From: Desulfuromonas sp. | Lineage (GTDB): Bacteria > Desulfobacterota > Desulfuromonadia > Desulfuromonadales > Desulfuromonadaceae | Length of the DNA stretch: 64,000 nucleotides | NCBI GenBank assembly: GCA_002869685.1 | Contig: PKUE01000146.1 | Location: forward strand, 4,882 to 68,881 | Direction of reading: 5' to 3' | Shown here: positions 1 through 64,000 of the stretch, piece by piece | How the letters are laid out: each line of letters begins with the position of its first letter | How positions within the stretch are numbered: the stretch's first letter is position 1 | Program-made: the position numbers and the translations under genes | Notes under the pieces: generated by a model | The model's input: only the letters and a program-made list of their open reading frames with translations | Database searches by the model: none | What the model was told of the DNA's origin: nothing

Positions 1-9
1 TTTACCCAT
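1..9 (-). CDS. 5' tip of the next chemotaxis-operon gene (MGK...), truncated by the window edge
   Basis: On the minus strand AAAGGA-taaaccg-ATG GGT AAA lies just downstream of cheX; only 3 codons are visible. Confidence 0.4.
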
Positions 10-39
10 CGGTTTATCCTTTCTTGTTGGCTTAATGTC

Positions 40-531
40 TTAGTCGGTTAAGAGTGTTGCAAGTGCGTCTTTGTCCGCCGAAGTCAGCTCGACAATGACA
101 GGCAGTTCATCTGCCAAGTAATAGAACTTGTGGCTCCCCGCCTCATTAGAAGGCTCACTTTCCTCTTCATTGACCTCGGGCAGGTTCAGAGAGAAGGTCT
201 GGTCTTCGGGCAGGACCTCTGTCATGAACAAACCTGCCAGGGTATTGAGGGTTTCGGCCAGAAGATCCTCTACCTGTTTAGGCGTGATTTCATCACGATC
301 TATGGTATAGACGGTTTCAACAACCTGCAGCAATAGTTCCTCATCCATCTCCAGGCGCATTTCCAACAGCAGCGGCTTGGTCACAAGCAGGGTGACACTC
401 AGCCGTTTACCGGTGATTTCTTCGATCTCTTCCTTGCTGCTGTCGTCTACACCAAGAAACGCCATGTTCTCGAGAGTTTCCCCCAGAACGGATGATATTT
501 TTTCCTGTAACTTCTGATTGAATTCTTCCAT
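40..531 (-). CDS. cheX: CheX-family chemotaxis phosphatase-like protein
   Basis: 163 aa, 'VLGETLENMAF...LAETLNTLAG' resembles the CheC/CheX ExxN pattern; last visible gene of the che operon. Confidence 0.65.
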   Translation of the reverse strand: MEEFNQKLQEKISSVLGETLENMAFLGVDDSSKEEIEEITGKRLSVTLLVTKPLLLEMRLEMDEELLLQVVETVYTIDRDEITPKQVEDLLAETLNTLAGLFMTEVLPEDQTFSLNLPEVNEEESEPSNEAGSHKFYYLADELPVIVELTSADKDALATLLTD

Positions 532-532
532 A

Positions 533-916
533 TCAGTCTTCCTCCGATTCCAGGAATGGGGTCAGAACTTCACTGAGGATTGCCGGATTTACGGGTTTAT
601 TAACCACAGAAAACGCTCCCATGTCGAGCAATTCCTGTGACTTCGCCGGGTTGCCTGCGCTGGTGATGATCAAAACCGGCATATCAGTAAGCTTGGGACT
701 GGCTTTGACCCATTTGAGCAGGGCTTCGCCGTCCATCACCGGCATATTCAGATCACTGACGAGAAGGTCTGTCGGCTCCTGCTTGACCAGCGCCAGGGCT
801 TCTTTGCCGTTTTCCGCCTCGGCAAATTCAGCATCCATCAGACCGACAATTTCCAGGCATCGCCGGATCATCATGCGAGCGGTGGAGGAATCGTCAGCGA
901 TAACTATCCTTTTCAT
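533..916 (-). CDS. cheY: Single-domain response regulator (CheY-like)
   Basis: IADDS, LVSDLNMPVMDG (phospho-Asp), ITS and NKP receiver motifs; 127 aa. Confidence 0.9.
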   Translation of the reverse strand: MKRIVIADDSSTARMMIRRCLEIVGLMDAEFAEAENGKEALALVKQEPTDLLVSDLNMPVMDGEALLKWVKASPKLTDMPVLIITSAGNPAKSQELLDMGAFSVVNKPVNPAILSEVLTPFLESEED

Positions 917-1791
917 AGGGATGTCTCCTTTGTATCAGACATTGCGCTGTCGAGCGTATCGAATGCCTCGTTAACTTCAAGCATAACAGATGCAATTTGC
1001 TCTGACGTTAAATCAAAATATTCAGTGTAGTTTTTATTAAGATGATATTGCAATGAGTCGGAAGCTTGACTACCACACATCATGGCAATAATGCAACCGA
1101 GGTGCACGGCGTACACCAGCAGTTTGTATTCCTCCGGCGCCTCATCCGGACGGTGATGATAGCGAATGGCCATTTGCAGGCTTTCAGGCAATTCCCAATT
1201 CTTGGCCAATACATAACCGGCTTCGGTATGGTCAATGCCCAACAGGTCACGCTCTCCGGCCAGATAGTCGCTGACTTCGTGGCTGTCAATCCCGACCAGA
1301 ACTTCGTTGGCCGTTTTACCGAGAAAGTCGGATAGGACCGCTTTGCCCACCGCATGAAGTATGCCTGCGGTAAAGGCCAAATCTGGACTCAGGGGTTCTT
1401 TGGCAAAGCGGGCAATTTCGCGTGCGGCAATCGCGGTGCGCAGGTCATGGTTCCACAGTTCACTCTTGGGACCCTCATAGCCTGCAAGTTCCTTGTGGAA
1501 CAGAGCCGAGGCACTGTCTCCAAGGGCGATTCCGGCCACCATGCGTTCTCCCAGATAGGAGACCGCCCGGTCGATGGTGGTCACCTCATGCGCCAGACCA
1601 TAGGCGACAGAGTTGACAATTTTAAGAACGCGCGCCGTCAGGGACGCGTCGCATTTGACAATGTCGATCACTTCCTTGATGTCGTGGTCTTCCTGCGACG
1701 TAATCTGCAGCAGTCGGGAAGCACTGGGAGATAACAGAGGAACTTCTTCAATCGCTTTAAGGATCTCTTCTTTACTGGCACGTTGTTTCAT
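913..1791 (-). CDS. HDOD domain protein (degenerate HD motif)
   Basis: 'VPLLSPSASRLL...DASLTARVLKIVNS...IDRAVSYLG...GILHAVGK...GIDHTEAG..LAKNWELP...IRYHH'; start reassigned to the ATG at 1791 behind a GGAGGG RBS. Confidence 0.9.
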   Translation of the reverse strand: MKQRASKEEILKAIEEVPLLSPSASRLLQITSQEDHDIKEVIDIVKCDASLTARVLKIVNSVAYGLAHEVTTIDRAVSYLGERMVAGIALGDSASALFHKELAGYEGPKSELWNHDLRTAIAAREIARFAKEPLSPDLAFTAGILHAVGKAVLSDFLGKTANEVLVGIDSHEVSDYLAGERDLLGIDHTEAGYVLAKNWELPESLQMAIRYHHRPDEAPEEYKLLVYAVHLGCIIAMMCGSQASDSLQYHLNKNYTEYFDLTSEQIASVMLEVNEAFDTLDSAMSDTKETSL

Positions 1792-1804
1792 CTGTCCCTC
1801 CCTT

Positions 1805-2293
1805 CTATAGTTTCCACTCGCCACGTCCGGGCGAGGATAAAACAACTTCTCCTGTGGTGACGGAAACCGAAACCGTTCGGCTGTATGTCGCCCCGAGATC
1901 TTCGGCAACAGGTCCAAGAGCGTATTTCCACAAGATTTTCTTAACGGCAAGCGCATTGCGTTTACCAATGTTGAACGTGTTGTTGGGGTCCATGATTTTG
2001 GCACCACCCGCCAGCTTGACAATGAAACCGCGACCTCGTGGGTCGCAGCCCATGCCAGCCATCTGTTGCATCAGGGCCGGTATGCCGGTATCGGCAAAGT
2101 AGCCTGGACGGGTTTTGACTTTTTCGGGGTTGATCTTGGATTCCGGCAGCGCGACGTGGACCATGCCGACGGTGCGTGTTTTCGGGCACATCAGAATGAC
2201 CGCGACACAGGATCCGAGTGCGAATGTTTTTACAATATCACCGGAGGTCCGTGAGGCCCCGAATTCGCCAACCCCTAGAATCAAGTTGCTCAT
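1805..2293 (-). CDS. cheD: Chemoreceptor glutamine deamidase CheD
   Basis: TFALGSCVAV (Cys), GMVHVALP (His), YFADTGI, KLAGGA, IGKRN, EDLG motifs. Confidence 0.95.
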   Translation of the reverse strand: MSNLILGVGEFGASRTSGDIVKTFALGSCVAVILMCPKTRTVGMVHVALPESKINPEKVKTRPGYFADTGIPALMQQMAGMGCDPRGRGFIVKLAGGAKIMDPNNTFNIGKRNALAVKKILWKYALGPVAEDLGATYSRTVSVSVTTGEVVLSSPGRGEWKL

Positions 2294-2298
2294 AGTGT

Positions 2299-3354
2299 TT
2301 ACTTCTCCGTCAGCAGGGAAATGACCTGGGCCGCAATGCGGTCGATCGGAAACAGTTTTTCTGCTCCCCCTCTTTCGTAGGCGACTTTCGGCATGCCAAA
2401 AACGACCGAAGAAGCCTCATCCTGGGCAATGTTGCGTGCTCCTGCGTTTTTCATGGCCAGCATTCCGTCGGCTCCATCCGATCCCATGCCCGTTAACATG
2501 ACGCCGACGGCGTTGCGCCCGACCTGCTTGGCAACGGAATGCATCATGACATCGACGGAAGGGCAGTGGCCACTGACTTTTTCGCCCGGAGCACAACGGA
2601 CCTGGTAAATGCCTCCCGAGCGGATAACTTCCATCTGCATGGCACCGGGGGCGACCAGGATCCGTCCGGGGCGGATACGGTCACCGTTTTCCGCCTCTTT
2701 AACTTCCATGGCACACAGTTGATTGAGGCGCTCGGAAAACATTTTGGTGAATCCGGGGGGCATGTGCTGAACAATCACCACACCGGGCATGGTGGCCGGA
2801 AACTGGGTGACCACCTTCTTGATGGCCTCGGTACCTCCGGTTGATGCGCCGATGGCGACCACTTTGTCCGTTGATTCGGCCAGGGCTCTTGACGCGCCCG
2901 ATGTTATCGAACTGCGTGCTTCGACCCGCTTGCCTTTCCAGTGGGAAACGTTGGCTGTGGAGGCAATCTTGACCTTGGCGCGAAGCTCCATCAGCATGGC
3001 GTTGAGCCCCTGGGCAACATTGGTCGTCGGTTTGGTGACAAAGTCAACGGCACCGGCTTCAAGAGCCTCCATGGTGATCTGCTTCCCTTTCTGAGTCAGG
3101 GAGCTGACCATGACGATGGGCAACGGATATTGAGGCATGAGTTTGCGCAGAAATTCCACGCCGTCCATGCGGGGCATCTCGACATCCAGGGTCAAAACGT
3201 CCGGCTTGAGTTGAACGATTTTATCCCGAGCCATATAGGGGTCGGCCGCTGAGCCCACGACTTCAATCCCCGGATCCATCGCCAGTCCGTTAGTCAGAAT
3301 CTGGCGGACAAGGGCGGAGTCGTCAACGACAAGAACACGTACCGGCTTAGCCAT
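2299..3354 (-). CDS. cheB: Chemotaxis response regulator methylesterase CheB
   Basis: N-terminal receiver plus GASTGG, VQHMP, HCPSVD, LTGMGSDG. Confidence 0.97.
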   Translation of the reverse strand: MAKPVRVLVVDDSALVRQILTNGLAMDPGIEVVGSAADPYMARDKIVQLKPDVLTLDVEMPRMDGVEFLRKLMPQYPLPIVMVSSLTQKGKQITMEALEAGAVDFVTKPTTNVAQGLNAMLMELRAKVKIASTANVSHWKGKRVEARSSITSGASRALAESTDKVVAIGASTGGTEAIKKVVTQFPATMPGVVIVQHMPPGFTKMFSERLNQLCAMEVKEAENGDRIRPGRILVAPGAMQMEVIRSGGIYQVRCAPGEKVSGHCPSVDVMMHSVAKQVGRNAVGVMLTGMGSDGADGMLAMKNAGARNIAQDEASSVVFGMPKVAYERGGAEKLFPIDRIAAQVISLLTEK

Positions 3355-4235
3355 TACAAGGTTCCTTTTTGATAAGCCGCAGGCATGAGATAACGGAAGA
3401 ACTGGCTGTCTCGGCCCAGAGTCTCCGAATGGCCGATGAAGAAGTAGCCATCAGGTTCCATGCTGCGGTGAAAACGTTGCACAAGAGCGTTACGGGTCTG
3501 TTGGTCAAAGTAAATCATGACATTGCGGCAGAAGATGATCTGAAACGGCTTCTTGAACGGAAATGTCGTATTCATCAGATTGAAGCGACGAAATGTCACT
3601 TCCTTGCGAATTTTGTCGATCACCTGCATCCGTCCGTCGGGCAGGCGGGTAAAATATTTTTTTTGCAGATTGTCGGGCAGCGATGCCACTTTGTCGGCAG
3701 AGTAGATCCCCTGACTTGCGGTTGAGAGCACCCGTTCGGAGATGTCTGTCGCCAGAATGCCGGCATCCCACTGACCATATTGGGCGCCGAGAAATTCGTG
3801 CATCAGCATCAGCAGCGTGTAGGGCTCTTCACCGGTGGAACATCCGGCACACCAGACCCTCAGGTCTTTGCGTTTTTGCTGCTCAAGCTTTTGACACACG
3901 GCGGGCAGCGCCGTTTTGACAAAGTAGTCAAAATGATCCTTCTCGCGATTAAAATAGGTGTAGTTCGTTGACACCATGTTAATCAAATCGCTGACCGCTT
4001 TGCCCGAGGTATCTGTTTTCAGGTAGTCATAATAATCCTGAAACGTACCGATTTTGTTGGTGCGCAACATCTTCTGCAGGCGTCCGACCAGCAGTGAGCG
4101 TTTTTCATCCGTCAGATTGATGCCAAAACGATCGTAGATCAAACGACGCAGTGCGTTGAACTCTTCATCCGTAATGGTCATCATGGATGTGTTGCGGAGT
4201 GGCATGGTCGCGCCGTTATTGTTGTCAGGGGTCAT
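3354..4235 (-). CDS. cheR: Chemotaxis methyltransferase CheR
   Basis: TNYTYFNRE, VWCAGCSTGEEPY, ATDIS, IFCRNVMIYF, GHSE. Confidence 0.97.
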   Translation of the reverse strand: MTPDNNNGATMPLRNTSMMTITDEEFNALRRLIYDRFGINLTDEKRSLLVGRLQKMLRTNKIGTFQDYYDYLKTDTSGKAVSDLINMVSTNYTYFNREKDHFDYFVKTALPAVCQKLEQQKRKDLRVWCAGCSTGEEPYTLLMLMHEFLGAQYGQWDAGILATDISERVLSTASQGIYSADKVASLPDNLQKKYFTRLPDGRMQVIDKIRKEVTFRRFNLMNTTFPFKKPFQIIFCRNVMIYFDQQTRNALVQRFHRSMEPDGYFFIGHSETLGRDSQFFRYLMPAAYQKGTL

Positions 4236-4251
4236 AAAAACCTCAGTCGGG

Positions 4252-6564
4252 TTATTTCAACTCAACAAGATTGCCAACATCAAGAATGAGACTGACATCG
4301 CCATTCCCAAGAATAGTACAGCCCGAGCAGCCGCGAACGTTGCCGATGTATTCGGACAGGCCTTTGATGACGGTCTGCTGTTGACCGAGGATTTCGTCGA
4401 CCATCAGGCAGATGCTACGTCCCTGGTATTCCAGAACGATCAAAATAGAGTCAACCAGTTCAGAGTGCTCAGGCTGGGTTTCCAGGAGCTCATGCAGGCG
4501 TACGACAGGGAAGAAGCTCTCGCGAACACGAACCAACTCTTCATTGTCTGGTGTGACTGTGATCGCATCCGGTTGCGGGCGGAACGCTTCTTTGATCGAC
4601 AGGATCGGCACGATGCAACGGGCTTCGCCTACCCGGACCAACATGCCATCAATGATGGCCAGGGTCAGAGGAATGCGCAATTTGATCTTGGTGCCCTGGC
4701 CGGGGATGCTATCGACGTCAACTTTACCTTTGATTTTCTCCAGGTTCTGTTTGACGACGTCCATCCCGACGCCACGGCCCGAAATGTCAGTGATCTTGTC
4801 CGCTGTCGAGAAGCCGGGTTGGAAAATCAGGTTGTAGATTTCCTTATCGGTGAGGTCGGAACCGTCACCGTCAACCAGACCGTTGGTGATGGCTTTGGCG
4901 AGGATCTTTTCCTTGTTGAGTCCACGGCCATCGTCTTCCAGAGTGATCCAGACCTCTCCCTCCTCATGGCAGGCATTCAGACGGATGATGCCGGTTTCAC
5001 TCTTGCCGGCGGCCACGCGCTCTCCCGGGGGCTCCAGGCCATGGTCCATGGAGTTACGCAAAATGTGCACCAGTGGGTCGGTGATGGTTTCGATAACGGT
5101 TTTGTCCACCTCGGTGGATTCTCCGGACAGTTTGAGATCGACTTTTTTACCCGATTTGACCGACAGGTCATGGACCAGGCGAATCATGCGGCGGAACAGG
5201 CCAGACACCGGAATCATGCGGATGATCATCGCCATTTCCTGCAGTTCGCGGACCAGCTTGCCCATCTGTTGCGCTGCTTTGTTGAAACTTTCCAACTCCA
5301 ATCCTTCAAGGTCCGGATTGTGGATCAGCATGTTTTCGGCAATAACCAACTCGCCGATCAGATTGATCAGGTTGTCGAGTTTTTCAAGGTCAACGCGGAT
5401 ATCCTGGCGCTTGACCGCGGAGGCTTTCGGCTTCGATTTTGCCGCCGGTGCCGGTACGCTTTTCTTGACCTGACTCTGGCTGGACAGGGCTTCGTCAACC
5501 TGCTCCTTAGACGCCTTGCCCATTTCAACGATCAGGTCGCCGAGGGGTTTTTTCTGCTGGCTCAGGGCTTGGTTGACGGTTTCCTCATCGACAACGCCTT
5601 TTTCGACCAGAACCTCGCCGATACGCGGTGAGGGGAGTTGCTTGAGGGCTTCAATGTGGGTGTCGATATCCTCAATGACATCCTGGCCGTTTTCACCAAG
5701 TGAATTGAGGCCGTCCTTCAGCGCGTCGACGGACTGCAGTAAAACCTCAAAGGGGTTTTCTGTGGCAAATGAACCGCCGCTCTTGACGATATCAAGAACG
5801 TTTTCAATCTGGTGGCTGAGTCTTTCGAGGTTGCCGTAACCGAAAAAGCCACTATTCCCTTTGAAGCTGTGAATGCTGCGGAAGATGATGGCAACCTGGT
5901 CCTGGGTGTCTGGGTCTTTTTCCCACGACAAGAGGCCCTGTTCCGCTGCGTCGAGCAGCTCGTCCGCTTCCTGAACAAAGCGTTCGACCATTTCACTTGT
6001 GATTTCAAGGGTCAGGTCGTCATTGACTTCGATCTGGCTGGGATCTAATTTCTCTTCTTTAGCTTCGCCAGGAGTCTCATCGGCTGCTTCTTCGGTTGAA
6101 GCAGTGGGGGGCTCCTCCACCGTTTCGCCAGTGGTGGGTTCGTCAGCGGCGTCATCTTGTGGTGCCTCCATGGCTTCATGGAACTGTGCCGCCATGGCGA
6201 TACCCTGTTCCTCCATGGCTTCATCGTTGAAGTGCTCGTCGACGACATCGAGGGCTTCTTTGGTGAAGTCGCAACATTCGCAGAGCAGAGTGACGTGCTC
6301 GGGCAGCAGAGTCATTTTGCCGGATCGAACCAGATCAAGGAGGCTTTCCGCTGCGTGGGCCACACTTGTGATGTGGTTGAATTCGAGGAAGCCCGCACTG
6401 CCTTTCATTGAGTGGAACAGCCGGAAGACCGCGTTGATGGTCTCATTGTCGGTGTTTTGTCCCAGCTCAATGATCGTCGGTTCAAGTTGCTCGATCATGT
6501 CGCGGCTTTCCTGGACAAATTCCTGGATAATTTCTATTTGATCACTGCTCAGCTCGTCGGTCAT
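4252..6564 (-). CDS. cheA: Chemotaxis histidine kinase CheA with two Hpt domains and an MshEN-like insert
   Basis: FHSMKGSAG and IHSFKGNSG Hpt motifs; IRVDLEKLDNLINLIGELVI dimerisation domain; HILRNSMDHG, DDGRG, GFSTA..SGRGVGMDVV; C-terminal CheW-like P5; start reassigned to the ATG at 6564. Confidence 0.97.
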   Translation of the reverse strand: MTDELSSDQIEIIQEFVQESRDMIEQLEPTIIELGQNTDNETINAVFRLFHSMKGSAGFLEFNHITSVAHAAESLLDLVRSGKMTLLPEHVTLLCECCDFTKEALDVVDEHFNDEAMEEQGIAMAAQFHEAMEAPQDDAADEPTTGETVEEPPTASTEEAADETPGEAKEEKLDPSQIEVNDDLTLEITSEMVERFVQEADELLDAAEQGLLSWEKDPDTQDQVAIIFRSIHSFKGNSGFFGYGNLERLSHQIENVLDIVKSGGSFATENPFEVLLQSVDALKDGLNSLGENGQDVIEDIDTHIEALKQLPSPRIGEVLVEKGVVDEETVNQALSQQKKPLGDLIVEMGKASKEQVDEALSSQSQVKKSVPAPAAKSKPKASAVKRQDIRVDLEKLDNLINLIGELVIAENMLIHNPDLEGLELESFNKAAQQMGKLVRELQEMAMIIRMIPVSGLFRRMIRLVHDLSVKSGKKVDLKLSGESTEVDKTVIETITDPLVHILRNSMDHGLEPPGERVAAGKSETGIIRLNACHEEGEVWITLEDDGRGLNKEKILAKAITNGLVDGDGSDLTDKEIYNLIFQPGFSTADKITDISGRGVGMDVVKQNLEKIKGKVDVDSIPGQGTKIKLRIPLTLAIIDGMLVRVGEARCIVPILSIKEAFRPQPDAITVTPDNEELVRVRESFFPVVRLHELLETQPEHSELVDSILIVLEYQGRSICLMVDEILGQQQTVIKGLSEYIGNVRGCSGCTILGNGDVSLILDVGNLVELK

Positions 6565-6718
6565 GGCGTCTTCAGTTCTCCGTTCTAGAGGTAGCGGAAC
6601 ATAGGGTGAAGCAAAAAAGATTCTCTTGCAAAGTTTGGCGGGTGTTGAGCCCGCTGTCAACAGGCCATTTCATTAAAAAATGAAAACATATTGGTCTGTG
6701 ATGCATATTAAGAAACAG

Positions 6719-6752
6719 TCAGTAATTATAATGTAAAAAAGGAAATTACTGA
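6719..6752. repeat. 9-bp perfect inverted repeat in the divergent che/flagellar promoter region
   Basis: TCAGTAATT-N16-AATTACTGA. Confidence 0.55.
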
Positions 6753-6773
6753 ACCGCTTTTTCAGGAAAGTCT

Positions 6774-6787
6774 GTCAAAAAAATGAC
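6774..6787. promoter_or_regulatory. Palindromic enhancer-binding-protein site (FleQ-box-like)
   Basis: GTCAAAAAAATGAC matches the Pseudomonas FleQ consensus GTCAATAAATTGAC; about 100 bp upstream of a sigma54 promoter. Confidence 0.55.
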
Positions 6788-6882
6788 TTTTCTGGCTGTT
6801 TTGTCAGGAAAATATCTTCTGACGTGTTCGCCCTTCCTCTTTTATTTGACCGGGAGAGCCTGAAACCGTTGTTTAATGATGA

Positions 6883-6899
6883 TGGTGCGTTTTTTGCAT
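6883..6899 (+). promoter_or_regulatory. Sigma54 (RpoN) -24/-12 promoter of the basal-body operon
   Basis: TGGTGCGTTTTTTGCAT, GG-N10-GC spacing, 65 bp before the TPR gene. Confidence 0.75.
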
Positions 6900-6963
6900 T
6901 TAGTTGAGGATCTAGACGTAATAAAAGTCGTTTTGACCTTTTGCCGTTGAATATGGTGGTCCA

Positions 6964-9375
6964 TTGAAGCTTTATCCTTCATTTCTTTGCATCGTGTTGT
7001 TCGCAGGTCTGTCGTTGGCCGTGGCATCCAGTGCGCGAGCTGAACAGAGTTTTGTGCTGAAAAAGATCGACAAAGAAGATGAGGTGAATGTTACCCGGTT
7101 TGTCCTCGAATTCAACAAAATGCCTGAATTTCAAGTGCGGACGTCGGGGCAAAAACTGGAAGTTGACCTGCAGAAAACCGTGGCCGGGTCCGATATGGTG
7201 TTCCCGCCAGAGGATGAGCGTCTAGTTCGGGTTCTGTTGGGGCAGGGCAAAGATCGCCTGATGGTGTCGATGCTGTTACGGCGTCCACCCTATTTTGTTA
7301 ACACGTCGAAGGATCCACGTACGGAGCGGATCACGGTTGATGTCCATTGGCGTGATGCACAAAGTGGCATGCGTCCGGCTATCGCACGCAGCCTGCCGGG
7401 GCAGGTTTCTCAGCGTGACGGAATTGTCCGGCGCGGCATTGACTCAAAGTACCGTGGTGATTGGTTGCAGTTCTTTGAAGAGTACGAACTTCCGGTGGTG
7501 ATCCCGACGACTGTGCACTACACTATGCCGCCGTTTCCGGCTCTGTCGTTGTTGGGTCCGGTAGAAGATGTGCTACCGGTAGAGGTGGAGGAACTGGCGC
7601 AGGCGGAAGACTGGGATGCTGCGGTTAATGCCCTGCGCAATATTGGCTTTGAGTCGACGACAGGGACGACCCGCGCCCGCTTTCTGTTGATGATTGCAGA
7701 ACTGGAACTGCGTGGTGAGCATTATTCCAAAGCGCTAAGGACGATGGAGAACATCCGGGACCTTTTGCCGGAGGATGACGAAGCATTGCGCGGCTATCAC
7801 CGTTTGCTGCAAATGTATATTGACGCCAGTGCGCTGAGCGACCCGTATCAACTGATGGCAGCGCTGGAGTTGGATGTGCAGCGAGACGATAATGCCTTGT
7901 TGCTGCCATATTCCGAATTGTTGCATGCCGAAGTGGCTCTGGCCACCGGGCATATCAAACAAGTGAAAATCGTCCTCGAAGAGCAGATGCGGCGTGATGT
8001 CGGCAGCCTCGGGGTTTCGTATCAGCAGCGCATGGCGGATGTCTTGTTTGAGCAGGGAAACTATACTGCTGCGATCGAGCGTTATGAAGGGCTGAGTGAG
8101 CAGTTGGCGGGGTTCCCCCATTCGTTAGCCGGGTTCGCCATGAGCCTGTACCGCAGTGGTGATTATAATGGTGCCATTGTTCAGCTCAAGCGATTTCTGG
8201 ATAATGTCGATGAGCCCGAGCCCCGAGACATGGCGCGCTATCTGATGGCAATGGCCTTGATCCACCGTGGCGACAAAGATGCCGGCTACGATCTGCTTCA
8301 TCAGATCATTCCCGGGACCCAGGGGGCGTTGCTTGCCAAGGCCAAAATCGCCGATCTGAGCATGCTTGTGGATGATTTCTACAGTCGTCGACGGGCATGC
8401 AGCGACTATGGGCAATTGATCGACCAGATGGTGGACCGTGATCGACGCGCCGAAATGCAGTTTAAGAAGGCTTTGGGCGCTTATATTCTGGGGCAGCGGA
8501 TGGAGGCGGTCGAAGAGATCCGTTTTTTGCTCAAGTCGGATCGGCTGACCAATCTGGCTGGTGATGCCCAGGCTCTGTTGGCGGATATTCTGCCCGATCT
8601 TATCCGTGGCATGATTGAGGAGAAGAAATACTTTAATGCTCTGGTGCTGGTTGAACAGAACCGTGAGCTGCTTGTGGCCAGCCAACGTAATTTTGATTTT
8701 CTCATCGGCTTAGGTGAGGTGTTTTCTGAGTTGGAATTTTCAGATCGGGCTGTGAGGTTGTATTTGTATCTGCTGGATCATGCCTCCGACGAACAGGAAA
8801 CGTCACAGGTTTATATCCCTTTGTTGCGGGCGTTGATGCAGCAGGAGGACTACCGACGCGTCCTGACCTATTCAGAGCGTTTTATCCAGCAGTATCCGCA
8901 AGCGGAGCAGGGCGCCGAAGTCTTGTTATTGCGCCTCAAAGCCATGCTGGCACTGGGGCAGGAGGATGAGGTGTTTGCCGCTTTGCTGAAGCGGGACCGC
9001 CCTCATACGGAAGATTTGGATCACCTGTTGGCACATCTGGCATGGCAGCGTGGTGACATGCCCCGCGTTATTGCCAGCCTGAGTCCTTTGATCGGCGATG
9101 ATCTGGATCTGGAAGAGCCAGACGATTTGATTGTGCTGGCGGAAGCATTGATGGCCACGGGTAAAAATGCCCGAGCTTTGAAGCTCTATCGCTATTTGCA
9201 GGGAAAAGATCCCTATCGGGATCAGGCTATCTATCGTGACGCTCAGTTGTCATTGCAGCAGGGTCAGCGTGCGGTGGGGCTAAAACTTTTGCGCCAACTT
9301 GTCGAAGAAGCAAAAGATTCACAATGGCGCTCCCTGGCTGAGGAAACTCTGGCGATTGAGCGGTTTAACCGTTAG
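6964..9375 (+). CDS. Secreted AMIN-like/TPR-repeat protein (PflA-like candidate)
   Basis: Signal peptide (MKLYPSFLCIVLFAGLSLAVASSARA-E), beta-rich N-terminal domain 'TRFVLEFNKMPEFQVRTSGQKLEVDL', then long helical TPR-like repeats; first gene of the flgB operon. Confidence 0.7.
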   Translation: MKLYPSFLCIVLFAGLSLAVASSARAEQSFVLKKIDKEDEVNVTRFVLEFNKMPEFQVRTSGQKLEVDLQKTVAGSDMVFPPEDERLVRVLLGQGKDRLMVSMLLRRPPYFVNTSKDPRTERITVDVHWRDAQSGMRPAIARSLPGQVSQRDGIVRRGIDSKYRGDWLQFFEEYELPVVIPTTVHYTMPPFPALSLLGPVEDVLPVEVEELAQAEDWDAAVNALRNIGFESTTGTTRARFLLMIAELELRGEHYSKALRTMENIRDLLPEDDEALRGYHRLLQMYIDASALSDPYQLMAALELDVQRDDNALLLPYSELLHAEVALATGHIKQVKIVLEEQMRRDVGSLGVSYQQRMADVLFEQGNYTAAIERYEGLSEQLAGFPHSLAGFAMSLYRSGDYNGAIVQLKRFLDNVDEPEPRDMARYLMAMALIHRGDKDAGYDLLHQIIPGTQGALLAKAKIADLSMLVDDFYSRRRACSDYGQLIDQMVDRDRRAEMQFKKALGAYILGQRMEAVEEIRFLLKSDRLTNLAGDAQALLADILPDLIRGMIEEKKYFNALVLVEQNRELLVASQRNFDFLIGLGEVFSELEFSDRAVRLYLYLLDHASDEQETSQVYIPLLRALMQQEDYRRVLTYSERFIQQYPQAEQGAEVLLLRLKAMLALGQEDEVFAALLKRDRPHTEDLDHLLAHLAWQRGDMPRVIASLSPLIGDDLDLEEPDDLIVLAEALMATGKNARALKLYRYLQGKDPYRDQAIYRDAQLSLQQGQRAVGLKLLRQLVEEAKDSQWRSLAEETLAIERFNR

Positions 9376-9390
9376 AAGGGATAAAGAACA

Positions 9391-9801
9391 ATGATGACTA
9401 AGGGAATGATGGACCAGACGGCATTGCTGTTGAAAAAGTCCCTGGACTTGCGTTTGCGCAACCAGCAGATCATTGCCGGCAATGTTGCGAATGCGCAGAC
9501 GCCTGGTTATCGAGCCAAAACGTTTGAATTTGAGGATGCTTTGCGGCAGGCGGCAACGGGACAGGGGACCGATGTGGCGACGACCCATCCCCGACATATC
9601 TCGACTCATGGCGGTGCGATCAACAATGTCACCGGAACGATCGGTGAAATTCGTGATACCTCTGGCATCGGAGATCGCAACACGGTTCAGGTGGAACAGG
9701 AGATGATCAACCTGTCGGAAAACCAGATCATGTACGAAGCGACCACCCAGCTGTTAAATAAAAAACTCAACATCATCAAATATGTTGTTCAGGGGACATA
9801 G
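9391..9801 (+). CDS. flgB: Flagellar basal-body rod protein FlgB
   Basis: QQIIAGNVANAQTPGY, DRNTVQVEQEM. Confidence 0.97.
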   Translation: MMTKGMMDQTALLLKKSLDLRLRNQQIIAGNVANAQTPGYRAKTFEFEDALRQAATGQGTDVATTHPRHISTHGGAINNVTGTIGEIRDTSGIGDRNTVQVEQEMINLSENQIMYEATTQLLNKKLNIIKYVVQGT

Positions 9802-9812
9802 AGGAGTGAGCG

Positions 9813-10244
9813 ATGAACATCTTCACGTCAATGAATATCAGTGCTTCGGCTTTGAAGGCGCAGCGGATACGTCTGGATACCATCAGTTCCAATATGGCAA
9901 ATTCCGAAACCACCCGGACGCCGGATGGTGGTCCCTATCGACGTAAAATGGTGGTGTTTGAGCCGCAGCAGGTTTCTTTTGCCGATCACCTGTCCGCCAA
10001 AGAGAAACAGGCTTTGAACGGGGTGCGGGTCAGCGAGATTATCACTGAAGATGCCGAGCCGAGACTGGTTTTTGATCCAGGTCATCCCGATGCCAATGAA
10101 CAGGGTTATGTTGCCTTGCCCAATATCGATATCATGAAGGAAACAACGGATATGATGTTGGCGACCAGGGCTTATGAAGCGAATATTACCACGATTAAAT
10201 CAGCCAAGCGCATGGCGTTGAAAGCGTTGGAAATCGGTAAATAA
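9813..10244 (+). CDS. flgC: Flagellar basal-body rod protein FlgC
   Basis: ISSNMANSETTRTPDGGPYRRK, FDPGHPDA, AYEANI. Confidence 0.97.
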   Translation: MNIFTSMNISASALKAQRIRLDTISSNMANSETTRTPDGGPYRRKMVVFEPQQVSFADHLSAKEKQALNGVRVSEIITEDAEPRLVFDPGHPDANEQGYVALPNIDIMKETTDMMLATRAYEANITTIKSAKRMALKALEIGK

Positions 10245-10272
10245 CCGGGACAAACGATAGCGAGGTGCCGTA

Positions 10273-10566
10273 ATGAAAGATATCTCTATTGATACTCATC
10301 TCAAGTCGATGATGCCGACCCTCAGTGGGCCGGCCCAGCGAGCGCAAAGTGGTTTTGCCGAAATGCTGACCCAGGCGATCGACGGAACCAATAAGGCACA
10401 GTTGGACGCGGATAAAGCCGTGACCGATCTGGCAACAGGGAAAGCGGAAAACCTCCATGAAGTTATGCTGTCGATGGAGGAAGCCGATGTGTCGATGCGT
10501 ATGCTGGTGCAGATACGCAATAAAGTGGTTGACGCGTACAAAGAAATTATTCAGATGCAGGTGTGA
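10273..10566 (+). CDS. fliE: Hook-basal body protein FliE
   Basis: NLHEVMLSMEEA...QIRNKVVDAYKEI. Confidence 0.95.
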   Translation: MKDISIDTHLKSMMPTLSGPAQRAQSGFAEMLTQAIDGTNKAQLDADKAVTDLATGKAENLHEVMLSMEEADVSMRMLVQIRNKVVDAYKEIIQMQV

Positions 10567-10622
10567 TGCTGTTTTCTGGGGGAATACAATTGATCGATTC
10601 TGGAATGGAGTGTTCATAAGCT

Positions 10623-12185
10623 ATGGCCGATGACACCAGGGGAAATATGTTGACGGCAATCAAGGACTGGCCTTTATCGCGCAAGATCAGCCTTGTCGCC
10701 GTTGCGCTGTTTTCAATGACATTGTTTGCGCTGATTATCATGCAGGCGCGCCATACCGATTATCAGCTGTTGTTTGCCAATCTGTCCGAGAGTGATGCAT
10801 CCTCCATTGTCAGTTGGCTGAAAGAACAGAAGGTTCCCTATGAACTGCGGGGCAGTGGCCGCTCGGTCTATGTCCCCTCCGAGCAGGTGTATGAAACTCG
10901 CCTTGATCTGGCCGGGGCCGGACTGCCTCAGGGGGGCGGTGTCGGATTTGAAATTTTTGACAAACAAAGTCTCGGGATTACCGACTTTGTTCAGAAAGTG
11001 AATTACTTGAGAGCAATGCAGGGGGAACTGTCGCGGACAGTTGCCTCGCTGTCGCCCGTGTCTGCAGCGCGAGTCCACCTGGCATTGCCACAAAAGAGGT
11101 TGTTTAAGAGCGATCAGCAGCGCGTCACCGCGTCGATTATCGTTAAACTGGTTCCGGGAATGGCCTTGAAGGAGGCACAGGTTCAAGGGATTGTTAACCT
11201 CGTCGCCGGCAGTGTCGAGGGGTTGGATCCCGACTATGTCACCGTGGTTGATGCGGCCGGAAAAGTGCTGTCGAAAACCCAGGAGGAGGGGCTCAATGGT
11301 CCAATGACCCCTGGCATGCTGGAGTACCAGCGCGCCGTTGAGCGCCAGATGGAAAACCGTGCCCAGGCCATGCTGGATCGGGCACTCGGCATGGCGAACT
11401 CACTGGTCAAGGTAACGGCAGTGCTCGATTTTGCCCAGGTGGAAAAGCTCGAAGAACTTTACGATCCGAAAAGTGCCGTACCGCGCAGTGAACAGGTTCA
11501 GGAACAAAAAGAGGGCTCGGCATCACCGGGCGGTGGTGTTCCCGGCGTTCAGGCGAATCTGGGCGGTGCCGTAAATACGCCGGGCGGCGCTGGCTCAAGC
11601 AGTACCAGCAGTGCCGAAACAACCAACTATGAAATCAGCAAAGTGGTCAACCGGACCGTTGCGCCGGTTGGGACGATTAAACATCTGTCGGTTTCGGTTC
11701 TGGTCGCCGATAAAATGGCGGAAGGTCAGGACGGCGAAGAGGCCCAGCTGACACCGCGCTCAGAACAGGAATTACGCACCATTGAAAAAATGGTGCAAAG
11801 CGCTCTGGGGATTGATAAAACTCGTGGTGATCAGCTTAATGTCGTCTCGATGCCATTTGCAGACGAGTTTTACCAGCAGCCAGAGATTCCTGAGCCGGGG
11901 ATTTCAGATCAGATTTATCTGTATATGCCGCTGCTCAAATATGCGTTAGCCGGGTTGGGGGCGTTGTTGATGTACCTGATGCTGGTGCGTCCGGCCATCA
12001 AGACCCTGAAATCCGAGGCGACTGTACAACATTTCAAAACGGTGAAAGAACTTGAGGCCGAGATGGCTTCAGGGAAAAGCTCAACAGTTCAACTGGATCC
12101 GACGGAACAGATGCGTCAGAATATTCTCAAAGCAGAACATTCACCTTCCCAGGTTATTCGTACCTGGATGAGTGATGAGCAATAG
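10623..12185 (+). CDS. fliF: MS-ring protein FliF
   Basis: GVGFEIFD, ARVHLALP, ASIIVKL, ETTNYEISK; two TM segments. Confidence 0.97.
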   Translation: MADDTRGNMLTAIKDWPLSRKISLVAVALFSMTLFALIIMQARHTDYQLLFANLSESDASSIVSWLKEQKVPYELRGSGRSVYVPSEQVYETRLDLAGAGLPQGGGVGFEIFDKQSLGITDFVQKVNYLRAMQGELSRTVASLSPVSAARVHLALPQKRLFKSDQQRVTASIIVKLVPGMALKEAQVQGIVNLVAGSVEGLDPDYVTVVDAAGKVLSKTQEEGLNGPMTPGMLEYQRAVERQMENRAQAMLDRALGMANSLVKVTAVLDFAQVEKLEELYDPKSAVPRSEQVQEQKEGSASPGGGVPGVQANLGGAVNTPGGAGSSSTSSAETTNYEISKVVNRTVAPVGTIKHLSVSVLVADKMAEGQDGEEAQLTPRSEQELRTIEKMVQSALGIDKTRGDQLNVVSMPFADEFYQQPEIPEPGISDQIYLYMPLLKYALAGLGALLMYLMLVRPAIKTLKSEATVQHFKTVKELEAEMASGKSSTVQLDPTEQMRQNILKAEHSPSQVIRTWMSDEQ

Positions 12186-12193
12186 GGTGAAGA

Positions 12194-13213
12194 ATGAGCG
12201 TGGAGGAATTACAATTTAACCGCATGTCCGGCCTTGAAAAGGCTGCTGTGTTGTTAATGTGTCTCGGCGAATCGGCGACGGCCAGGGTTTTTTCCGAATT
12301 GGAAGAAAACGAGATCCGTCTGCTGACCCGGGTGATGATTAATATTGACCATATTCCGGCAGATCTGGCCAATGATGTGATGTCGGAATTTCACCAGGCG
12401 CAGAAAAAAAATCCCGGCATGTATATCAAAAGTGAGGAGTTTATCCGAAACGCCATCACGGGGACCGGTGACGAAAATGGTGAACAGTTGGTCAATGAGA
12501 TTCTCAGCGGCGTTGAGTCACGCCCGCTGGAGACTATTGCCACAATGCAGCCGCGCATGGTTGCCAGTCTGCTGGAGAACGAGCACCCTCAGACACTAGC
12601 CCTTATTTTGTCCACCCAGCGTTCTGATCACACCAGTAAGGTCTTGAAATTCCTACCCGATGAAATCGCCGGGGATGTCATGTACCGCATTGCCAAGATC
12701 GATAAGGTTATGCCGGAAGTTATTGCCCAGATCGAAGAAGCACTGCGGCGCGAGATTGGTGGCGTCAGCAAAAAAGAGCAGCAGGAAGTGGGTGGTGTTG
12801 ACAAAGTGGTTGATATTCTCGGTCGCATGGAAAAAGGTTCGGACCGGAAGATTGTCGACAGTATTGAAGTGGCTGACCCGGAATTGGCCGAATCGATCCG
12901 CAAGAAAATGTTTACCTTCAGCGATCTGGTCAATATCGATAACCGTGGGATGCAGATGATCTTGCGTGAAATCAACAACGATACCCTCACCATGGCTCTC
13001 AAAACGGCCACGGATGATCTGAAGAATAAGATTTTCTCCAATATTTCCAACCGAGCCGCTGAGATGATTCAGGAAGACCTTGAGGCGATGGGGCCCGTGC
13101 GTCTGTCCGATGTTGAGGCGATGCAGCAGACCATTGTCAAGCTGGCGCTGAAACTGGAGGAAGAGGGACAGATCGTGATCCCGGGACGAGGAGCGGGTGA
13201 TGTCCTCGTCTAG
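12194..13213 (+). CDS. fliG: Motor switch protein FliG
   Basis: EKAAVLL, EHPQTLALIL, GGVDKVVDIL, MFTFSDL, MGPVRLSDVE. Confidence 0.97.
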   Translation: MSVEELQFNRMSGLEKAAVLLMCLGESATARVFSELEENEIRLLTRVMINIDHIPADLANDVMSEFHQAQKKNPGMYIKSEEFIRNAITGTGDENGEQLVNEILSGVESRPLETIATMQPRMVASLLENEHPQTLALILSTQRSDHTSKVLKFLPDEIAGDVMYRIAKIDKVMPEVIAQIEEALRREIGGVSKKEQQEVGGVDKVVDILGRMEKGSDRKIVDSIEVADPELAESIRKKMFTFSDLVNIDNRGMQMILREINNDTLTMALKTATDDLKNKIFSNISNRAAEMIQEDLEAMGPVRLSDVEAMQQTIVKLALKLEEEGQIVIPGRGAGDVLV

Positions 13214-13895
13214 AATTCTTCGTGATCCCCAGGTGACCTGTCAGTGTGTCGTCATGACAGATTTAAGTGAGGTGAGTGCGGCGAAATCGGGCAGCTTTAC
13301 CGTGGCGGAATGTCCTGCACAGGCCAGAATTCCCAGCCATGTTATGAACGAAGGGGGCGCGGAACCTGAAGGTGTGCCTCAGCCACAGATTGATGAAGAA
13401 GCGATCCGTCAGCAGGGGTTTGACGAAGGGCGGCAGGCCGGACTTGATGAGGCAGAATCCCGGCTGGGTAATGCGACCAAGGCTCTGGCAGAAGCCTGCC
13501 GTCAGCTCAGTACTCAGCGGCAGAAGCAGCTTGAAGGCAGCCGTGATGACATGCTGCGAATGGTGTTGGCCATTGCTGAGCGCGTTGTTATGGTGGAATT
13601 GTCGGCGCACAAGGAAGCAATAACGCAGACAGTGCAGCAGGCGATTCAGGCGGCGGTCAGCGCCGAAGAATTTCATATTAAAGTGAATCCCGCTGATCTG
13701 GAGATTGTACAGCAGCATAAGCCGCTGTTTATTGCCAGCCTCACCGGTTTGACCAATATCGAATTCGTCACCGATCCCGGAGTTACTGCGGGTGGGTGTG
13801 TCCTTGAATCCTCGGTCGGGCGGGTTGATGCCACCATTGAGGCTCAGATGGAAGAAATTGCCCAGACATTGAAAGAGGCAATTGGCGGAGAGTAG
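13197..13895 (+). CDS. fliH: Flagellar export protein FliH
   Basis: QQGFDEGRQAG (GxxxG repeats), IKVNPADL, GGCVLES..GRVDATIE; between fliG and fliI. Confidence 0.9.
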   Translation: MMSSSRILRDPQVTCQCVVMTDLSEVSAAKSGSFTVAECPAQARIPSHVMNEGGAEPEGVPQPQIDEEAIRQQGFDEGRQAGLDEAESRLGNATKALAEACRQLSTQRQKQLEGSRDDMLRMVLAIAERVVMVELSAHKEAITQTVQQAIQAAVSAEEFHIKVNPADLEIVQQHKPLFIASLTGLTNIEFVTDPGVTAGGCVLESSVGRVDATIEAQMEEIAQTLKEAIGGE

Positions 13896-15224
13896 ATGGC
13901 CACGGTAGAGTCGCGAATCAGATCGTGCAAAACCTTGCGGGTGTGGGGCAAGGTGACTAAAATTGTTGGCCTGGTAGTTGAAGGGTATTGTCCCTCGGCC
14001 TCGGTTGGCACCATGTGCGAAGTGCAGCCTTTGGATGGCAGCGCGGCTGTTGCTGCTGAGGTGGTCGGTTTTCGTGAAGGGCTGGCGCTGTTGATGCCGC
14101 TTGGCGAGTTGCGTGGCCTGGGGCCCGGCAGCCTGATCCGGGTGTTGCGTTCCCGCGCAACCATGCCGGTTGGTGAAGCGTTACTTGGACGGGTTGTTGA
14201 TGCGATGGGACAGGCCATAGACGGATTGCCCACCCCTGAACTCGATCAGGAAATGCCCGTCTACTCATTGCCGCCCGGCCCAATGGAGCGCAAGAAAATT
14301 TCTGATCCCCTTGATCTCGGGGTGCGGGCAATCAACGGTCTGCTTACCTGTGGCCGTGGTCAGAGGATGGGGATTATGGCGGGCTCCGGGGTCGGTAAAA
14401 GTGTTCTGCTTGGCACCATGGCCAAACATTCCCAGTCGGATATCAACGTTATCGCGCTCATCGGTGAGCGTGGTCGTGAGGTGCGTGAATTTATTGAGCG
14501 TGACCTGGGTGAAGAGGGGCTGGCCCGCTCGGTGGTGCTTGTTGCCACTTCTGACCAGTCGCCGCTGTTGCGGATGCGTGGTGCTTTTGTCGCCACAACC
14601 TTGGCTGAGTACTTCTGTCGTCAGGGGCACAATGTGCTGTTGATGATGGACTCGGTCACCCGTTTTGCCATGGCCATGCGCGAGGTCGGTCTGGCCATAG
14701 GCGAACCGCCGACCACCAAAGGCTACACCCCATCTGTTTTTGCGACCTTGCCCAAGCTGTTGGAACGCGCTGGCAGCTTCAAGGATCAGGGCAGCATCAC
14801 CGGTCTGTACACCGTTCTGGTTGAGGGGGATGACATGAATGAGCCCATTGCCGATGCGGTGCGATCCATCCTTGACGGTCATATTGTTCTGTCTCGTGAT
14901 CTGGCGGCCCGTAATCATTATCCCTGCATCGATATTCTTCATTCCGCCAGTCGTGTTATGCGTGATATCGTCGACAGCGAGCACGTGCAAAGCGCCGCTC
15001 AGATCCGTGAAATCCTTGCCACTCACAAGGAGGCGGAAGATCTGATCAATATCGGTGCCTATGTGGCTGGCAGCAACGCCAAAATCGATTACGCCATCTC
15101 CCGCATTGATGCGGTGAATGATTTCCTGCGTCAGGGAATGGACGAGCGTGATGATCTGGTGGGAACCGTCGAGGCTATGCATAAACTGGTTCTGGACCGA
15201 CGCGCGGAACGCCGCACTTCCTGA
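13896..15224 (+). CDS. fliI: Flagellar export ATPase FliI
   Basis: Walker A GSGVGKS, LIGERGREV, LMMDSVTR, LDGHIVLSR. Confidence 0.98.
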   Translation: MATVESRIRSCKTLRVWGKVTKIVGLVVEGYCPSASVGTMCEVQPLDGSAAVAAEVVGFREGLALLMPLGELRGLGPGSLIRVLRSRATMPVGEALLGRVVDAMGQAIDGLPTPELDQEMPVYSLPPGPMERKKISDPLDLGVRAINGLLTCGRGQRMGIMAGSGVGKSVLLGTMAKHSQSDINVIALIGERGREVREFIERDLGEEGLARSVVLVATSDQSPLLRMRGAFVATTLAEYFCRQGHNVLLMMDSVTRFAMAMREVGLAIGEPPTTKGYTPSVFATLPKLLERAGSFKDQGSITGLYTVLVEGDDMNEPIADAVRSILDGHIVLSRDLAARNHYPCIDILHSASRVMRDIVDSEHVQSAAQIREILATHKEAEDLINIGAYVAGSNAKIDYAISRIDAVNDFLRQGMDERDDLVGTVEAMHKLVLDRRAERRTS

Positions 15225-15333
15225 TTTGTAAATTCCCCTTATTATTCCTGCACAAGTTGCCGAAGAGAGACACGATTCGTTACTGCGTATTGTTGTGTTC
15301 GGCACCGATGTGTCCAACCCTGCGGAAAATACT

Positions 15334-15774
15334 ATGAAGCCTTTTAAGCTCCAGGTTGTCCTGGAACACCGTCAACGTCTCGAAGATCAGGCCCGTCAGC
15401 ATTTGGCTCAGGCTCTTCAGGATGAAAAAAAGGTACGTGATGAAATGACCCATTGTCGTCAGCGCTCTGAAGAGGTGGGACAGGAGTATGCGCAACGCCA
15501 GGAATTGGGCATGCATGCGCACGAGTTTATGCTTTACGAAAATCAGCTCTACCATCAGCGCGAACGACTTGAACGCCTGGAAGGGCAGCTGCGGCAAGCC
15601 GAGCAACATGTCATCGCCTGTCGCAAAGCCCTCGGTGAAGCCAGCAAGGAAAAGAAATTGCTGGAAAAAGTAAAAGAAAAACAACAGTTGGCCGAATTGA
15701 AGAAAGAACAGCGCCGCGAGATGGCTGAAATTGATGAAGTCGCCATCTTGCATCGAGATGAGGATAGCCAATGA
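15334..15774 (+). CDS. fliJ: Flagellar export chaperone FliJ
   Basis: MKPFKLQVVLEHRQRLE..., coiled coil, EIDEVA; follows fliI. Confidence 0.9.
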   Translation: MKPFKLQVVLEHRQRLEDQARQHLAQALQDEKKVRDEMTHCRQRSEEVGQEYAQRQELGMHAHEFMLYENQLYHQRERLERLEGQLRQAEQHVIACRKALGEASKEKKLLEKVKEKQQLAELKKEQRREMAEIDEVAILHRDEDSQ

Positions 15775-16274
15775 AGAGAATGACCTATGTTGCCCTGGTG
15801 TTGTCGTTGCTTCTGGTTGGAGCGCGACTCACAGAAGCCGTTGATGAGTTTCAGGATCTTGATACGGAGATCGGGTCGGTCGAAGAGCGCCGTCTGATTG
15901 TTCAACTCAATGAGCAGAAGGAACGCAATGAGCAGCAGATTAAACAGATCGAACAGGAAAAAATAGAGCTAAACCTGCTGCGTGGTGAAGTCGATAAGAA
16001 ACTCGAAGAATTGAATGTGCTTCGCCGTGAGATTCAGCAGCTGTTGGCTGAGAAAGATGCCCGCGAGTTGGAGAAAGTGGCCCAGCTCAGCCAAATGTAC
16101 AACAAGATGGATCCCGCTCAGGCGGCACAAATTATTCGACAGCTCGACCGGGAACTGGCCATTGGCATTCTCGGTGGCATGAAAGCCAAAATCGCCGGTA
16201 AGGTTCTGGCGAATATCGGCGGTGAAGATGCTGCAACACTCAGTGCGGCATACGCCACATTAAAAGAAGATTGA
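15771..16274 (+). CDS. MotE/FlbB-like protein (MgtE N-terminal-like domain)
   Basis: N-terminal hydrophobic segment, coiled coil, 'MYNKMDPAQAAQII..L...AIGIL..MK.K.AGKVL'; between fliJ and fliK. Confidence 0.75.
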   Translation: MKRMTYVALVLSLLLVGARLTEAVDEFQDLDTEIGSVEERRLIVQLNEQKERNEQQIKQIEQEKIELNLLRGEVDKKLEELNVLRREIQQLLAEKDARELEKVAQLSQMYNKMDPAQAAQIIRQLDRELAIGILGGMKAKIAGKVLANIGGEDAATLSAAYATLKED

Positions 16275-16443
16275 TCGGCTGCTATCAGCCTGAGGCACCC
16301 AGGGACGGGTCGCCAAAATCAAGGTGCATAAAAGCTACCCCTTGATTTTGACAGCAGGAAGACGGTGTAACACTTCTTGCCTTGTTGTAAACAACTCCGG
16401 ATGAGTTGTTTGTGACACCCAGCTACTTCATAGGAGGAGTTGA

Positions 16444-18036
16444 ATGCAAACTCTACCCGTAGTGTCCCAAGCGGTGCCATCGAGGGTTCCCTCGACCCGC
16501 AGTGACAGCAAAAATTTCGAAAATGATTTCTTGCCCACCCTGAACAGGGCTGAGGCCAAAACGGCTGCAAAGACAAGTGATGCTCAGGCCAGCCGTGCCA
16601 GCGAACGTTCCGAGCCAACCCCCAAACGTGAGCGGACGGAAGCCCGTCAGGATGCCGACACCGGTAAAGAGCGTGTTGTCGAAGCGGACCAGAAGGCGAA
16701 ACCGTCAGATGATGTCGATGTCGCTGAAGTGAGCGATGAGCAGAATACCGCACAGGCCGACGCGGCAACGACCGAGGATGGCCCCGCAGACGAGAACATC
16801 GTCGAATCCGATGAGAGCGATAGCGCCGTGGTGGCGAATTTCGCCGCGGTAAGTAACGAAGAGGTTTTGCCCGCTCCGGTTGCTGAAGAGCCCGTAGCCG
16901 TTGAAGGTGACGCGGTTGTAATGCAGGACATTGCCGAAGAGGCCGTCTCAGGACTTCCGGTGCAAGCCGAAGGCGACAAAGGGCTGAATGTGGCTGCTCA
17001 GAAGCAGGCTGACAATCATAACCGTCAGGAAGTTCACAAGGCAACGGCTCAAGCGCAAGACGTGGCAATTGAACCTCTTGACGATGAAGTGATCGCCCAG
17101 AAAGTCAAACAACAACTGGTGCAGCCGACCTCCATGAAGGCGGAATCTGTTCAGGTTGTCGCCGATGGCATGGGCAAGCTTAAAGAAACCGGATTTTCTC
17201 AGGTAGAGATTGTTGAAGGCCTTGATGATGTTGAAGTGGCCACTACCGAGAAGGCCGGTAAGGTTACCGATCCCCGCTTCGCCAGCCTGCTCAATCGACA
17301 GGATGTTGAAACGGTATTACGTCAGCGCCAGACCCCGGCGCAGGTTGCCGCGAATTCATCCGGCTTGTCCGCCAATGGTGGTGAAAAGATGGCCGAAACG
17401 CTGTTCGCTGCCACGACAAACGAAGGTGTTGCCGTCGATCCGGCCGCTAGCAACGTGGGTCCGGCGGTGGAAAATCTGTTGCAGCAGGGAGCGAAAGCGG
17501 GCAATGGCGGTGAACATCAGGCCGCAGCTCTGCACACTCAGGCCCAACCTGCAACCACAACGGCCACCACGTCAACATTTGCCCCGGGGCAGCGTCAGCC
17601 GGTGGCGGTACCCGACAGTCATATCGTCAATCAAACCGTTGAGCATCTTTCCATTCATGCCCGTGGTGAAAGTAGTACGGTTACGGTTCGCCTGCATCCA
17701 GAAGAACTCGGTGAGTTGCAGTTGCGCATGGTGATGGAAGGCGACCAACTTAAGGTTCATCTACACGCGCAGAGCCAGCAGGTTCAGGACGTTCTCGAAC
17801 GAAATTTCCCCCGTTTGCGTGATGCGTTACAGGATCAGGGCGTCACCGTCGAAGATTTTCAGGTGAGTGTCGATTCAGGAAACGCCGAGCAACAACAATC
17901 TTTTTCGCAACACTCTCAGAGCTCTGAGCGTGGACCCGTTGCCGTCACCATGGATCAGGATATGATGGCTCAAGTTGCCGAAGTCGTGCCCGGAGTGGCC
18001 CTCGACTCCAGCCAGGGAATTAGTGTGCGGATCTGA
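16444..18036 (+). CDS. fliK: Hook-length control protein FliK
   Basis: Long acidic low-complexity N-terminus; C-terminal 'VTVRLHPEELGELQLRM...LERNFPRLRDALQDQG'. Confidence 0.92.
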   Translation: MQTLPVVSQAVPSRVPSTRSDSKNFENDFLPTLNRAEAKTAAKTSDAQASRASERSEPTPKRERTEARQDADTGKERVVEADQKAKPSDDVDVAEVSDEQNTAQADAATTEDGPADENIVESDESDSAVVANFAAVSNEEVLPAPVAEEPVAVEGDAVVMQDIAEEAVSGLPVQAEGDKGLNVAAQKQADNHNRQEVHKATAQAQDVAIEPLDDEVIAQKVKQQLVQPTSMKAESVQVVADGMGKLKETGFSQVEIVEGLDDVEVATTEKAGKVTDPRFASLLNRQDVETVLRQRQTPAQVAANSSGLSANGGEKMAETLFAATTNEGVAVDPAASNVGPAVENLLQQGAKAGNGGEHQAAALHTQAQPATTTATTSTFAPGQRQPVAVPDSHIVNQTVEHLSIHARGESSTVTVRLHPEELGELQLRMVMEGDQLKVHLHAQSQQVQDVLERNFPRLRDALQDQGVTVEDFQVSVDSGNAEQQQSFSQHSQSSERGPVAVTMDQDMMAQVAEVVPGVALDSSQGISVRI

Positions 18037-18053
18037 TCCGCAGGAGGTAAGCG

Positions 18054-18713
18054 ATGGCAGAAGTCACGAGTGCAACACATTCCAATGCCCAGTTAAGCTC
18101 GGCATTGTCGACAGGGGCCAATGCCTTGGGGAAAGAAGATTTTCTGACCCTGATGGTCGAGCAGCTCAAGAATCAGGATCCCATGAACCCTTCCGACGCG
18201 ACCGAGTTTACTGCACAGCTCGCTCAGTTTAGTTCATTGGAGCAGTTGTTCAACGTTAATGACAATCTCGAGAGTATGGGCAATACCTCGGCAGAGGTGC
18301 AGCGCCTGTCGGCACTGGCCATGATTGGCACAGACGTGGTGACTGCATCCTCGGAGTTCAAGTTTTCAGGCGGAGAGATTCAGTTTGGTTATGAACTGGA
18401 TGCCCCTGCTTCGGAAGGCAGTTTGTATATCCGTGATGCTGCGGGGAACACGGTAGCGTCATATCCTCTGACCGAGCTCGATGCCGGACGGCATTACGTG
18501 GCCTGGGACGGGACCGACAACAACGGCAAGATGTTGCCGGATGGCAACTATACCTTGGGTGTCTCTGCCTACAGTGGCGATGACGCCGTCGCGACCACGG
18601 CGATGATCCGCAGCCGGGTGATCGGAGTGGATCTGGTCGACGGGGCAGATGTGCTGGTGACCAGTTCTGGCGATTTCAGTCTGGCCGAGGTCGAAAGCGT
18701 TCGCGGTTTTTAA
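18054..18713 (+). CDS. flgD: Hook capping protein FlgD
   Basis: LGKEDFLTLMVEQLKNQDPMNP, QLAQFSSLEQL, WDGTDNNG. Confidence 0.97.
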   Translation: MAEVTSATHSNAQLSSALSTGANALGKEDFLTLMVEQLKNQDPMNPSDATEFTAQLAQFSSLEQLFNVNDNLESMGNTSAEVQRLSALAMIGTDVVTASSEFKFSGGEIQFGYELDAPASEGSLYIRDAAGNTVASYPLTELDAGRHYVAWDGTDNNGKMLPDGNYTLGVSAYSGDDAVATTAMIRSRVIGVDLVDGADVLVTSSGDFSLAEVESVRGF

Positions 18714-18808
18714 AATTTCACAGATAAACGTACACATTTAACCGGGCCGGTCCTCGTGTAGGGGGCCCGCGACAAGCCACCGTCTGTGGCGTGTCAAGGG
18801 AGGAAAAT

Positions 18809-20293
18809 ATGGGAATCCAGAGTTCATTGTTTAGTGGTGTCAGTGGTCTGAATGCAAACGGTAATGCGCTGACAGTTTTAGGTAACAATATCGCCAACAG
18901 TAATACGATCGGCTTTAAGTCCAGTCGGACAATTTTCTCCGACCTGCTTTCTGCTGAAATTGCCGGTTCCGGTGGAACCTCCCAGGTTGGTCGTGGTGCC
19001 GGTTTATCCACGGTCGATAATATCTTCAGTCAGGGGACTTTTGAGACGACTGAGTCTAATACTGACCTCGCCATTGAGGGACCGGGCTTCTTTATGGTCA
19101 GTGATCCCAATGAGGCGGCGGTTTATTATACCCGTGCCGGTGCATTTAATTTTGATGAAACCGGAACTCTGGTTAATCCCGAAGGTTATGCCGTTCAAGG
19201 TTATTACCTGAACAATGATGGGGAGACCGTTGGTGACCTCACGGCCCTGCAGATTGAAACCCGTTCTTTTTCTCCAGCGAATGCCACAACTCAGATCACT
19301 CTGGCAACCAACCTGAATGCCAATGCGCCTTATCTGGGCGATGCGGGTGACGGGGTGTCGCCGTTCGATATTACAGATCCTGCTGATACCAGTAACTATG
19401 CGTCCTCCGTGCGTATTTTTGACTCTCTGGGGCGTGAGCATCTGGTAACAACCTATTTTAACAAGCTGGATACGGCCAGCAATCCGGATGGCATCATGCA
19501 GTGGGAATCGCACACGGTTGTGTCTGCTGCCGATGTTTTGGAAACTCCGGGTGATGTTGAATTCGTCGAGATTGCACGTGGCATTCTGTCGTTTGACACC
19601 GGTGGTCGTCTGGTCAACGTGAAGGATATCAGCGCAACGATCGATCCGGATGGTGACCCGTCGACGTATTCTCCATCGACGGATGCGGATCGTACTTATG
19701 ATTCGGGCGGCGATCTTTATGCGACGACGGCGACACCGGATCCGGTAACGGGTGATGCCTACCCACTGACCACAGATGTTGATACCATTGATCCCGCCCC
19801 TGCGGTCGAAACGAGCCTGAATGCTTTGAGTTGGGTCAATGAGGCCGAGTCGACTCAGCAGTTTACCATGACGTTTGATGCGACCCAGTATTCCAGCGAG
19901 TCAGATGTTATTTCTCAGTCTCAAGACGGTTATGCCACGGGAACCCTGGTCAGCCTGACGATCGATAACGATGGCAATATTCTGGGCAACTATTCCAACG
20001 GTGAACCGCGCAAACTGGCCCGGGTTGCACTGGCCAAGTTCTCCAATCCCGTTGGTCTGGCGAAAGCAGGGAACAACCTCTACGAAGCGACCGATGATTC
20101 CGGTACGGCGATTGTTGGTACCGTCGGTTCCGGTGTTGGTAAAATCTTTACCAACTCGCTGGAAATGTCTAATGTCGACTTGGCTCAGGAGTTTGTTAAA
20201 ATGATCACCACACAACGTGGTTTTCAGGCCAACTCAAAAATCATCACGACAACGGATGAATTGTTGGGCGAACTGATCAATTTGAAGCGTTAG
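18809..20293 (+). CDS. flgE: Hook protein FlgE
   Basis: GNNIANSNTIGFK, DLAIEGPGFF, YTRAGAF, LEMSNVDLAQEF; ATG behind a GGGAGG RBS. Confidence 0.97.
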   Translation: MGIQSSLFSGVSGLNANGNALTVLGNNIANSNTIGFKSSRTIFSDLLSAEIAGSGGTSQVGRGAGLSTVDNIFSQGTFETTESNTDLAIEGPGFFMVSDPNEAAVYYTRAGAFNFDETGTLVNPEGYAVQGYYLNNDGETVGDLTALQIETRSFSPANATTQITLATNLNANAPYLGDAGDGVSPFDITDPADTSNYASSVRIFDSLGREHLVTTYFNKLDTASNPDGIMQWESHTVVSAADVLETPGDVEFVEIARGILSFDTGGRLVNVKDISATIDPDGDPSTYSPSTDADRTYDSGGDLYATTATPDPVTGDAYPLTTDVDTIDPAPAVETSLNALSWVNEAESTQQFTMTFDATQYSSESDVISQSQDGYATGTLVSLTIDNDGNILGNYSNGEPRKLARVALAKFSNPVGLAKAGNNLYEATDDSGTAIVGTVGSGVGKIFTNSLEMSNVDLAQEFVKMITTQRGFQANSKIITTTDELLGELINLKR

Positions 20294-20327
20294 AAATTTC
20301 AGGGTGAGTCCCTGATTCGATAAACTT

Positions 20328-20368
20328 AAAATGCCGGAAAAACCCTGTGTGAGTTTTTTCGGCATTTT
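20328..20368 (+). terminator. Hairpin/terminator after flgE
   Basis: AAAATGCCGGAAAAAC-N9-GTTTTTTCGGCATTTT. Confidence 0.65.
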
Positions 20369-20517
20369 TCTATCTAGGCGAAAATAAAAAGCTATTTATC
20401 TGTTTCATATCCGGTGATATCGGTGTAAAATAGCCGTTTAATAAAAGAAAAAGACAACATGGATGTGTGTTTTTCGGATTTTTTTCGGATAGTGACCAGC
20501 TGAGGGTTGAGCTTGTT

Positions 20518-21285
20518 ATGGATATTTCAACAATATTAGGTGCTGTTGCGGCATTTGGCCTGATGATTGCCGCCATGATGAATGGTGGCTCCATTCTGTT
20601 GTTCATCGACCCGGCTTCATTGATGATTGTTGGCGGTGGGACTGTTGGCTCAACCTTGATCCACTATCCGTTTAAAGAATTCTTTCGTGCGATTTCCGTC
20701 GCCAAAAAGACTCTGTTTCATAAAGAACAGGCCCCTGGAGAAATTATTGCCCAGCTGATCGAGTATGCCGGCAAAGCTCGTAAAGAGGGGATATTATCGC
20801 TGCAGTCGGTGATGTCGAAGGTCGAAGATCCGTTCTTCCTCAAAGGGTTGCAGATGGCCGTTGATGGTCAAGAGCCCGAAGCGCTTAGAGAGATGATGGA
20901 GCGCGAACTGGAATATGTGCAGGAGCGGCATGAAAGTGGTGCCGATATCTTCACCACCATGGCTGCCTACGCTCCGGCAATGGGGATGATCGGAACCCTG
21001 ATCGGTCTGGTGCAGATGCTGCAGACTATGGATGACCCCGCATCAATCGGCCCAGCGATGGCCGTTGCCTTGTTGACCACCTTCTATGGTGCCGTGGCGG
21101 CAAACGTTCTTTTTACCCCCATGGCGGGTAAATTGAAGCACCGCTCCGCATCTGAAATGTTATGCAAAACCCTGATTGCCGAGGGGATGAATTCCATTCT
21201 CGCCGGTGAAAACCCACGGGTGATGGAGCAACGTCTGCATGCGTTTGTGGCGCCTAATTTGCGCGAGAGCAACTTTAAAAAATAA
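20518..21285 (+). CDS. motA: Stator protein MotA (PomA/MotP-like)
   Basis: ARKEGILSL, APAMGMIGTLIGLVQML, ALLTTFYG; probable ATG at 20518. Confidence 0.95.
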   Translation: MDISTILGAVAAFGLMIAAMMNGGSILLFIDPASLMIVGGGTVGSTLIHYPFKEFFRAISVAKKTLFHKEQAPGEIIAQLIEYAGKARKEGILSLQSVMSKVEDPFFLKGLQMAVDGQEPEALREMMERELEYVQERHESGADIFTTMAAYAPAMGMIGTLIGLVQMLQTMDDPASIGPAMAVALLTTFYGAVAANVLFTPMAGKLKHRSASEMLCKTLIAEGMNSILAGENPRVMEQRLHAFVAPNLRESNFKK

Positions 21286-21320
21286 CGATCGGGCAATGAC
21301 CTGGTTGCTGGAGTTGAACA

Positions 21321-22061
21321 GTGGCTAAAAAACCGAAAAAACAGTCGGGCGGCGCCCCAGAGTGGATGGTTACCTACAGTGATATGGTAACCCTGCTGCT
21401 GACTTTTTTCGTATTGCTGCTGTCGATGGCTAATATGGACCAGATCAAGTTCAGTCAGGCTGCCGGTTCGCTCAAGGGAGCGTTTGGTGTGTTCGGTGGC
21501 AAAGACCGCAAGGAGATCTCGCCACCGAGCCTGGTGGAGATCGCTCCGGTTCATGACGATCTGGTGCAGCGGCTCTATTCACGGATCATGACCCAGATGA
21601 ACCGTCTGCGTCTTGATCCCTCCATCAAACTTGTCAAGGATCGTGGTGCGGTGATTTTGCAGGTGAATGATTCGATCCTGTTCACCCCCGGTTCGTCAAC
21701 GCTGAAAACCGAGGCCTACCCGGTGCTGGCCAAGGTGGCCGAATTGATCCGGCCTTTGCCGCTGTCGGCGCGGATCGAGGGGCATACCGATGATATCCCT
21801 TTTGGCCGCGAGGATATGAGCAACTGGGACTTGTCCGTTGCCCGTTCGGTTTCGGTGTTGAAATATTTTCAGAAAAACTATCTGTTGCCTTTAAGCCGCA
21901 TGTCGGCGGTCGGCTATGGCTCGGAACGACCGCTGGTTCCCAATGATTCTCCGGAAAACCGGGCAAAAAACCGGCGGGTTGAATTTGTTCTGGAGAGCTT
22001 GGGCGATTACCGTGAGGAGTTGCCGTATCTGATCGATGCCAATGAACAGCTGCCGTTTTAG
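21321..22061 (+). CDS. motB: Stator protein MotB
   Basis: WMVTYSDMVTLLLTFFVLL, OmpA-like IEGHTDD, NWDLSVAR, NRRVE. Confidence 0.96.
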   Translation: MAKKPKKQSGGAPEWMVTYSDMVTLLLTFFVLLLSMANMDQIKFSQAAGSLKGAFGVFGGKDRKEISPPSLVEIAPVHDDLVQRLYSRIMTQMNRLRLDPSIKLVKDRGAVILQVNDSILFTPGSSTLKTEAYPVLAKVAELIRPLPLSARIEGHTDDIPFGREDMSNWDLSVARSVSVLKYFQKNYLLPLSRMSAVGYGSERPLVPNDSPENRAKNRRVEFVLESLGDYREELPYLIDANEQLPF

Positions 22062-22147
22062 ACGGTGGTCGCGCTAGGCATAGTGTAAGTATCGGGCTGT
22101 TTAGGCCTTAGATAAACCAATGAGTCACAAGGAAGGGCTTGAGTGTT

Positions 22148-22636
22148 ATGGCTGATGAGGAGAAGCAAGAAGGTAAAGGCGGCAAGAGTAAAATGATGCT
22201 GTTTGTGATCCTGGGGGTTGTCATCCTGCTGGTCGCAGTTGGTGTCGCCGCCTACCTGCTCGGATCACGCTCGGCTCAGGACGCCGCCCCTGCTGAATCT
22301 GCCCAAGTGGAAGATACCTCCACGGCGGAAGGGGTCGGTCCCATGGTGGATATTACCGACTTTATTATCAACATCCTCGACAAAAACGAAACGCGTTACC
22401 TCAAGGCGGCCATTACGCTGGAACTGGAAAATGAGGAAACTGTAGCAGAAGTCAACGAGCGGATGCCGCAAATTCGCGATTCGGTTCTTTTACTGGTCGG
22501 AAACAAGACCTTTGCCGAACTCAACGATCTTCAGGGGAAATTGCAGTTGCGGGCTGAAATCATTGTCCGTCTGAACAAGTTGCTTAAAAAAGGTAAGGTC
22601 AAAGGTATTTACTTCACTGAGTTTGTCGTGCAATAG
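22148..22636 (+). CDS. fliL: FliL
   Basis: N-terminal TM segment; PQIRDSVLLL, IYFTEFVVQ. Confidence 0.95.
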   Translation: MADEEKQEGKGGKSKMMLFVILGVVILLVAVGVAAYLLGSRSAQDAAPAESAQVEDTSTAEGVGPMVDITDFIINILDKNETRYLKAAITLELENEETVAEVNERMPQIRDSVLLLVGNKTFAELNDLQGKLQLRAEIIVRLNKLLKKGKVKGIYFTEFVVQ

Positions 22637-22645
22637 GGGGCGTGC

Positions 22646-23635
22646 TTGGAGCGGATTCTCTCCAAAGATGAAATTGCCGAACTGTTATCGGCTGTTAAAG
22701 ATGGCACTCTCGACACGGAACTCGAAAGTTCTGATGAGGATTATTCCGCCCCAGCGCGGACGGTTTCCGGCTTCAGTCTGGTCCAGAATAAAAGCCAATC
22801 GGCGACCCGTCTGGCCAACTTCGACATCGTCCTCGATGCGTTTGCCCGTAATCTTTCCTTTTCTTTGTCCAATCGGTTGCAGCGCGCCGTCAGTGTTCTG
22901 CGGGAGAGTATCTCTTCCATGGAGTATGAAACGCTGATCCACGAATGCAGCAACCACGAGCTCTACGGCATCATCAGCCTTGATCCGTTGAAAAAGAACG
23001 GTTTATTTATTTTTGATGCCAGCATTTCATTTGCCCAGGTTGAGATTATGCTGGGTGGTGTGGCCGAGCATGCCGGCGACATTCCTCGCCGGGGGATGAC
23101 CACCATTGAAGTCAACATCATCAAAGATGTGATTAAGGAAGGGTGTCTGGAGCTCAATAAAGCGTTTTCCCCCATTGAACCCCTGGAAGCGGATCTGGTG
23201 CGGGTCGAGAGCAATCCGCGCCTGGTGACCATTGTCCCTTCCGATACCGAGATGATGGTGGCGTCTTTCCGGGTCAAGATTAACGAGGTCAGCGGCTTGT
23301 TGCGCCTGGCTATTCCCTATTCCTCTCTGGATCCCATTCGGGAAAAACTTAAAAGTGAATTAGGGGCCAGTACTCCAGGCGGGCAGTGGCGCAGCCATCT
23401 GGTGCAGGAAGTTGAGGAAATGGATGTTTCCGTTGCTGCCCGGTTGGCAAAAATCACCCTGACCGTTCGCGATATCCTTGATTTGCGCGTTGGGGATGTG
23501 CTGCAACTGGATTGCTCACCGGATCAACCGGTTGCGGTGCTGGTCGAGGGAAAAGCCAAGTTCTCCGGTCTGGCCGGATTGCGTGACGGCAAAAAAGCGG
23601 TACGCGTCTTAGAACGTTCGAAAATGAGGAGATAA
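22646..23635 (+). CDS. fliM: Motor switch protein FliM
   Basis: ILSKDEIAELL CheY-binding motif; C-terminal SpoA domain. Confidence 0.93.
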   Translation: MERILSKDEIAELLSAVKDGTLDTELESSDEDYSAPARTVSGFSLVQNKSQSATRLANFDIVLDAFARNLSFSLSNRLQRAVSVLRESISSMEYETLIHECSNHELYGIISLDPLKKNGLFIFDASISFAQVEIMLGGVAEHAGDIPRRGMTTIEVNIIKDVIKEGCLELNKAFSPIEPLEADLVRVESNPRLVTIVPSDTEMMVASFRVKINEVSGLLRLAIPYSSLDPIREKLKSELGASTPGGQWRSHLVQEVEEMDVSVAARLAKITLTVRDILDLRVGDVLQLDCSPDQPVAVLVEGKAKFSGLAGLRDGKKAVRVLERSKMRR

Positions 23636-23639
23636 TCTG

Positions 23640-23963
23640 ATGGAAGAGACCGAAGCGGTTCCCAATCCGACTCCGGAAACGGCCGAAGCTCACGATGAAG
23701 ATCTGAAAAATCTGGAACTGCTCCTGGATATTCCTCTCGATGTGTCGATTGAGGTCGGCCGATCGAAGATCCTGGTGCGTGAATTGTTGCAGATGGATGA
23801 AGGCTATGTCATCGAGCTGGGTAAGAACGCCAATGAACCATTGGATGTTTATGTCAATTCACGTTTGATTGCCCGTGGTGAAGTGGTTCTCGTGAATGAC
23901 AAGCTGGGGTTGCGGCTGACCGATGTTATCAGCCCTGCCGAGCGCATAGAGAAACTGGCCTGA
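23640..23963 (+). CDS. fliN: Motor switch protein FliN
   Basis: LLLDIPLDVSIEVGR, IARGEVVLVNDKLGLR. Confidence 0.96.
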   Translation: MEETEAVPNPTPETAEAHDEDLKNLELLLDIPLDVSIEVGRSKILVRELLQMDEGYVIELGKNANEPLDVYVNSRLIARGEVVLVNDKLGLRLTDVISPAERIEKLA

Positions 23964-23968
23964 TTGTT

Positions 23969-24349
23969 GTGAAGCCTTTTCTGTTCAGCCTGATTCTGAC
24001 CGGCTGGTCCGCATGTGCCTGGGCAACTCAGGACGCTGATTTGGCCTTGGTGCCGATGAGTTTGAAGGTTCTGGCCGCGCTGGCCATCGTGCTCGGCATC
24101 GTGTTGTTGTTGTATGCCCTGTTAAAGCGGGGACATCTGGTGCCGTTGGCGAAAAACGGTGCGATTCAGGTTGTTGAAGTGCGTCATCTGGCGCCCAAAA
24201 AAACACTCTATCTCATCGAAGTCCGTGGTCGCTCCATACTGGTCGGGGCTACGGCAGAGCGGCTGGAAACTCTGGCGCAGTGGCCGACAGAAGATTCCGC
24301 TCGGTTTGCAGACGTCCTGGAGCAGCAACAGGATGGAGATGACGAATGA
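23969..24349 (+). CDS. fliO: FliO
   Basis: TM segment followed by 'IQVVEVRHLAPKKTLYLIEV..ILVG'. Confidence 0.9.
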   Translation: MKPFLFSLILTGWSACAWATQDADLALVPMSLKVLAALAIVLGIVLLLYALLKRGHLVPLAKNGAIQVVEVRHLAPKKTLYLIEVRGRSILVGATAERLETLAQWPTEDSARFADVLEQQQDGDDE

Positions 24350-25086
24350 AACGGTTTCTTGCGGTAGCGACCATTGCCGGGAGTCTGATTCCGACAGCCA
24401 CTCAGGCGATTGACCTGCCGACAATTACGTTGGGGGTGCAGAATGCCGCAACGCCTAATGAGGTTTCCACTGCGGTACAGATTCTGCTGGTTTTAACCAT
24501 CCTCTCGGTCGCTCCGGCGATTCTGTTGATGACTACCGCCTTTGTGCGGGTTGTCGTGGTGCTGTCATTTGTCCGTCAGGCCATGGGTACTCAGCAGATG
24601 CCGCCGAATCAGGTGATCGTTGGTTTATCGCTGTTTCTGACGTTTTTCATCATGTCGCCGGTGTACAGTGTCGTCAATGAACGCGCGGTGCAGCCCTATC
24701 TGGACGGAAAAATTGATCAAGCTCAGGCGTTGACCGAAGCGGTGGATCCGGTGCGCGAGTTCATGTATGGCCAGACGCGGGAAAAAGACCTGGCCCTGCT
24801 GATCAATATTGCTGGCGACGATCAGCCCCAGACCATGGCTGATGTGCCAACCACGACGTTGATTCCGGCTTTTATGTTGTCTGAACTCAACCGTGCGTTT
24901 CAGATCGGCTTTATGATCTATATCCCATTTCTGGTGATCGATATGGTTGTCGCTTCGGTCCTGATGTCAATGGGGATGATGATGTTGCCGCCGCCGATCA
25001 TTTCGCTGCCGTTCAAGCTGTTGCTGTTTGTGCTGGTGGATGGCTGGGGCTTGGTTGTGGGGTCACTCGTGAAGAGTTTTTCCTGA
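24346..25086 (+). CDS. fliP: FliP
   Basis: RQAMGTQQMPPNQV, LIPAFMLSEL, MMMLPP. Confidence 0.97.
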   Translation: MKRFLAVATIAGSLIPTATQAIDLPTITLGVQNAATPNEVSTAVQILLVLTILSVAPAILLMTTAFVRVVVVLSFVRQAMGTQQMPPNQVIVGLSLFLTFFIMSPVYSVVNERAVQPYLDGKIDQAQALTEAVDPVREFMYGQTREKDLALLINIAGDDQPQTMADVPTTTLIPAFMLSELNRAFQIGFMIYIPFLVIDMVVASVLMSMGMMMLPPPIISLPFKLLLFVLVDGWGLVVGSLVKSFS

Positions 25087-25128
25087 TCTCTTTCTGCGCA
25101 ATGACAACTTTGAACGAAGGAGAACGCC

Positions 25129-25398
25129 ATGACACCCGAATTTGTCATTGATCTGGGACGCAACGCGGTCAAGACTGTGTTATTGATTTCATCGCCCATG
25201 TTGCTGTCGGGGTTGATCATCGGTCTGTTGGTTAGTATCTTCCAGGCTGCTACCCAGATCAATGAACAGACCATGACATTTATTCCCAAAATTGTTGCGG
25301 TACTTGTGTCGCTGATCCTGTTTGCGCCATGGATCATCCGAGTCATGCTGGCCTTTACCCAAAATGTGTTTCAGGGCATTACGCTGCTCGGGGGCTAG
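25129..25398 (+). CDS. fliQ: FliQ
   Basis: IFQAATQINEQTMTFIPK. Confidence 0.97.
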   Translation: MTPEFVIDLGRNAVKTVLLISSPMLLSGLIIGLLVSIFQAATQINEQTMTFIPKIVAVLVSLILFAPWIIRVMLAFTQNVFQGITLLGG

Positions 25399-25404
25399 GT
25401 CACC

Positions 25405-26187
25405 GTGGAGTTATTGCTCTTTCCCGTCGCCAAATTGCAACTGATCCTTATCTGTCTGGCCCGCGTTGCGGCGATTCTCGGCAGCATGCCGGTTTTTGGC
25501 AGTGGCCAGGTGCCGGCCCGTGTCAAAACCATGCTGGCGATCTTTGTTACCCTGCTGATTTTTCCCCTGGTAGAACCCGGCTTACCCAATTATTCGTTTG
25601 CTCCATTGCCTTTGATGTTGCTGGTCGCCAATGAAGCACTGTTGGGAATCATGATGGGATTTATCGCCCGGCTGATTTTTACAGCGGTGGAGTTTGGTGG
25701 CACCATTGTCGGTTACCAGATGGGGTTCGCAGCGGCGAACGTGTATGATCCGCAAAACCAACGACAGGTGTCACTGGTCTCGCAATTTCAGAATGTGTTT
25801 GCCATCCTGGTTTTTCTGGCTCTGGATGTGCATCATATTTTTCTCGAAGTTCTTGTTGATTCGTACCGGATACTGCCGCCGGGGCTGCTGGATTTTTCGA
25901 GCGAAGCCGTGCCGTTTATTATGGAACTGACCGGGAATATGTTTGTCCTGGCGATCCGCTTCAGCGCTCCGGTGTTGGCGGTGCTGTTACTTTCTGGTCT
26001 GGTGCTGGGAATCCTGGCGCGGGTTTTTCCCCAGTTGAACGTCTTTTTATTGTCATTTCCGATTAATATCGGCATGGCCTTTGTCATCATCGGCCTGACC
26101 ATGAATCTGGTTGTGGCTCTGCTCAGCCGTGAGTTTTTCACGCTGCCGGAAACCTTTGAACAGCTGATGATTTATTTGCGCGGGTGA
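25405..26187 (+). CDS. fliR: FliR
   Basis: GYQMGFAAANVYDP, RVFPQLNVF. Confidence 0.97.
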   Translation: MELLLFPVAKLQLILICLARVAAILGSMPVFGSGQVPARVKTMLAIFVTLLIFPLVEPGLPNYSFAPLPLMLLVANEALLGIMMGFIARLIFTAVEFGGTIVGYQMGFAAANVYDPQNQRQVSLVSQFQNVFAILVFLALDVHHIFLEVLVDSYRILPPGLLDFSSEAVPFIMELTGNMFVLAIRFSAPVLAVLLLSGLVLGILARVFPQLNVFLLSFPINIGMAFVIIGLTMNLVVALLSREFFTLPETFEQLMIYLRG

Positions 26188-26230
26188 CGCGCTGAACCGA
26201 TGGGCCTGATGCCCGGAAACGCAGGTGGGG

Positions 26231-27292
26231 ATGGCGGAGGAGTCTGGACAGGAACGGACAGAAGAAGCCACTAGTAAGCGGCGCGAGGATTTTCGCAAAA
26301 AAGGTCAGGTGGCCCAGAGTAAAGAGGTCAATACAGCTGCTTTGCTGAGCCTGTCGCTGCTGCTGTGGTACTTTTATGCTGGCTCGTTCTGGGATCAGTT
26401 GTCGTGGCTGGTGAGCCACTTCTGGGAACAGGCGGGGTCGCTGGTGGTGACGCCGCAATCCGTGGTGCAGATTCTACTCTTTGTCCTGCAAAAAACAGCC
26501 TTACTGTTATCTCCATTGTTTATGATGGTCCTGGTTGTCGGTTTCTTTGCCAGTTTTTTTCAGATTGGCTGGCTGTTCACCGGCAAACCGTTGATGCCTG
26601 ATCTGACCAAGCTTGACCCCATCAAGGGAGCGGCCCGTTTTGTCTCCAAGCGTTCACTGGTTGAGCTGATCAAATCACTGGCCAAAGTCGCTCTGGTCGG
26701 CTATGTCGCCTACAGAACAGTCTTTCACGAGTTTGAGAATGCACTGTATCTGGTTGATATGGACGTTATTGAAACGGTGCGTTATGTCGGACGTGTAGCT
26801 ATGACCGTCCTGCTCAAGTGCTGTGGTGTCATGGTCCTGCTGGCTCTGCTTGATTTCATGTTCGTCCGTTGGGAAATGGAAGAGAAGATGAAAATGACCA
26901 AACAGGAGCAGAAGGAGGAATTTAAGGAGAGCGAAGGTGATCCGCATCTCAAAGCGCGGGTGCGCTCCATTCAGCAGCAGATGGCCCGGCGGCGGATGAT
27001 GTCGGAAGTTCCCAAGGCCGATGTTGTTATCACCAACCCGACCCACCTTTCGGTTGCGTTGCAGTATGTGCAGGGTGAAATGGATGCACCGATTATTATT
27101 GCCAAAGGTGCCGATAATGTGGCGATGAAAATTAGAGAAATCGCCACGGAAAATAAAATTCCTCTGGTTGAAAACGTCGATGTGGCACGCGCCTTGTATA
27201 AGGTTGATGTGGGGGCCGTTGTGCCTGAGCAGATGTTCCAGGCCGTGGCCGAAATTCTGGCCTATGTGTACAGTCTTAAACGAAAGTCGTAA
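26231..27292 (+). CDS. flhB: Export switch protein FlhB
   Basis: ERTEEATSKR, KESEGDP, intact NPTH autocleavage site. Confidence 0.97.
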   Translation: MAEESGQERTEEATSKRREDFRKKGQVAQSKEVNTAALLSLSLLLWYFYAGSFWDQLSWLVSHFWEQAGSLVVTPQSVVQILLFVLQKTALLLSPLFMMVLVVGFFASFFQIGWLFTGKPLMPDLTKLDPIKGAARFVSKRSLVELIKSLAKVALVGYVAYRTVFHEFENALYLVDMDVIETVRYVGRVAMTVLLKCCGVMVLLALLDFMFVRWEMEEKMKMTKQEQKEEFKESEGDPHLKARVRSIQQQMARRRMMSEVPKADVVITNPTHLSVALQYVQGEMDAPIIIAKGADNVAMKIREIATENKIPLVENVDVARALYKVDVGAVVPEQMFQAVAEILAYVYSLKRKS

Positions 27293-27303
27293 CGATATAA
27301 TCC

Positions 27304-29403
27304 ATGTTTGAAGCGATGGCAGAAAATAAATGGTTCCGGCTGATTGTGCGCAGCGACATCATGGTCTCTCTCGGCCTGGTTATGGTGTTGATGCTGATGA
27401 TCATCCCTTTGCCGCCGGTTCTGCTCGATATCTTTTTATCGCTTAACATCACGCTTGCCCTGTTGATCCTGATCATCAGTCTTTATACGGCAAAATCAGT
27501 GGAGTTCGCCGTGTTCCCGGCGGTTCTGCTGGCGACAACGCTGTTTCGGCTGTCGCTGAATGTTGCCTCAACACGGCTGATCCTCCTCCACGGCGAAGAA
27601 GGTCCCAGTGCTGCCGGTTCGGTCATCATGTCGTTCGGTCAGTTTGTCGTCGGTGGTAATTATGTCGTCGGTCTGGTTATTTTTATTATCCTGGTACTGA
27701 TCAATTTTATGGTTATTACCAAAGGTGCCGGACGTGTCGCTGAAGTTGCCGCGCGATTCACCCTCGATGCCATGCCCGGTAAGCAGATGGCTATTGACGC
27801 TGACCTTAACGCCGGCCTGATCAATGATCAGGAAGCCAAGCAACGGCGTGCCGGGATTGCCAATGAAGCCGACTTCTACGGCGCCATGGACGGTGCCAGC
27901 AAGTTTGTGCGTGGTGATGCCATTGCCGGTATTATCATCACTCTGATCAACATCGGTGCCGGTTTTGTCATTGGTGTTGTCCAGAAGGGGATGCCGGCAA
28001 TGGAGGCGGCTCAGAACTATACGATTCTGACGGTTGGTGATGGCCTGGTCGGTCAGGTGCCGGCACTGATCATCTCAACAGCCGCCGGTATTCTGGTGAC
28101 ACGTACTGCCGGAACCGGCGATTTCGGCTCCGATCTCAAGGCTCAATTCAGTGTACATCCCCAGGCGGTCTGGGTGGTATCGGCGATACTGCTCGCTTTT
28201 GCCCTGATACCGGGATTGCCGTTCGGTCCCTTTATCACCCTGTCACTGATCCTGGCGGTTATTGCCCATAACCTGCAGAAAAAGACTGCCCAGGATGAGT
28301 TGGCCGCCGAGGCGATGAAGCTGGATCAGGAGCGGCCTGCCGCGCGTGAAAAAGAGGATAACTACGATGAAATGCTCAATGTCGATCTGCTTGAGCTGGA
28401 AGTCGGCTACGGTTTGATCCCCTTTGTCGATGCCGCTCAGGATGGTGAATTACTGGAGCGGATCCGTTCCATCCGCAAGCAGTTCGCCCTTGATTCCGGA
28501 TTTATTGTTCCTCCGGTGCACATCAAAGACAATTTGCAGTTGAAGCCCAACGAGTACAATTTCATGCTCAAAGGGGTGAAAGTCGCAGGGGCTGAGATGT
28601 TGCCAGGCCATTTCATGGCGATGAATCCGGGTATGGCAACTGAAAATATTAAAGGGATTGCCACCGAAGAGCCGGCCTTCGGCCTGCCGGCAACCTGGAT
28701 CTCCGAAGATAAAAAAGAACGGGCTCAGATTGCCGGTTACACGGTCGTGGACTGTACTACCGTCATGGCAACTCACATCAGCGAGATCATAAAACGCTAC
28801 GCCCATGAACTTTTGGGCCGCCAAGAGGTACAGAACTTGCTAGATAATCTCAAGAAGAGTTATCCCAAGCTGGTTGAAGACCTGGTGCCCGATCCGTTGA
28901 ACCTCGGGATGATCATGCGGGTTCTGCAGAATCTGCTGCGCGAGGATGTATCGATTCGCGATTTGCGCACTGTGCTTGAAACCCTGGCGGACTATGCTTC
29001 ACCGGGGGCGGATCCAGACCTGCTGACAGAACATGTCCGCAGTGCGCTGGCACGCTCGATCAGTGGTAAGTATGCGCAAGCAGATGATGTTCTGGCTGTG
29101 ATGACTCTGGATCGCAAGATTGAGGAAGGTATTCAGCAATCGTTGCAGAGGACTGAAGGCGGTGGCGGTTACCTGGCCATGGAACCGAGACAGGCTCAGG
29201 CGATTCTCGACGCCTTGGCAGAACAGATTCAACACTTCAGCGGTGGCATGGCTCCGGTGCTGTTATGTTCGCCAACGATTCGTCCTCATGTCAAAAAACT
29301 GACTGAAAGATACCTCCCCAGTCTGGTCGTGATCTCCCACAATGAGATCGCCTCGCATTTAAAAGTTCGCTCTATTGGAATGGTGAAAGTCAATGCAGGT
29401 TAG
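27304..29403 (+). CDS. flhA: Export gate protein FlhA
   Basis: RVAEVAARFTLDAMPGKQMAIDADL, FYGAMDGASKFVRGD. Confidence 0.98.
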   Translation: MFEAMAENKWFRLIVRSDIMVSLGLVMVLMLMIIPLPPVLLDIFLSLNITLALLILIISLYTAKSVEFAVFPAVLLATTLFRLSLNVASTRLILLHGEEGPSAAGSVIMSFGQFVVGGNYVVGLVIFIILVLINFMVITKGAGRVAEVAARFTLDAMPGKQMAIDADLNAGLINDQEAKQRRAGIANEADFYGAMDGASKFVRGDAIAGIIITLINIGAGFVIGVVQKGMPAMEAAQNYTILTVGDGLVGQVPALIISTAAGILVTRTAGTGDFGSDLKAQFSVHPQAVWVVSAILLAFALIPGLPFGPFITLSLILAVIAHNLQKKTAQDELAAEAMKLDQERPAAREKEDNYDEMLNVDLLELEVGYGLIPFVDAAQDGELLERIRSIRKQFALDSGFIVPPVHIKDNLQLKPNEYNFMLKGVKVAGAEMLPGHFMAMNPGMATENIKGIATEEPAFGLPATWISEDKKERAQIAGYTVVDCTTVMATHISEIIKRYAHELLGRQEVQNLLDNLKKSYPKLVEDLVPDPLNLGMIMRVLQNLLREDVSIRDLRTVLETLADYASPGADPDLLTEHVRSALARSISGKYAQADDVLAVMTLDRKIEEGIQQSLQRTEGGGGYLAMEPRQAQAILDALAEQIQHFSGGMAPVLLCSPTIRPHVKKLTERYLPSLVVISHNEIASHLKVRSIGMVKVNAG

Positions 29404-30706
29404 GGTTTTCGAATCAGAAGATATGGATTCTGCGCTGCGCATGATCAAGGAAGCGCTGGGGCCGGATGCGTTGATTTTGTCGTCCCGGACGGTTCGTAAA
29501 GGGGGCATGGGCCTGTTTGGCAAGCCTGTTCTCGAAGTGACCGCAGCCGTTGACGCCAATGCCGAGGCTCCTGAGGGGGAGAGTGCCGCACCGATCAGAC
29601 ATCTCGATGTTCGAGCTGATGATGACGATGAGCTGGATTACCAGAAATTGTGGTCAACCAAACCAGTTGAAACCGTTGCTCAACGGATGCCGTTTATCGA
29701 AGATGCACTGCCTAACCCCTACGCCCGTGCCAAGGCAACCCCGATGGCTGCAGGACTTCCTGCGCAATCCCTCGATTCACTTCGCAGTGAAATGGGGGAA
29801 CTGAAAAATCTGGTCAGTTCGCTGGTCAAGGATTTGCCCGGTCAGATCGAAAAAGTTGCCCAGCAGAAGTCTCAGCCGATGATTGCTCCGGCTGTGCATC
29901 GTTTCACCAGTCTGTCGACCTCCGATCAGCAGATTCATGATGGTCTGACCCGGTTGGGGATTGAAGCCGAAGCGGCGTCAACCATTGCCCATTATGCCTC
30001 CAGTCAGCTGACTGCCCGCCAGATTGCCGATCCGGCACTGCTCAACGCTTTTTTTGCCAAAACTATTGCAGAGCTGGTTCAGACGACGGGCAGTATCCTG
30101 CCTGAGGCGGGCGAATCAAAACGTATTGCCCTGATCGGCCCGACCGGGGTTGGCAAAACCACCACCATTGCCAAATTGGCCGCATCGCACCTGCTGGCGG
30201 GAGGAAAACGTGTGGCGATGGTGACAATCGATACCTATCGGATTGCGGCGGTGGAACAGCTCAAAGTTTACGGCGAGATCATGAATCTGCCAGTTGAAGT
30301 GGTGATGACTGCGGACCAATTACGTGAGGTTCTGGAGCGTCATAGCAACAAAGATCTCATTCTGATAGATACGGCCGGGCGTAGCCCGAAGGACTCGGTC
30401 AGTTTGAAGGAGTTGGAGGAATTTCTCCAGGTGGATCCGGAAATTGAAGCCCATCTGGTGCTGTCGGCGACAACGCGGGAACGCGATCTTTACGAGACTT
30501 ATGGCCGTTTCAGTGCACTGTCTCCCAAGAGTTTGCTGCTGACCAAACTTGATGAGTGTGACAGCCTGGGTGTGCTGCTCAATATTCATTTACGCAACAA
30601 CTGTCCCATATCGTATCTGGCCAACGGTCAGAGAGTTCCGGAGGATCTTGTTCTGGCGACATCTGAGCAAGTCAGTTCAATGATTCTTGAGAGCAGTGAA
30701 GGATAA
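29393..30706 (+). CDS. flhF: SRP-family GTPase FlhF
   Basis: GPTGVGKTTT, DTYRIAA, DTAGR, TKLDE. Confidence 0.97.
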   Translation: MQVRVFESEDMDSALRMIKEALGPDALILSSRTVRKGGMGLFGKPVLEVTAAVDANAEAPEGESAAPIRHLDVRADDDDELDYQKLWSTKPVETVAQRMPFIEDALPNPYARAKATPMAAGLPAQSLDSLRSEMGELKNLVSSLVKDLPGQIEKVAQQKSQPMIAPAVHRFTSLSTSDQQIHDGLTRLGIEAEAASTIAHYASSQLTARQIADPALLNAFFAKTIAELVQTTGSILPEAGESKRIALIGPTGVGKTTTIAKLAASHLLAGGKRVAMVTIDTYRIAAVEQLKVYGEIMNLPVEVVMTADQLREVLERHSNKDLILIDTAGRSPKDSVSLKELEEFLQVDPEIEAHLVLSATTRERDLYETYGRFSALSPKSLLLTKLDECDSLGVLLNIHLRNNCPISYLANGQRVPEDLVLATSEQVSSMILESSEG

Positions 30707-31622
30707 ACTGATGATGGATGGACAACACGAACACGCCGATCAGGCGGGGACGTTACGCTCTTTAAGCGACCGCATGGGAGAGACACCGCGCATGAACGCC
30801 GGCAGCAATAAAATGGCCCGGGTTCTGTCGGTCACCAGTGGTAAGGGGGGCGTTGGCAAGACGGCGGTTGTTTCCAATGTGGCCGTGGCATTGGGACGGA
30901 TGGGCAAAAAAGTTCTGATTATTGATGCCGACCTCGGCCTGGCCAACATCGATGTTGTCTTCGGTCTGGCGCCGCGTTACAACCTCAATCATTTCTTCTC
31001 CGGTCAGCAGAGTCTGGCCGATATTCTGGTTGACGGTCCTGCGGGAGTGCAGATTTTGCCTGCCGGTTCCGGAGTGCAGCAATTTACCCGACTCGAAGCC
31101 AGTCACAAGATGCGTTTCCTTGACGACCTGGAGATGTTGCCCGGCGACTACGATGTGGTATTGATAGATACAGAGGCCGGTATTTCCGAAAATGTCACCT
31201 ATTTTAACCAGGCCGCCCAGGATATTCTGGTTGTGACCACACCGGAACCGACGGCGATTACCGATGCTTATGCGCTGATGAAGCTGCTATCGTCGCAATA
31301 TCACGAAAAACGGTTTAATCTGATTGTCAACTCGGTGCGCCACACCGATGAGGCGTTGGATGTGTATCGCAAGCTGACCATGGTTTCCAATCGTTATCTG
31401 GATATTTCCATCGATTTCATGGGTGGAATCCCATTTGATCGCAAGATGTATGAGTCGGTGCGACGCCAGAAAGTGATGGTGGAAATGTATCCTGGTCACA
31501 AAGTCAGCATGGCGTTTGAAAAATTAGCGACAACCTTGATTCAGGATCAACATCACAGCGAACCCAAGGGATCGCTGCAGTTTTTCTGGAAACGGTTGCT
31601 TTCACTCGGCAGTGGAACGTAA
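30687..31622 (+). CDS. flhG: MinD-like ATPase FlhG/FleN
   Basis: DQAGTLR N-terminal motif, SGKGGVGKT, DADLGLAN; the exact start may be a downstream ATG. Confidence 0.93.
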   Translation: MRAVKDKLMMDGQHEHADQAGTLRSLSDRMGETPRMNAGSNKMARVLSVTSGKGGVGKTAVVSNVAVALGRMGKKVLIIDADLGLANIDVVFGLAPRYNLNHFFSGQQSLADILVDGPAGVQILPAGSGVQQFTRLEASHKMRFLDDLEMLPGDYDVVLIDTEAGISENVTYFNQAAQDILVVTTPEPTAITDAYALMKLLSSQYHEKRFNLIVNSVRHTDEALDVYRKLTMVSNRYLDISIDFMGGIPFDRKMYESVRRQKVMVEMYPGHKVSMAFEKLATTLIQDQHHSEPKGSLQFFWKRLLSLGSGT

Positions 31623-32356
31623 TGATGAGTTCGCCCTACGGCTATGGACCGGTTGCCGGTCAAGACAAAAATGAGCTGGTTAAAGCGCATATGCCGTTGG
31701 TGCGCCTGGTTGTGGAGCGTATGCGCGCCCAGGTTCCGGGGTTTGTTACCAAGGATGACATGACCAGCGCTGCCATGATGGGACTCATGGATGCGGCGAC
31801 CCGCTTCGATCCGTCGCGCGGGATCATGTTCAAGACCTTTGCCGAGCGGCGTATTCGTGGTGCCATTTACGACGAGATCCGTAAAATGGACTGGTTTTCT
31901 CGCTCGTTACGCGAGAAGCAGGGACGGATTGGCAAAACCATCACCGAGATGGAGCATCGCCTGGGGCGGACCCCTGAAGAGGAAGAGGTCGCAGAAGCTC
32001 TGGAGATGACTCTTGACGAGTATCGCCATATGCTCAATCAGGTGTGTCACCTCGGGTGTGTCAGCCTCAACGAAACGCTGGACGAGCGCGAAGACGGGCG
32101 CAACTTTCTCGACCTGCTCACCGATGATTCACCCTCCGTACAACAACGCATCGAAGAAAGTGAAATTGCCAATGAACTGGCCAGTCAACTGGAGAAGCTT
32201 TCTGAAAAAGAACGGCTGGTGATTTCATTGTATTACTATGAAGAGTTAACCCAGAAAGAGATCGCGGAGGTGCTTGATTTGACTGAAGGACGTATCTCCC
32301 AACTGCACAGTCAGGCGCTGGTCAAACTCAAAGTGAAACTGTCCCGGGGGAGGTAA
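31622..32356 (+). CDS. fliA: Flagellar sigma factor FliA (sigma28)
   Basis: AERRIRGAIYDEIRKMDW, LYYYEELTQKEIAEVL..TEGRISQLHSQA. Confidence 0.97.
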   Translation: MMSSPYGYGPVAGQDKNELVKAHMPLVRLVVERMRAQVPGFVTKDDMTSAAMMGLMDAATRFDPSRGIMFKTFAERRIRGAIYDEIRKMDWFSRSLREKQGRIGKTITEMEHRLGRTPEEEEVAEALEMTLDEYRHMLNQVCHLGCVSLNETLDEREDGRNFLDLLTDDSPSVQQRIEESEIANELASQLEKLSEKERLVISLYYYEELTQKEIAEVLDLTEGRISQLHSQALVKLKVKLSRGR

Positions 32357-32361
32357 GCGAC

Positions 32362-32796
32362 GTGCAGCAGACACTCCATAGCGCCATTGATGCCCTGTTT
32401 AATTTCCCCCAGCTTCAGTTGGTGTTTATCTGTTTCATGATGTTGGTTTTCGCTGTTGCCGTCTGGCGGATGCAGCGTCGCATCAACGAGGATATCCGTC
32501 GGCGGGAAGAAGGCGACCGGCAGTTACTCAATGCGTTGCAACGGATCACCCGGCTTGAAGATCAACTGGCCAACTCTCCGACCACGGCGACCTTTGAGCG
32601 CACACTCGATCATGCCGAGCTCAAAAACCGCCTGCAGGCACCGGTGACCTCCGGCAATGCCCCCAACAAATATCGCCATGTATCGGCTCTGGCCGAGCAG
32701 GGAATGACCGAGCAGCAGATTGCTGAGGTGTTGAATATTTCTGTCGCAGAAGCTTCCCAGCTTATCTCCCTCTCCCGTATTGCCTGCAGCGAGTAA
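32362..32796 (+). CDS. Membrane-anchored hypothetical protein (DUF2802-like C-terminus)
   Basis: N-terminal TM segment, coiled coil, 'LAEQGMTEQQIAEVLNISVAEASQL'. Confidence 0.6.
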   Translation: MQQTLHSAIDALFNFPQLQLVFICFMMLVFAVAVWRMQRRINEDIRRREEGDRQLLNALQRITRLEDQLANSPTTATFERTLDHAELKNRLQAPVTSGNAPNKYRHVSALAEQGMTEQQIAEVLNISVAEASQLISLSRIACSE

Positions 32797-32845
32797 TCGC
32801 GGCGCGTTGTCTCACGACTTTCTTCTCTGATTTTCTCCTCATTGC

Positions 32846-32873
32846 TAAAGTTTTTCCCCTGGACTGACGACAT
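32846..32873 (+). promoter_or_regulatory. Weak sigma28-like promoter upstream of flgF
   Basis: TAAA-N16-GACGACAT (5/8 match to GCCGATAA). Confidence 0.35.
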
Positions 32874-32907
32874 GTCAGGTAACGAAGATTGATTCAGGAG
32901 AAAACTT

Positions 32908-33630
32908 ATGACATCCGGACTGTATGCTGCCTTAAGTGGTGCTGTTTCAAAAATGGAAATTGTCGATATCGTCGGCAATAACCTGTCCAATATCAGTACC
33001 CTCGGTTACAAAAAAGACCGCATCCAATTCAGTGCCATGCTTAACGATGCCCAGCAAACCCAGCAGACAGCCGGCGTCAACTATACTTATGTGGGTGAGG
33101 TTCAGACTGTTTATTCCCAGGGGATGACTGTCGATACCCGCAATGATTATGACGTGGCAATCAGCGGTGAGGGCTTCTTTAAAATTCGCGATGACGAAGG
33201 GATTTATTACACTCGTCTGGGTGGTTTTGACCGAGGGCAAGGTGGTGAATTGGTCACCCGTACCGGAGCGCAGGTCCTTAGTGCGGATAATAAACCGATC
33301 ATTGTTCCCGAGGGGCCGATCATGATTGACGAGAAAGGTCGCATCCTTGGTGAAGAGGGGGAAGTGGGCCAGATTGCCCTGATGAATCCGGATACCAGTA
33401 AGCTGATCAAAGAAGGACTGGGCCGTTATCGTTATGACGGTGATGAGCGGGAAGTGCAGCCCGGTATTGACAGTCAGATTCTGCAAGGCCACCTTGAACA
33501 GTCCAATGTCAATGCTATGGAAGAAACCACTTTGATGATGACCAGCTTGCGAGCATTCGAAAGTTATCAGAAGGCCATGAAAAACTACCTCGATCTCGAG
33601 AGCAAGATCAACGATATCGGGATCCTTTAA
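32908..33630 (+). CDS. flgF: Rod protein FlgF
   Basis: GNNLSNISTLGYKKD, DVAISGEGFF, LEQSNVN; precedes flgG. Confidence 0.9.
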   Translation: MTSGLYAALSGAVSKMEIVDIVGNNLSNISTLGYKKDRIQFSAMLNDAQQTQQTAGVNYTYVGEVQTVYSQGMTVDTRNDYDVAISGEGFFKIRDDEGIYYTRLGGFDRGQGGELVTRTGAQVLSADNKPIIVPEGPIMIDEKGRILGEEGEVGQIALMNPDTSKLIKEGLGRYRYDGDEREVQPGIDSQILQGHLEQSNVNAMEETTLMMTSLRAFESYQKAMKNYLDLESKINDIGIL

Positions 33631-33635
33631 TTCAT

Positions 33636-33662
33636 TTAAGTCAGCTATTCATATCACGATAA
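33636..33662 (+). promoter_or_regulatory. Weak sigma28-like promoter upstream of flgG
   Basis: TTAA-N15-CACGATAA. Confidence 0.35.
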
Positions 33663-33695
33663 ATTGATGACACAGCACCAACAGGAGACAGCGTT

Positions 33696-34481
33696 ATGAT
33701 CAGAGCATTGTGGACCGCCGCAACCGGCATGGAATCGCAACAGACCAACATAGACGTGATTGCCAACAATCTGGCCAACGTCAACACCAGCGGTTTTAAG
33801 AAAAGTCGCGCCGACTTTCAGGAGTTGCTCTATCAGGTCAGCAAGTCCCAAGGCAGTTCAACATCTGCCGATACTGTTTCGCCGACCGGTATTCAGGTTG
33901 GCCTCGGTTCGCGTACCGCAGCGGTACAGAAAGTGTTCAGCACCGGTGATATGATGCAGACGGAAAATGAGCTGGATTTGGCCATTGAAGGTCGCGGTTT
34001 TTTTCAGGTTGAAATGCCTGATGGTACAACGGCTTACACCCGCTCCGGCGCATTGAAAAAAGATGGCGACGGACGGTTGACCACCTCGGAAGGGTATTTG
34101 ATGACTCCGCAGATTGTCATTCCGCAAAATACCACCAGTATCTCCATCGGCCAGGATGGGACGGTGGATGTTTTCCTCGATGGTGACTCAACGTCAACGG
34201 AAATCGGTGTCGTCGAGCTGGCCACCTTCAGCAACGAGTCCGGTCTGCGCAGCATGGGCCGCAATCTCTATGTTGAAACCGTCTCTTCCGGCGCCGCGAC
34301 CACGGGTGTTCCCGGCGAAAACGGTATTGGAACCCTGTCGCAAGGATACCTGGAAGGGTCCAATGTCAGCGTCATGGAGGAGATGGTCAATATGATCGCC
34401 GGGCAGCGCGCCTATGAGGTCAACTCCAAAGCAATTCAAACTGCAGATGAGATGCTGCAGATGACCAATAATCTGGTCTAG
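33696..34481 (+). CDS. flgG: Distal rod protein FlgG
   Basis: MIRALWTAATGM, ANNLANVNTSGFKK, QRAYEVNSK. Confidence 0.97.
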   Translation: MIRALWTAATGMESQQTNIDVIANNLANVNTSGFKKSRADFQELLYQVSKSQGSSTSADTVSPTGIQVGLGSRTAAVQKVFSTGDMMQTENELDLAIEGRGFFQVEMPDGTTAYTRSGALKKDGDGRLTTSEGYLMTPQIVIPQNTTSISIGQDGTVDVFLDGDSTSTEIGVVELATFSNESGLRSMGRNLYVETVSSGAATTGVPGENGIGTLSQGYLEGSNVSVMEEMVNMIAGQRAYEVNSKAIQTADEMLQMTNNLV

Positions 34482-34484
34482 GCG

Positions 34485-35237
34485 ATGACCGTGTTGTGTT
34501 TGCGCAATAACCGCCGTTCTTTTCAATTGCTGATAATCCTGGTAGTGCTGGTGAGCAGCGTGTTCAACGCCGTTAGCGTAACATCCGCTGTTGCCGCCGA
34601 ACGCACGATTAACCAGAACGACGTGCATCACAGCATTGATCAGTATCTGGAAACCGCCGAGTCGCGATTGCAACACGTTGACTATACGTTTCAGCCCTTT
34701 GCCGAGATTGACGCATTTACTCTGCCCGAAGGACGTCTGCAGGTGGATGTTCTGCCTGCGGTCAAAGGGATTGCCGGCAGTCGCCATTTCACCGTGATTT
34801 ATCGTGTTGACGGACGCACTGTCAAATCGGTGACCGTGCGGGGAAAACTGCTGGTTCAGTCCGATGTCGTTGTTGCACAACGGGCGTTAAAGCGTGGAAC
34901 TCTGGTTGGTGCTGGTGACGTGAGTTTGGAGCGGCTTGATGTCAGCCGGATTCGCGAACCCATTTTCAGCCTGGATCAGGTTGTTGGCAAACTGGTCGTG
35001 CGAAATGTCCGGGTGGGGCAGGCTGTTGAACAAAAGAATATCGAAATGCCCCCCGTTGTCGCCAAAGGGGGCTTTGTGAAGATCGTTGCCCGTCGTGGTG
35101 GGATGCTGTTAACAGCCGTGGGCATTGCTCTTGAAGATGGTAAGATGGGCGATGTGATTCGGGTACAGAACAACAGCTCTAAAAAAAATGTGATGGCCCA
35201 GGTTGTCGGACCGGATCAGGTGGAAGTGGAGTTTTAA
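34485..35237 (+). CDS. flgA: P-ring chaperone FlgA
   Basis: Signal peptide, SAF domain, GIALEDGKMGDVIRVQN. Confidence 0.93.
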   Translation: MTVLCLRNNRRSFQLLIILVVLVSSVFNAVSVTSAVAAERTINQNDVHHSIDQYLETAESRLQHVDYTFQPFAEIDAFTLPEGRLQVDVLPAVKGIAGSRHFTVIYRVDGRTVKSVTVRGKLLVQSDVVVAQRALKRGTLVGAGDVSLERLDVSRIREPIFSLDQVVGKLVVRNVRVGQAVEQKNIEMPPVVAKGGFVKIVARRGGMLLTAVGIALEDGKMGDVIRVQNNSSKKNVMAQVVGPDQVEVEF

Positions 35238-35238
35238 C

Positions 35239-35940
35239 ATGAACATCTTGATACAACGCCTCTGGTGGGCTCTGATCGTTTTAAGCGGTCTTGTTGCCTG
35301 TACCCCGATTCAGCCGCGCGACCCGGACATGTCCAAGCCTGTGACAGTCGAAACGCCGGTGATTGAAGCGCCGGTGCCACAAACCCCCGGTTCGTTATGG
35401 ACCACGGGCAATGGCAGCCTTTTTGTTGATAACCGTGCCAGCCGGGTTGGTGACATCCTGACGGTGGCAATTTACGAGCAGGCCGAGGCCAGTAAAGAAG
35501 CGACCACTTCGACGGGGCGTTCCACCTCTGCCAGTGCTGATATCACGAAGTTGTTCGGCTTGGAATCAAATCTCGCCAATCTCAACAGCTCCATTGATCC
35601 GGCTAATCTGGTCAGTGCCGGATATACCAACGATTTCCAGGGATCTGGCACGACAACACGCAAAGAAGATCTGGTTGCCACCTTGACCACTCGGGTTGTT
35701 GAAGTGCTGCCCAATGGCACGTTAAGAATTTCCGGCAGTAAAAGCGTGACAGTCAACCATGAACAGCAGTTGATCCATCTCTCCGGCATTGTCCGGCAGC
35801 AGGACATTACCCCTGAGAACCTGATTGATTCAAAATATGTTCTAGATGCCAATATCGTCTACAGTGGCAAAGGGGTGATTGACGAAAAGCAGAGGCCCGG
35901 CTGGTTGCTGCGGCTGATGGATACGGTTTCCCCTTTCTAA
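35239..35940 (+). CDS. flgH: L-ring lipoprotein FlgH
   Basis: Lipobox LVAC, GSLW, RASRVGDILTV, SGIVRQQDI, PGWL. Confidence 0.96.
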   Translation: MNILIQRLWWALIVLSGLVACTPIQPRDPDMSKPVTVETPVIEAPVPQTPGSLWTTGNGSLFVDNRASRVGDILTVAIYEQAEASKEATTSTGRSTSASADITKLFGLESNLANLNSSIDPANLVSAGYTNDFQGSGTTTRKEDLVATLTTRVVEVLPNGTLRISGSKSVTVNHEQQLIHLSGIVRQQDITPENLIDSKYVLDANIVYSGKGVIDEKQRPGWLLRLMDTVSPF

Positions 35941-35981
35941 CCCACTGCAAGGCGGGGTGTTTTCCCGTTGGAGTAAAAATA

Positions 35982-37085
35982 ATGAGACGTGTTCATACCA
36001 TCGCAACGGTCCTGATTTTCCTGTGTCTTTTGAGTCAGGCTGCTTTGGCCAGCCGTATCAAGGATCTGGCGGATATTGAAGGGGTGCGTAACAACCAGCT
36101 GGTTGGTTATGGACTGGTGGTTGGCCTCAACGGGACCGGCGACAGTGCCAGTACCGAATTCACCGTGCAGTCGCTGGTGAATATGATGGAACGTCTCGGC
36201 ATGCGCATCGATCGCAATAACGTCAAGGTGGACAATGTGGCCGCTGTGATGGTTACGGCGGAATTGCCTCCGTTCGCCAAGGCTGGCAGTACTATTGATG
36301 TGCTGGTCTCCTCCATTGGCGATGCCGACAGTCTGGTCGGGGGAACGTTGTTGATGACTCCGCTCAAAGGCCCGGATGGCAATGTTTATGCTGTTGCTCA
36401 GGGCGCATTGGCCGTAGGGGCCCTCTCTTTCGGGGGGAAAGCGGCCAAAGTACAGAAAAATCACCCGACCGTTGGCCGGATCCCTTCCGGGGGGATGGTG
36501 GAGCGGGAGGTTCCTTTCCAGTTGCCACATGACCGGGCTCTGAATTACCGTCTACGCACCGCAGACTTCACGACGGTAACGCGGATGGCGGATGCCGTGA
36601 ACGGCTATTTTGGCCAGCCGTTGGCCCATCCCCTTGATAGCGGTTCACTGCAGGTTGTTGTCGCTGATGACTATCTGGACAGCCTGGTCGAGTTTATTGC
36701 TCAGATTGAGCATCTTGAAGTCCAACCCGACATGGGCGCGAAGATTATTGTCAATGAGCGGACCGGAACGATTGTCATGGGTGAGCATGTGCGCCTGTCC
36801 ACCGTGGCGGTCTCCCATGGTAACCTGAATCTGGTGATCAGCGAATCCGCTGCGGTGTCACAACCCGCGCCGTTCTCCAATACCGGTGATACTGTCGCCG
36901 TACCGCAATCGGACGTGACCCTGGCCGAAGACAGCGGCAACCTGGTTGTGCTGCCGATGGGCGTCAGTATTGGTGATGTGGCCCGGGCACTCAATGCCAT
37001 TGGGGCAACCCCTCGGGACCTGATTGCGATTTTCCAGGCGATTAAAGCGGCCGGAGCGCTGCACGCGGACCTGGAGATCCTGTAA
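35982..37085 (+). CDS. flgI: P-ring protein FlgI
   Basis: RIKDLADIEGVRNNQLVGYGLVVGLNGTGD, AIKAAGALHA. Confidence 0.98.
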   Translation: MRRVHTIATVLIFLCLLSQAALASRIKDLADIEGVRNNQLVGYGLVVGLNGTGDSASTEFTVQSLVNMMERLGMRIDRNNVKVDNVAAVMVTAELPPFAKAGSTIDVLVSSIGDADSLVGGTLLMTPLKGPDGNVYAVAQGALAVGALSFGGKAAKVQKNHPTVGRIPSGGMVEREVPFQLPHDRALNYRLRTADFTTVTRMADAVNGYFGQPLAHPLDSGSLQVVVADDYLDSLVEFIAQIEHLEVQPDMGAKIIVNERTGTIVMGEHVRLSTVAVSHGNLNLVISESAAVSQPAPFSNTGDTVAVPQSDVTLAEDSGNLVVLPMGVSIGDVARALNAIGATPRDLIAIFQAIKAAGALHADLEIL

Positions 37086-37136
37086 TCTGTGATTCCCGGT
37101 AACTGGGTTAATGCCACATTGATGCGCGGAATCCGC

Positions 37137-37163
37137 TAAAGAGTTGCCTCTGTTAGCCGATAA
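37137..37163 (+). promoter_or_regulatory. Sigma28 promoter of flgJ
   Basis: Perfect TAAA-N15-GCCGATAA. Confidence 0.85.
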
Positions 37164-37201
37164 GAGAAACACAGTCATTTCCTGAAACGGATGAGGTGAT
37201 T

Positions 37202-37498
37202 ATGAATCTCTATGTCGATCCACGTATGTACACCACTCAAACGAGCTCCCTTGACCATGCTTCAAGCGGGCAGAGCAACGAGCGGCTGAAAAAAACCTGC
37301 GACGAGTTTGAGGCGGTCATGGTTCAGATGATGTTCAAGGCCATGCGTGGTTCCCAACCGAAAAATACCCTGTTTGAAAAAGATACGGCGACCGAAGTCT
37401 ATCAAGAGCTGTTTGATGGTGAAGTGGCCCGTGAATTAGCTCACAACCAAAGTATGGGGATTGGTATGCATCTCTACCAGCAGTTGGCTGAGGAATAG
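37202..37498 (+). CDS. flgJ: Short FlgJ (rod-binding domain only)
   Basis: LKKTCDEFEAVMVQMMFKAMR...ELFDGEVA...MGIG; no muramidase domain; ATG at 37202 behind GAGG. Confidence 0.9.
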   Translation: MNLYVDPRMYTTQTSSLDHASSGQSNERLKKTCDEFEAVMVQMMFKAMRGSQPKNTLFEKDTATEVYQELFDGEVARELAHNQSMGIGMHLYQQLAEE

Positions 37499-37522
37499 TC
37501 CGCTCCCCTTAAGAATGTCAAG

Positions 37523-37547
37523 AAAGCCTCTTCGGAGGCTTTTTTTG
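37523..37547 (+). terminator. Rho-independent terminator after flgJ
   Basis: AAAGCCTC-TTCG-GAGGCTTT followed by a T run; C(UUCG)G loop. Confidence 0.85.
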
Positions 37548-37575
37548 TTTTTTTAACAAAACCGTGTGTTTGTGC

Positions 37576-37603
37576 TAAAGATCCTGGTTTAAACGGACGA
37601 TAA
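37576..37603 (+). promoter_or_regulatory. Sigma28 promoter of the hypothetical-flgM-flgN-flgK-flgL operon
   Basis: TAAA-N16-GACGATAA. Confidence 0.75.
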
Positions 37604-37609
37604 AAGACC

Positions 37610-38122
37610 ATGCAAAAGTTAGGTTTTTTGTCTTACGATCAAGAAACAGAGGGTTACCAGATGACAACACTACCGCCTATACAGTTTAAAACTGAGCTTC
37701 AACCGGTGCCGCTGCTTTTGGCCGCGCCGCAGGAAGGCTATGCTGTCGGGCGGATTCTGAATCGATCAGAACGGACGGTGATAAAGAATACGGTTGTTGG
37801 AATTATTCAGGAACAACGCTCTGTATTGAACCTGCTCGGCGCCCAGGGCAACATCAGTGAAGAAGCGGTGGTGTCGCTGGTCGGTGAAGATGGCTACTTT
37901 GGCCCGAATTGCAGTGCCGAGCGTGTTCTGACCCTGATTGCGACATTGGTTCGGCGTTATGTGGATCGATCGCAACCGGTTGTCAGTGAAATTATCGATT
38001 GCTGCCGCCGCTTTCAGTACTGCGCGGGGCAGGATCTCTCTTTACTCAGTGAAGAAACCTTTGAACGTGTTTACGAGAAGATAGCAACCCGGTGGATGGT
38101 TGATCTACCGCAAAACGGATAA
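37610..38122 (+). CDS. Conserved hypothetical protein, DUF5610-like (alternative start 37661)
   Basis: 'LVGEDGYFGPNCSAERVLTL...DLSLLSEETFERVYEKI' recalls the EDGYFG-containing family. Confidence 0.55.
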   Translation: MQKLGFLSYDQETEGYQMTTLPPIQFKTELQPVPLLLAAPQEGYAVGRILNRSERTVIKNTVVGIIQEQRSVLNLLGAQGNISEEAVVSLVGEDGYFGPNCSAERVLTLIATLVRRYVDRSQPVVSEIIDCCRRFQYCAGQDLSLLSEETFERVYEKIATRWMVDLPQNG

Positions 38123-38149
38123 TCACAGCATAAAAAAACAGGTGGCGTT

Positions 38150-38524
38150 ATGACGATGAGAATTGATGGCGACAAAGGGTTGATCCCGCAAAATACGATC
38201 AAGAAAACCCAACAACAGCAAGGAACAAAAGAAGCAGACAAGACGTCGACGAGTGACAAAGTCAGTTTCTCTTCTGTTCTGCAACAGGCTGGCGAGGCCC
38301 AGGGGACCACTGCTCCGTTGAGCACCCAACCTCTGGAAGGATTGAGCGCTCCTTTGTTATCGACTCCGACCTTCGTACAGGATGTCAGCGAGAGTCAGGA
38401 AGCAGCGCGGGCAGCAAAGGTTGAAGAACTCAAAGCACAGGTTGCCGATGGGTCCTATCAGCCGGATCTGAAAAAAGTTGCCAGTAGTTTACTTAAATTT
38501 ATTGCTGAAGGACGTCAGGTATGA
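38150..38524 (+). CDS. flgM: Anti-sigma28 factor FlgM
   Basis: DKVSFS, RAAKVEELKAQVADGSYQPD..KVA..L. Confidence 0.93.
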   Translation: MTMRIDGDKGLIPQNTIKKTQQQQGTKEADKTSTSDKVSFSSVLQQAGEAQGTTAPLSTQPLEGLSAPLLSTPTFVQDVSESQEAARAAKVEELKAQVADGSYQPDLKKVASSLLKFIAEGRQV

Positions 38525-38871
38525 CACAGACGATTCACGAACAGCTGAAAACCCTGCATGAAGTTATTCTTGAGGAGCGCGAGTGCGCAAAAGCCCTGGA
38601 TATCGTCGCCTTGCAGGAAGCAACTCAACGTAAAGACACGTTGATTGCCCAGCTCGAACTCGAAGGGACTCTGTCCCCGGAAGATCGCCAGTTGGCTGAC
38701 ACGATCCGTTTTGAAAATCGTCGTAATGCCTATCTGCTGTGGTCCGCCTTGAACTGGATTCGTGAATCAATGGAGTTTTTTGGACGCAAGACGGTTCCCG
38801 ACTCATATACTCCGGCAGGTAGCATGGTGACCAGAGGAGCGGGAGGACGGCTTTTGTCCGGGAGGGTGTAA
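38521..38871 (+). CDS. flgN: Export chaperone FlgN
   Basis: Between flgM and flgK; helical, ENRRNAYLL, Y...G, SGRV. Confidence 0.8.
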   Translation: MTQTIHEQLKTLHEVILEERECAKALDIVALQEATQRKDTLIAQLELEGTLSPEDRQLADTIRFENRRNAYLLWSALNWIRESMEFFGRKTVPDSYTPAGSMVTRGAGGRLLSGRV

Positions 38872-40529
38872 TGGGTTTAGCTGCTGCACTCAATACGGGT
38901 AAAACCAGTTTATTTGCCAGTCAGAAGTCAATTGAGATTGCTGGCAACAATATTGCCAATGTCAATACCGAAGGGTATTCGCGGCAAACGGCGGTACTCG
39001 GTGATATTCCTTCTCTCGAATTCGGTGGTTTTTTTGTTGGTACCGGTGTCCGGGTTAATAATATCGAGCGTGAGTACGATGTTTTTATCAACGAGCAACT
39101 GCTGGATAAAAGCCAGGAACTTGGTGCCGAGGATGCTAAAGCAACGCCTTTGTCCGAACTGGAGCGCGTGTTTAGCGTTGGTGAAGACAACCTGGCCACT
39201 GAGATCGATCGTTTTTTCGATGCCTGGCAGGAGCTTTCCGCCAACCCCAGTGGGCAAGTCGAGCGTGATATCGTTATTCAGCGTGGCGAGCTGTTGGCTT
39301 CGTCGTTCAACAGTGTGGCCCGCGACCTGGATAACGTGCGCTCCAATATCAATGAAACCGTTGCCTCCGAGATTGACGGTGTCAATCTGAAATTGAATCA
39401 GATTGCCGACCTTAATACCAAAATTCAGACCATTGAAGCTAACGGCCAATCGGCGAACTCGTTTCGTGACCAGCGGGACCTGCTGTTGCAGGAACTGACC
39501 TACACCCTTGGGGTTCAATCCTACGAGGAGACCGGTGGCGCAGTGAATATTCAGTTGCCCGGTGGTCTGCCGCTGGTTCAGAACGGTTCGGCGCTGCAAC
39601 TCGAGGCGACGCCAAAAGGGGAAGATCTGGTTCTGACCCTTAATATCGGCGAGAGTTCTTTTGACGTGAAGGGGAAAAACCTTGGCGGTAAATTCCAGGG
39701 CCTGTTTGAACTGCGTGATGAGTTCATTCCGACGCTGAAAGCAGATCTGGACCTGACAGCCTACGAACTGGTGCAGGAAGTTAACAATCTTCATGCCCAG
39801 GGGATGGGACTTGACGGGTCTACCGGGGTGGCGTTTTTTAACAATCCTGGCAATCACACCACGCAGAGCTACTCGGATCCAGATCTGGCAACCGCATTTT
39901 CGGCGGGGAACCTTTCAATTGAAATCAATGGTACACCCAATACCGTGGCATTTGCCGGCGGTTCGCTGAATGATCTGGCGAGCGCCATCAATGCCGCTGC
40001 TTTAGGAACGACTGCTACGGTCAGCCAACAGGATGATGGCAGTTATGTCATGATGTTGACTCCCGATACCGCAGGGCAAAGCGTTCAACTGGATATGTCG
40101 GAGATCAGTGGCAGTTATGACGCTCCCGAATTCAGCATGCCGAATATCAGTGATCTGATTTCCATATCGATTCAGGACACCAGCAAAGTGGCCGCTGGAA
40201 CCGGCAGTGCCCCTGGTGATAATACCAACGCTTTGGCTATCTCGGCTCTCAAAGATCAAAATACGATCAAGGGGGAGGATACCTTTGTCAGCTTCTACGG
40301 AAAAATGGCTGCCAGTGTCGGTATTGAAGCCGGTCAGAACCGATTGGCCCAAAGTGGTGCTGCAGACTCTCTGACGCAACTGAAGAATCTGCGCGATGGC
40401 GCGGTGGGAGTTTCCATTGAAGAAGAGATGATCAACCTGATCAAGTTCCAGCGTGGTTTTGAAGCTTCTGCCAAGCTGCTTTCCACCGTTGACGAACTGA
40501 TGGTCACGGTCCTCAACATCAAAGGGTAA
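38871..40529 (+). CDS. flgK: Hook-associated protein FlgK
   Basis: GNNIANVNTEGYSRQ, GVSIEEEMINLIKFQRGFEASAK. Confidence 0.97.
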   Translation: MGLAAALNTGKTSLFASQKSIEIAGNNIANVNTEGYSRQTAVLGDIPSLEFGGFFVGTGVRVNNIEREYDVFINEQLLDKSQELGAEDAKATPLSELERVFSVGEDNLATEIDRFFDAWQELSANPSGQVERDIVIQRGELLASSFNSVARDLDNVRSNINETVASEIDGVNLKLNQIADLNTKIQTIEANGQSANSFRDQRDLLLQELTYTLGVQSYEETGGAVNIQLPGGLPLVQNGSALQLEATPKGEDLVLTLNIGESSFDVKGKNLGGKFQGLFELRDEFIPTLKADLDLTAYELVQEVNNLHAQGMGLDGSTGVAFFNNPGNHTTQSYSDPDLATAFSAGNLSIEINGTPNTVAFAGGSLNDLASAINAAALGTTATVSQQDDGSYVMMLTPDTAGQSVQLDMSEISGSYDAPEFSMPNISDLISISIQDTSKVAAGTGSAPGDNTNALAISALKDQNTIKGEDTFVSFYGKMAASVGIEAGQNRLAQSGAADSLTQLKNLRDGAVGVSIEEEMINLIKFQRGFEASAKLLSTVDELMVTVLNIKG

Positions 40530-40534
40530 ACGTT

Positions 40535-41890
40535 ATGAAGTCAACTCAGGCGACCACCTTTAGAAGTTTAAATACCGAGCTGAACAGTATCAATAACCAG
40601 TTGGAAGACCTGCGCCTTCAAGCTGCAACCGGCAAAAAACTCAATCGTCCCTCGGATGATCCGGCGGCGATACGGCCTGTTCTGTCAGCGCGTACCCAGA
40701 TCCGCTCCTCTGAACGGTTCATCGAATCCATGTCAACGGCACTTGACCGGCTGGACAATCTGGACAGCTATATGGACCAGGCTGAAAATCTCATGGTCAG
40801 TGCAAAAGAAACAGCGATCAATGCGATCAATTCATCGCTGAGTGACAGCGATCTGATCACGCTTGCGGACAAGGTAGGATATATCAAGACCGAAATGATG
40901 AGCGTGGCCAACGCCCAGATTGGCGGCCAGTATATTTTCGCCGGTTTTGAGGAAGATACGCCTCCGTTCACTGAGGAAAACGGTGTTGTTGTTTACAATG
41001 GTGATTCCAATATCAAAAAGCTGGAAACCGCACCAGGTGAATATGTCAAAACCAACTTGGATGGTGCCAGCCTGTTCCTTGGCCTGACGGATTTAGATGG
41101 CGATGGATTGCTGGAGCAGACCGGTCCCAATCTGTTTGAAGAACTGACCAATCTGGAACGCGCTATTCGTGGTGAAAGTGGTCAAGTCTATAACGGCAGC
41201 AGTCAGATGCCGAATAATGATATCGGTTATCTAGACGCCGCCAATGGTGACTACACTCCGATCGCCCTTGATGGCGCCGGGACTCCACTGCTTGATGGTG
41301 GCGGAAACCCGATTCCTCTGACCTTCCAGGGCGAGGTAGTTTCGCTGCAACCCGTGACAACGGTAGATGGTGATCAGCTGACGATCGGGGAATACAATGA
41401 TCAGTTTGATCCGGATATCGTTGACTACAGTGGAACAGCTCTCGGCGGCGCTGCACTTGATCAGCCTGCGTACGTCCTGAGTGATGGCAGCCTGGCGGTT
41501 GTTGACGCAACTGGAATGCCTGTTTTGACCGACAATGCCGGAGTCCCCGTGACCGATGGCGGCGGGAGCACTATCCCGCTGGTAATCGGTGGCGATCCTA
41601 TCCAACTCTCTGTCGTGCCGGGGTTGCAATCCACATTGTCTACCCTTGAGACTTCAGCTGACGGTGTGCGCAGTGCCCGCAGCCTCATGGGAAACAATGC
41701 CGAACGGATCGAGACGTCCAAAGGTCACATGGAAAGTGTTGTTATCGACCTTGAGCAGATCCTGTCGCGCTACGAGGATGCCGATCTGATTGATGTTATT
41801 ACCGAAATCACCCAGACCGAAACGGCCCTGGAAGCAGCGCTCAATGTCACCGGAAAAGTGGGGCAATTGTCTATTCTTGATTATTTGTAA
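40535..41890 (+). CDS. flgL: Hook-associated protein FlgL
   Basis: ATGKKLNRPSDDP, GGQYIFAG, EDAD, LSILDYL. Confidence 0.96.
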   Translation: MKSTQATTFRSLNTELNSINNQLEDLRLQAATGKKLNRPSDDPAAIRPVLSARTQIRSSERFIESMSTALDRLDNLDSYMDQAENLMVSAKETAINAINSSLSDSDLITLADKVGYIKTEMMSVANAQIGGQYIFAGFEEDTPPFTEENGVVVYNGDSNIKKLETAPGEYVKTNLDGASLFLGLTDLDGDGLLEQTGPNLFEELTNLERAIRGESGQVYNGSSQMPNNDIGYLDAANGDYTPIALDGAGTPLLDGGGNPIPLTFQGEVVSLQPVTTVDGDQLTIGEYNDQFDPDIVDYSGTALGGAALDQPAYVLSDGSLAVVDATGMPVLTDNAGVPVTDGGGSTIPLVIGGDPIQLSVVPGLQSTLSTLETSADGVRSARSLMGNNAERIETSKGHMESVVIDLEQILSRYEDADLIDVITEITQTETALEAALNVTGKVGQLSILDYL

Positions 41891-41961
41891 TACTTTACTG
41901 AGTTGCCTGTCTGCCCACGACTAATGTGGCAGCGATTACGGAAAACTCTGAAAGGTTTGCT

Positions 41962-42207
41962 ATGCTGGTACTGACCAGAAAAGTCGGTGAAGGGATTGTC
42001 ATCGGCGATGATATTAAGTTGCAGGTTGTCGAAATCAAGGGGGGGACTATCCGCCTTGGGATTGAGGCGCCGCGCAGCAAAAAAATCTATCGCCAGGAAG
42101 TCTACGATAATATCCAACAACAAAACAAAGCGGCGACCAGCTGGTCGATCGAAGATCTTGATTTGCTTGATGGCTCCTGGCCACAAAAACCCAAGGGGGA
42201 GAAATGA
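41962..42207 (+). CDS. csrA: Carbon storage regulator CsrA (long, FliW-type)
   Basis: MLVLTRKVGEGIVIGDDI...IYRQEVY..IQQQNKAA with a C-terminal extension. Confidence 0.96.
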   Translation: MLVLTRKVGEGIVIGDDIKLQVVEIKGGTIRLGIEAPRSKKIYRQEVYDNIQQQNKAATSWSIEDLDLLDGSWPQKPKGEK

Positions 42208-42635
42208 AAACCATCCAAAGCCGTTTTGGAGAGATCGAATATGACCCTGAAAATGTTGTCACATTCCCTGAGGGGTTGATCGGTTTTGAAAACCTGCGTG
42301 ATTTTATTGTTATGCCCAACAAAAAAGAGGGGCTGCTGTTCTGGATTCAGAGTGTTGAAGATCCCGAGGTGGCTCTTGTTCTTACCGACCCGACCAATTT
42401 TTTTCTGACGTACAAAGTTGTGCCCGAGGAGGGCGAACGTGCCAAGCTCGACATTTCCGAAGAAGACGACAGTTATTCTCTGGTAGTCGTGACCGTGTCA
42501 CCGCAGCAGGAAGTGACCTTCAATCTGATGGCTCCCATCCTTTTTGCCCCCAAAACAAACCGGGCGATTCAGGTGATTTTGGAGAAAAGCGGCTATAGTA
42601 CCCGTGAACCGTTGCCGAAGATTGAAGCCTCATAA
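42204..42635 (+). CDS. fliW: Flagellar assembly factor FliW
   Basis: SRFGEIEY, FPEGLIGFE, WIQSV, NLMAPI. Confidence 0.95.
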   Translation: MKTIQSRFGEIEYDPENVVTFPEGLIGFENLRDFIVMPNKKEGLLFWIQSVEDPEVALVLTDPTNFFLTYKVVPEEGERAKLDISEEDDSYSLVVVTVSPQQEVTFNLMAPILFAPKTNRAIQVILEKSGYSTREPLPKIEAS

Positions 42636-42663
42636 GCTTTCCTGTTAACGAAAGGGTGCAGCG

Positions 42664-43395
42664 GTGGTTCATCGACCTGAATGGCCAACGCTTCTGGTTC
42701 TTGCCGGGGGCTTTGGGACGCGACTAAAAAGTGCACTTGATGACTGTCCCAAAGCTTTGGCTCCTGTGGGAGGAACGCCTTTTTTAGGCTTGTTGTTAGA
42801 GGCTTGGCGTCAAGAAGGGGTGCGCAACATCCTTTTCCTGCTTCATCACAAGTCCGATCAGATTTCAAATTACCTGGAAAAAAATAACGACTCACTGCTT
42901 GAGAGCATCACTTGGGCGACCATCCGCGAAGAGGTCCCTCTCGGAACCGGCGGAGCCATTGCCAATGCGGTTCAAAGTCGGAACCTGAGCGGCAATATTC
43001 TTGTCGTCAACGCGGACACCTGGACCAATCAGTGCCTTGAGGTTGTCCGTTCGGCGCCTTGCCCGGCAATGGGGGTTGTCCATATCAAGGATACGTCACG
43101 TTATGGAACCGTCGAATTTGATGCAGATCATATTGTGACGGGATTTCACGAAAAAAAAGCGACGAGCTCTGAATCCGGCTGGATCAACGCCGGGGTGTAT
43201 CTACTCAATGCCGAGATGTTTCGCAACTGGGATGGCAACCCGTTTTCGCTGGAACAGGACTTTTTTCCGAAAATGGTCGAACAACGGCAACTTCACAGCG
43301 TTTCTTTAGCTACCGACTTTATCGACATTGGCGTCCCAGACGATTATCACAGATTTATTGACTGGGTCATGTCAGGAAGAGAAGAGCCTCTATGA
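42664..43395 (+). CDS. Sugar-1-phosphate nucleotidyltransferase (HddC/GDP-heptose synthase-like)
   Basis: LAGGFGTRLK, PKALAPVGG, EEVPLGTGGAI, VVNADT, INAGVY, FIDIGVPDDY. Confidence 0.85.
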   Translation: MVHRPEWPTLLVLAGGFGTRLKSALDDCPKALAPVGGTPFLGLLLEAWRQEGVRNILFLLHHKSDQISNYLEKNNDSLLESITWATIREEVPLGTGGAIANAVQSRNLSGNILVVNADTWTNQCLEVVRSAPCPAMGVVHIKDTSRYGTVEFDADHIVTGFHEKKATSSESGWINAGVYLLNAEMFRNWDGNPFSLEQDFFPKMVEQRQLHSVSLATDFIDIGVPDDYHRFIDWVMSGREEPL

Positions 43396-44762
43396 AACGA
43401 GAAGATTTTGTAATCAATCAGCACGCAACGCTCTCAGAGTCTCTGCAGCTCATCAATAACAATAAACATGGTTTTGTACTTGGTTGCGAAGGCTCGGGAA
43501 AGATTGTCGGCATCGCCACAGATGGTGATATTCGAAGGAAACTTCTCGATGGCAGGACGTTGCAGGATGAACTTCTGACCTGTCTGAATGAGGATTTTGT
43601 CTGGGCGAACGAGACAACGTCACGAGAAACTCTTCTTAAGTGTCTGGATCATCGTATCCGGGCTATTCCTGTTCTTGATGATCATGGCGGTCTGGTTGAT
43701 ATTGTCACCCGGGAAAACCTGCCCATTCAGATTGAAGAGCCAGTCTATGTTCGATCCCGGGCTCCCGCACGAATTAGCTTTGGTGGCGGTGGCTCTGATA
43801 TTACCTATTATTTCTCCGATAATGGCGGTGCCGTGATCAGTGCCACCATTAATCTGTACAGTCATGCCACGCTGAAAAAACGTGATGATTCACGTGTGCG
43901 TATTTTGTCTCGGGATTTGAATTGCTCCCTTGAAGCTGAAAATTTAAATGCAGCACTTAAATCACCCGGCAAGTTTGGTCTTATTCTGGCGATTGTCAGG
44001 CTGGTTTCTCCGACCTTTGGTTTTGATCTGTATCTGAATTCCGACTTTCCGGTTGGCTCCGGTTTGGGAGGCTCGGCCGTGGTCACTGCGGCAGTCTTAG
44101 GCTGTTTCAACCAGTTCCGGCAGGATAAGTGGAATAACTACGAACTGGCCGAGCTTGCTTTTCAGGCAGAGCGGATGAACTTTGACATTGCCGGAGGTTG
44201 GCAGGACCAGTATGCAACGGTCTTTGGTGGTTTCAATTTTATGGAATTTAAAATGGATCAGAATCTGATCCATCCGTTACGGATTGATCCGGCGACATTG
44301 CGGGAATTGGAAGAGTGTCTGATCATCTGTGACACGAACATGCCCCATGATTCCGGGAAAATCCATAAGGACCAGAAAACAACGATTCTGAAATCAGATG
44401 GCAGCCAGGCTGTGATGAAAAATGTCGAAATGACCTACCGGTTGAGAAATGATCTGTTGCGTGGCCGGTTGCTAGATTTCGGCCGCAACCTGAATTCGAT
44501 CTGGCAGCTCAAAAGGCAGTTCAGTAACAAAATTACCAACCCCACCCTGGATGAGATTTACAACTACGCGCTTGAGAACGGTGCCGAAGGGGGCAAGTTG
44601 ATGGGAGCCGGCGGCGGTGGTTTTTTCATGTTTTACGTGAATCCGTTTAATAAATACGGATTGGTCGAAGCCCTGGAGAGTCGGGGTCTCGGAGTGCGGA
44701 ATTTTCAGTTTGACAATGACGGGTTACAGTCCTGGGTTGTCAGGGCAACCGAAAAAGAGTAG
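43392..44762 (+). CDS. CBS-domain / GHMP sugar kinase fusion (HddA-like)
   Basis: N-terminal CBS pair (GIATDGDIRR..L; AIPVLDDHG.LVDI); RAPARISFGGGGSD, PVGSGLGGS, GGWQDQYA, GGKLMGAGGGG. Confidence 0.88.
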   Translation: MKREDFVINQHATLSESLQLINNNKHGFVLGCEGSGKIVGIATDGDIRRKLLDGRTLQDELLTCLNEDFVWANETTSRETLLKCLDHRIRAIPVLDDHGGLVDIVTRENLPIQIEEPVYVRSRAPARISFGGGGSDITYYFSDNGGAVISATINLYSHATLKKRDDSRVRILSRDLNCSLEAENLNAALKSPGKFGLILAIVRLVSPTFGFDLYLNSDFPVGSGLGGSAVVTAAVLGCFNQFRQDKWNNYELAELAFQAERMNFDIAGGWQDQYATVFGGFNFMEFKMDQNLIHPLRIDPATLRELEECLIICDTNMPHDSGKIHKDQKTTILKSDGSQAVMKNVEMTYRLRNDLLRGRLLDFGRNLNSIWQLKRQFSNKITNPTLDEIYNYALENGAEGGKLMGAGGGGFFMFYVNPFNKYGLVEALESRGLGVRNFQFDNDGLQSWVVRATEKE

Positions 44763-44777
44763 GAGCTGTTTCAGCAT

Positions 44778-46673
44778 ATGAATTTTCAAATAGGTCGCCT
44801 GAATGTCAGTAATGAGCGCTGCACCATCATTGCTGAAATCGGCAATAACCATAATGGTGATTTTGAACGCGCGATCGCGTTAGTCGATCAGGCCCAATCG
44901 ATTGGTGTCGATTGCGTGAAGTTCCAGATGCGAGTTCTGGATCAGGTTTATCGAAAAAAAACGTTAGCTCGCAGCGGCGAAGATCTTTCGACAGAATATG
45001 TCGTCGATCTGTTGGAAAAATTTGAATTGTCACCCGACGAGCATTACCGGCTTTTCGACTATTGCCAAAAAATCGGCATCGAATACCTCTGTACGCCATG
45101 GGATCTCGAAAGTACGAGGATTCTCGAATCTTTCGGGGTGCCCGGGTATAAAATCTCTTCCGCCGATTTGACCAACCTGCCGTTGATTGATGCGGTAGCC
45201 AGAACACAAAAACCGCTGATTTTGTCGACCGGGATGAGTTACTTTGACGAGGTCAAGAAAACGGTCGCGTTCCTGCAAAAACACAACGCGAACTTTGCCC
45301 TGCTGCACTGCAACAGTACTTATCCGGCCCCCCTTCAGGACATCAATCTGAACTGGATGTCACGATTAAAGGAGCTGCATCCCCTGGTGGGCTATTCGGG
45401 GCACGAGAGAGGGATTGCCGTGTCGTTTGCGGCCCGAGCTCTTGGTGCGTGTATTATTGAACGCCATTTTACCCTGGATCGCGAAATGGAAGGCCCTGAC
45501 CATGCCGCCAGCCTTGAATTCAACGATTTTGACGCATTGGTCAAAGGTCTCCGTGATATCGAAATGGCACTCGGATCTTCAGAGGAGCGTGTGCTGAGTC
45601 AAGGTGAAATTATCAACAGAGAGAACCTGTCCAAAAGCCTGATTGCCTCAAGGCCGCTGAAACTCGGGACGGTTCTGGCGCCCGGGGATATCAGTGTACG
45701 AAGTCCCGGCCAGGGATTGTCACCCCAATGTTACGAAAGTCTGTTGGGGAAAGTTCTGCACAGAGATATGGAGGAGGAGGATTTCTTCTACCAGACTGAT
45801 TTGCACGAGACGGTGATTGAACCGAAAAACTACAGCTTCGACCGTCCATGGGGGATCCCGGTCCGCTATCACGATTTTCAAAAATTCCACACCTTCGTTC
45901 AACCGGACTTTTTCGAGTTTCATTTTTCCTATTCCGACATGAGCCTTGATCCCGCGGATTTTCTCCACGGTGAGTACGACTGCGATTTTGTTGTGCATGC
46001 CCCGGAACTGTTTTCGGGAAGCCACCTGATGGACCTGGCAACGCCGGATGACTCTTATCGCCAGCAATCGCTGCAGGAAACACAGCGCATCATTGATATT
46101 ACGCGAGCGCTCAAGAAATATTTTCCGCGCACCAAACGACCTATGATTGTTGCCAATATCGGTGGGTTTACGATGGACCAGCCGATTGCGAAACAGGAAC
46201 ATGAGGCCTACTATCGCCGCTTTGCCGAAAGTCTGAAAGCGCTGGATCTTCAAGGTGTCGAGCTCATTCCGCAAACGATGGCACCGTTCCCGTGGCACTT
46301 TGGCGGACAACGCTATCAGAACCTGTTTGTCGAACTCGATGAAATCATCGAGTGGTGTGAAAAGCTTAACATCCGACTGTGTTATGACGTTTCTCACAGC
46401 GCTTTGACCTGTGCTGCATACGGTGTCGATATCTATGATTTTAGCGCAAAAATTTCTCCCTATGTGGCGCATCTGCATCTTGCTGACGCAAAAGGGGTTA
46501 ACGGGGAGGGGTTGCAGATCGGCGAGGGCGATCTTGATTTCATCCGCTTAAATGAGATTCTGCGCCGGGGCTGTCCCCAGGCTTCATTTATTCCCGAAAT
46601 ATGGCAGGGCCATAAAAATAACGGTGAAGGCTTCTTTATTGCCCTTGATAAACTGGAACAGTTGTCCCGTTGA
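44778..46673 (+). CDS. neuB: NeuB-family ulosonic acid synthase with SAF and C-terminal xylose-isomerase-like TIM barrel
   Basis: IIAEIGNNHNGD, KISSADLTN, ILSTGM, LHCNSTYP, GYSGHE, IERHFTLD, GPDH.ASL; C-terminal VHAPE, CYDVSH, HLHLAD, IGEGDLDF, FIPEIWQGH. Confidence 0.88.
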   Translation: MNFQIGRLNVSNERCTIIAEIGNNHNGDFERAIALVDQAQSIGVDCVKFQMRVLDQVYRKKTLARSGEDLSTEYVVDLLEKFELSPDEHYRLFDYCQKIGIEYLCTPWDLESTRILESFGVPGYKISSADLTNLPLIDAVARTQKPLILSTGMSYFDEVKKTVAFLQKHNANFALLHCNSTYPAPLQDINLNWMSRLKELHPLVGYSGHERGIAVSFAARALGACIIERHFTLDREMEGPDHAASLEFNDFDALVKGLRDIEMALGSSEERVLSQGEIINRENLSKSLIASRPLKLGTVLAPGDISVRSPGQGLSPQCYESLLGKVLHRDMEEEDFFYQTDLHETVIEPKNYSFDRPWGIPVRYHDFQKFHTFVQPDFFEFHFSYSDMSLDPADFLHGEYDCDFVVHAPELFSGSHLMDLATPDDSYRQQSLQETQRIIDITRALKKYFPRTKRPMIVANIGGFTMDQPIAKQEHEAYYRRFAESLKALDLQGVELIPQTMAPFPWHFGGQRYQNLFVELDEIIEWCEKLNIRLCYDVSHSALTCAAYGVDIYDFSAKISPYVAHLHLADAKGVNGEGLQIGEGDLDFIRLNEILRRGCPQASFIPEIWQGHKNNGEGFFIALDKLEQLSR

Positions 46674-46701
46674 GTTGATCTCAACGGATGTGAGGCATGC
46701 G

Positions 46702-47364
46702 ATGGCGAATTACGCGATTATACCGATACGAAGTGGGAGCAAACGATTCCCCAATAAAAACATCTTTCCCATAGATGGGTTGCCGTTGTTTCATTTCGCG
46801 GCGCATGTTGCCCGGTTAAGTGGTGTTTTTGATAAGGTGATTATCACCAGTGACAGCGAGGAATACCTCAAGATCGCTCAAGACTACGGCTATGATCTGC
46901 ACAAGCGGTCTGAAGCCGCATCTTCAGACCATGCCAGCTCCGAAGATATTATTGACGAAGTTCTCAGAGATTTTGATATGAAGGAAGGTGACTGGGCTTT
47001 TCTCATTCAGGCGACGTCTCCGTTTCAGCAGGAGCATTATTTCCAAGCTGCTGCCGCTCAAATCAATCGTGGGATCTCCAGTATTGTCACCTATCGAAGT
47101 TTTAAACGGTTTTTTCTTGAAGATGTCATTGGTAAAGAGCGCAAGAGGACCCAGGATTTTGCCAGCCGCAAGCTTGAGACCGGCATGTTCTGGGGCTTTA
47201 ATGTCGGGGCTTTTTTTGAAAAGAAAAACAGAATTATCGAGCCTTATGGATTAGTCGAGATAAAAGAATTCGATGATGTTGATATCGACTATTTTGAGGA
47301 TATTGAAAACCATATCCCCCGTTTAAAAGCGCTAGCGCAACAGTACAAAGCCGAAAAACCTTAA
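46702..47364 (+). CDS. Acylneuraminate cytidylyltransferase (NeuA/PseF/LegF-like)
   Basis: AIIPIRSGSKRFPNKN, IITSDSEE, LIQATSPF, DIDYFED; start reassigned to the ATG at 46702. Confidence 0.88.
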   Translation: MANYAIIPIRSGSKRFPNKNIFPIDGLPLFHFAAHVARLSGVFDKVIITSDSEEYLKIAQDYGYDLHKRSEAASSDHASSEDIIDEVLRDFDMKEGDWAFLIQATSPFQQEHYFQAAAAQINRGISSIVTYRSFKRFFLEDVIGKERKRTQDFASRKLETGMFWGFNVGAFFEKKNRIIEPYGLVEIKEFDDVDIDYFEDIENHIPRLKALAQQYKAEKP

Positions 47365-47378
47365 CCGAAGGGGTAAGC

Positions 47379-48176
47379 ATGGCCGGAAATAAATTTGATC
47401 GTTTGAACTACGACGAATATTTTGTGCGAAGAACCCCACCGCAGGCGGTAGATTTTGAAGAGGGTTATTGGGGAGAATCCACAGATCCCGATGGCGTCAT
47501 CAGGAATATTGGTGAAGAGCGTGAGCACAAAAGAGAGCTGGCGGCAACGGAGTTGTCGTTTATCAATGCCCTCACCCCCGGACGTGTGCTCGACGTGGGG
47601 TGTGGTGTTGGTGCCATTCTCGAGGGGGTGAATGACTCCTGGGAGAAGCATGGCCTCGAAGTCTCTCAGTATGCTGCGGAAAAGGCTCAGCCTTACGGGG
47701 AGATCTTTTGTGGGGAATTACATCAGGCAAAATATCCCGATGGTTTTTTTGACGCCATTTTACTGTTTCATGTGATTGAACATCTGCAGTCTCCGCTGGA
47801 GGTCCTCACCGAAATCCGTCGCATTCTGAAGGTTGATGGTTGGCTGATTGTCGGGACCCCCGACTTTGACTGCGGTTGCGCGAGAAAATATGGCGACCAA
47901 TTCCGACTGTTGCACGATATTACCCATATTACGCTGTTTTCCAGTAACAGCCTGTTCCGGATGATGACGGATCTGGGTTTTTCAGTTGAGAAAACGGAGT
48001 ATCCATTTTTTGATACGAAGTATTTTACCAAAGAAAATCTTTTACGATTGTTTGACGATCAGGCGGTTTCACCACCTTTTTACGGCAATATTATGACCAA
48101 ATATTGTCGTAAACTCAGTAAGGAAGAGTGCGAAGAACGCGTGGAGTATCTGAAAACGCTGATCGATCGCATGTAA
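47379..48176 (+). CDS. Class I SAM-dependent methyltransferase
   Basis: VLDVGCGVG, GLEVSQYAA, FDAILLFHVIEHL. Confidence 0.88.
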   Translation: MAGNKFDRLNYDEYFVRRTPPQAVDFEEGYWGESTDPDGVIRNIGEEREHKRELAATELSFINALTPGRVLDVGCGVGAILEGVNDSWEKHGLEVSQYAAEKAQPYGEIFCGELHQAKYPDGFFDAILLFHVIEHLQSPLEVLTEIRRILKVDGWLIVGTPDFDCGCARKYGDQFRLLHDITHITLFSSNSLFRMMTDLGFSVEKTEYPFFDTKYFTKENLLRLFDDQAVSPPFYGNIMTKYCRKLSKEECEERVEYLKTLIDRM

Positions 48177-48224
48177 TTAGCTTTTCACTGTCACCAATTC
48201 GTCAGCTAACTTCGGGGAGGCACC

Positions 48225-48950
48225 TTGAGCTCAATTGATAAGCTATTCAAGCAGACACCACATCCTGCTGAGGTCAGTGATTACTGGCATGTATTTGATT
48301 TGTCGAACTGCCTCAATGTTTTTTATTGGGCCAAATATTTTGAGATGGCTGAACAAGCTCCCGCGGGTTGCATCATAGAATGTGGTGTTGGCCGGGGGCG
48401 GAGCTTGATCAGCCTGTTGGCGCTCGAAGCACTTTTTTCTGCAATGAATAGCAGGCCGTATCGCCAGGTTTATGCATTGGACAGTTTTGAAGGATTTCCC
48501 GAACCGCATCAGGTGTTTGATCAAAGTCCCCGCAATCCCCAAAAGGGTCAATGGGGAAGTTCACCGAACAACCAGTTCTCATATTCCGTTGACAATCTGG
48601 TGACGATTTTAAGAAATTCGCATGTTTACGATGTTGCAAAAGAACAACTAGAAATAGTAAAGGGATTCTTCTCTGAAACCATTCCCACGTTGAATGTCGG
48701 CGCTATCTCAATTCTTCATCTGGATGGAGATTTGTATGAATCGGTAAAGTGTCCACTGGATGCGTTATGGGAAAAGGTTGTCCTTGGTGGGGTGATCGTT
48801 ATTGATGATTTTGTGCTGGTTGATGAACACGAAAAGGATGAGCCGTTTCCAGGGGCCCGTAAGGCCGTTCTCGATTTTATGGAGAACAATGAATGCTTCG
48901 AGATCAAAGGAAGCGTCAGGGGAACGCCATATCTTGTGCGGGTGCGGTAA
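48225..48950 (+). CDS. TylF/MycF/NovP-family sugar O-methyltransferase
   Basis: IECGVGRGRS, DSFEGFP, KGFFSETIP, LHLDGDLYES, GGVIVIDDF. Confidence 0.85.
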   Translation: MSSIDKLFKQTPHPAEVSDYWHVFDLSNCLNVFYWAKYFEMAEQAPAGCIIECGVGRGRSLISLLALEALFSAMNSRPYRQVYALDSFEGFPEPHQVFDQSPRNPQKGQWGSSPNNQFSYSVDNLVTILRNSHVYDVAKEQLEIVKGFFSETIPTLNVGAISILHLDGDLYESVKCPLDALWEKVVLGGVIVIDDFVLVDEHEKDEPFPGARKAVLDFMENNECFEIKGSVRGTPYLVRVR

Positions 48951-49012
48951 TTGATCTGCACGATTGAATCAGGGCGAGGCTTGTGGTTTTGGAGAAAGGT
49001 TTGTGAGGTACC

Positions 49013-50974
49013 ATGTCAAAAATAGATAGTCTGAAAGAGATGACCCCGCAGGGGCGTGCTGAAGCATTAGAGCAGCAATTCCAAAAAAACAAAGCCTTTT
49101 TCCAAAAGAATTATCCTGAGGTCGCCCCCTTTTTAGGCGCAGGTGCCGCTCCCTTTCATATCAATGTTACCGACGATTTTTTGACGATTGTCAACACGGA
49201 GAATGGAGAACTCTGCCATCCGGAAGTTGGCCTGGATCTTTTTGCGCAGAAACTTGGCGACTGGACCCATAAAGCATGGATTGATCTGATCGACGGGACA
49301 ATTTATTCCTTTCCGGATCACGGTTATTATTCACAGTTTCCGGTGCGGTTTCAGAAAAAGATGCTCGAGTCTTTCCCTGGCCTGATACCGCGTATGGAAG
49401 GGCGGCAGATCAACCTTCCCGAACTCGCCAATGGTAAACACTTTTCAAACCCGGTTGTTTTTTACGGCGTATTTCATGGTCTGCATATCGATCACTATCT
49501 CAGCCGGACTCAGCTTGCTTGTGCCGCCTTTGTTGAGCCGGAGCCCGCTCGTTTTGTTCTTTCCTGCTATTTCCTCGATTACCAGTCGTTCGAGACAAGG
49601 TTTGAGAGACTGATCCTTCATATCGGTCCGGGCTTACCGGAAAACTTTGTTGATCTTTTTTTCAGACAGGCCAAAGTCTCCAGTGGCGTATGGACGAGGA
49701 TATTGCCCGGTTATCCCTCGCCGCAGCTCGAAGAGGTGACACGCTCATTCCGGCTGAAATGGCGTTCGCGTGATGTCTGGATGCCCCAGGACTGGCGCAT
49801 TAAAGGGATGGAAAATGCTCACGCTAACATTACCGGCGGGGATTTGATCTGGGGACAACATGTGTCGTTGTCTTCGAAAAGCCGCATTGCCGTGGTTGGT
49901 GCCGGACCTTCTTTGAGTCATGATCTTGAATGGCTTGCGCAGCATCAGGATCAGTTTGTCATTTTTTCAGTACACAGTGCAGTGTCCGCATTGAGAACTG
50001 CCGGGATTAAACCGGATTTTCAATTTACCCTGGATATTAACCCTTGGGATGAGGAAATTTTTCAGCGGGTTCAACTGGACCCTTCAGTTCCTGTAGTGAC
50101 ATCGGTTAATGATTTCCCGGATAAGTTTCAAGCTTTTGACGAAGTATTCAGAATTGTTCAGGAAGATGGGGTGAACCCGTTTCAGATGAAAAACGGGGTT
50201 CCTTTTCTTGTGCCGACATCGGGGAATATGGCGCTGGCCTTTGCCTGTTGGTGCAAGCCTTCTCAGATCTATCTTTTTGGTTTGGATTTCGGTTTTCGCG
50301 AATCAACCAAAACGCACGTTGCTGAAAGCTCTGCCTACCGAAATGAGGATGAACACCGGGAGATTATCGGTTCAGGCTCCCTTGAGGTTGAAGCGAATTT
50401 CAGCGGAGCTGAAAAAGTTTATGCCCAGTCCTACTTTAATATGGCCCGTCTTTGTGCTGAAGTTCCAATTGCCGTCGCAAATGGAGAGGTTAAGGTGTTT
50501 AACTGCTCCGACGGGGCGCGTCTTCGTTCCGCCACCCCCTGTCGATCTTGCGATATCGAAGCGAGAGACTACTGTAAAGAAGATGATCTGCGGCGGATAA
50601 AAGAGATGTTTCTGCCTCTGGTAGAGGGAGTGCACTGGGATCGTTTTGCTCTTACGGGTGCGTCTCAACTGGAAGCTTATAAAGCTGCCATGGTGAGACT
50701 GTTAAAAATGAAAAAGTTCAACTGGCTGAAATTTGTAGATAAAATAGATCACTTTTATCTTCTGTTGCAGAAACAGTTGCCGAACAAGGTTGCCAAAAAC
50801 ACCGATCCCCGAATCATCCCCTATGTTGAACTTATTGTGCTGTTGTTTGATGCCTGGTATCGCTTCCTGTGTTTCACAAATACAGAAGAAGAATGGGGAA
50901 GCGTCTATGAAAAAGGCTATGTAGAGCTGTGCAAACTTGTTGAAGAGATGTTCTGGCCTGAAGGGCTCAATTAG
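49013..50974 (+). CDS. Maf-family flagellin glycosyltransferase (DUF115)
   Basis: IAVVGAGPSL, SALRTAGIKPDF, IYLFGLDFG, VFNCSDGA; directly upstream of the flagellins. Confidence 0.85.
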   Translation: MSKIDSLKEMTPQGRAEALEQQFQKNKAFFQKNYPEVAPFLGAGAAPFHINVTDDFLTIVNTENGELCHPEVGLDLFAQKLGDWTHKAWIDLIDGTIYSFPDHGYYSQFPVRFQKKMLESFPGLIPRMEGRQINLPELANGKHFSNPVVFYGVFHGLHIDHYLSRTQLACAAFVEPEPARFVLSCYFLDYQSFETRFERLILHIGPGLPENFVDLFFRQAKVSSGVWTRILPGYPSPQLEEVTRSFRLKWRSRDVWMPQDWRIKGMENAHANITGGDLIWGQHVSLSSKSRIAVVGAGPSLSHDLEWLAQHQDQFVIFSVHSAVSALRTAGIKPDFQFTLDINPWDEEIFQRVQLDPSVPVVTSVNDFPDKFQAFDEVFRIVQEDGVNPFQMKNGVPFLVPTSGNMALAFACWCKPSQIYLFGLDFGFRESTKTHVAESSAYRNEDEHREIIGSGSLEVEANFSGAEKVYAQSYFNMARLCAEVPIAVANGEVKVFNCSDGARLRSATPCRSCDIEARDYCKEDDLRRIKEMFLPLVEGVHWDRFALTGASQLEAYKAAMVRLLKMKKFNWLKFVDKIDHFYLLLQKQLPNKVAKNTDPRIIPYVELIVLLFDAWYRFLCFTNTEEEWGSVYEKGYVELCKLVEEMFWPEGLN

Positions 50975-50999
50975 GGTGGCGGGTGGTAAGGAAAAGCGT

Positions 51000-51027
51000 T
51001 AAATATTTGCTGCCGATCGGCCGATGC
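51000..51027 (+). promoter_or_regulatory. Sigma28 promoter of flagellin 1
   Basis: TAAA-N16-GCCGATGC. Confidence 0.7.
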
Positions 51028-51047
51028 AATAAAAAGGGATTTTTGAA

Positions 51048-51196
51048 AAGAAGGTAACGCGGGTTGTCGACGGGTGGTATCCCGGTTCGGGAGAGAGTCA
51101 CTGTCGCCATCCGTATCTGTCGACAATTGAGAGCACGAAGGGTTCGTGTTGTAAATAGACCTTCTTACGATTGCATTTGTGAGGGCAGGGTTGCCC
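51048..51196 (+). other. Structured 5' leader of flagellin 1
   Basis: Nested complementary segments (see findings). Confidence 0.5.
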
Positions 51197-51224
51197 GCGA
51201 AGTAGAATCATGGAGGACTGATCA

Positions 51225-52412
51225 ATGGCTTTAACAATTAATACAAATGTTGCGTCTCTCAATGCGCAACGCAATCTGGGCACTTCCCAGGTGGATCTTG
51301 ACAGGTCCATGCAGCGGTTGTCTTCCGGTTTGCGCATCAATAATGCCAAGGATGACGCCGCAGGGCTGGCCATCTCTGACCGGATGACGGCACAGATTCG
51401 TGGCCTGAATCAGGCTGCCCGTAATGCTAATGATGGCATTTCGATGGCGCAAACCGCCGAAGGGGCCTTACAGGAGAGTACCAATATCCTGCAGCGTATC
51501 CGTGAACTGGCCGTTCAATCTGCCAACGACACCAACAGCATCTCCGATCGTGCGTCTCTGAACGATGAAGTTGAACAATTGATCGAAGAGTTGGACCGCA
51601 TTGCTCAGACCACTCAATTCAATGGGATCAACGTTATTGATGGCAGTTTGACCAGTGCCGTATTCCAGGTCGGGGCGAATGCCGGCTCCAACCAGACCAT
51701 CTCATTCGGTATTGAAAGTGCCCTCGCTACGGATTTGGGGACTGCAGGCGAAGAGGTTGTCGCTGCGGCAACAGCAACGACAACGTTCAATGGTCTCAAG
51801 TTTACCGCAGGGAGTGCCGGCGCAGACGGAAATGAGAGTTTTTCTCTCTCGGTTGTTCAGACTTCCGCGGCCAATACCGATGTCACGTTGACGCCATCGG
51901 AGAATTATTTGCTGGTGGAATTGGGGACGGCAACGGGGCAGGACCAGGCAAGTGTTGTTCTTGCCCAGCTTGACGATTTGGGGTTCACGGGTTTTACCGG
52001 AGTTTCAGTTGAGACGGTATCGGCAACGACCACATGGTCGACAGATCTTAGTGGCAGCACCATCTCGCTGACGGGTGGGACTGATCTGGTTGAATCGGTT
52101 GCCGTTGCAGATATTTCTGTCAAGACTCTCAACGACGCGCAGGCCGCAATCGCCAGTGTTGATAATGCACTTGACGATATTGATAATATTCGGGGTGGTC
52201 TTGGCGCGGTGCAGAACCGATTTGAGTCGTCAATTGCCAACTTGAATAATGTTGCTGAAAACCTTGCTGCCGCCCGATCGAGGATTCTTGACGCAGATAT
52301 CGCTCAGGAAACCTCCAATATGACTAAGCAGAATATTTTACAGCAGGCCGGAGTTTCCATTCTGGCCCAGGCTAATCAGGGCCCTCAGTTGGCTTTGTCG
52401 CTGCTGGGATAG
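51225..52412 (+). CDS. fliC: Flagellin 1
   Basis: [36 protein letters not shown]. Confidence 0.98.
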
Positions 52413-52460
52413 CGATAAAAATTTTTTTTTGAAAAAAAAGAAGAAAAGTGATTTTTTTTC

Positions 52461-52488
52461 TAAACTCTATCGGCGGAGTCGTCGATAA
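52461..52488 (+). promoter_or_regulatory. Sigma28 promoter of flagellin 2
   Basis: TAAA-N16-GTCGATAA with an upstream A/T tract. Confidence 0.8.
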
Positions 52489-52591
52489 AGTGGATAACGG
52501 GAAGATTACAGCGGAAAAGGAGGTGGGTAGATCGTTATCAGCTTTCCCTCGTAACTTCTAACAAACGAATAACTCGCCGGACCGTCCGGCA

Positions 52592-52605
52592 GGGCACGGA
52601 AGCCC
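52592..52605 (+). promoter_or_regulatory. CsrA-binding hairpin in the flagellin 2 leader
   Basis: GGGC-ACGGAA-GCCC (GGA in a hexaloop), with a second AUGGA overlapping the SD. Confidence 0.75.
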
Positions 52606-52633
52606 ACTAAACACAATCATGGAGGACTAAATC

Positions 52634-53812
52634 ATGGCATTAACAATTAACACTAACGTAGCATCCCTTAACGCCCAACGTAACCTCGGTTCATCTCAGG
52701 CAAACCTCAACAAGTCCATGCAGCGCCTGTCTTCAGGTCTGCGCATCAACAGTGCTAAGGACGACGCAGCGGGTCTGGCTATTTCTGACCGTATGACCGC
52801 TCAAATCCGCGGCCTCAACCAGGCAGCTCGTAATGCAAACGATGGTATCTCTCTGGCGCAAACTGCTGAAGGCGCTCTGCAAGAGAGCACCAACATTCTG
52901 CAGCGTATTCGTGAGCTGGCCGTTCAGTCTGCCAACGATACCAACAGCGTTTCTGACCGTGCTTCTCTGAACGATGAAGTTTCTCAACTGGTTGAAGAGC
53001 TTGATCGTATTGCTCAAACTACAGAGTTCAACGGTACAAACGTTATCGATGGTACCCTGTCCAACGCGGTATTCCAGGTTGGTGCAAATGCAGGTTCTAA
53101 CCAGACCATCTCCTTTGGCATCGAGAGTGCCCAAGCTGCTGATCTGGGTACTGCAGGTGATGAAGTTATCGCTGCCGCTACAGCAACCGGTTCTTTCTCT
53201 GACCTGACTTTCACTGCTGATGCCGCAGGTTCTACTGCGAATGCAACTTACACCATCGTTGCTAATCAGTCGGCTGCAACAGCATCCAGCACCAGTGCTA
53301 CTTTTACGGCATCGAATAACACGATTACCGTAACTCTGGGAACCACTACTGGTCAGGATGCTGCCAGTGTTGTTGCAACCGCTGTTGCTAGTGCACTGAG
53401 CGGTGTTAGCGTTTCTGCAGCTACCGGCGCGGCCGCTTGGACTGCTTCCAGTGATGGTTCTGTCACCTTGGCTGGTGGTAGTGATCAGATCGTAACGACA
53501 GCTGTTGCTGATATCACCATCGCGACTCGTGAGGGTGCGCAGTCTGCTATCTCCAGTGTTGATAAGGCTCTGGAAGACGTTGACAACATTCGTGGCGGCC
53601 TTGGTGCGGTACAAAATCGCTTCGAATCAACCATTGCCAACCTGAACAATGTTGCTGAGAACCTTTCAGCTGCACGCAGTCGGATTCTTGATGCGGATAT
53701 CGCTCAGGAAACCTCCAACATGACCAAGCAGAATATCCTGCAGCAAGCTGGTGTTTCTATCCTGGCGCAAGCCAACCAGGCACCTCAGCTGGCTCTGTCT
53801 CTGCTGGGCTAA
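52634..53812 (+). CDS. fliC: Flagellin 2 (probable major flagellin)
   Basis: Conserved flagellin termini; Ser/Thr/Ala-rich variable region; T-ending codon bias. Confidence 0.98.
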
Positions 53813-53831
53813 TCGCGTTAAGGGCACAACC

Positions 53832-53862
53832 AAAAGGGCCGGCTTTGGCCGGCCCTTTTTTC
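53832..53862 (+). terminator. Rho-independent terminator after flagellin 2
   Basis: AAAAGGGCCGGC-TTTG-GCCGGCCCTTTT plus T run. Confidence 0.9.
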
Positions 53863-53875
53863 TCTTAGCCCGGTT

Positions 53876-54244
53876 GTGCATATGGAGGAACTCATGGAAA
53901 TTCAAGCTGTAGGTTTAAATAGTCTGACACAGCAGTCACTCCCCAAAGCCAGCGAAGAAATCGAAATGAATCGCAAGGCTAAGGATTACGCTGATGCACC
54001 TTCGGCGTCTGCTGCGGTAGATAAAGTTCAACCCGAGGAGCTTCTGGACCAGATCAAATCCTTGACTGAAGACGGGTTGTACAGTGTTCGTTTTGAAAAT
54101 GATGATGATGCTCAGCAACTGGTGGTAAAGATTGTCGATACCGAGACGGATGAAGTGATTCGTCAGGTTCCGGCAGAAGAAATTCTTTCCCTTTCCGTGC
54201 GCTTGGGTGAATTGCGCGGTAATATTGTTGATACGGAAGGCTAG
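53876..54244 (+). CDS. flaG: FlaG
   Basis: LVVKIVDTETDEVIRQVPAEEIL; the start is probably a downstream ATG. Confidence 0.93.
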   Translation: MHMEELMEIQAVGLNSLTQQSLPKASEEIEMNRKAKDYADAPSASAAVDKVQPEELLDQIKSLTEDGLYSVRFENDDDAQQLVVKIVDTETDEVIRQVPAEEILSLSVRLGELRGNIVDTEG

Positions 54245-54270
54245 TCTTTCATTCTGGTATCAAGAGGGAG

Positions 54271-55896
54271 TTGGTTATGGCTATCTCGTTTAGTGGCTTA
54301 GCGACAGGATTGGATACTGGCAGCATTGTGGAGCAGTTGATGGCGGCTGAGCGTGCGCCGATTACCAGTTTGCAGTCAGATCGTACGTGGCTGTTGTCCC
54401 GTCAACAGGCGTATAAGACATTTGATAGCAAGTTGAACTCTTTCTTGTCAGGCATCCAAAAGCTCGGTTCCAGTGATGATCTGCAACAAAAGACGGCCTC
54501 TGTTTCACGCGATGATTTTCTGTCCGCCAGTGTTGGTGTCGATGCGCTACCTGGGACCAGCTACCAGATTGAGGTTGTCTCCCTGGCGCAGGTACAAAAA
54601 GGGGTGTCTCAGGGCTACCAGGATAAAGAAGCTGCCAGCTTTGGGATGGGCTCGTTGACCCTCAATGTTGGTGATGATGTCACGACTATTGCGATTGATG
54701 AGACGAATAATTCGCTTCAAGGGATCATGGAAGCGATCAATGCGGCAGATTCCGGAGTTACCGCATCCATCATCAATGATGGAACGGATTCACCCTATCG
54801 TCTGGTTCTGACCGGAGCGGACGTTGCGACCTCTTTTTCCCTTGAATCTGATTTGCCTCAATTCAATGGTGATGTGACGACCTTGACCACCGGAGGATAT
54901 GCTGATGCTGAAGCGGCTCTTTTTGGTGGTGGAACGCTCAGTTTGTCCACGGGCTTTGACATTGCGATTACCGCTAATAGCTCTCTGAATGCGATCCGTG
55001 ATGCGATCAATGCCGAGTCGGCCCTAACCGGTGTCAGTGCCACTGTTGAAGATGATGGCTCTGGTGGTTACAAGCTCAGTCTGGCTGGAGGTGACATCGT
55101 TTCGACGGACCTGTCTGGCGGCGATGGTGCTGATCCGTTTAGCATGGCGACTACGCAGGATGCGACCCAGGCGCATATCCGGGTCGACAATATCGATATC
55201 TATTCAACCAGCAATACGTTGAGTGAGGCAGTTCCGGGCGTGACGCTTGATCTGTTGAGTGCCGAGGAAGGGACAACGACTAATTTGACTGTTGACCTCA
55301 ATGAGGATGCAATCAAGGCGCAGATCAAGTCCTTTGTGACGGGCTACAATGATGTCGTCTCCTTTGTCACTTCTCAGTCCTCCATCAATGGTTCAGATGG
55401 CGGGATTCTGTCCGGTGATTCCGGTTTGAGTATGGTGAAGCGGCGTCTTCAGAATATGCTGACTCAACAGATGTCCAACAGCGGTACGTTTACGGCGTTG
55501 TCTCAGTTGGGACTGCAGACGCAGCGAAATGGAACCCTTGAGTTGGATGACGACATTCTGACGGATGCAATTCAAAATGATCTCAGCAGTGTTGAAAAAC
55601 TCCTGGTCGGAGAAAATGGCTCAGATGGTATCGCTGTCGTATTTCAGAACTATCTCGAGGACATTACCGATTCTTCCGATGGTCTGCTGGCAAGTAATCA
55701 GGAACGTACTGAGACGAGCATCCGCCGTATTGACACACGTATTGGTCAGATAGAGTCGCGGCTGGATCACAAAGAGGAAACGATGCTGGCTCAGTTCAAT
55801 GCGATGGAGCTGTTAGTGAGCGGCATGAATTCGCAAAGCAGCTTTTTAACCTCCCAGCTGACAGCGCTGGAAAACTTATGGAATTATAAAAAATGA
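54271..55896 (+). CDS. fliD: Filament cap FliD
   Basis: FSGLATGLDTGSIVEQLM, TQDATQA, FVTGYN, LAQFNAME. Confidence 0.96.
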   Translation: MVMAISFSGLATGLDTGSIVEQLMAAERAPITSLQSDRTWLLSRQQAYKTFDSKLNSFLSGIQKLGSSDDLQQKTASVSRDDFLSASVGVDALPGTSYQIEVVSLAQVQKGVSQGYQDKEAASFGMGSLTLNVGDDVTTIAIDETNNSLQGIMEAINAADSGVTASIINDGTDSPYRLVLTGADVATSFSLESDLPQFNGDVTTLTTGGYADAEAALFGGGTLSLSTGFDIAITANSSLNAIRDAINAESALTGVSATVEDDGSGGYKLSLAGGDIVSTDLSGGDGADPFSMATTQDATQAHIRVDNIDIYSTSNTLSEAVPGVTLDLLSAEEGTTTNLTVDLNEDAIKAQIKSFVTGYNDVVSFVTSQSSINGSDGGILSGDSGLSMVKRRLQNMLTQQMSNSGTFTALSQLGLQTQRNGTLELDDDILTDAIQNDLSSVEKLLVGENGSDGIAVVFQNYLEDITDSSDGLLASNQERTETSIRRIDTRIGQIESRLDHKEETMLAQFNAMELLVSGMNSQSSFLTSQLTALENLWNYKK

Positions 55897-56342
55897 ATGC
55901 CTATACACAGCAATATCAACAGAATCAGATCCTTACGGCGTCGCCTGAGCAGATTCTTGTCATGTTGTACGATGGTGCAATTCGTTTTACGCGACAAGCG
56001 ATGCAGGGTATAGAAACCCAGAACACCTCGTTGAAACTCGAAGGTGTTTCGCGGGCCATGGCTATTATCACCGAATTCTCCAATACGCTGGACCATGAGA
56101 TTGGTGGCGAGATTGCTGAGAATCTGGATGCTTTGTATGCTTTTATGAATCGTCAGCTCAGCCAGGTAAATATCGATGGAGATATTGAAAAGCTCAAAGT
56201 GGTTGAAGGACTGCTGATGGAGCTTCGCGAAACCTGGGTGGAGGCGATCACCATTGCTCGAAAAGAGGCATTAGGCAGAGAATCGGCAGCTCAAACTCCA
56301 GCTCTTCCGGAAAATTACAAATCCCTGAGTGCCGCCGGTTAG
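55893..56342 (+). CDS. fliS: Flagellin chaperone FliS
   Basis: TASPEQILVMLYDGAI, GGEIAENLDALY. Confidence 0.97.
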   Translation: MNAYTQQYQQNQILTASPEQILVMLYDGAIRFTRQAMQGIETQNTSLKLEGVSRAMAIITEFSNTLDHEIGGEIAENLDALYAFMNRQLSQVNIDGDIEKLKVVEGLLMELRETWVEAITIARKEALGRESAAQTPALPENYKSLSAAG

Positions 56343-56495
56343 AAAAGCATCCGCGCGATGTGGATGTCCCACCATGATGTCAATGGTGGGTGATGCGGAA
56401 TGGAGGGAACGGGCGGCGTTGCCTCCGACAAAAATGCATGTCTTTCAATTGGGTTTTATCATTTAAGATCCCTCTCCGTCAGAAAGAGCCCTCTT

Positions 56496-56918
56496 ATGCC
56501 CGAACCGATTTTATCATCGCAGCTGGAGCAGGCGCTCATCCTTTCAATTGAGCACTATCAGACTATTCTTTCCCAAATGACGCTTATTTCTCGGTTGCTG
56601 TCGTCATCAGATCCGGGGCTGCCGGAACAGGTGACACGTCTGGTGGCTCTTCAGCAACAGGCTCGCGAAGAAGATCAAAGACTGATGGTGATGTTGCGCG
56701 AGCACGAAAGAAATATTTCAGTGCATCCTTTGTTCAGGCAGCGCATGGAGTTGCTTGCCGAGGTACTGCGGTTGAATCATTTGCTTTTACCCAAAATTAA
56801 TGGCATGATGGCGCTCATTTCCCACGAGTTGTCAGACCTTAAAAAAGGGCGCTCTGTTTTGGGGGGATATAAGCAGGGAACACATAATCAAGGCCGGATC
56901 ATTCGGTCAAGCGCGTGA
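56496..56918 (+). CDS. Helical chaperone-like protein (FliT position)
   Basis: Follows fliS; all-helical; C-terminal 'ELSDLKKGRSVLGGYK'; probable ATG at 56496. Confidence 0.55.
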   Translation: MPEPILSSQLEQALILSIEHYQTILSQMTLISRLLSSSDPGLPEQVTRLVALQQQAREEDQRLMVMLREHERNISVHPLFRQRMELLAEVLRLNHLLLPKINGMMALISHELSDLKKGRSVLGGYKQGTHNQGRIIRSSA

Positions 56919-56988
56919 TCACAACCCGTTATCTGCATGTTGTTTTTTGATTGTCTGATTTGTTTGTTCGCTAAACCGGGAGACGTTT

Positions 56989-57657
56989 GTGGCGGACTTT
57001 GTTTTATTTAAATATCTTGAAAAACCAAGTTTGCTGCGCGTGTTCCTGCTCTTGCCGGACGATGTCAAAGTGCGTCTGGAGGCGGTAGCACGGATTATTG
57101 CCGAGCCCTACCTTGAGGTAAAGTTTCGTCCTGACGAATTGCCGCTCGATCTGGTACGTACCGGCGGGAAGATGCTCCTCTCGCTTGATACGCGTGTTGG
57201 CACTGTTTCCATGTATGCGCACATTGATGAGGTGGTCAATTCTCGTGTTCTCAGGTTGATGGGCCTTGAATCGTTTGCCTTTGCCCAGCAGCGTGAATAT
57301 TTCCGGGTGAATACCGCGATCAAAGTAGTTTACAGTAAAGAAACCCTCTCATCTAAGCCCTCACCCAAAGTGCCAACCGCTACCGTAAATCTGAGCGGCA
57401 ATGGTGTTCTGATTTCTGCTGAAGAAAAATTCGTGGCCGGTGAAACCTACCAGCTAGAGTTTCATCTTCCTGACGCCAATGTCCTTTTATTCTGTAAAGC
57501 TCTTGTTGTTCGCGTCGATGAAAAACTGCGTGGCGGCTATGAAGTGGCCATGACCTATCATGATATAGAGCAGGAAGATCGAGATCGGATTATCTCGTTC
57601 TGTCTGGCTGAACAGCGTCGGTTATTGCGTACCAAGGTTCAGATTGCCGGTTTTTGA
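56989..57657 (+). CDS. PilZ-domain protein (YcgR/flagellar brake-like)
   Basis: QREYFRV (RxxxR) and NLSGNG (D/NxSxxG). Confidence 0.88.
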   Translation: MADFVLFKYLEKPSLLRVFLLLPDDVKVRLEAVARIIAEPYLEVKFRPDELPLDLVRTGGKMLLSLDTRVGTVSMYAHIDEVVNSRVLRLMGLESFAFAQQREYFRVNTAIKVVYSKETLSSKPSPKVPTATVNLSGNGVLISAEEKFVAGETYQLEFHLPDANVLLFCKALVVRVDEKLRGGYEVAMTYHDIEQEDRDRIISFCLAEQRRLLRTKVQIAGF

Positions 57658-57676
57658 GTGTCTCTGGATCGCTCCT

Positions 57677-57696
57677 CTTCTTCTTCTTCTTCTTCT
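57677..57696. repeat. (CTT)6 microsatellite
   Basis: CTTCTTCTTCTTCTTCTTCT, intergenic. Confidence 0.85.
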
Positions 57697-57724
57697 GTCG
57701 TTCTCGAAGAGTGGTAAAGAGTTC

Positions 57725-57752
57725 TAAATCTCTTTTCACTTGTGGTCGATAG
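57725..57752 (+). promoter_or_regulatory. Sigma28 promoter of the FliK-like/FlhB-C pair
   Basis: TAAA-N16-GTCGATAG. Confidence 0.7.
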
Positions 57753-57758
57753 AAACAT

Positions 57759-59411
57759 ATGGATATCACCGGACCCCCTCCAGTACAGTTGTATAATGTA
57801 CATCCAACGGCACCGACTCAAAGTGCACAGGATGCCGTGCAGCATAACCTTTTGCCGCATCAAATGATTCTTGCCACCGTGGTTGAGAGCTCCGGGCGCC
57901 AGGTCCTGCTGGATATGGGGCAACAACAGTTCAGAGCGCAGACCGAAGTTGAAATGCAGACCGGGCAAAAGCTCAACTTGCAAGTAGTGTCAACCGAACC
58001 TCGCTTGAAATTACAAGTAGTGTCCCCTTCGGCCGACAATCAATTGCTGCGCCTGATCCATCTTTACGATCATCGAACCGAGATTGGTTCAACCTTAAGT
58101 ACCCTGCTGGGCCAGCGCTTTTCCGCACCCCCTCCCACGTTAACAACACCAACCGATTCTGCTGCTCCGACGGCAACGGCAACGGCAACGATACCGGGTC
58201 AACCCGCAACAACTGCCCCTTCGCAACCTCCTGTGGTGCCGATGACTGCAGCTCCTGCTGGGCAAACAACGGCAACGATAACCACTCCGACGGTCAATGC
58301 CCCACCATCAAACCCGCAAGGAACGGTCCCTGCAGTGGATGGTGGCACAAATCCATTGCCAGCACCTTCTGCGTCAGTGGCGCCCTCTTCCGCAGAGGCT
58401 AAGGGGGCCGTCGTGCCATCGCCTGTGATGACTCCATCACCTGTCGCCAGCGGGGGCTCCGAAGCGCCTGCGGCACTCAACGTACCGCGTGGTGAACCCG
58501 TCCTGTCTCAAACAGGTGTCTCTTCAGCTGTTGCACCTGTCGTTGGCCGGGAAGCGGCACCAAATCAAGCTGTGGTTGCAAAGGCGCAACGGGGTGATGA
58601 TATCCCTCCGACATTGACACCGGCAGACGCACCTAAAATCGCAAGTATGACGGCAATGCTCCATCGACTTGATTCCTCGTCTTCCGTGGCAAATGCATTG
58701 TTCACCGCGATCAATCTTGTGCCGTTGTCCGTACAGCAAAAAAAAGCGATTGAGGGGGCACTCAGTCAGGAGCAGTGGACGCAGCTGGAGACTTTGTCCA
58801 AAGATCTGATGACCGATTTTCGGAGCTCCGGTGCGCGAATCCTTTTTCGATTGTCCCATGGCCTTGGACTCGATTATGAGGTGCTGCTTGCTGAGCAGAA
58901 GGGGGATCAGGCTGCCCAGAGTCTCAAAGGCGCCTTGATGAAATTATCGGAGGGTGATGATCTCCCAGACAGTGTGCGTGACAGCAGTCGCCAGGTCGTG
59001 CAACAAGTCGAACTGTTTCAGTTGACGCGCGCCCGTTTTGCCCAAGAGGGGATTCTGTTTATTCCCTTGCCCTTTGAATTTATGGAGCAGGGCTACGCGC
59101 TGGTTGAACAGCGTCAAGGCGGCCAGGATGGCGAAACCAGCCACGTTGTGACCCTGAATATGTCTCTGGAGGGCCTGGGGGCCGTGCAGGCCAACCTGCT
59201 GTTTGAGCAACAGGCACTTTTTGTCCGGATACTGTGTGAAGATGACGCCAGTCAACAGTCGTTGCAGGAAGGCCTGGCAGAACTTGAGGAGGCGCTCGCA
59301 CCGTTCTCCGTGCGCTCTATTCAGATAGCCCAAGGGGTTGAAGATCCGGCGATTGAATTGATCAATCGATTGCAGCCGCATCGCGACAGTGTTTTTGATG
59401 CACGGGTTTAA
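57759..59411 (+). CDS. Second FliK-like protein with a Pro/Thr/Ala-rich linker
   Basis: N-terminal beta domain (GQKLNLQVVSTEPRLKLQV); C-terminal 'FIPLPF...LNMSLEGLGAVQANL...L..LEEALA'. Confidence 0.7.
   Translation: MDITGPPPVQLYNVHPTAPTQSAQDAVQHNLLPHQMILATVVESSGRQVLLDMGQQQFRAQTEVEMQTGQKLNLQVVSTEPRLKLQVVSPSADNQLLRLIHLYDHRTEIGSTLSTLLGQRFSAPPPTLTTPTDSAAPTATATATIPGQPATTAPSQPPVVPMTAAPAGQTTATITTPTVNAPPSNPQGTVPAVDGGTNPLPAPSASVAPSSAEAKGAVVPSPVMTPSPVASGGSEAPAALNVPRGEPVLSQTGVSSAVAPVVGREAAPNQAVVAKAQRGDDIPPTLTPADAPKIASMTAMLHRLDSSSSVANALFTAINLVPLSVQQKKAIEGALSQEQWTQLETLSKDLMTDFRSSGARILFRLSHGLGLDYEVLLAEQKGDQAAQSLKGALMKLSEGDDLPDSVRDSSRQVVQQVELFQLTRARFAQEGILFIPLPFEFMEQGYALVEQRQGGQDGETSHVVTLNMSLEGLGAVQANLLFEQQALFVRILCEDDASQQSLQEGLAELEEALAPFSVRSIQIAQGVEDPAIELINRLQPHRDSVFDARV
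58170..58190 (+). repeat. (ACGGCA)3+ACG in-frame hexamer repeat encoding TATATAT
   Basis: Read directly from the sequence. Confidence 0.75.
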
Positions 59412-59486
59412 CAGCTGTTTTGCCCGCGATATTGTCGTTTGTTGGTTGAAACCCGCATAGCTGGGGAGAGGTGAAAAAGGACAATC

Positions 59487-59762
59487 ATGTCAGATTCCGT
59501 AAAAAAAGCCGTTGCGGTCAAATACGACAAAGATCAGGCTGATGCCCCGTTGATTGTCGCCAGTGGGAAAGGGCAGCTGGCTGAAAATATTATCAAGGCG
59601 GCAGAAAAAGCCGGGCTGGAGATTTCTCATGATCCCGATCTGGTTGAACTGCTAGCCAAAATCCCCGTCGGCTCGGAAATTCCTGCTGAGCTTTATCAAG
59701 CGGTTGCCGAAATACTCGCCTACGTTTATCGCGTTAATAAGAAGCATAAAGAACAGCGTTAA
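59487..59762 (+). CDS. FlhB cytoplasmic-domain-only protein (FlhX/YlqH-like)
   Basis: KAVAVKYD..ADAPLIVASGKG.LAENII..A; EIPAELYQAVAEILAYVY. Confidence 0.92.
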   Translation: MSDSVKKAVAVKYDKDQADAPLIVASGKGQLAENIIKAAEKAGLEISHDPDLVELLAKIPVGSEIPAELYQAVAEILAYVYRVNKKHKEQR

Positions 59763-59914
59763 TAAATTAACGCAAGGCGGTTTGTCTGCTTTCTGTGTAA
59801 TTTTTTTCCCTTCGAGTCTATTTCATCCTTGTTTTAATATAATGGTGTTTTATAATTTGACCTGCACCAAGTGACAGACGTAAATAATGATGTGTTTTAT
59901 GACGGGAGGGGTCC

Positions 59915-61651
59915 ATGCGTTTTAAAGATCTGAAAATCGCTACCAAGGTTTATGTCATGTTTGCCTTGGCCGTGCCAGTGATGTGTTTTGTTTTCGGAAT
60001 GTTGTATTGGAAGACCAGTGAAAATCTTTACAAGGAACGTTATGCCACGGTTCAAGGACAGGTTGATACCGCCTGGGGGTTGATCAATCATTATGTGACC
60101 GAGGTTGATCGTGGCACGATGACGACGGAACAGGCACAGGAGATGGCCAAGGCCGCGGTTAAGGCGCTACGTTATAGCGGCCAGGAATACTTCTGGATTA
60201 ACGACGTAAAGCCGCGCATGGTGATGCATCCGATCAAGCCTGCACTGGACGGCAAGGATCTGTCGTCCTTTGCTGATCCCGATGGTGTTCGTCTGTTTGT
60301 CGAAATGGTCAATGTGTCGGGCGGCAGTGATGGCGGGTTTGTTCGCTATCGCTGGGCGAAGCCTGGGCATGAAGAGCCGGTCGACAAAGTCTCCTACGTC
60401 AAGCGAATTCCCCAGTGGGGATGGATCGTCGGCAGTGGCCTTTACCTTGATGATGTAAAGGCGGAAACAGAGGTCATGCTTTATGGCGCAATCGGTGTTG
60501 TGGGTTTCACGATTTTTGCCTCAGGGATTGCGGTGCTGTTGTTTGCCCGGAGCCTGTCTCGGCCAATCGGCAGAACCGTGACCATGATTGAGGAGATTGC
60601 CAAAGGGCACCTTGACCTGCGTTTGGGTATGGACCGCAAAGATGAGATTGGTCGGATGGCAAAAAGCATGGATATGCTGGCTGACAGCCTTCAACATGAG
60701 ATGATTGACGCCCTGCAGAAGCTTGCTCAGGGGAATCTGGCCTTTGATGTCGTGCCGGTCGATGATCAGGATGTCATTCGCGGTGCGTTGAAGCAGCTTG
60801 AGGTGGACCTGAACGATATTATGCTGCAGGTCAAGCAGGCCAGTGAGCAGATTGCTTCGGGAGCCAATCAGGTGTCTGAAGCCAGTCAGTCATTATCACA
60901 CGGTGCCACGACGTCGGCCAGTTCTCTGGAAGAGATTGCCGCATCCATGGGTGAGCTGGCGTCGCAGACCAGTCTCAATGCCCAAAATGCCGGGCAGGCG
61001 CGTGATCTGTCCGGTCAGGCCAGTTCCGCAGCCGGGCGGGGCAACCAATGTATGGAGCAGATGGTTGCCGCCATGGAGGAGATCAATGCTTCAGGGCACA
61101 GTATCTCCAACATCATCAAAGTTATCGATGAAATCGCCTTTCAAACCAACCTGCTGGCGCTAAATGCTGCCGTCGAGGCGGCCCGTGCCGGTCAGCACGG
61201 CAAAGGGTTTGCCGTGGTTGCCGAAGAAGTGCGCAATCTGGCGGCGCGGAGTGCAAAAGCTGCCAGTGAAACCGCTGATCTGATTGAAACGTCTGTTCAG
61301 CGTGCTCAGAATGGCGCCGAAATCGCCGCGCAAACCGCAGATGCTCTTGAAGATATTGTGACTGGGGTCGGCAAGGTGACCAGTCTGGTTGGCGAGATCG
61401 CCGTAGCCAGTAATGAGCAGGCGGAAGGGATTACCCAAATTAACCAGGGCCTCAGCCAGATTGATGATGTCACTCAGCAGAATACTGCCAGTGCTGAAGA
61501 GAGTGCGGCGAGTGCTGAGGAATTGGCCAGCCAGGCGATTCAATTGCAGGGGGTACTGAGTCGCTTCCAACTCAAAGGGCACACAGGATCCCAGCTCGGC
61601 GCACCTCGCTTCACCGCACAAAGCTCGCGGCGGCCGGAGTTGCTCGAATAA
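59915..61651 (+). CDS. Methyl-accepting chemotaxis protein (sCache_2-type, HAMP)
   Basis: TM-YFWIND..PRMVMHP...[45 protein letters not shown]. Confidence 0.95.
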
Positions 61652-61705
61652 GTCACCAGGTCAGACAAAAACGCATTGGGCGTTGATGCCCGAGTGCATG
61701 CAGAC

Positions 61706-61737
61706 AAACGCCGCAATCTGTCAAGGTTGCGGCGTTT
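61706..61737. terminator. Bidirectional terminator between the MCP gene and mutT
   Basis: AAACGCCGCAA-N10-TTGCGGCGTTT between convergent genes. Confidence 0.75.
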
Positions 61738-62140
61738 ATTGTTGTGCAGGGGTAAGTTTCTGCGGCAGGGAGGAAATGAATTCCTGATCCGCGGGAAGCA
61801 TAGGGTAATGCGCGAGTTGATCGAGGTTAATCCAGGCGTGATCACTGACCTCGCGGTGATGAACCACATCCGTATGGCTCAGGCAGCGGTAGATCATCAG
61901 TAGCACCGGGCGATCATCGTAGCGATGGTAGATAATGTCAAAGGCCGCGACTTCATCAACTTCCAGGGCAATCTCTTCACGCAGCTCACGGCGCAAGGCA
62001 CAAATCGGATCTTCATCCTTTTCCAGTTTTCCGCCGGGAAATTCCCAGAATCCGGCGTGCTTGCTGCCTTCAGGGCGTTGGGTAATCAGAAGTTTGCCGC
62101 GATGAAAAATCAGACCGGCAACAACGAGCAATGGGTACAT
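61736..62140 (-). CDS. mutT: Nudix hydrolase, 8-oxo-dGTP diphosphatase MutT-like
   Basis: WEFPGGKLEKDEDPICALRRELREEIAL Nudix box. Confidence 0.88.
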   Translation of the reverse strand: MYPLLVVAGLIFHRGKLLITQRPEGSKHAGFWEFPGGKLEKDEDPICALRRELREEIALEVDEVAAFDIIYHRYDDRPVLLMIYRCLSHTDVVHHREVSDHAWINLDQLAHYPMLPADQEFISSLPQKLTPAQQ

Positions 62141-62298
62141 GGCTGACCTTCGTCGCTGGAGGGGCGGGGCGTTTGTTGCTGACGACTCCCCCCTGTTTAT
62201 GGTAAGACTCTCGCTGAGTTTGTTCGATCCGACGCGCGGAGCACTGGCGTCGTAAAAATCCTGCTGTTGTCGGCAACGGAACCATCCAGGAGTGTAAC

Positions 62299-63015
62299 AT
62301 GTTCAATCTTTCAGAAAAAGGGCGTGGTATTCGCGCCATGTTTGATGATATTGCCCCCCGCTACGATTTGCTCAACCGGTTATTGTCCATGGGGATAGAC
62401 CGCCGCTGGCGACGTTTTGCGGTGGGGAAATTATGTATCCCCCCGGGTGGGATGGTCCTCGACATGGCAACCGGAACTGGAGATGTTGCGTTAGAGATTG
62501 CTTCGCGCACTCCTGATTCTGTGCAGATTATCGGTGAAGACTTCACTCAGGGGATGTTGCTCAAGGGACGGGAAAAAATTGCGGCGTCACCCTATCGGGA
62601 TCGGATTAAACTGGTGAATGCGCCGTGTGAAGCCATTCCTCACCCCGATAACCTGTTTGACGGTGTGACCATCGCTTTTGGGATCCGTAATGTTGTTGAT
62701 CGTCAGGCCGGTCTGGCTGAAATGTGTCGTGTGCTCAAAGCGGGTGGCCGGGCGGTTATTCTTGAATTTTCAACCCCGCAGAATCCGGTGTTCCGTAGTC
62801 TGTATATGACCTATTTTCATAAGATCCTGCCGTTTATCGGCGGATTGCTGTCCAAACGGACCGCTTATAAATACCTGCCCGATTCCGTAGCTGAGTTTCC
62901 CGACCAACAGACGTTTAAGGGGATGATGGAGCAGGCGGGCTTTGTGGATATTGTGCATTACGACCTGACTTTCGGGATTGCCACTGTCTATGTGGGCGTT
63001 TGTCCGGAAGCATAA
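62299..63015 (+). CDS. ubiE: Demethylmenaquinone methyltransferase (UbiE/MenG)
   Basis: MFDDIAPRYDLLNRLLSMG, LDMATGTGD, FGIRNV, AYKYLPDSV. Confidence 0.93.
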   Translation: MFNLSEKGRGIRAMFDDIAPRYDLLNRLLSMGIDRRWRRFAVGKLCIPPGGMVLDMATGTGDVALEIASRTPDSVQIIGEDFTQGMLLKGREKIAASPYRDRIKLVNAPCEAIPHPDNLFDGVTIAFGIRNVVDRQAGLAEMCRVLKAGGRAVILEFSTPQNPVFRSLYMTYFHKILPFIGGLLSKRTAYKYLPDSVAEFPDQQTFKGMMEQAGFVDIVHYDLTFGIATVYVGVCPEA

Positions 63016-63047
63016 CGGCGTAAAAATCGACTGCATGTGATTTGATT

Positions 63048-63077
63048 AAAAGCGGCTCCAGCCTGGGGCCGCTTTTT
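63048..63077. terminator. Bidirectional terminator between ubiE and the AsmA-family gene
   Basis: AAAAGCGGCTCCA-GCC-TGGGGCCGCTTTT. Confidence 0.8.
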
Positions 63078-64000
63078 TTATTTCGATTCGCGATCGGGAT
63101 TGGTCAGAACTTTTTCCGGGTCTTTGATCAATGTACCCGGCAGTGTCAGGGTGCGTTTGAAAATACCAAAGACTTTGTTGGAGAGGGAACTGAGAGGCAG
63201 CATCTCAACTTTCGGATCACTCAATGGCCCGGTAATGGCAAAGTTGGTGGATAAAACCGCATGTTCGTCACCGGTCAGCAGCCAACCCGCCACCGGGATC
63301 CGTGTGAATACCGTATCGACTGTTCCCAACGGTTTAATGCCCATGATCAGATCGAGCTGGTTTTGAACCAGATCAAGTTTTCCAGCCAGCACCGTATTCA
63401 TTGCATCACTGTCGACACGGAGATTCTCACTGCTCAATACGCCGTTTTTCAGGGTGACATCACTGGTGAGTTGATTGAATGGCATTCCTTCCAGGGCCAT
63501 GTCCGGCAATTTGAATTTAAAGAGTTGGGCGACGTTCAGCAGAGAGAATGCCTTAGAGAGAACCTTGAATTTGCGCAGAACACCGTCCTTGATCGTGACG
63601 GAAAAGATGCCATTAGAGTTAGGTAGAAAGTTGCTGCCAATGGGACCGTTGATGGAAAAATCACCGGTCAGTTCTCCGGTGACCAGGCCGGTGTGCTTGA
63701 GAAGCTGGCTGTAAACCTTGTCCGCATCAAGATTGACGACACTCCCCTCAATCTGCAGGGTCGTCGGATCGGTTAGCTGGTTGACAATCACTTTGCCACT
63801 GCCATATCCGGCGTCCGCTTCAAACAGTAATGGTTCAATACGCAAACGACCATAACGATAGTGGATGGTTCCGGTGGTTTCTGAAAATTCAAAACCGCTG
63901 ATGATGCCGCGGCTGACGACCGCATGGATGTGAAGTGTCTCCGGTTCGTCAGGACGATGCGGGTGGTGAGGCCATGGTGTTGTATGACCATGCGCCGTCG
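63078..64000 (-). CDS. AsmA-like/YhdP-family protein, C-terminal part (runs off the window)
   Basis: Frame read as open to the window edge; 'EGMPFNQLTSDVTLKNGVL..ENLRVDS...GKLDL...F.ITGPLSDPKV'. Confidence 0.75.
   Translation of the reverse strand, partial: TAHGHTTPWPHHPHRPDEPETLHIHAVVSRGIISGFEFSETTGTIHYRYGRLRIEPLLFEADAGYGSGKVIVNQLTDPTTLQIEGSVVNLDADKVYSQLLKHTGLVTGELTGDFSINGPIGSNFLPNSNGIFSVTIKDGVLRKFKVLSKAFSLLNVAQLFKFKLPDMALEGMPFNQLTSDVTLKNGVLSSENLRVDSDAMNTVLAGKLDLVQNQLDLIMGIKPLGTVDTVFTRIPVAGWLLTGDEHAVLSTNFAITGPLSDPKVEMLPLSSLSNKVFGIFKRTLTLPGTLIKDPEKVLTNPDRESK

Follow-up and report, generated by a model that had tools for sequence, protein, structure and literature searches.

A putative c-di-GMP-binding MshEN_N bundle with a two-residue spacer in a chemotaxis histidine kinase of Desulfuromonas sp.

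Background

In bacteria the change between swimming and attached life is governed chiefly by c-di-GMP, and chemotaxis steers the swimming. To our knowledge, c-di-GMP and chemotaxis are linked by PilZ proteins, whose targets are receptors, CheR or the motor. Such links include the PilZ chemoreceptors Tlp1 of Azospirillum and Cbp1 of Azorhizobium, MapZ-CheR1 of P. aeruginosa and the YcgR-type motor brakes, in all of which c-di-GMP biases flagellar behaviour. The locus described here would do the same, but while those routes engage receptors, methyltransferase or motor, its candidate receptor module lies inside the kinase and belongs to another fold.

That fold is best described in V. cholerae MshEN (5HTL), in which two 24-residue motifs RLGxxLLxxGLLxxxxLxxxLxxQ, both starting with Arg and separated by five residues, form a four-helix bundle, followed by a C-terminal alpha/beta subdomain and then by the secretion ATPase. 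The MshEN_N subdomain (residues 1-65) alone binds c-di-GMP at 0.35 μM (PMC5013675), and the G11I substitution in MshE abolishes binding. Bundles of the MshEN type that bind c-di-GMP without Arg at motif position 1 were described in 2024/2025 in the pilus ATPase PilF: GSPII-B, with K and L replacing Arg at this position, has an affinity of 6 nM (PMC11731258). GSPII-C, with three motif copies, among them a Pro-initiated one, is a binder as well (PMC11731258, PMC12002112). The spacers of the tested binders amount to 5 aa in VcMshE and GSPII-B, 7 in GSPII-C and about 9 in the CheA of A. veronii.

The last of these is among the closest known systems. Fusion of MshEN_N to CheA was catalogued by Wang et al. 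(2016, Nat Commun 7:12481, Supplementary Table 4, PMC5013675), as a preliminary description of the present DNA had guessed when it supposed that such fusions might be listed in domain surveys, and the A. veronii CheA fragment 261-390 binds c-di-GMP with an ITC KD of 2.6 μM (Supplementary Table 6 of the same work). The fusion is therefore not new, having been published in 2016 with binding by one example. For experimental work on c-di-GMP acting on CheA via MshEN, our literature search yielded Wang et al. 2016 alone, which reviews merely cite. Both in A. veronii and here an MshEN_N four-helix module is placed directly upstream of P3. The A. veronii protein, however, combines one Hpt with a P2, and its module has a longer spacer and, as motif I, a weaker MLG..., whereas ours has two Hpts, no P2, a canonical motif I, a two-residue spacer and a Pro-initiated motif II. 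It is thus a clean further example of the published fusion, in a characteristic short-spacer, Pro-containing form.

The cheA gene and its domains

In the window, by which we mean the whole analysed stretch of 64,000 nucleotides, cheA is the first gene of an operon cheA-cheR-cheB-cheD-HDOD-cheY-cheX, which flagellar genes adjoin (Pfam scan, Table 1). A start at TTG, giving a longer ORF up to 6660, was dropped because the homologue consensus begins at ATG 6564. Pfam finds two Hpt, H-kinase_dim, HATPase_c and CheW in the product, and by its Hpt histidines, P3, P4, P5 and the che cluster the protein is a CheA chemotaxis histidine kinase. Its order is Hpt - acidic linker - Hpt - MshEN_N - basic linker - P3 - P4 - P5. 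Both His51, the phospho-acceptor of the first Hpt, and His232 of the second are invariant in 74 sequences; this second, complete Hpt, which directly precedes the module, was absent from the preliminary description. The acidic linker between the Hpts shows a column entropy of 2.47 and 36% gaps in the homologue alignment.

Table 1 Features of the cheA locus (positions in the window; residues of CheA)
Feature	Positions	Strand	Residues	Basis and remarks
Genes downstream of cheA in the operon	40..4235	(-)		Pfam scan
cheX	40-531	(-)		Pfam scan
cheY-like REC	533-916	(-)		Pfam scan
HDOD protein	within 913-2022	(-)		Pfam scan
cheD	1805-2293	(-)		Pfam scan
cheB	2299-3354	(-)		Pfam scan
cheR	3354-4235	(-)		Pfam scan
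cheA	4252..6564	(-)	770 aa	ORF list and translation; ATG at 6564, stop 4252-4254
P4 kinase (HATPase_c) and P5 (CheW-like)	4255..5217	(-)	450-770	Pfam HATPase_c 496-634, CheW 640-768
P3 dimerisation domain	5218..5406	(-)	387-449	Pfam H-kinase_dim 387-447
Basic Lys/Pro/Ala-rich flexible linker, module to P3	5407..5475	(-)	364-386	entropy 2.37; pLDDT 36-50
MshEN motif II (PLGDLIVEMGKASKEQVDEALSSQ)	5476..5547	(-)	340-363	predicted helices alpha3, alpha4
Two-residue spacer KK	5548..5553	(-)	338-339	between motifs I and II
MshEN motif I (RIGEVLVEKGVVDEETVNQALSQQ)	5554..5625	(-)	314-337	predicted helices alpha1, alpha2
Second Hpt (P1b)	5641..5997	(-)	~190-308	second Pfam Hpt stretch; HSFKG motif at residue 232; AF2 four-helix domain, pLDDT about 90
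Acidic, variable, disordered linker	5998..6165	(-)	134-189	pLDDT about 30
First Hpt (P1a)	6166..6546	(-)	~7-133	Pfam Hpt 11-98; AF2 helices 7-133, pLDDT about 90

The P2 domain, which binds CheY, is present in E. coli-type CheA and is not universal. In our protein no Pfam P2 match was obtained at E≤1, and the AF2 model contains no folded domain between the two Hpts, where residues 137-186 have a pLDDT of about 30, so the earlier remark that P2 is not recognisable holds. The best stretch of the E. coli-type CheA model PRK10547 aligns from residue 353 onward only. As to the companion statement, that the module occupies the place where P2 normally sits, the module is no general substitute for P2, because a P2-like region co-occurs with it in the Aeromonas type and in a second CheA of this genome. 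That paralogue (contig C110) carries the same kind of module, and it is this protein, not the window's CheA, which matches the Aeromonas-type layout.

Sequence and family of the module

Translation of the minus strand at 5476-5625, CheA residues 314-363, gives exactly the two 24-residue MshEN-type repeats reported earlier, joined by KK, while the plus-strand reading was rejected, its sequence being unrelated. The NCBIfam model NF053729 (c-di-GMP_motif, MshE-related), with a curated cut-off of 38 bits, recognises the module over its whole profile (1-53 of 53) in the complete CheA with 48.4 bits (E 6e-13), and in the 50-mer alone with 54.7 bits (E 6e-15), a match to the family far beyond chance. 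The HMM check proposed in the preliminary description thus came out positive with the MshE-related model. T2SSE_N (PF05157) gives no Pfam match in CheA at E≤1. The full domain measures about 145 aa, and here a disordered linker leads from the bundle to P3, with no alpha/beta subdomain. As the N-subdomain occurs alone, built into a histidine kinase and not, as in V. cholerae, joined to a secretion ATPase, we class the module as MshEN_N and not as full MshEN. Some homologues are given the Pfam accession PF27543. A Pfam match to FumaraseC_C, which at 23.8 bits stays below the cut-off of 32.5, was rejected as generic helical-hairpin similarity, as were the likewise sub-threshold ones to DUF4388/PATAN, UBA and 3HCDH; weak Foldseek matches to fumarase C-termini (probability ≤0.25) were also rejected.

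We scored both repeats against the motif that Wang et al. 2016 used in relaxed form, [RKPN]hGxxhhxx[GAS]hhxxxxhxxxhxx[QNKRYWST], which spans 24 residues and explicitly allows Pro at position 1. Motif I agrees at 11/11 constrained positions and motif II at 10/11, the exception being Lys350 at position 11, the first h after the turn Gly. When the contact positions of both motifs were scored (Gly 3 and the next backbone amide, hydrophobic residues at 2, 17 and 21, Gln 24), the ligand-contact set turned out to be complete in motif I (I315/G316/V330/L334/Q337) as well as in motif II (L341/G342/V356/L360/Q363). PDB sequence matches to the module include V. cholerae MshE 5htl (E 2e-4) and a segment of T. 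thermophilus PilF (6f8l residues 303-360) in which the second motif likewise opens KPLG. The best of them, with E 1.7e-10, is PilF GSPII-C, whose motif K-P-L-G-E-I-L-V-E-x-G is near-identical to our motif II, although the PilF bundles have spacers of 5-7 residues.

Conservation and distribution among CheAs

Five residues of the module, G316, G323, G342, G349 and Q363, show no substitution among 74 homologues; Q337 is conserved in 93%, and L319, P340 and L345 are conserved in at least 90% of the homologue alignment, whereas the linkers flanking the module are highly variable (entropy 2.4-2.5 vs 1.4-1.5). The design is common in CheA: among the best 150 matches, the module is found in at least 75 distinct CheA clusters at 50% identity. 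The preliminary description had named as caveats the short KK linker and the Pro in place of Arg. Both peculiarities are real, yet typical of CheA-embedded modules: the two-residue spacer occurs in 97/120 close homologues and is the commonest one among diverse CheA cluster representatives taken irrespective of taxonomy (57/75), and Pro opens motif II in 46/75 of the same representatives.

In orthologous CheAs of the same order the module is intact, triplicated, decayed or absent. Decayed copies (RLA.../PLV...) have lost the glycines and the Gln, and other orthologues have a plain Pro/Ala linker. From these states we conclude that the module is an accessory input, which was gained, multiplied, decayed and lost inside one order. 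That it might be a structural necessity of this class of CheA was dismissed, because orthologous double-Hpt CheAs carry a mere Pro/Ala linker at its position.

Predicted fold

AF2 predicts helices at 315-321, 327-335, 341-347 and 353-365, which form a four-helix bundle with pLDDT 75-84, the fragment model as a whole being of moderate confidence (pLDDT 72.6). Structure prediction, another of the checks suggested beforehand, gave the anticipated result: the first Foldseek match is the c-di-GMP-bound MshE 5htl_A, with probability 1.00, 38% identity and an rmsd of 1.1 Å over 55 columns, PilF GSPII-B in its c-di-GMP-bound form comes next, and the top 13 PDB matches are all MshE, PilF or PilB N-domains at rmsd 1.1-1.9 Å. 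The shortness of the domain accounts for the weak Foldseek E-values (0.017). The bundle is still built 1.1 Å from 5HTL with a loop of 2 aa, compared with 5-9 in the tested binders, though AF2 may merely reproduce the holo-like 5HTL geometry present in its training.

A fold of this kind may also be kept where nucleotide binding has been lost, the bundle then serving as a structured spacer or a docking element between P1b and P3, for instance for CheY, CheX or an array partner. The related GspE/XpsE N-domains, which bind GspL/XpsL, offer a parallel, and the T2SSE_N superfamily does contain non-binders, namely XpsE and, among the fold matches, the Xanthomonas PilB N-domain in complex with PilZ. 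PilF GSPII-A shows how little may suffice, as it is near-consensus with an intact fold and is a non-binder through small deviations, its terminal Gln being replaced by H and R (PMC12002112). In our module Pro340 in place of Arg, Lys350 as the first core residue behind the turn Gly and the two-residue spacer depart from the canonical motif and count against ligand binding. However, the positions which separate binders from non-binders, Gly 3 of both motifs and the terminal Gln, are exactly the invariant or near-invariant ones here, the model fits ligand-bound MshE and GSPII-B much better than the non-binder XpsE (2d28, Foldseek rank 16, rmsd 2.8 Å), and the A. veronii CheA module binds despite its poorer motif I. 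We therefore regard a purely structural role as unlikely. In our literature search no binding measurement was found for any MshEN_N with a two-residue spacer.

Probable ligand and proposed mechanism

Our preferred reading, in line with the preliminary description, is that CheA 314-363 is a stand-alone MshEN_N bundle which probably binds one extended c-di-GMP and would bias chemotaxis at the kinase. The present analysis contributes to it the two sequence motifs with their conservation pattern, the assignment to the HMM family, a predicted four-helix fold, the finding that the module is accessory, and a genome rich in c-di-GMP signalling, with about 70 GGDEF matches in 3.1 Mb. From the work of others it takes that the MshEN_N subdomain is sufficient to bind, that Arg at position 1 is dispensable and that a CheA-embedded MshEN_N binds c-di-GMP. 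Binding of c-di-GMP by the form with a 2-aa spacer is what we infer from these, together with an effect of the ligand on CheA kinase activity, direction included.

The bundle, corresponding to the N-terminal subdomain of a MshE/PilB-type c-di-GMP receptor, would be attached directly to the C-terminal helix of P1b and tethered to P3 by the flexible basic linker of ~25 residues. If 5HTL and PilF GSPII-B are taken as templates, both guanines would be recognised at their Hoogsteen edges by the backbone amides of G316/E317 and G342/D343. Each base would be sandwiched by stacking, with one of the clusters I315-V356-L360 and L341-V330-L334 on one side and R314 or P340 on the opposite side, while Q337 and Q363 would round off the two sites. 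The ligand may fold or stiffen the bundle beside P1b; a stiffened bundle would shorten and alter the P1b-P3 tether, which in turn might change how frequently P1b visits the P4 ATP site or response regulators. The kinase itself would thereby be the point at which the cellular level of c-di-GMP biases the output of flagellar chemotaxis, and if this is true, the messenger would set the gain or the bias for the pathway as a whole through its central enzyme. The ATPase activity of MshE in vitro is unchanged by c-di-GMP, therefore binding need not alter the activity of a fused enzyme.

The module could be a receptor for which the physiological ligand is 3'3'-cGAMP or a dinucleotide mixture, with the R-type motif I and the P-type motif II reading different bases. 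Hypr-GGDEF/cGAMP signalling was discovered in the Desulfuromonadales (PMC8835794), one GAF-GGDEF of this genome has Ser at the base-specifying position of GH..GD, and in many orthologues motif I is altered asymmetrically, with Arg changed to Leu and one residue deleted. Binding of cGAMP to VcMshEN is detectable, but about 600-fold weaker (330 μM vs 0.5 μM for c-di-GMP); since the backbone amides read guanine O6 and N7, adenine is disfavoured, and the Gly-acidic pair is kept in both half-sites. Moreover, of the GGDEF domains that could be scored, 46/47 have the canonical Asp, and the Pro/short-spacer form is widespread among diverse CheA cluster representatives, taxonomy left aside. Taken together, this makes cGAMP, alone or in a mixture, a most improbable physiological ligand.

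Very unlikely, too, is the broader idea that the CheA-embedded form, with its two-residue spacer, Pro half-site and fusion to a second Hpt, constitutes a functionally distinct subclass, whose unequal half-sites might, in this cGAMP-signalling lineage, recognise 3'3'-cGAMP or tell it apart from c-di-GMP and whose ligand might choose the Hpt that feeds the kinase. No protein receptor for the Hypr-GGDEF cGAMP pathway was found described in the literature searched; were the idea true, there would be one, and with it a direct route from a second messenger to the chemotaxis kinase.

A PilZ protein is encoded in the flagellar cluster of the window.

Domain organization of the CheA protein

Translation of the minus strand across 5476-5625 yielded both 24-residue repeats of the preliminary description, with the dipeptide KK between them, so that their coordinates were right and only the strand had to be specified; a plus-strand reading of the interval was rejected, as its translation gave nothing relevant. 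The tandem motif, hereafter the module (motif I, residues 314-337; motif II, residues 340-363), is thereby confirmed, and the Pfam domains of the encoded protein (see the table) identify it as CheA. Both Hpt domains (P1a and P1b) contain the phospho-acceptor motif, at His51 and His232, and both histidines are invariant. The two domains are complete, and the linker between them is acidic, disordered and about 55 residues long.

No Pfam match to the CheY-binding P2 domain was found in this protein, and in an AlphaFold2 model of its full length (74 homologues as input, mean pLDDT 79) residues 137-186 between the Hpt domains are disordered, hence there is no cryptic P2. The reported lack of P2 consequently stands. 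The module is joined to the second Hpt and does not replace P2 as such; in the model only about 5 residues lie between it and the closing helix of that domain. Its linker to the dimerisation domain (P3) is basic and disordered (pLDDT 36-50).

Features of the window, the source draft genome and orthologous loci of the same order
Feature	Position	Strand	Remarks
cheA, 770 aa	4252-6564	minus	module at residues 314-363
Hpt x2	5641-6546	minus	Pfam
H-kinase_dim (P3)	residues 387-447		Pfam
HATPase_c (P4)	residues 496-634		Pfam
CheW (P5)	residues 640-768		Pfam
HDOD-domain protein	913-2022	minus	che operon, between cheD and cheY-like REC gene
PilZ protein, 222 aa	56989-57657	plus	PilZ at residues 100-206; between fliS and fliK, flagellar gene cluster
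Second CheA paralogue, 706 aa	L021:6844-8964, contig C110	plus	Hpt - P2-like - tandem MshEN - P3-P4-P5
GAF-GGDEF protein, 368 aa	L028:310-1416, contig C30	plus	Ser for Asp at GH..GD base-specifying position (NDNHGHLVGS)
DnaJ-domain protein, 261 aa	L022:2863-3648, contig C153	minus	two MshEN_N modules
REC-DUF4388 (PATAN) protein, 442 aa	L020:2210-3538, contig C151	plus	weak MshEN-motif match
c-di-GMP-I riboswitch	C88:7498-7573		
Orthologous double-Hpt cheA	L024 (G026), L025 (G019)		module absent: Hpt-Hpt, Pro/Ala-rich linker, P3
Orthologous double-Hpt cheA	L026 (G005)		decayed relic: position-3 glycines, one turn Gly, terminal Gln gone
Orthologous double-Hpt cheA	L027 (G090)		three perfect motifs in tandem

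Assignment of the module to the MshEN_N family

The MshEN identity proposed for the repeats was borne out by NF053729 (NCBIfam; a 53-position model, 'cyclic di-GMP-binding domain-containing protein, MshE-related', curated cut-off 38 bits), which aligns end to end with residues 314-363. The score is 48.4 bits (E 6e-13) within the complete protein and 54.7 bits when the 50-mer is taken by itself. Sequence matches in the PDB comprised T. thermophilus PilF (6f8l, residues 303-360, E 1.7e-10), V. cholerae MshE (5htl, E 2e-4) and more PilF GSPII entries, and the C-terminal MshEN-like region of NfrB, a c-di-GMP-activated glycosyltransferase, aligns to the module as well. T2SSE_N gave no Pfam match in this CheA, which fits a module consisting of the four-helix MshEN_N only, without the alpha/beta subdomain; the N-subdomain alone is sufficient for binding (VcMshEN_N 1-65, KD 0.35 uM; PMC5013675).

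Homologues were sought among 5.8 billion proteins; 859 relatives were retrieved, and Desulfuromonas CheAs rank first (D. acetoxidans, 84% identical over the module region). Among the 120 of these matches that were listed, all carry the tandem, 97 with a 2-residue spacer and 112 with Pro first in motif II. In an alignment of 74 sequences G316, G323, G342, G349 and Q363 are invariant, P313, L319, Q337, P340 and L345 reach 90% conservation or more, and the motif columns average 1.4-1.5 bits of entropy versus 2.4-2.5 in both flanking linkers; Arg314 is replaced by Leu, together with a one-residue deletion after G323, in about 46% of the aligned relatives. The conserved columns coincide with the constrained positions of the MshEN motif and include those separating binders from non-binders, namely Gly at motif position 3, whose exchange in MshE (G11I) abolishes binding, and the terminal Gln, at whose positions non-binding PilF GSPII-A has His and Arg (PMC12002112).

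Structure prediction returned the MshEN-type four-helix fold, with short helices at 315-321, 327-335, 341-347 and 353-365 (pLDDT 75-84). When residues 296-373 were modelled on their own (pLDDT 72.6) and the result was compared with PDB structures, the top 13 matches were all MshE, PilF GSPII-B or PilB N-domains, headed by 5htl_A (38% identity and an rmsd of 1.1 A over 55 columns, probability 1.00). The c-di-GMP-bound GSPII-B structures come next (1.1-1.5 A), and the non-binding XpsE N-domain (2d28) appears only at rank 16 (2.8 A). The short length of the domain keeps the E-values weak (0.017), and the holo geometry is one that AlphaFold2 may have learnt from 5HTL. The predicted model is compatible with the MshEN_N fold, which is no proof of binding. 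That the module serves merely for docking or spacing and binds no nucleotide is nevertheless unlikely in our judgement, as the conservation pattern speaks against it and so does the model, which fits holo structures better than XpsE. Within the limits of computation, the reading as a c-di-GMP-binding MshEN_N module is supported.

The short spacer and the Pro-initiated motif II

Two features had been regarded as reservations, the KK linker and Pro in place of Arg in the second repeat; both are present, yet they proved usual for CheA. When the fragment spanning insert and P3 was run with HMMER exhaustively against 1.84 billion cluster representatives, 2676 matches were obtained at E<=1e-3, of which the best 150 were taken. 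P3 could be anchored in 127 of these, and in 75 of the 127 a strong tandem (9/11 or better in each motif) ends 14-61 residues before P3 (median 26). The spacer is of 2 residues in 57 of the 75, and Pro starts motif II in 46 and motif I in 16; two Hpt-type His motifs occur in about half (38/75). Short spacer and Pro are therefore a signature of the CheA-embedded form and not copy defects. The concern over the missing Arg is removed by PilF GSPII-B, which has Lys and Leu at the Arg positions and yet binds c-di-GMP at 6 nM, the consensus having been formally widened to (R/K/L) (PMC11731258); GSPII-C, whose KPLGEILVELG motif is nearly identical to motif II of the window CheA, also binds (PMC11731258, PMC12002112). 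The main residual doubt on binding concerns the spacer, since we found in the literature no binder with a measured affinity and a 2-residue spacer.

Possible mode of regulation

It had been anticipated that such fusions might already be listed, and they are: Wang et al. (2016, Nat Commun 7:12481) catalogued CheA-MshEN_N fusions and measured a KD of 2.6 uM for one fragment, 261-390 of Aeromonas veronii CheA (Supplementary Table 6; PMC5013675). The architecture is thus already catalogued and partly characterised, and the window CheA is a further member. The present analysis adds that in CheA the short spacer and Pro are the usual form, that the module adjoins and is fused to P1b and is no P2 substitute as such, and that it is dispensable and labile in one order.

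We found no paper testing a ligand effect on any CheA. In related domains the ligand unwinds a helical turn and reorients the subdomains, and truncated constructs fold upon binding it (PMC11731258, PMC12002112). The most economical model that we infer is that the module, fixed at the P1b end and tethered to P3 through about 25 flexible residues, would upon c-di-GMP binding compact or stiffen the P1b-P3 connection and place a charged ligand beside P1b; the altered tether could then change how readily P1b reaches CheY and CheB or the active site of P4. Our guess, after the MapZ and YcgR systems, is that high c-di-GMP would lower switching output. The ATPase activity of MshE in vitro is insensitive to ligand, so binding and regulation are separate questions.

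Presence and loss of the module within the order

Among 121 sampled genomes of the same order a match was obtained in 83; in about 42 orthologues the match spans both insert and P3, and in about 24 further orthologous CheAs it starts only at P3. Individually inspected examples (see the table) range from absence through decay to triplication. Module-free orthologues indicate that the kinase works without the module, which within this order is dispensable and evolutionarily labile. The ligand-contact residues are fixed wherever it is kept, as expected of an optional regulatory input, and this too speaks against a purely structural spacer. The triple motif of one orthologue (L027) resembles PilF GSPII-C.

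Genomic context and other c-di-GMP components

The cheA gene is the first of a minus-strand operon, cheA-cheR-cheB-cheD-HDOD-cheY-cheX. A TPR gene and, behind it, flgB, flgC and fliF run divergently from it, and these neighbours make it the flagellar chemotaxis system. Because the HDOD ORF as listed overlaps cheD, the gene probably starts further downstream. Links to c-di-GMP signalling are frequent among HDOD proteins. The PilZ protein, whose N-terminal region of about 100 aa is of YcgR-like size, probably gives motility a second c-di-GMP input; from its location within the flagellar cluster, together with the module in CheA, there are probably at least two such inputs.

The 3.1-Mb source draft genome has about 70 GGDEF, 7 PilZ and 11 MshEN-motif matches, the first being a very high density of c-di-GMP enzymes, and one c-di-GMP-I riboswitch. 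A regular expression could score 47 GGDEF domains, one of which, that of the GAF-GGDEF protein, is of the Ser type; Ser at this position is a signature of Hypr GGDEF enzymes making 3'3'-cGAMP. This enzyme, the lineage and the unequal half-sites of the module would suit a receptor preferring cGAMP, which we nonetheless hold to be very improbable, given that backbone recognition is guanine-specific, VcMshEN prefers c-di-GMP about 600-fold and the same short-spacer/Pro form is widespread among diverse CheA representatives.

Two of the three CheA genes in this genome, including that of the window, possess the module. In the C110 paralogue, of Aeromonas-type layout, the tandem lies directly before P3 with a 1-residue spacer, scores 43 bits with NF053729 (above the cut-off) and has Gln in place of the turn Gly in motif II. 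Its gene sits in a REC-STAS-cheA-cheW-MCP-cheR cluster, and this type of paralogue is widespread in the order. The PATAN protein gene adjoins Hpt-CheW and CheA-REC hybrid genes in a non-flagellar chemosensory cluster.

Follow-up and report, generated by a model that had tools for sequence, protein, structure and literature searches.

The window, a stretch of 64,000 nt from Desulfuromonas sp. (assembly GCA_002869685.1, contig PKUE01000146.1, forward-strand positions 4,882-68,881), harbored seven open reading frames at 42664-50974, lying between fliW and two flagellin genes. All seven were intact, tightly packed and located on the + strand, in agreement with the original prediction of seven co-oriented genes at this position. 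The upstream flank comprised flgK, flgL, csrA (41926..42207, +; TIGR00202 CsrA, 86 bits, above cut-off; 79-80% identity in three congeners) and fliW (42204..42635, +; PF02623 FliW, 120 bits), which formed the left border of the island. The two flagellin genes, flaG, fliD and fliS constituted the downstream flank. The genome searched was a 186-contig draft, 94.8% complete, with about 5% missing.

The first gene (42664..43395, +; PF00483 NTP_transferase) encoded an HddC-like sugar-1-phosphate nucleotidyltransferase. Its best NCBIfam match was HddC (1e-41; 140 bits, cut-off 300) and its best PDB match was Yersinia HddC (5xhw/6jq8; 3e-33, versus 9e-20 for Man-1-P guanylyltransferase). The second gene (43392..44762, +) overlapped the first by 4 nt and combined a CBS pair and an HddA-like GHMP kinase in one protein (PF00571, PF00288 and PF08544). 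HddA was the best NCBIfam match of the latter (1e-76; 258 bits, cut-off 600), and the heptokinases 4n3o, 3k85 and 4usk (1e-61 to 1e-53) were closer to it in the PDB than fucokinase (1e-20). These upstream enzymes had been considered similar to GDP-heptose or neutral-sugar enzymes, and the GDP-heptose enzymes HddC and HddA were indeed their closest families and structures. According to alignment with WcbL (PMC4691232), the island kinase retained the heptose-binding and catalytic residues: R127, D136, Q271 and D272 corresponded to WcbL R13, D22, Q162 and D163, respectively, and were invariant in 76 kinases of the cassette described below. Residue Q162 was tied by the WcbL authors to the extra carbon, and the WcbL sugar pocket also binds mannose (PMC4691232). 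Substrates of the island kinase and nucleotidyltransferase may differ from those of HddA and HddC, because both scores were far under the equivalog cut-offs.

The third gene (44778..46673, +) encoded a fusion of 631 aa, composed of a NeuB-type synthase (PF03102, 280 bits), a SAF domain (PF08666) and, at residues ~345-631, a xylose-isomerase-like metal-binding TIM barrel (PF01261, AP_endonuc_2, 85 bits). It scored below both the NeuB model (330 bits, cut-off 400) and the PseI model (236 bits, cut-off 340). Its NeuB domain lacked NmNeuB Arg314, the arginine mutated in entries 4ipi/4ipj; this position was occupied by Ser309, a serine invariant across 80 fusions. The barrel was modelled with a pLDDT of 86, and its fold was matched about equally by UlaE, Endo IV and ketose 3-epimerases. 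No second NeuB was found in the 94.8%-complete genome, where the fusion was the sole NeuB-family synthase and two further, weak PF03102 matches were DAHP synthases.

The fourth gene (46702..47364, +; PF02348 CTP_transf_3, 80 bits) encoded a CMP-ulosonate cytidylyltransferase of the NeuA/KdsB superfamily. Its long reading frame started at 46552; the PF02348 match began at residue 55 of this frame, and an in-frame ATG at 46702 displayed a GAGG motif 6 nt upstream. The true start is probably the ATG at 46702 rather than 46552, which removes a 122-nt overlap with the fusion gene. The enzyme reached 96 bits against the PseF model (cut-off 205) and was 59% identical to the NeuA of a simple cassette at locus L039. 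From these model scores, neither synthase nor cytidylyltransferase was a Pse, Leg or Neu equivalog, in line with the atypical pathway initially proposed. Two methyltransferase genes followed. One was a class I SAM methyltransferase (47379..48176, +; Methyltransf_23/11, PF13489, 87 bits) that shared 65% identity with one encoded in the cassette of L039. The other was a TylF-family sugar O-methyltransferase (48225..48950, +; PF05711, 99 bits), a gene also encountered within the cassette of locus L107 and represented by a 39% homologue in locus L086.

The last gene (49013..50974, +) encoded a predicted Maf flagellin ulosonic-acid glycosyltransferase, in which an MptE-like domain (PF01973, 98 bits) was accompanied by a weakly matching Maf N-terminal domain. 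It was the sole MptE-like gene of the genome and the sole transferase in the island and the window. Its location beside the flagellin genes supported the assignment to a Maf-type flagellin glycosylation island. It ended 250 nt upstream of flagellin 1 (51225..52412, +; 395 aa; PF00669 and PF00700), which was preceded by a sigma-28-like promoter motif read by eye, TAAA-N16-GCCGATGC (51000..51027, +). A like layout, TAAA-N16-GTCGATAA, was seen by eye at 52461-52488, upstream of flagellin 2 (52634..53812, +; 392 aa; PF00669 and PF00700). Both flagellins are presumed acceptors. Central residues 151-300 of flagellin 1 displayed 28% Ser+Thr, versus 14% in the termini, and the central region of flagellin 2 displayed 31%. 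A terminator-like hairpin (12 bp, GC-rich, followed by a T run) was present after flagellin 2 at 53832-53859.

The first three island genes corresponded to the core of a widespread cassette, which occurred in over 500 species of different phyla with fusions 62-69% identical to that of the island. Gene neighbourhoods were sampled at 81 cassette loci from many phyla. The genes adjoining the fusion encoded the kinase in 77 of these loci, the HddC-like enzyme in 66, a GmhA-like SIS protein in 61 and a GmhB-type HAD protein in 29. The order HddC-HddA-fusion and its translational coupling were constant across phyla, being shared by 66-77 of the 81 loci, and both were kept in the island; Leptospira perolatii, whose fusion was 67% identical, displayed the same order. 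The cassette HAD protein exceeded the GmhB subfamily cut-off (191 versus 150 bits), while phosphoheptose isomerase was the best match of the SIS protein. All five examined genomes with a SIS-less cassette carried a GmhA-type gene elsewhere. Accessory genes of the cassette in other genomes comprised the GmhA-like SIS, a stand-alone AP_endonuc_2 barrel, two to three SDRs and, in some cases, GmhB or an aminotransferase of class IV. They were absent from the island, and no homologue of the stand-alone barrel was found in the genome.

The NeuB::barrel fusion was encountered in none of 60 relatives, and flagellin genes directly followed fliW, without an island, in the three congeners checked. Judged from these two comparisons, the island is an acquisition absent from the congeners searched, which we term recent.

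All four enzyme types of the GDP-D-glycero-alpha-D-manno-heptose pathway (GmhA, HddA/WcbL, GmhB and HddC), which provided the best family and structure matches of the first two island genes, were also carried by the cassette in most other genomes. In Desulfuromonas, GmhA and GmhB were located outside the island. The former was part of an LPS core cluster (215 bits, above cut-off), and a GmhB-like phosphatase gene, 44% identical to the cassette GmhB, was found at C115. HldE was present as well; all three lay with the LPS heptose genes and were unlinked to the island. Their location fits the earlier suggestion that the genome might encode the lacking steps outside the island. The island differed from the GDP-heptose pathway by the extra N-terminal CBS pair of its kinase, by scores far under the equivalog cut-offs and by the absence of a heptosyltransferase. 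Since HddA/HddC homologues supply GDP-heptose to capsules and S-layers (PMC4691232), and since many cassette loci sat in capsule or O-antigen clusters with several glycosyltransferases, two products could be envisaged: GDP-heptose from HddA/HddC and a CMP-ulosonic acid from NeuB/NeuA, combined in a mixed flagellin glycan or destined for different surface polymers. This is improbable, as Maf was the lone transferase and as the coupled gene order was preserved even in this stripped-down island. The mixed heptose/ulosonate glycan was accordingly the least supported option of the original prediction.

Known Maf islands (Campylobacter, Helicobacter, Aeromonas caviae, Clostridium botulinum and Magnetospirillum) resembled the present one by Maf next to flagellins, a NeuB-family synthase, a CMP-transferase and Ser/Thr-rich flagellin centres. 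In contrast to them, neither PseB/C/H/G nor LegB/C/H/G were found in the Desulfuromonas island or genome, the synthase carried a fused barrel and followed genes for a kinase and a nucleotidyltransferase of heptose type, and two methyltransferases were encoded instead of modifiers of the acyl or amidino kind. The island contained no 4,6-dehydratase, DegT aminotransferase, N-acetyltransferase, PseG or NeuC/LegG. Neither NeuC/LegG (Epimerase_2) nor PseG nor a true DegT aminotransferase was found in the 94.8%-complete genome, which did contain a GmhA and a GmhB-like gene. The predicted lack of dehydratase, aminotransferase, acyltransferase and NeuC-type enzyme thus held for the island and largely for the genome, the exception being one PglF-like 4,6-dehydratase at a contig edge. 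Together with the lack of a second NeuB, this makes ordinary Pse or Leg unlikely as the island product.

According to a rival explanation, the product would be ordinary pseudaminic, legionaminic or N-acetylneuraminic acid, supplied by unlinked or unassembled genes (for example via an animal-like ManNAc-6-P route), and the heptose-like genes would be incidental. This explanation could draw on the missing ~5% of the genome and on the PglF-like gene. It could also draw on the nearest Maf relative (55% identity, locus L136), which lay beside a flagellin gene and adjoined an ordinary NeuB. A fusion of the same domain architecture in Leptospira interrogans was read as a Neu5Ac-9-P synthase/phosphatase, the fused domain being the proposed phosphatase (Ricaldi et al. 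2012, PMC3438082), and Serratia marcescens produces a small amount of Neu5Ac, about 1:20 with Kdn (PMC9000132). We nevertheless regard this rival as highly improbable given the lack of NeuC/LegG, PseG and DegT-type aminotransferase in the genome, the NeuB domain scores under both cut-offs and the missing Arg314 equivalent in 80 out of 80 fusions.

The same architecture was present in Serratia marcescens KL1/KL2, where a NeuB::COG1082 fusion is needed for the Kdn of the capsule (Anderson et al. 2022, PMC9000132), a sugar identified against standards. The Leptospira and Serratia loci serve capsule or lipoprotein-associated glycans, whereas the island presumably serves flagellin. Fused neuB and neuA were the only type-specific genes in Serratia, without the kinase and nucleotidyltransferase genes that the island possesses (PMC9000132). 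The synthase can thus apparently work without heptose-type genes, which makes their role here uncertain; such partner genes were not discussed in PMC3438082 or PMC9000132.

The island product could then be plain, possibly O-methylated Kdn (C9) derived from mannose-6-phosphate or GDP-mannose, with the barrel as Kdn-9-phosphate phosphatase and the HddA/HddC-like pair acting on mannose phosphates. The likeness in domain make-up to the Serratia fusion, the phosphatase role proposed by Ricaldi et al., the accommodation of mannose by the WcbL pocket and the GDP-mannose enzymes encoded in the genome, a ManC/PMI gene among them, all speak for it. The conversion of Man-6-P to Kdn-9-P, however, would need neither a 1-kinase nor a nucleotidyltransferase, yet no other genes accompanied the fusion as often as these two (77 and 66 of 81 loci). 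Moreover, the cassette SIS and HAD genes were GmhA- and GmhB-like, and most bacteria already possess ManA/B/C. Plain Kdn therefore appears somewhat doubtful.

In the Kdn pathway of Bacteroides thetaiotaomicron, a Kdn-9-P synthase is followed by a HAD Kdn-9-P phosphatase and a CMP-Kdn synthetase. The island was similar in combining a NeuB-family synthase for an amino-free nonulosonic acid with subsequent CMP activation. It differed by a fused metal barrel instead of the HAD phosphatase and by a 1-kinase and a nucleotidyltransferase without counterpart in that pathway.

We favor, with a probability of about 60%, the reading that the island was acquired horizontally and serves Maf-type O-glycosylation of flagellin, with a sugar that would be made by a minimal HddC-like/CBS-HddA-like/NeuB::TIM barrel cassette and would not be Pse or Leg. 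This sugar is most likely methylated, free of nitrogen and similar to sialic acid, with nine or possibly ten carbons. It is probably Kdn with O-methylation or a C10 analogue derived from heptose; plain Kdn is a sub-case of this reading, from which it differs by chain length only. Tentatively, the product might be a C10 O-methylated 3-deoxy-ulosonic acid formed from D-glycero-D-manno-heptose and PEP, activated with CMP and attached to flagellin by Maf, the barrel being a new type of NDP-sugar hydrolase that replaces NeuC.

Every step of the corresponding route is inferred. The island kinase would phosphorylate O1, an unlinked GmhB-type phosphatase would remove the 7-phosphate, and the HddC-like enzyme would yield an NDP-heptose, probably GDP-heptose. 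The fused barrel could then release the free aldose in place of the missing NeuC/LegG-type hydrolase, or could act as a phosphoesterase. Condensation of the aldose with PEP by the NeuB domain would give an amino-free 3-deoxy-ulosonic acid, C10 from heptose or Kdn (C9) from mannose. The cytidylyltransferase would form the CMP-sugar, one or both methyltransferases would O-methylate the sugar, and Maf would attach it to Ser/Thr residues of the central domain, which is exposed in both short flagellins. According to PMC11339370 and its preprint, amino-free Kdo, and Neu5Ac, can be transferred by Maf enzymes.

Higher-carbon ulosonic acids have so far been unexplained MS signals only, for instance in Magnetospirillum gryphiswaldense (bioRxiv 10.64898/2026.04.20.719630). 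Should the C10 reading be true, it would provide them with a genetic basis, add a new class of sugars and define the pathway to it in hundreds of species. Should the product be Kdn, the cassette would explain Kdn synthesis in many bacteria as well as the job of the fused barrel. New here are the Maf/flagellin context and the minimal gene set of the cassette, the island being its smallest version seen in this analysis. Four core genes with housekeeping GmhA and GmhB would be compact enough for in vitro reconstitution, with flagellin as an easy analytical read-out. To our knowledge, what is understood of Maf-dependent flagellin glycosylation concerns only Pse, Leg and sugars derived from them, and the Desulfuromonas island would add a methylated ulosonic acid that lacks amino groups.

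The window was filled by a large Desulfuromonas flagellar gene cluster in the order flgG, flgA, flgH, flgI ... flgM, flgN, flgK, flgL, csrA, fliW and glycosylation island, followed by two flagellin genes, flaG, fliD, fliS, a PilZ gene and fliK. The PilZ protein was 90% identical to its D. acetoxidans counterpart. Seven intact ORFs of the + strand, with intergenic spacings of -4 to 62 nt, occupied the space between the end of fliW (42635) and the start of flagellin 1 (51225). The domains assigned to them in the original prediction agreed with domain searches: an NTP_transferase (HddC-like), a CBS pair joined to a GHMP kinase, a NeuB + SAF + AP_endonuc_2 fusion (44778-46673), a CTP_transf_3 cytidylyltransferase, a class I methyltransferase, a TylF-type O-methyltransferase and Maf. 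The long ORF of the cytidylyltransferase matched its family only from residue 55 and contained an in-frame ATG at 46702 with a GAGG motif ahead of it, which points to this ATG as the probable true start, without overlap with the fusion. A sigma-28-type motif read by eye, TAAA-N16-G(C/T)CGAT, preceded each flagellin gene; the island was thus located upstream of the flagellin promoters. A terminator scan detected no strong terminator at the fliW/island boundary. Scanning the island for sigma-70 promoters and terminators gave counts at shuffle level, except for a hairpin after flagellin 2, and did not inform operon structure.

Two small features were recorded in the flanks. csrA stood ahead of fliW (41926-42635) in the window and in congeners, the reverse of the Bacillus order fliW-csrA, and the listed csrA ORF was about 12 residues longer at its N-terminus than the family model. 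A 172-aa ORF after fliS (56400-56918) belonged to no Pfam family and was kept at ~59% in congeners, between fliS and the PilZ flagellar-brake-like gene.

We consider it reasonably likely (probability about 0.6) that the product of the island is an amino-free 3-deoxy-ulosonic acid, O-methylated and CMP-activated, which Maf would place on the central regions of both flagellins, where Ser and Thr make up 28-31% of the residues. Ordinary Pse, Leg or Neu5Ac made by unseen genes appeared highly improbable in view of the whole draft assembly (186 contigs, 94.8% complete), in which the fusion was the sole NeuB-family synthase; two weak PF03102 matches were rejected, both being DAHP synthases. The genome search named in the original prediction (pse, leg, neuC, gmhA, gmhB) recovered GmhA and a GmhB-like gene. 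Epimerase_2 proteins were not found in this assembly, and hence no NeuC, LegG or WecB, nor was PseG; DegT-type aminotransferases yielded only partial matches, none above 49 bits. Maf was the sole MptE-like gene of the assembly. The only amino-sugar-type enzyme found was a PglF/CapD-like membrane 4,6-dehydratase of 614 aa (contig C109, 1-1851), which started at the contig edge, so that its upstream neighbours lay beyond the assembled sequence; its downstream genes were unrelated. This edge location and the missing 5% of the genome are the main caveats to the absence of Pse/Leg routes.

The NeuB domain of the fusion scored under the equivalog cut-offs of NeuB and PseI alike. Its Ser309 aligned with Arg314 of Neisseria meningitidis NeuB, a residue that presumably touches the N-acetyl group of ManNAc; this very position is the one altered in PDB entries 4ipi and 4ipj, to Ala and Lys. 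Ser309 was invariant across 80 members of the fusion family, as were further pocket changes (Asp130 for Glu134, Ser180 for Asn184, and His242). Judged from the alignment, these substitutions would fit a substrate without an N-acetyl group.

The description of the upstream enzymes as GDP-heptose-like was supported: heptose enzymes were their best structural relatives, although kinase and nucleotidyltransferase scored well below the curated HddA and HddC cut-offs and are therefore probably not equivalogs. The kinase matched the heptokinases 4n3o, 3k85 and WcbL at 1e-61 to 1e-53, versus 1e-20 for fucokinase, and the nucleotidyltransferase matched Yersinia HddC at 3e-33, versus 9e-20 for mannose-1-P guanylyltransferase. 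In WcbL, R13 and D163 are catalytic, while D22, Q162 and D163 bind the sugar; Q162, a Leu in galactokinases, makes room for the extra carbon of heptose, and mannose too occupies the pocket (PMC4691232). The corresponding residues of the island kinase (R127, D136, Q271 and D272 for R13, D22, Q162 and D163) were invariant in 76 kinases of the cassette, a widespread gene set with the HddC-like gene, the HddA-like kinase and the fusion as its core. This conservation supports, short of proof, a putative substrate of the heptose-7-phosphate type.

Relatives of the fusion numbered thousands in sequence searches. The best 120 came from Leptospira, Azospira, Catenovulum and numerous metagenomes; each was ~630 aa long, shared the three-domain architecture and was 65-69% identical. 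In species-representative genomes, 508 loci encoded a relative, among them loci of Bacteroidota, Pseudomonadota, Leptospira, Cyanobium, Chlorobium, Nitrospinota and Bdellovibrionota. Homologues of window or Azospira genes were counted within 10 kb of the fusion at 81 loci: the CBS-GHMP kinase was present at 77, the HddC-like gene and a stand-alone AP_endonuc_2 barrel at 66 each, two or three SDRs at 61-68, a GmhA-like SIS gene at 61, a GmhB-type HAD gene at 29 and a class IV aminotransferase at 24. Gene order agreed across the called-gene tables of four loci. The HAD protein of the Azospira cassette passed the GmhB subfamily cut-off (191 bits versus 150), and its SIS protein had phosphoheptose isomerase as best match (3e-51). 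Cassettes without SIS in genomes without GmhA were sought against the heptose idea and not seen: all five genomes tested with SIS-less cassettes held a GmhA-type gene elsewhere, in two of them just beyond the fetched flank. The idea survived this check, short of proof. Taken with the SIS and HAD identities, these genes indicate that the full cassette carries all four GDP-D-glycero-D-manno-heptose enzyme types together with a NeuB-type synthase and a CMP-transferase. Downstream of one cassette copy (locus L106, 14218-18121), an APS-kinase-like gene, a PEP-utilizer-domain protein, a GATase and an NTP-transferase formed a set that we take to resemble the genes for O-methyl phosphoramidate (MeOPN) synthesis in Campylobacter; the cassette sugar may be decorated with phosphoramidate in that organism.

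The fused barrel (residues 345-631) was modelled by AlphaFold at pLDDT 86 and pTM 0.87. Its fold matched L-xylulose-5-P 3-epimerase UlaE, M. tuberculosis endonuclease IV and ketose 3-epimerases, all at ~TM 0.65 and 13-16% identity, and the sole sequence match in PDB was the uncharacterised MJ1311. The modelled fold would suit a phosphoesterase, an epimerase or an isomerase alike. Invariant His, Asp and Glu residues were numerous at strand ends, so a metal site is likely. Since the fusion had the 1-kinase and the nucleotidyltransferase as its most conserved partners, an NDP-sugar is, by pathway logic, probably an obligatory intermediate. By the same logic, given such an intermediate and no NeuC-, LegG- or PseG-type hydrolase, the barrel is the best candidate for freeing the aldose needed by NeuB. 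A phosphatase role of the fused domain, the idea of Ricaldi et al. (PMC3438082), is possible.

In Serratia marcescens KL1/KL2, capsule Kdn, identified against standards by GC-MS, HPAEC-PAD and DMB-UPLC with Neu5Ac at ~1:20 beside it, requires neuA and a neuB with an added COG1082 domain (PMC9000132). As these are, according to that paper, the sole type-specific genes there, the synthase family, to which the Serratia enzyme is likened by its described domains, apparently makes an amino-free C9 acid without heptose-type genes. Clostridium botulinum and Geobacillus Maf enzymes transfer Neu5Ac and amino-free Kdo in heterologous hosts, as reported in a paper and its preprint (PMC11339370), which makes an amino-free CMP-ulosonic acid a plausible donor for Maf. 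Higher-carbon ulosonic acids may also occur in nature, since a 2026 preprint describes CMP-linked ulosonic acids bearing the marker of a C10 backbone in Magnetospirillum gryphiswaldense; its available part assigns no gene cluster to them (bioRxiv 10.64898/2026.04.20.719630). A literature search on C10 ulosonic acid names returned nothing relevant.

We rate a C10 acid from heptose and Kdn from mannose as about equally probable, leaning slightly towards heptose on account of the conserved GmhA, HddA, GmhB and HddC set. Precursor supply did not separate C9 from C10, the genome containing both GmhA/HldE and a ManC fragment. In the favoured reading, GmhA and GmhB would be provided in trans by LPS synthesis, for which GmhA, HldE and a GmhB-like gene were present. 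A pair of products, one GDP-heptose and the other a CMP-acid, is unlikely: the second transferase that this would call for was absent from the island and the window.

The island was acquired and is of mosaic make-up. The fusion was absent from 60 of 60 relatives (12 congeners, 11 further members of the family, 37 others of the order), whose synthase, where present, was an ordinary NeuB of ~350 aa; none of the 12 congeners displayed an island-type Maf. In three congeners (L130, L131, L132), one of them apparently D. acetoxidans, fliW was directly followed by four flagellin genes, flaG, fliD and fliS. The central domains of these flagellins (~600-930 aa) were much longer than those of the two short window flagellins (395 and 392 aa in full; 51225-53812). 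The conserved termini were 81-84% identical; gain of the island was therefore accompanied by exchange or shortening of the variable surface domain. GC content was 48.1% in the island and 52.2% and 51.4% in its flanks.

A metagenome scan for Maf relatives returned a single contig, Ga0163223_102095 (1-4923). Its Maf, the closest (55% identical), was flanked by an ordinary NeuB-type synthase and by a short flagellin with flaG, the flagellin termini being 82-87% identical to those of the window. The contig probably represents a related Desulfuromonadales organism with an island version for a conventional nonulosonic acid, which suggests that a Maf lineage using such an acid elsewhere recombined with the cassette core. 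The island NeuA (59%) and first methyltransferase (65%) were closest to those of a simple form of the cassette in an uncultured gammaproteobacterium (L039), where these genes adjoined a CST-I-like sialyltransferase. In that variant (6529-7515, 8955-10004) an IS element with an rve integrase lay just upstream, the kinase ORF (349 aa) lacked the CBS pair and the HddC-like gene was a weak remnant; this copy may be decaying. A distant Maf-like gene was located immediately upstream of the cassette in Catenovulum and Algibacillus, and an MptE-like gene 3' of it in Leptospira perolatii. The fusion had been noted twice in the literature; the window adds its Maf/flagellin context, a minimal four-gene core and clear evidence of acquisition.

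Follow-up and report, generated by a model that had tools for sequence, protein, structure and literature searches.

The closest described counterparts of the system treated here are found in Bacillus subtilis, Campylobacter jejuni and Borrelia burgdorferi. In B. subtilis the flagellin Hag, FliW and CsrA make up a partner switch (Yakhnin 2007 and Mukherjee 2011, as cited in PMC6529632 and PMC13443453). The hag gene has a sigma-28 (SigD-type) promoter and its leader carries two CsrA sites. The first, BS1, consists of a GGA that a short hairpin carries in its loop, and the second, BS2, is a GGA-containing Shine-Dalgarno sequence a short spacer downstream. Two laboratory alleles matter for what follows. 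The sow3 point mutation of the high-affinity hag site lowers CsrA affinity 25-fold (PMC6529632), and B. subtilis CsrA no longer represses a leader with G-38A, in which the upstream loop reads GAA instead of GGA (PMC13443453). The CsrA proteins of two other species still repressed this GGA-less leader (PMC13443453), a result to which we will return.

C. jejuni has two flagellin paralogs, with a strong CsrA site on the major one and a weak site on the minor one. Dugar et al. (2016, PMC4894983) report a Kd of about 50 nM for flaA and of more than 350 nM for flaB, which is at least 7 times weaker, and the FlaB level was unchanged in a csrA mutant. The flaB leader was nevertheless repressible in a heterologous reporter (PMC4894983). 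In Borrelia burgdorferi the flaB leader has two CsrA sites, one of them on the Shine-Dalgarno sequence (Sze et al. 2011, as cited in PMC4894983); this flagellin is single and regulated, and it offers no contrast between paralogs. The published work on CsrA and FliW of Geobacter sulfurreducens does not address flagellin leaders (PMC11934962, PMC13407953). The interfaces for both FliW and FliS lie on the flagellin termini (PMC6070490).

Here we consider two tandem flagellin genes, fla1 and fla2, in a 64 kb window of Desulfuromonas DNA (by the window we mean the whole stretch that was analysed). We document the sequence anatomy of their leaders, its conservation among relatives, the direction of the change that separates them and the codon bias of the two genes. 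In our view fla2 is most likely the major flagellin and subject to full CsrA-FliW homeostasis, with fla1 a minor flagellin under much weaker CsrA control. Reasoning from sequence and from the systems above, we would give this reading a probability of roughly 0.57.

The locus and its regulators

All features described in this work lie on the + strand. The gene order is flgM-flgN-flgK-flgL-csrA-fliW, then a seven-gene glycosylation island ending in Maf, then fla1, fla2 and flaG-fliD-fliS. Pfam finds Flagellin_N and Flagellin_C domains in both flagellin ORFs, fla1 (51225..52412, ATG at 51225, 395 aa) and fla2 (52634..53812, ATG at 52634, 392 aa). An intrinsic terminator with a 12-bp stem and a following T run lies 3' of fla2 (53832..53859). 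Tandem flagellin paralogs adjoining a glycosylation island are also what is seen in C. jejuni.

The organism is known from metagenomic assemblies only, and the host genome comprises 3.1 Mb in 186 contigs with a completeness of 94.8%. The flagellins found in it are fla1 and fla2, together with one csrA and one fliW. A possible third flagellin on contig C143, suggested by a Flagellin_N match, was rejected as it belongs to a second flgK/flgL pair. The difference between the leaders that we discuss below is not an assembly error, because two independent ENA assemblies of the same species, 99.6-99.8% identical over 7.2 kb, carry an identical fla1 leader, the loop AGGGTT included.

An earlier note on this DNA had named csrA and fliW among the genes encoded here, and domain searches bear this out. 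The csrA gene (41962..42207) encodes 81 aa from an ATG at 41962. This is the probable start, although the listed ORF begins at a GTG at 41926; NCBIfam TIGR00202 matches from residue 1 with 86.5 bits, and the Pfam CsrA match has an E-value of 2.3e-25. The relatives in the PDB include 5DMB chain D, and the residues that bind RNA are canonical, with both the beta1 strand MLVLTRK and the Arg44 equivalent conserved. The start of fliW (42204..42635) overlaps the csrA stop by ATGA, and its product matches Pfam FliW (6.4e-35), NCBIfam NF009799 (201 bits) and the PDB entries 5DMB chain A and 2AJ7. Across the relatives, FliW and flagellin are present in the same 11 of 20 genera.

Like their B. subtilis counterparts, csrA and fliW are adjacent and translationally coupled. 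The order in B. subtilis is fliW then csrA, whereas here it is csrA then fliW. Another difference from B. subtilis is that there are two flagellin paralogs here, and that they differ in the status of BS1.

Anatomy of the two leaders

Both genes are preceded by a sigma-28-like box of the form TAAA-N16-(G/C)(C/T)CGAT, which a pattern scan places at 51000..51027 for fla1 (TAAA-N16-GCCGATGC) and at 52461..52488 for fla2 (TAAA-N16-GTCGATAA); these are consensus matches only. On that basis both promoters resemble that of hag, and the pair is unlike that of C. jejuni, where flaA is under sigma-28 and flaB under sigma-54. The leaders that follow are about 190 nt long in fla1 and about 138 nt in fla2.

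The earlier note had described a GGGC...GCCC stem in both leaders, followed 10 nt later by the same Shine-Dalgarno sequence, with the loop ACGGAA in fla2 and AGGGTT in fla1. Each of these strings and positions proved exact to the base. The fla2 hairpin (52592..52605) consists of GGGC at 52592-52595, the loop ACGGAA at 52596-52601 and GCCC at 52602-52605. Its stem is predicted to pair with a probability of 0.99 and its loop to be unpaired with a probability of 1.0, so that the GGA is presented in the loop in the manner of BS1. The fla1 hairpin (51183..51196) has GGGC at 51183-51186, the loop at 51187-51192 and GCCC at 51193-51196. In the RNA its loop reads AGGGUU, with a U in place of the otherwise invariant A, and the predicted structure is a 5-bp stem GGGCA/UGCCC with a GGGU tetraloop and a stem pair probability of 0.6. 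The second site does not differ between the two genes. The same 13-mer, ATCATGGAGGACT, is found at 51207..51219 in fla1 and at 52616..52628 in fla2; this box (AUCAUGGAGGACU), with two overlapping GGA, occupies positions 6-18 nt before the start codon in both genes. The spacer between hairpin and Shine-Dalgarno box is 10 nt in both. The fla2 leader therefore has both parts of the hag arrangement, and the fla1 leader reproduces in nature the kind of lesion that sow3 and G-38A introduced in the laboratory.

A comparison of the parts is instructive. The two leaders agree at 8/8 positions of the BS1 stem and 13/13 of the Shine-Dalgarno box, but at only 5/10 positions of the spacer and 3/6 of the loop. 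By this measure the fla1 loop appears to evolve like unconstrained sequence, yet the stem has been kept. That all eight stem positions survive while the spacer has diverged at half of its positions and synonymous sites are saturated suggests that the fla1 hairpin still has some role.

The leaders also differ farther upstream. Further GGA motifs had been noted in flagellin 2, and the count is indeed high: the fla2 leader holds 7 GGA against 2.9 expected (P ~0.004). The fla1 leader holds 4 against 4.8 expected and is not enriched. Apart from the Shine-Dalgarno pair, the nearest GGA in fla1 is 122 nt upstream of the Shine-Dalgarno box and is base-paired. Near its 5' end the fla2 leader has a GGA-rich, Shine-Dalgarno-like box at 52512..52526 (GGAAAAGGAGGTGGG, a AAGGAGGUG box), a feature by which it differs from hag and which is a candidate for an extra CsrA site or an mRNA stabiliser. 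The GGAAAAGGAGGUGGG motif of this box stands about 24 nt after the -10 element, and the equivalent position of fla1 has GAAAAGAAGGUAACG only. A degenerate, GGA-free counterpart can be seen in fla1 at 51045..51059 (GAAAAGAAGGTAACG), 18 nt from the -10 element as against 24 nt in fla2. Its homology to the fla2 box is plausible, and fla1 appears to have lost the 5'-proximal AAGGAGGUG box.

One could argue from the greater length of the fla1 leader, some 190 nt, that it has passed to another regulator, such as an RNA switch or another RNA-binding protein that recognizes two GGG-presenting hairpins. The hairpins at 51134-51148 and 51183-51196 do share AGGGUU and are 48 nt apart. However, a 6-mer repeated within 189 nt is expected by chance, and the leader folds no better than its shuffled versions (z -1.04; 31/200 shuffles fold as well). 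Rfam, searched with 44000-56000 at E up to 1, returned no family for either leader, 60 relatives contained no homologue of the ~190-nt fla1 leader and so could lend no covariation support, and no FlbT-type regulator was found in the host genome. We rejected a structured switch on the fold and the lack of a homologue among those relatives, and we regard a change of regulator in general as very improbable and the least supported of the three rival explanations considered in this work.

Conservation of the operator

Leaders were extracted from 40 relatives of the same genus, family and order, giving 32 distinct leaders with fla1 and fla2 of the window included. A GGGC...GCCC hairpin with a GGA loop lies 38-47 nt upstream of the ATG in 27 of the 32. 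Among these the loops are ACGGAA, the commonest in relatives, as well as AAGGAA, AAGGAU, AUGGAA and similar sequences. In one further leader the AAGGAU loop sits on another stem. Three have no hairpin and a weak Shine-Dalgarno sequence; these belong to the first genes of tandem arrays in three genomes of the same genus, directly 3' of fliW. The window's fla1 is the only one of the 32 with a GGGC/GCCC stem and no GGA.

An alignment of 26 relatives' leaders, none of them from the window, has invariant GGGCA, GG, A, GCCC and TCA-GGAGGA, with a spacer that is free to vary. The fla1 leader departs from it in a single invariant column, where the A of GGA has become U. At a variable loop position fla1 has G where the other leaders have C, A or U. 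With the same 26 leaders as its only input, a covariance model gives fla2 45.1 bits (E 6e-11) and fla1 24.8 bits (E 6.5e-5), and the rest of the 64 kb window yields no match better than E 2. Because a model made from relatives alone matches both leaders and nothing else below E 2, we take the module shared by fla1 and fla2 to reflect homology rather than chance. The same search was used to look for a decoy RNA in the window that mimics the leaders; the model matches the two leaders and, weakly, flaG, and the idea was dropped.

The module also occurs outside this set of relatives. On 80 metagenomic loci the model found 13 further hairpin-bearing leaders, 11 of them with GGA loops. Compensatory stems (GAGC/GCTC, CCGGT/ACCGG and CCGGC/GCCGG) occur with GGA loops among these leaders, which supports a real RNA hairpin. 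The remaining two, from near-identical contigs, read GGGC-AUAGAG-GCCC, and are a second case, in another lineage, of a stem kept with a GGA-less loop. In a pattern scan of public genomes, which provides examples across phyla rather than a distribution, at least about 20 of the 81 matches listed are a hairpin plus Shine-Dalgarno module directly upstream of a flagellin. Among the matches listed are flagellins of Treponema and other spirochaetes, clostridia, Desulfovibrio and other Desulfobacterota, and Nitrospirota. The GGGCA-N-GGA-N-GCCC hairpin is thus also found before flagellins of the group to which the Borrelia operator belongs. A dispersed GGA-hairpin repeat was considered as a group II intron end and had no Rfam match.

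The 5' box is less widely shared. About 12 of the 27 relatives' leaders with BS1 contain an RRGGAGGYG box, which lies 104-174 nt before the ATG and, where a -10 element can be seen, 24-38 nt after that element.

Since it is conserved in relatives, in metagenomes and in other phyla, we interpret the module as a hag-type two-site CsrA operator, with a GGA hairpin as BS1 and a GGA-containing Shine-Dalgarno sequence as BS2. The most direct objection to our reading accepts all of this and holds that the lost A makes no difference. CsrA would then repress both mRNAs about equally, either since BS2 is enough or since this CsrA tolerates a GGU or GGG loop. The objection has something to recommend it: BS2 is identical at all 13 nt, the fla1 stem is fully kept beside a spacer that has diverged, the CsrA orthologues of two species cope with the G-38A leader, and C. 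jejuni flaB can be repressed in a reporter. The conservation just described speaks against it. None of the 26 relatives' leaders deviates at the A of GGA, and 11 of the 13 further ones retain GGA, which argues for strong selection that fla1 has escaped. BS1 point mutants of B. subtilis lose affinity 25-fold or lose regulation, and fla1 is also without the 5' GGA box and without GGA enrichment. We consider equal repression unlikely.

Origin of the paralogs

A tree built on the conserved termini joins fla1 and fla2 as sisters (100/99 support), placed within a set of flagellins that carry BS1, and we attribute them to a lineage-specific duplication. Because the pair nests in this way, the ancestor most likely had the GGA and fla1 lost it. 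The duplication is evidently old: the two proteins are 75% identical and dS has reached saturation at about 2.5. The fla1 gene has a terminal branch of 0.13, about 15 times as long as that of fla2 (0.0084); fla1 is the derived copy and fla2 the ancestral-like one. No close fla1 orthologue with its leader turned up in the metagenomes, where the best full-length matches are 49-58% identical.

Codon usage differs as well. The CAI, for which 26 ribosomal-protein genes of the host served as the reference (mean 0.738), is 0.792 for fla2, above the ribosomal-protein mean and in the 99.9th percentile of 1754 ORFs; fla1 has 0.671, in the 70th percentile. The ENC is 37.9 for fla2 and 50.6 for fla1. Taking codon bias as a proxy for abundance, fla2 is most likely the major flagellin and fla1 the minor one. 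If so, the likeness to C. jejuni would be one of strong site on the major and weak site on the minor paralog, with the sites here deduced from sequence and the major and minor status from CAI and ENC. The mechanism would differ, as the change here is one invariant loop nucleotide in a kept hairpin together with the loss of the 5' box. We had considered whether paralogs without BS1 are always weaker in codon bias, and this holds only as a trend: the strongest bias is never found in such a paralog, but it is just as low in some copies that have BS1 as in those without.

These data could also be taken to mean that fla1 is a redundant, weakly expressed and slowly degenerating duplicate, in which the loop change is neutral drift and has no designed role in the make-up of the filament or in homeostasis. 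The long branch, the ordinary codon usage and a leader that has no homologue in the 60 relatives all fit, as does the pattern of strain differences. Of the 8 nucleotide differences in fla1 3 alter the protein, and none of the 5 in fla2 does. Other features of fla1 speak against this. Purifying selection has acted on both copies (dN/dS 0.07 between them, with dS saturated), and the fla1 ORF is intact in three assemblies. The gene has kept a sigma-28-like promoter, a perfect Shine-Dalgarno box and the BS1 stem. Finally, the tree shows at least three independent origins of extra paralogs without BS1, each next to a copy that bears it: fla1, the fliW-adjacent gene of the three genomes of the same genus, and a metagenomic clade. 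On balance degeneration seems to us quite unlikely.

This recurrence invites a bolder reading, that the loss of BS1 is a selected design which makes Fla1 a CsrA-insensitive 'sensor' or 'primer' flagellin. Translation of Fla1 would begin as soon as sigma-28 is active, and the protein would continue to bind FliW. The amount of Fla1 in the cytoplasm would reflect export capacity and, through FliW and CsrA, would gate the translation of Fla2, the bulk flagellin. Both the repeated origin of BS1-less paralogs beside BS1-bearing copies and the second lineage in which GGGC-AUAGAG-GCCC keeps its stem fit such a design. It remains a long shot in our opinion.

Probable control of the two flagellins

On the reading that we prefer, control of fla2 would follow hag closely. 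BS1 would be the GGA that a stable 4-bp hairpin displays in its hexaloop and BS2 the double GGA over the Shine-Dalgarno sequence 10 nt downstream; one CsrA dimer would bridge the two and block ribosome binding. Export of flagellin would free FliW, and FliW would relieve the block. The fla1 leader keeps the BS1 stem and an identical BS2, and it has lost the A of GGA and is without the 5' box. Because it has lost both and, within 120 nt of the Shine-Dalgarno box, offers no further accessible GGA, CsrA would be expected to bind it much more weakly and Fla1 would be made largely outside the CsrA-FliW loop. The CsrA affinities, the effects on translation and the binding of FliW in this scheme are inferred from comparison and from the literature, and the size of the effect that we expect comes from B. 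subtilis and C. jejuni rather than from the host.

The earlier note had inferred that only flagellin 2 is under full homeostatic control. Part of this stands well: the loop A is invariant in the 26 relatives and lost in fla1, and there are analogues in the literature. Because an identical double GGA still overlaps the Shine-Dalgarno sequence of fla1, its control may be weakened rather than absent, and when free CsrA is high CsrA could still compete with the ribosome there. The termini of the two proteins are conserved, typical of flagellins and 90% (N) and 87% (C) identical to each other, so that FliW and FliS are probably bound by Fla1 as well as Fla2, and both would then titrate FliW. That the split might set the subunit ratio or the order of subunits in the filament, as was also proposed, is speculation.

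Conclusions

The principle of split control has already been established in C. jejuni and B. subtilis, so what is gained here is incremental. The comparative data add that the GGGCA-N-GGA-N-GCCC plus Shine-Dalgarno module is conserved across the order and present in several phyla, and that extra flagellin paralogs repeatedly drop it. If our reading is true, the two leaders are simple RNAs with which the contribution of the loop A of GGA could be measured for a non-model CsrA. If CsrA does discriminate between them, this locus would be a natural single-nucleotide experiment on paralogs of the same promoter class, and it would show how the ancient CsrA-FliW checkpoint can be tuned between flagellin paralogs.

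Flagellin leaders

A purine-rich, near-perfect Shine-Dalgarno-like box, RRGGAGGYG, is present in about 12 of the 27 leaders that bear BS1, the GGA-loop hairpin of the CsrA operator. Some 15-30 nt separate it from the 5' end of the flagellin mRNA, and the start codons are all distant from it. The leader of fla2, the second of the tandem flagellin paralogs, has the box at 52512-52526, and in the relatives' loci L009-L011, L014-L018, L021 and L030 it is found 104-174 nt upstream of the ATG. The counterpart in the fla1 leader (51045-51059) is degenerate. The box may serve CsrA as a third site, or act as a 5' ribosome-binding stabiliser in the manner of the STAB-SD elements of Bacillus.

Leaders that keep the BS1 stem and lose the GGA, as that of fla1 does, are not unique to the window, because another lineage has one too. 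In a sigma-28-type flagellin leader on two metagenome contigs (L217:234-298 and L221:243-307) we find GGGC-AUAGAG-GCCC followed by UUCAAGGAGGA, so the stem is intact and the GGA of the loop has become AGA. The fla1 leader itself has two hairpins that present GGG, at 51134-51148 and 51183-51196, 48 nt apart, and the hexamer AGGGUU is common to both. Chance alone is expected to repeat a 6-mer in 189 nt, therefore this pair may mean nothing.

A flagellin can also be without the hairpin altogether. Three genomes of the same genus each carry a tandem array of four flagellins, the first of which (600 aa, MSLTINTN...; L036:1999, L037:1794 and L038:1865) lies directly 3' of fliW and has only a weak Shine-Dalgarno sequence and no BS1 hairpin. 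The other three flagellins of each array bear BS1.

Sequences around the flagellin genes and elsewhere in the genome

A long tract of T and A runs (52410-52460) separates the stop of fla1 from the promoter of fla2, and the length of the T run differs among three assemblies. Within 53822-53896, immediately 3' of the fla2 terminator, the flaG leader has a Shine-Dalgarno box, AUAUGGAGGAACUCAUG, that closely resembles BS2, the GGA-containing Shine-Dalgarno box of the flagellins. The covariance model of the relatives' flagellin leaders matches this leader weakly (9.5 bits, E 2.4). In C. jejuni flaG is among the CsrA targets.

Outside the window the same genome has a family of dispersed repeats built from adjoining units, one of about 250 nt and one of about 160 nt, with 70-85% identity. 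More than 20 contigs carry it, in over 25 copies that frequently lie at contig ends (for example L251:2150-2550, which is C100:48150-48550, and L250:2507-3115). In the longer unit there is a long hairpin whose hexaloop is GCGGAA and whose core occurs in 14 exact copies. The repeat matches no Rfam family and shows no obvious ORF. Contig C143 carries a second flgK/flgL pair (L042:843-3136; 465 aa and 297 aa), additional to the 552-aa FlgK and 451-aa FlgL-like protein of the window.

Order of csrA and fliW

In B. subtilis the order is fliW-csrA. Here it is reversed, with csrA 5' of fliW, and the csrA stop and fliW start overlap as ATGA (42204-42207), which suggests that the two genes are translationally coupled.
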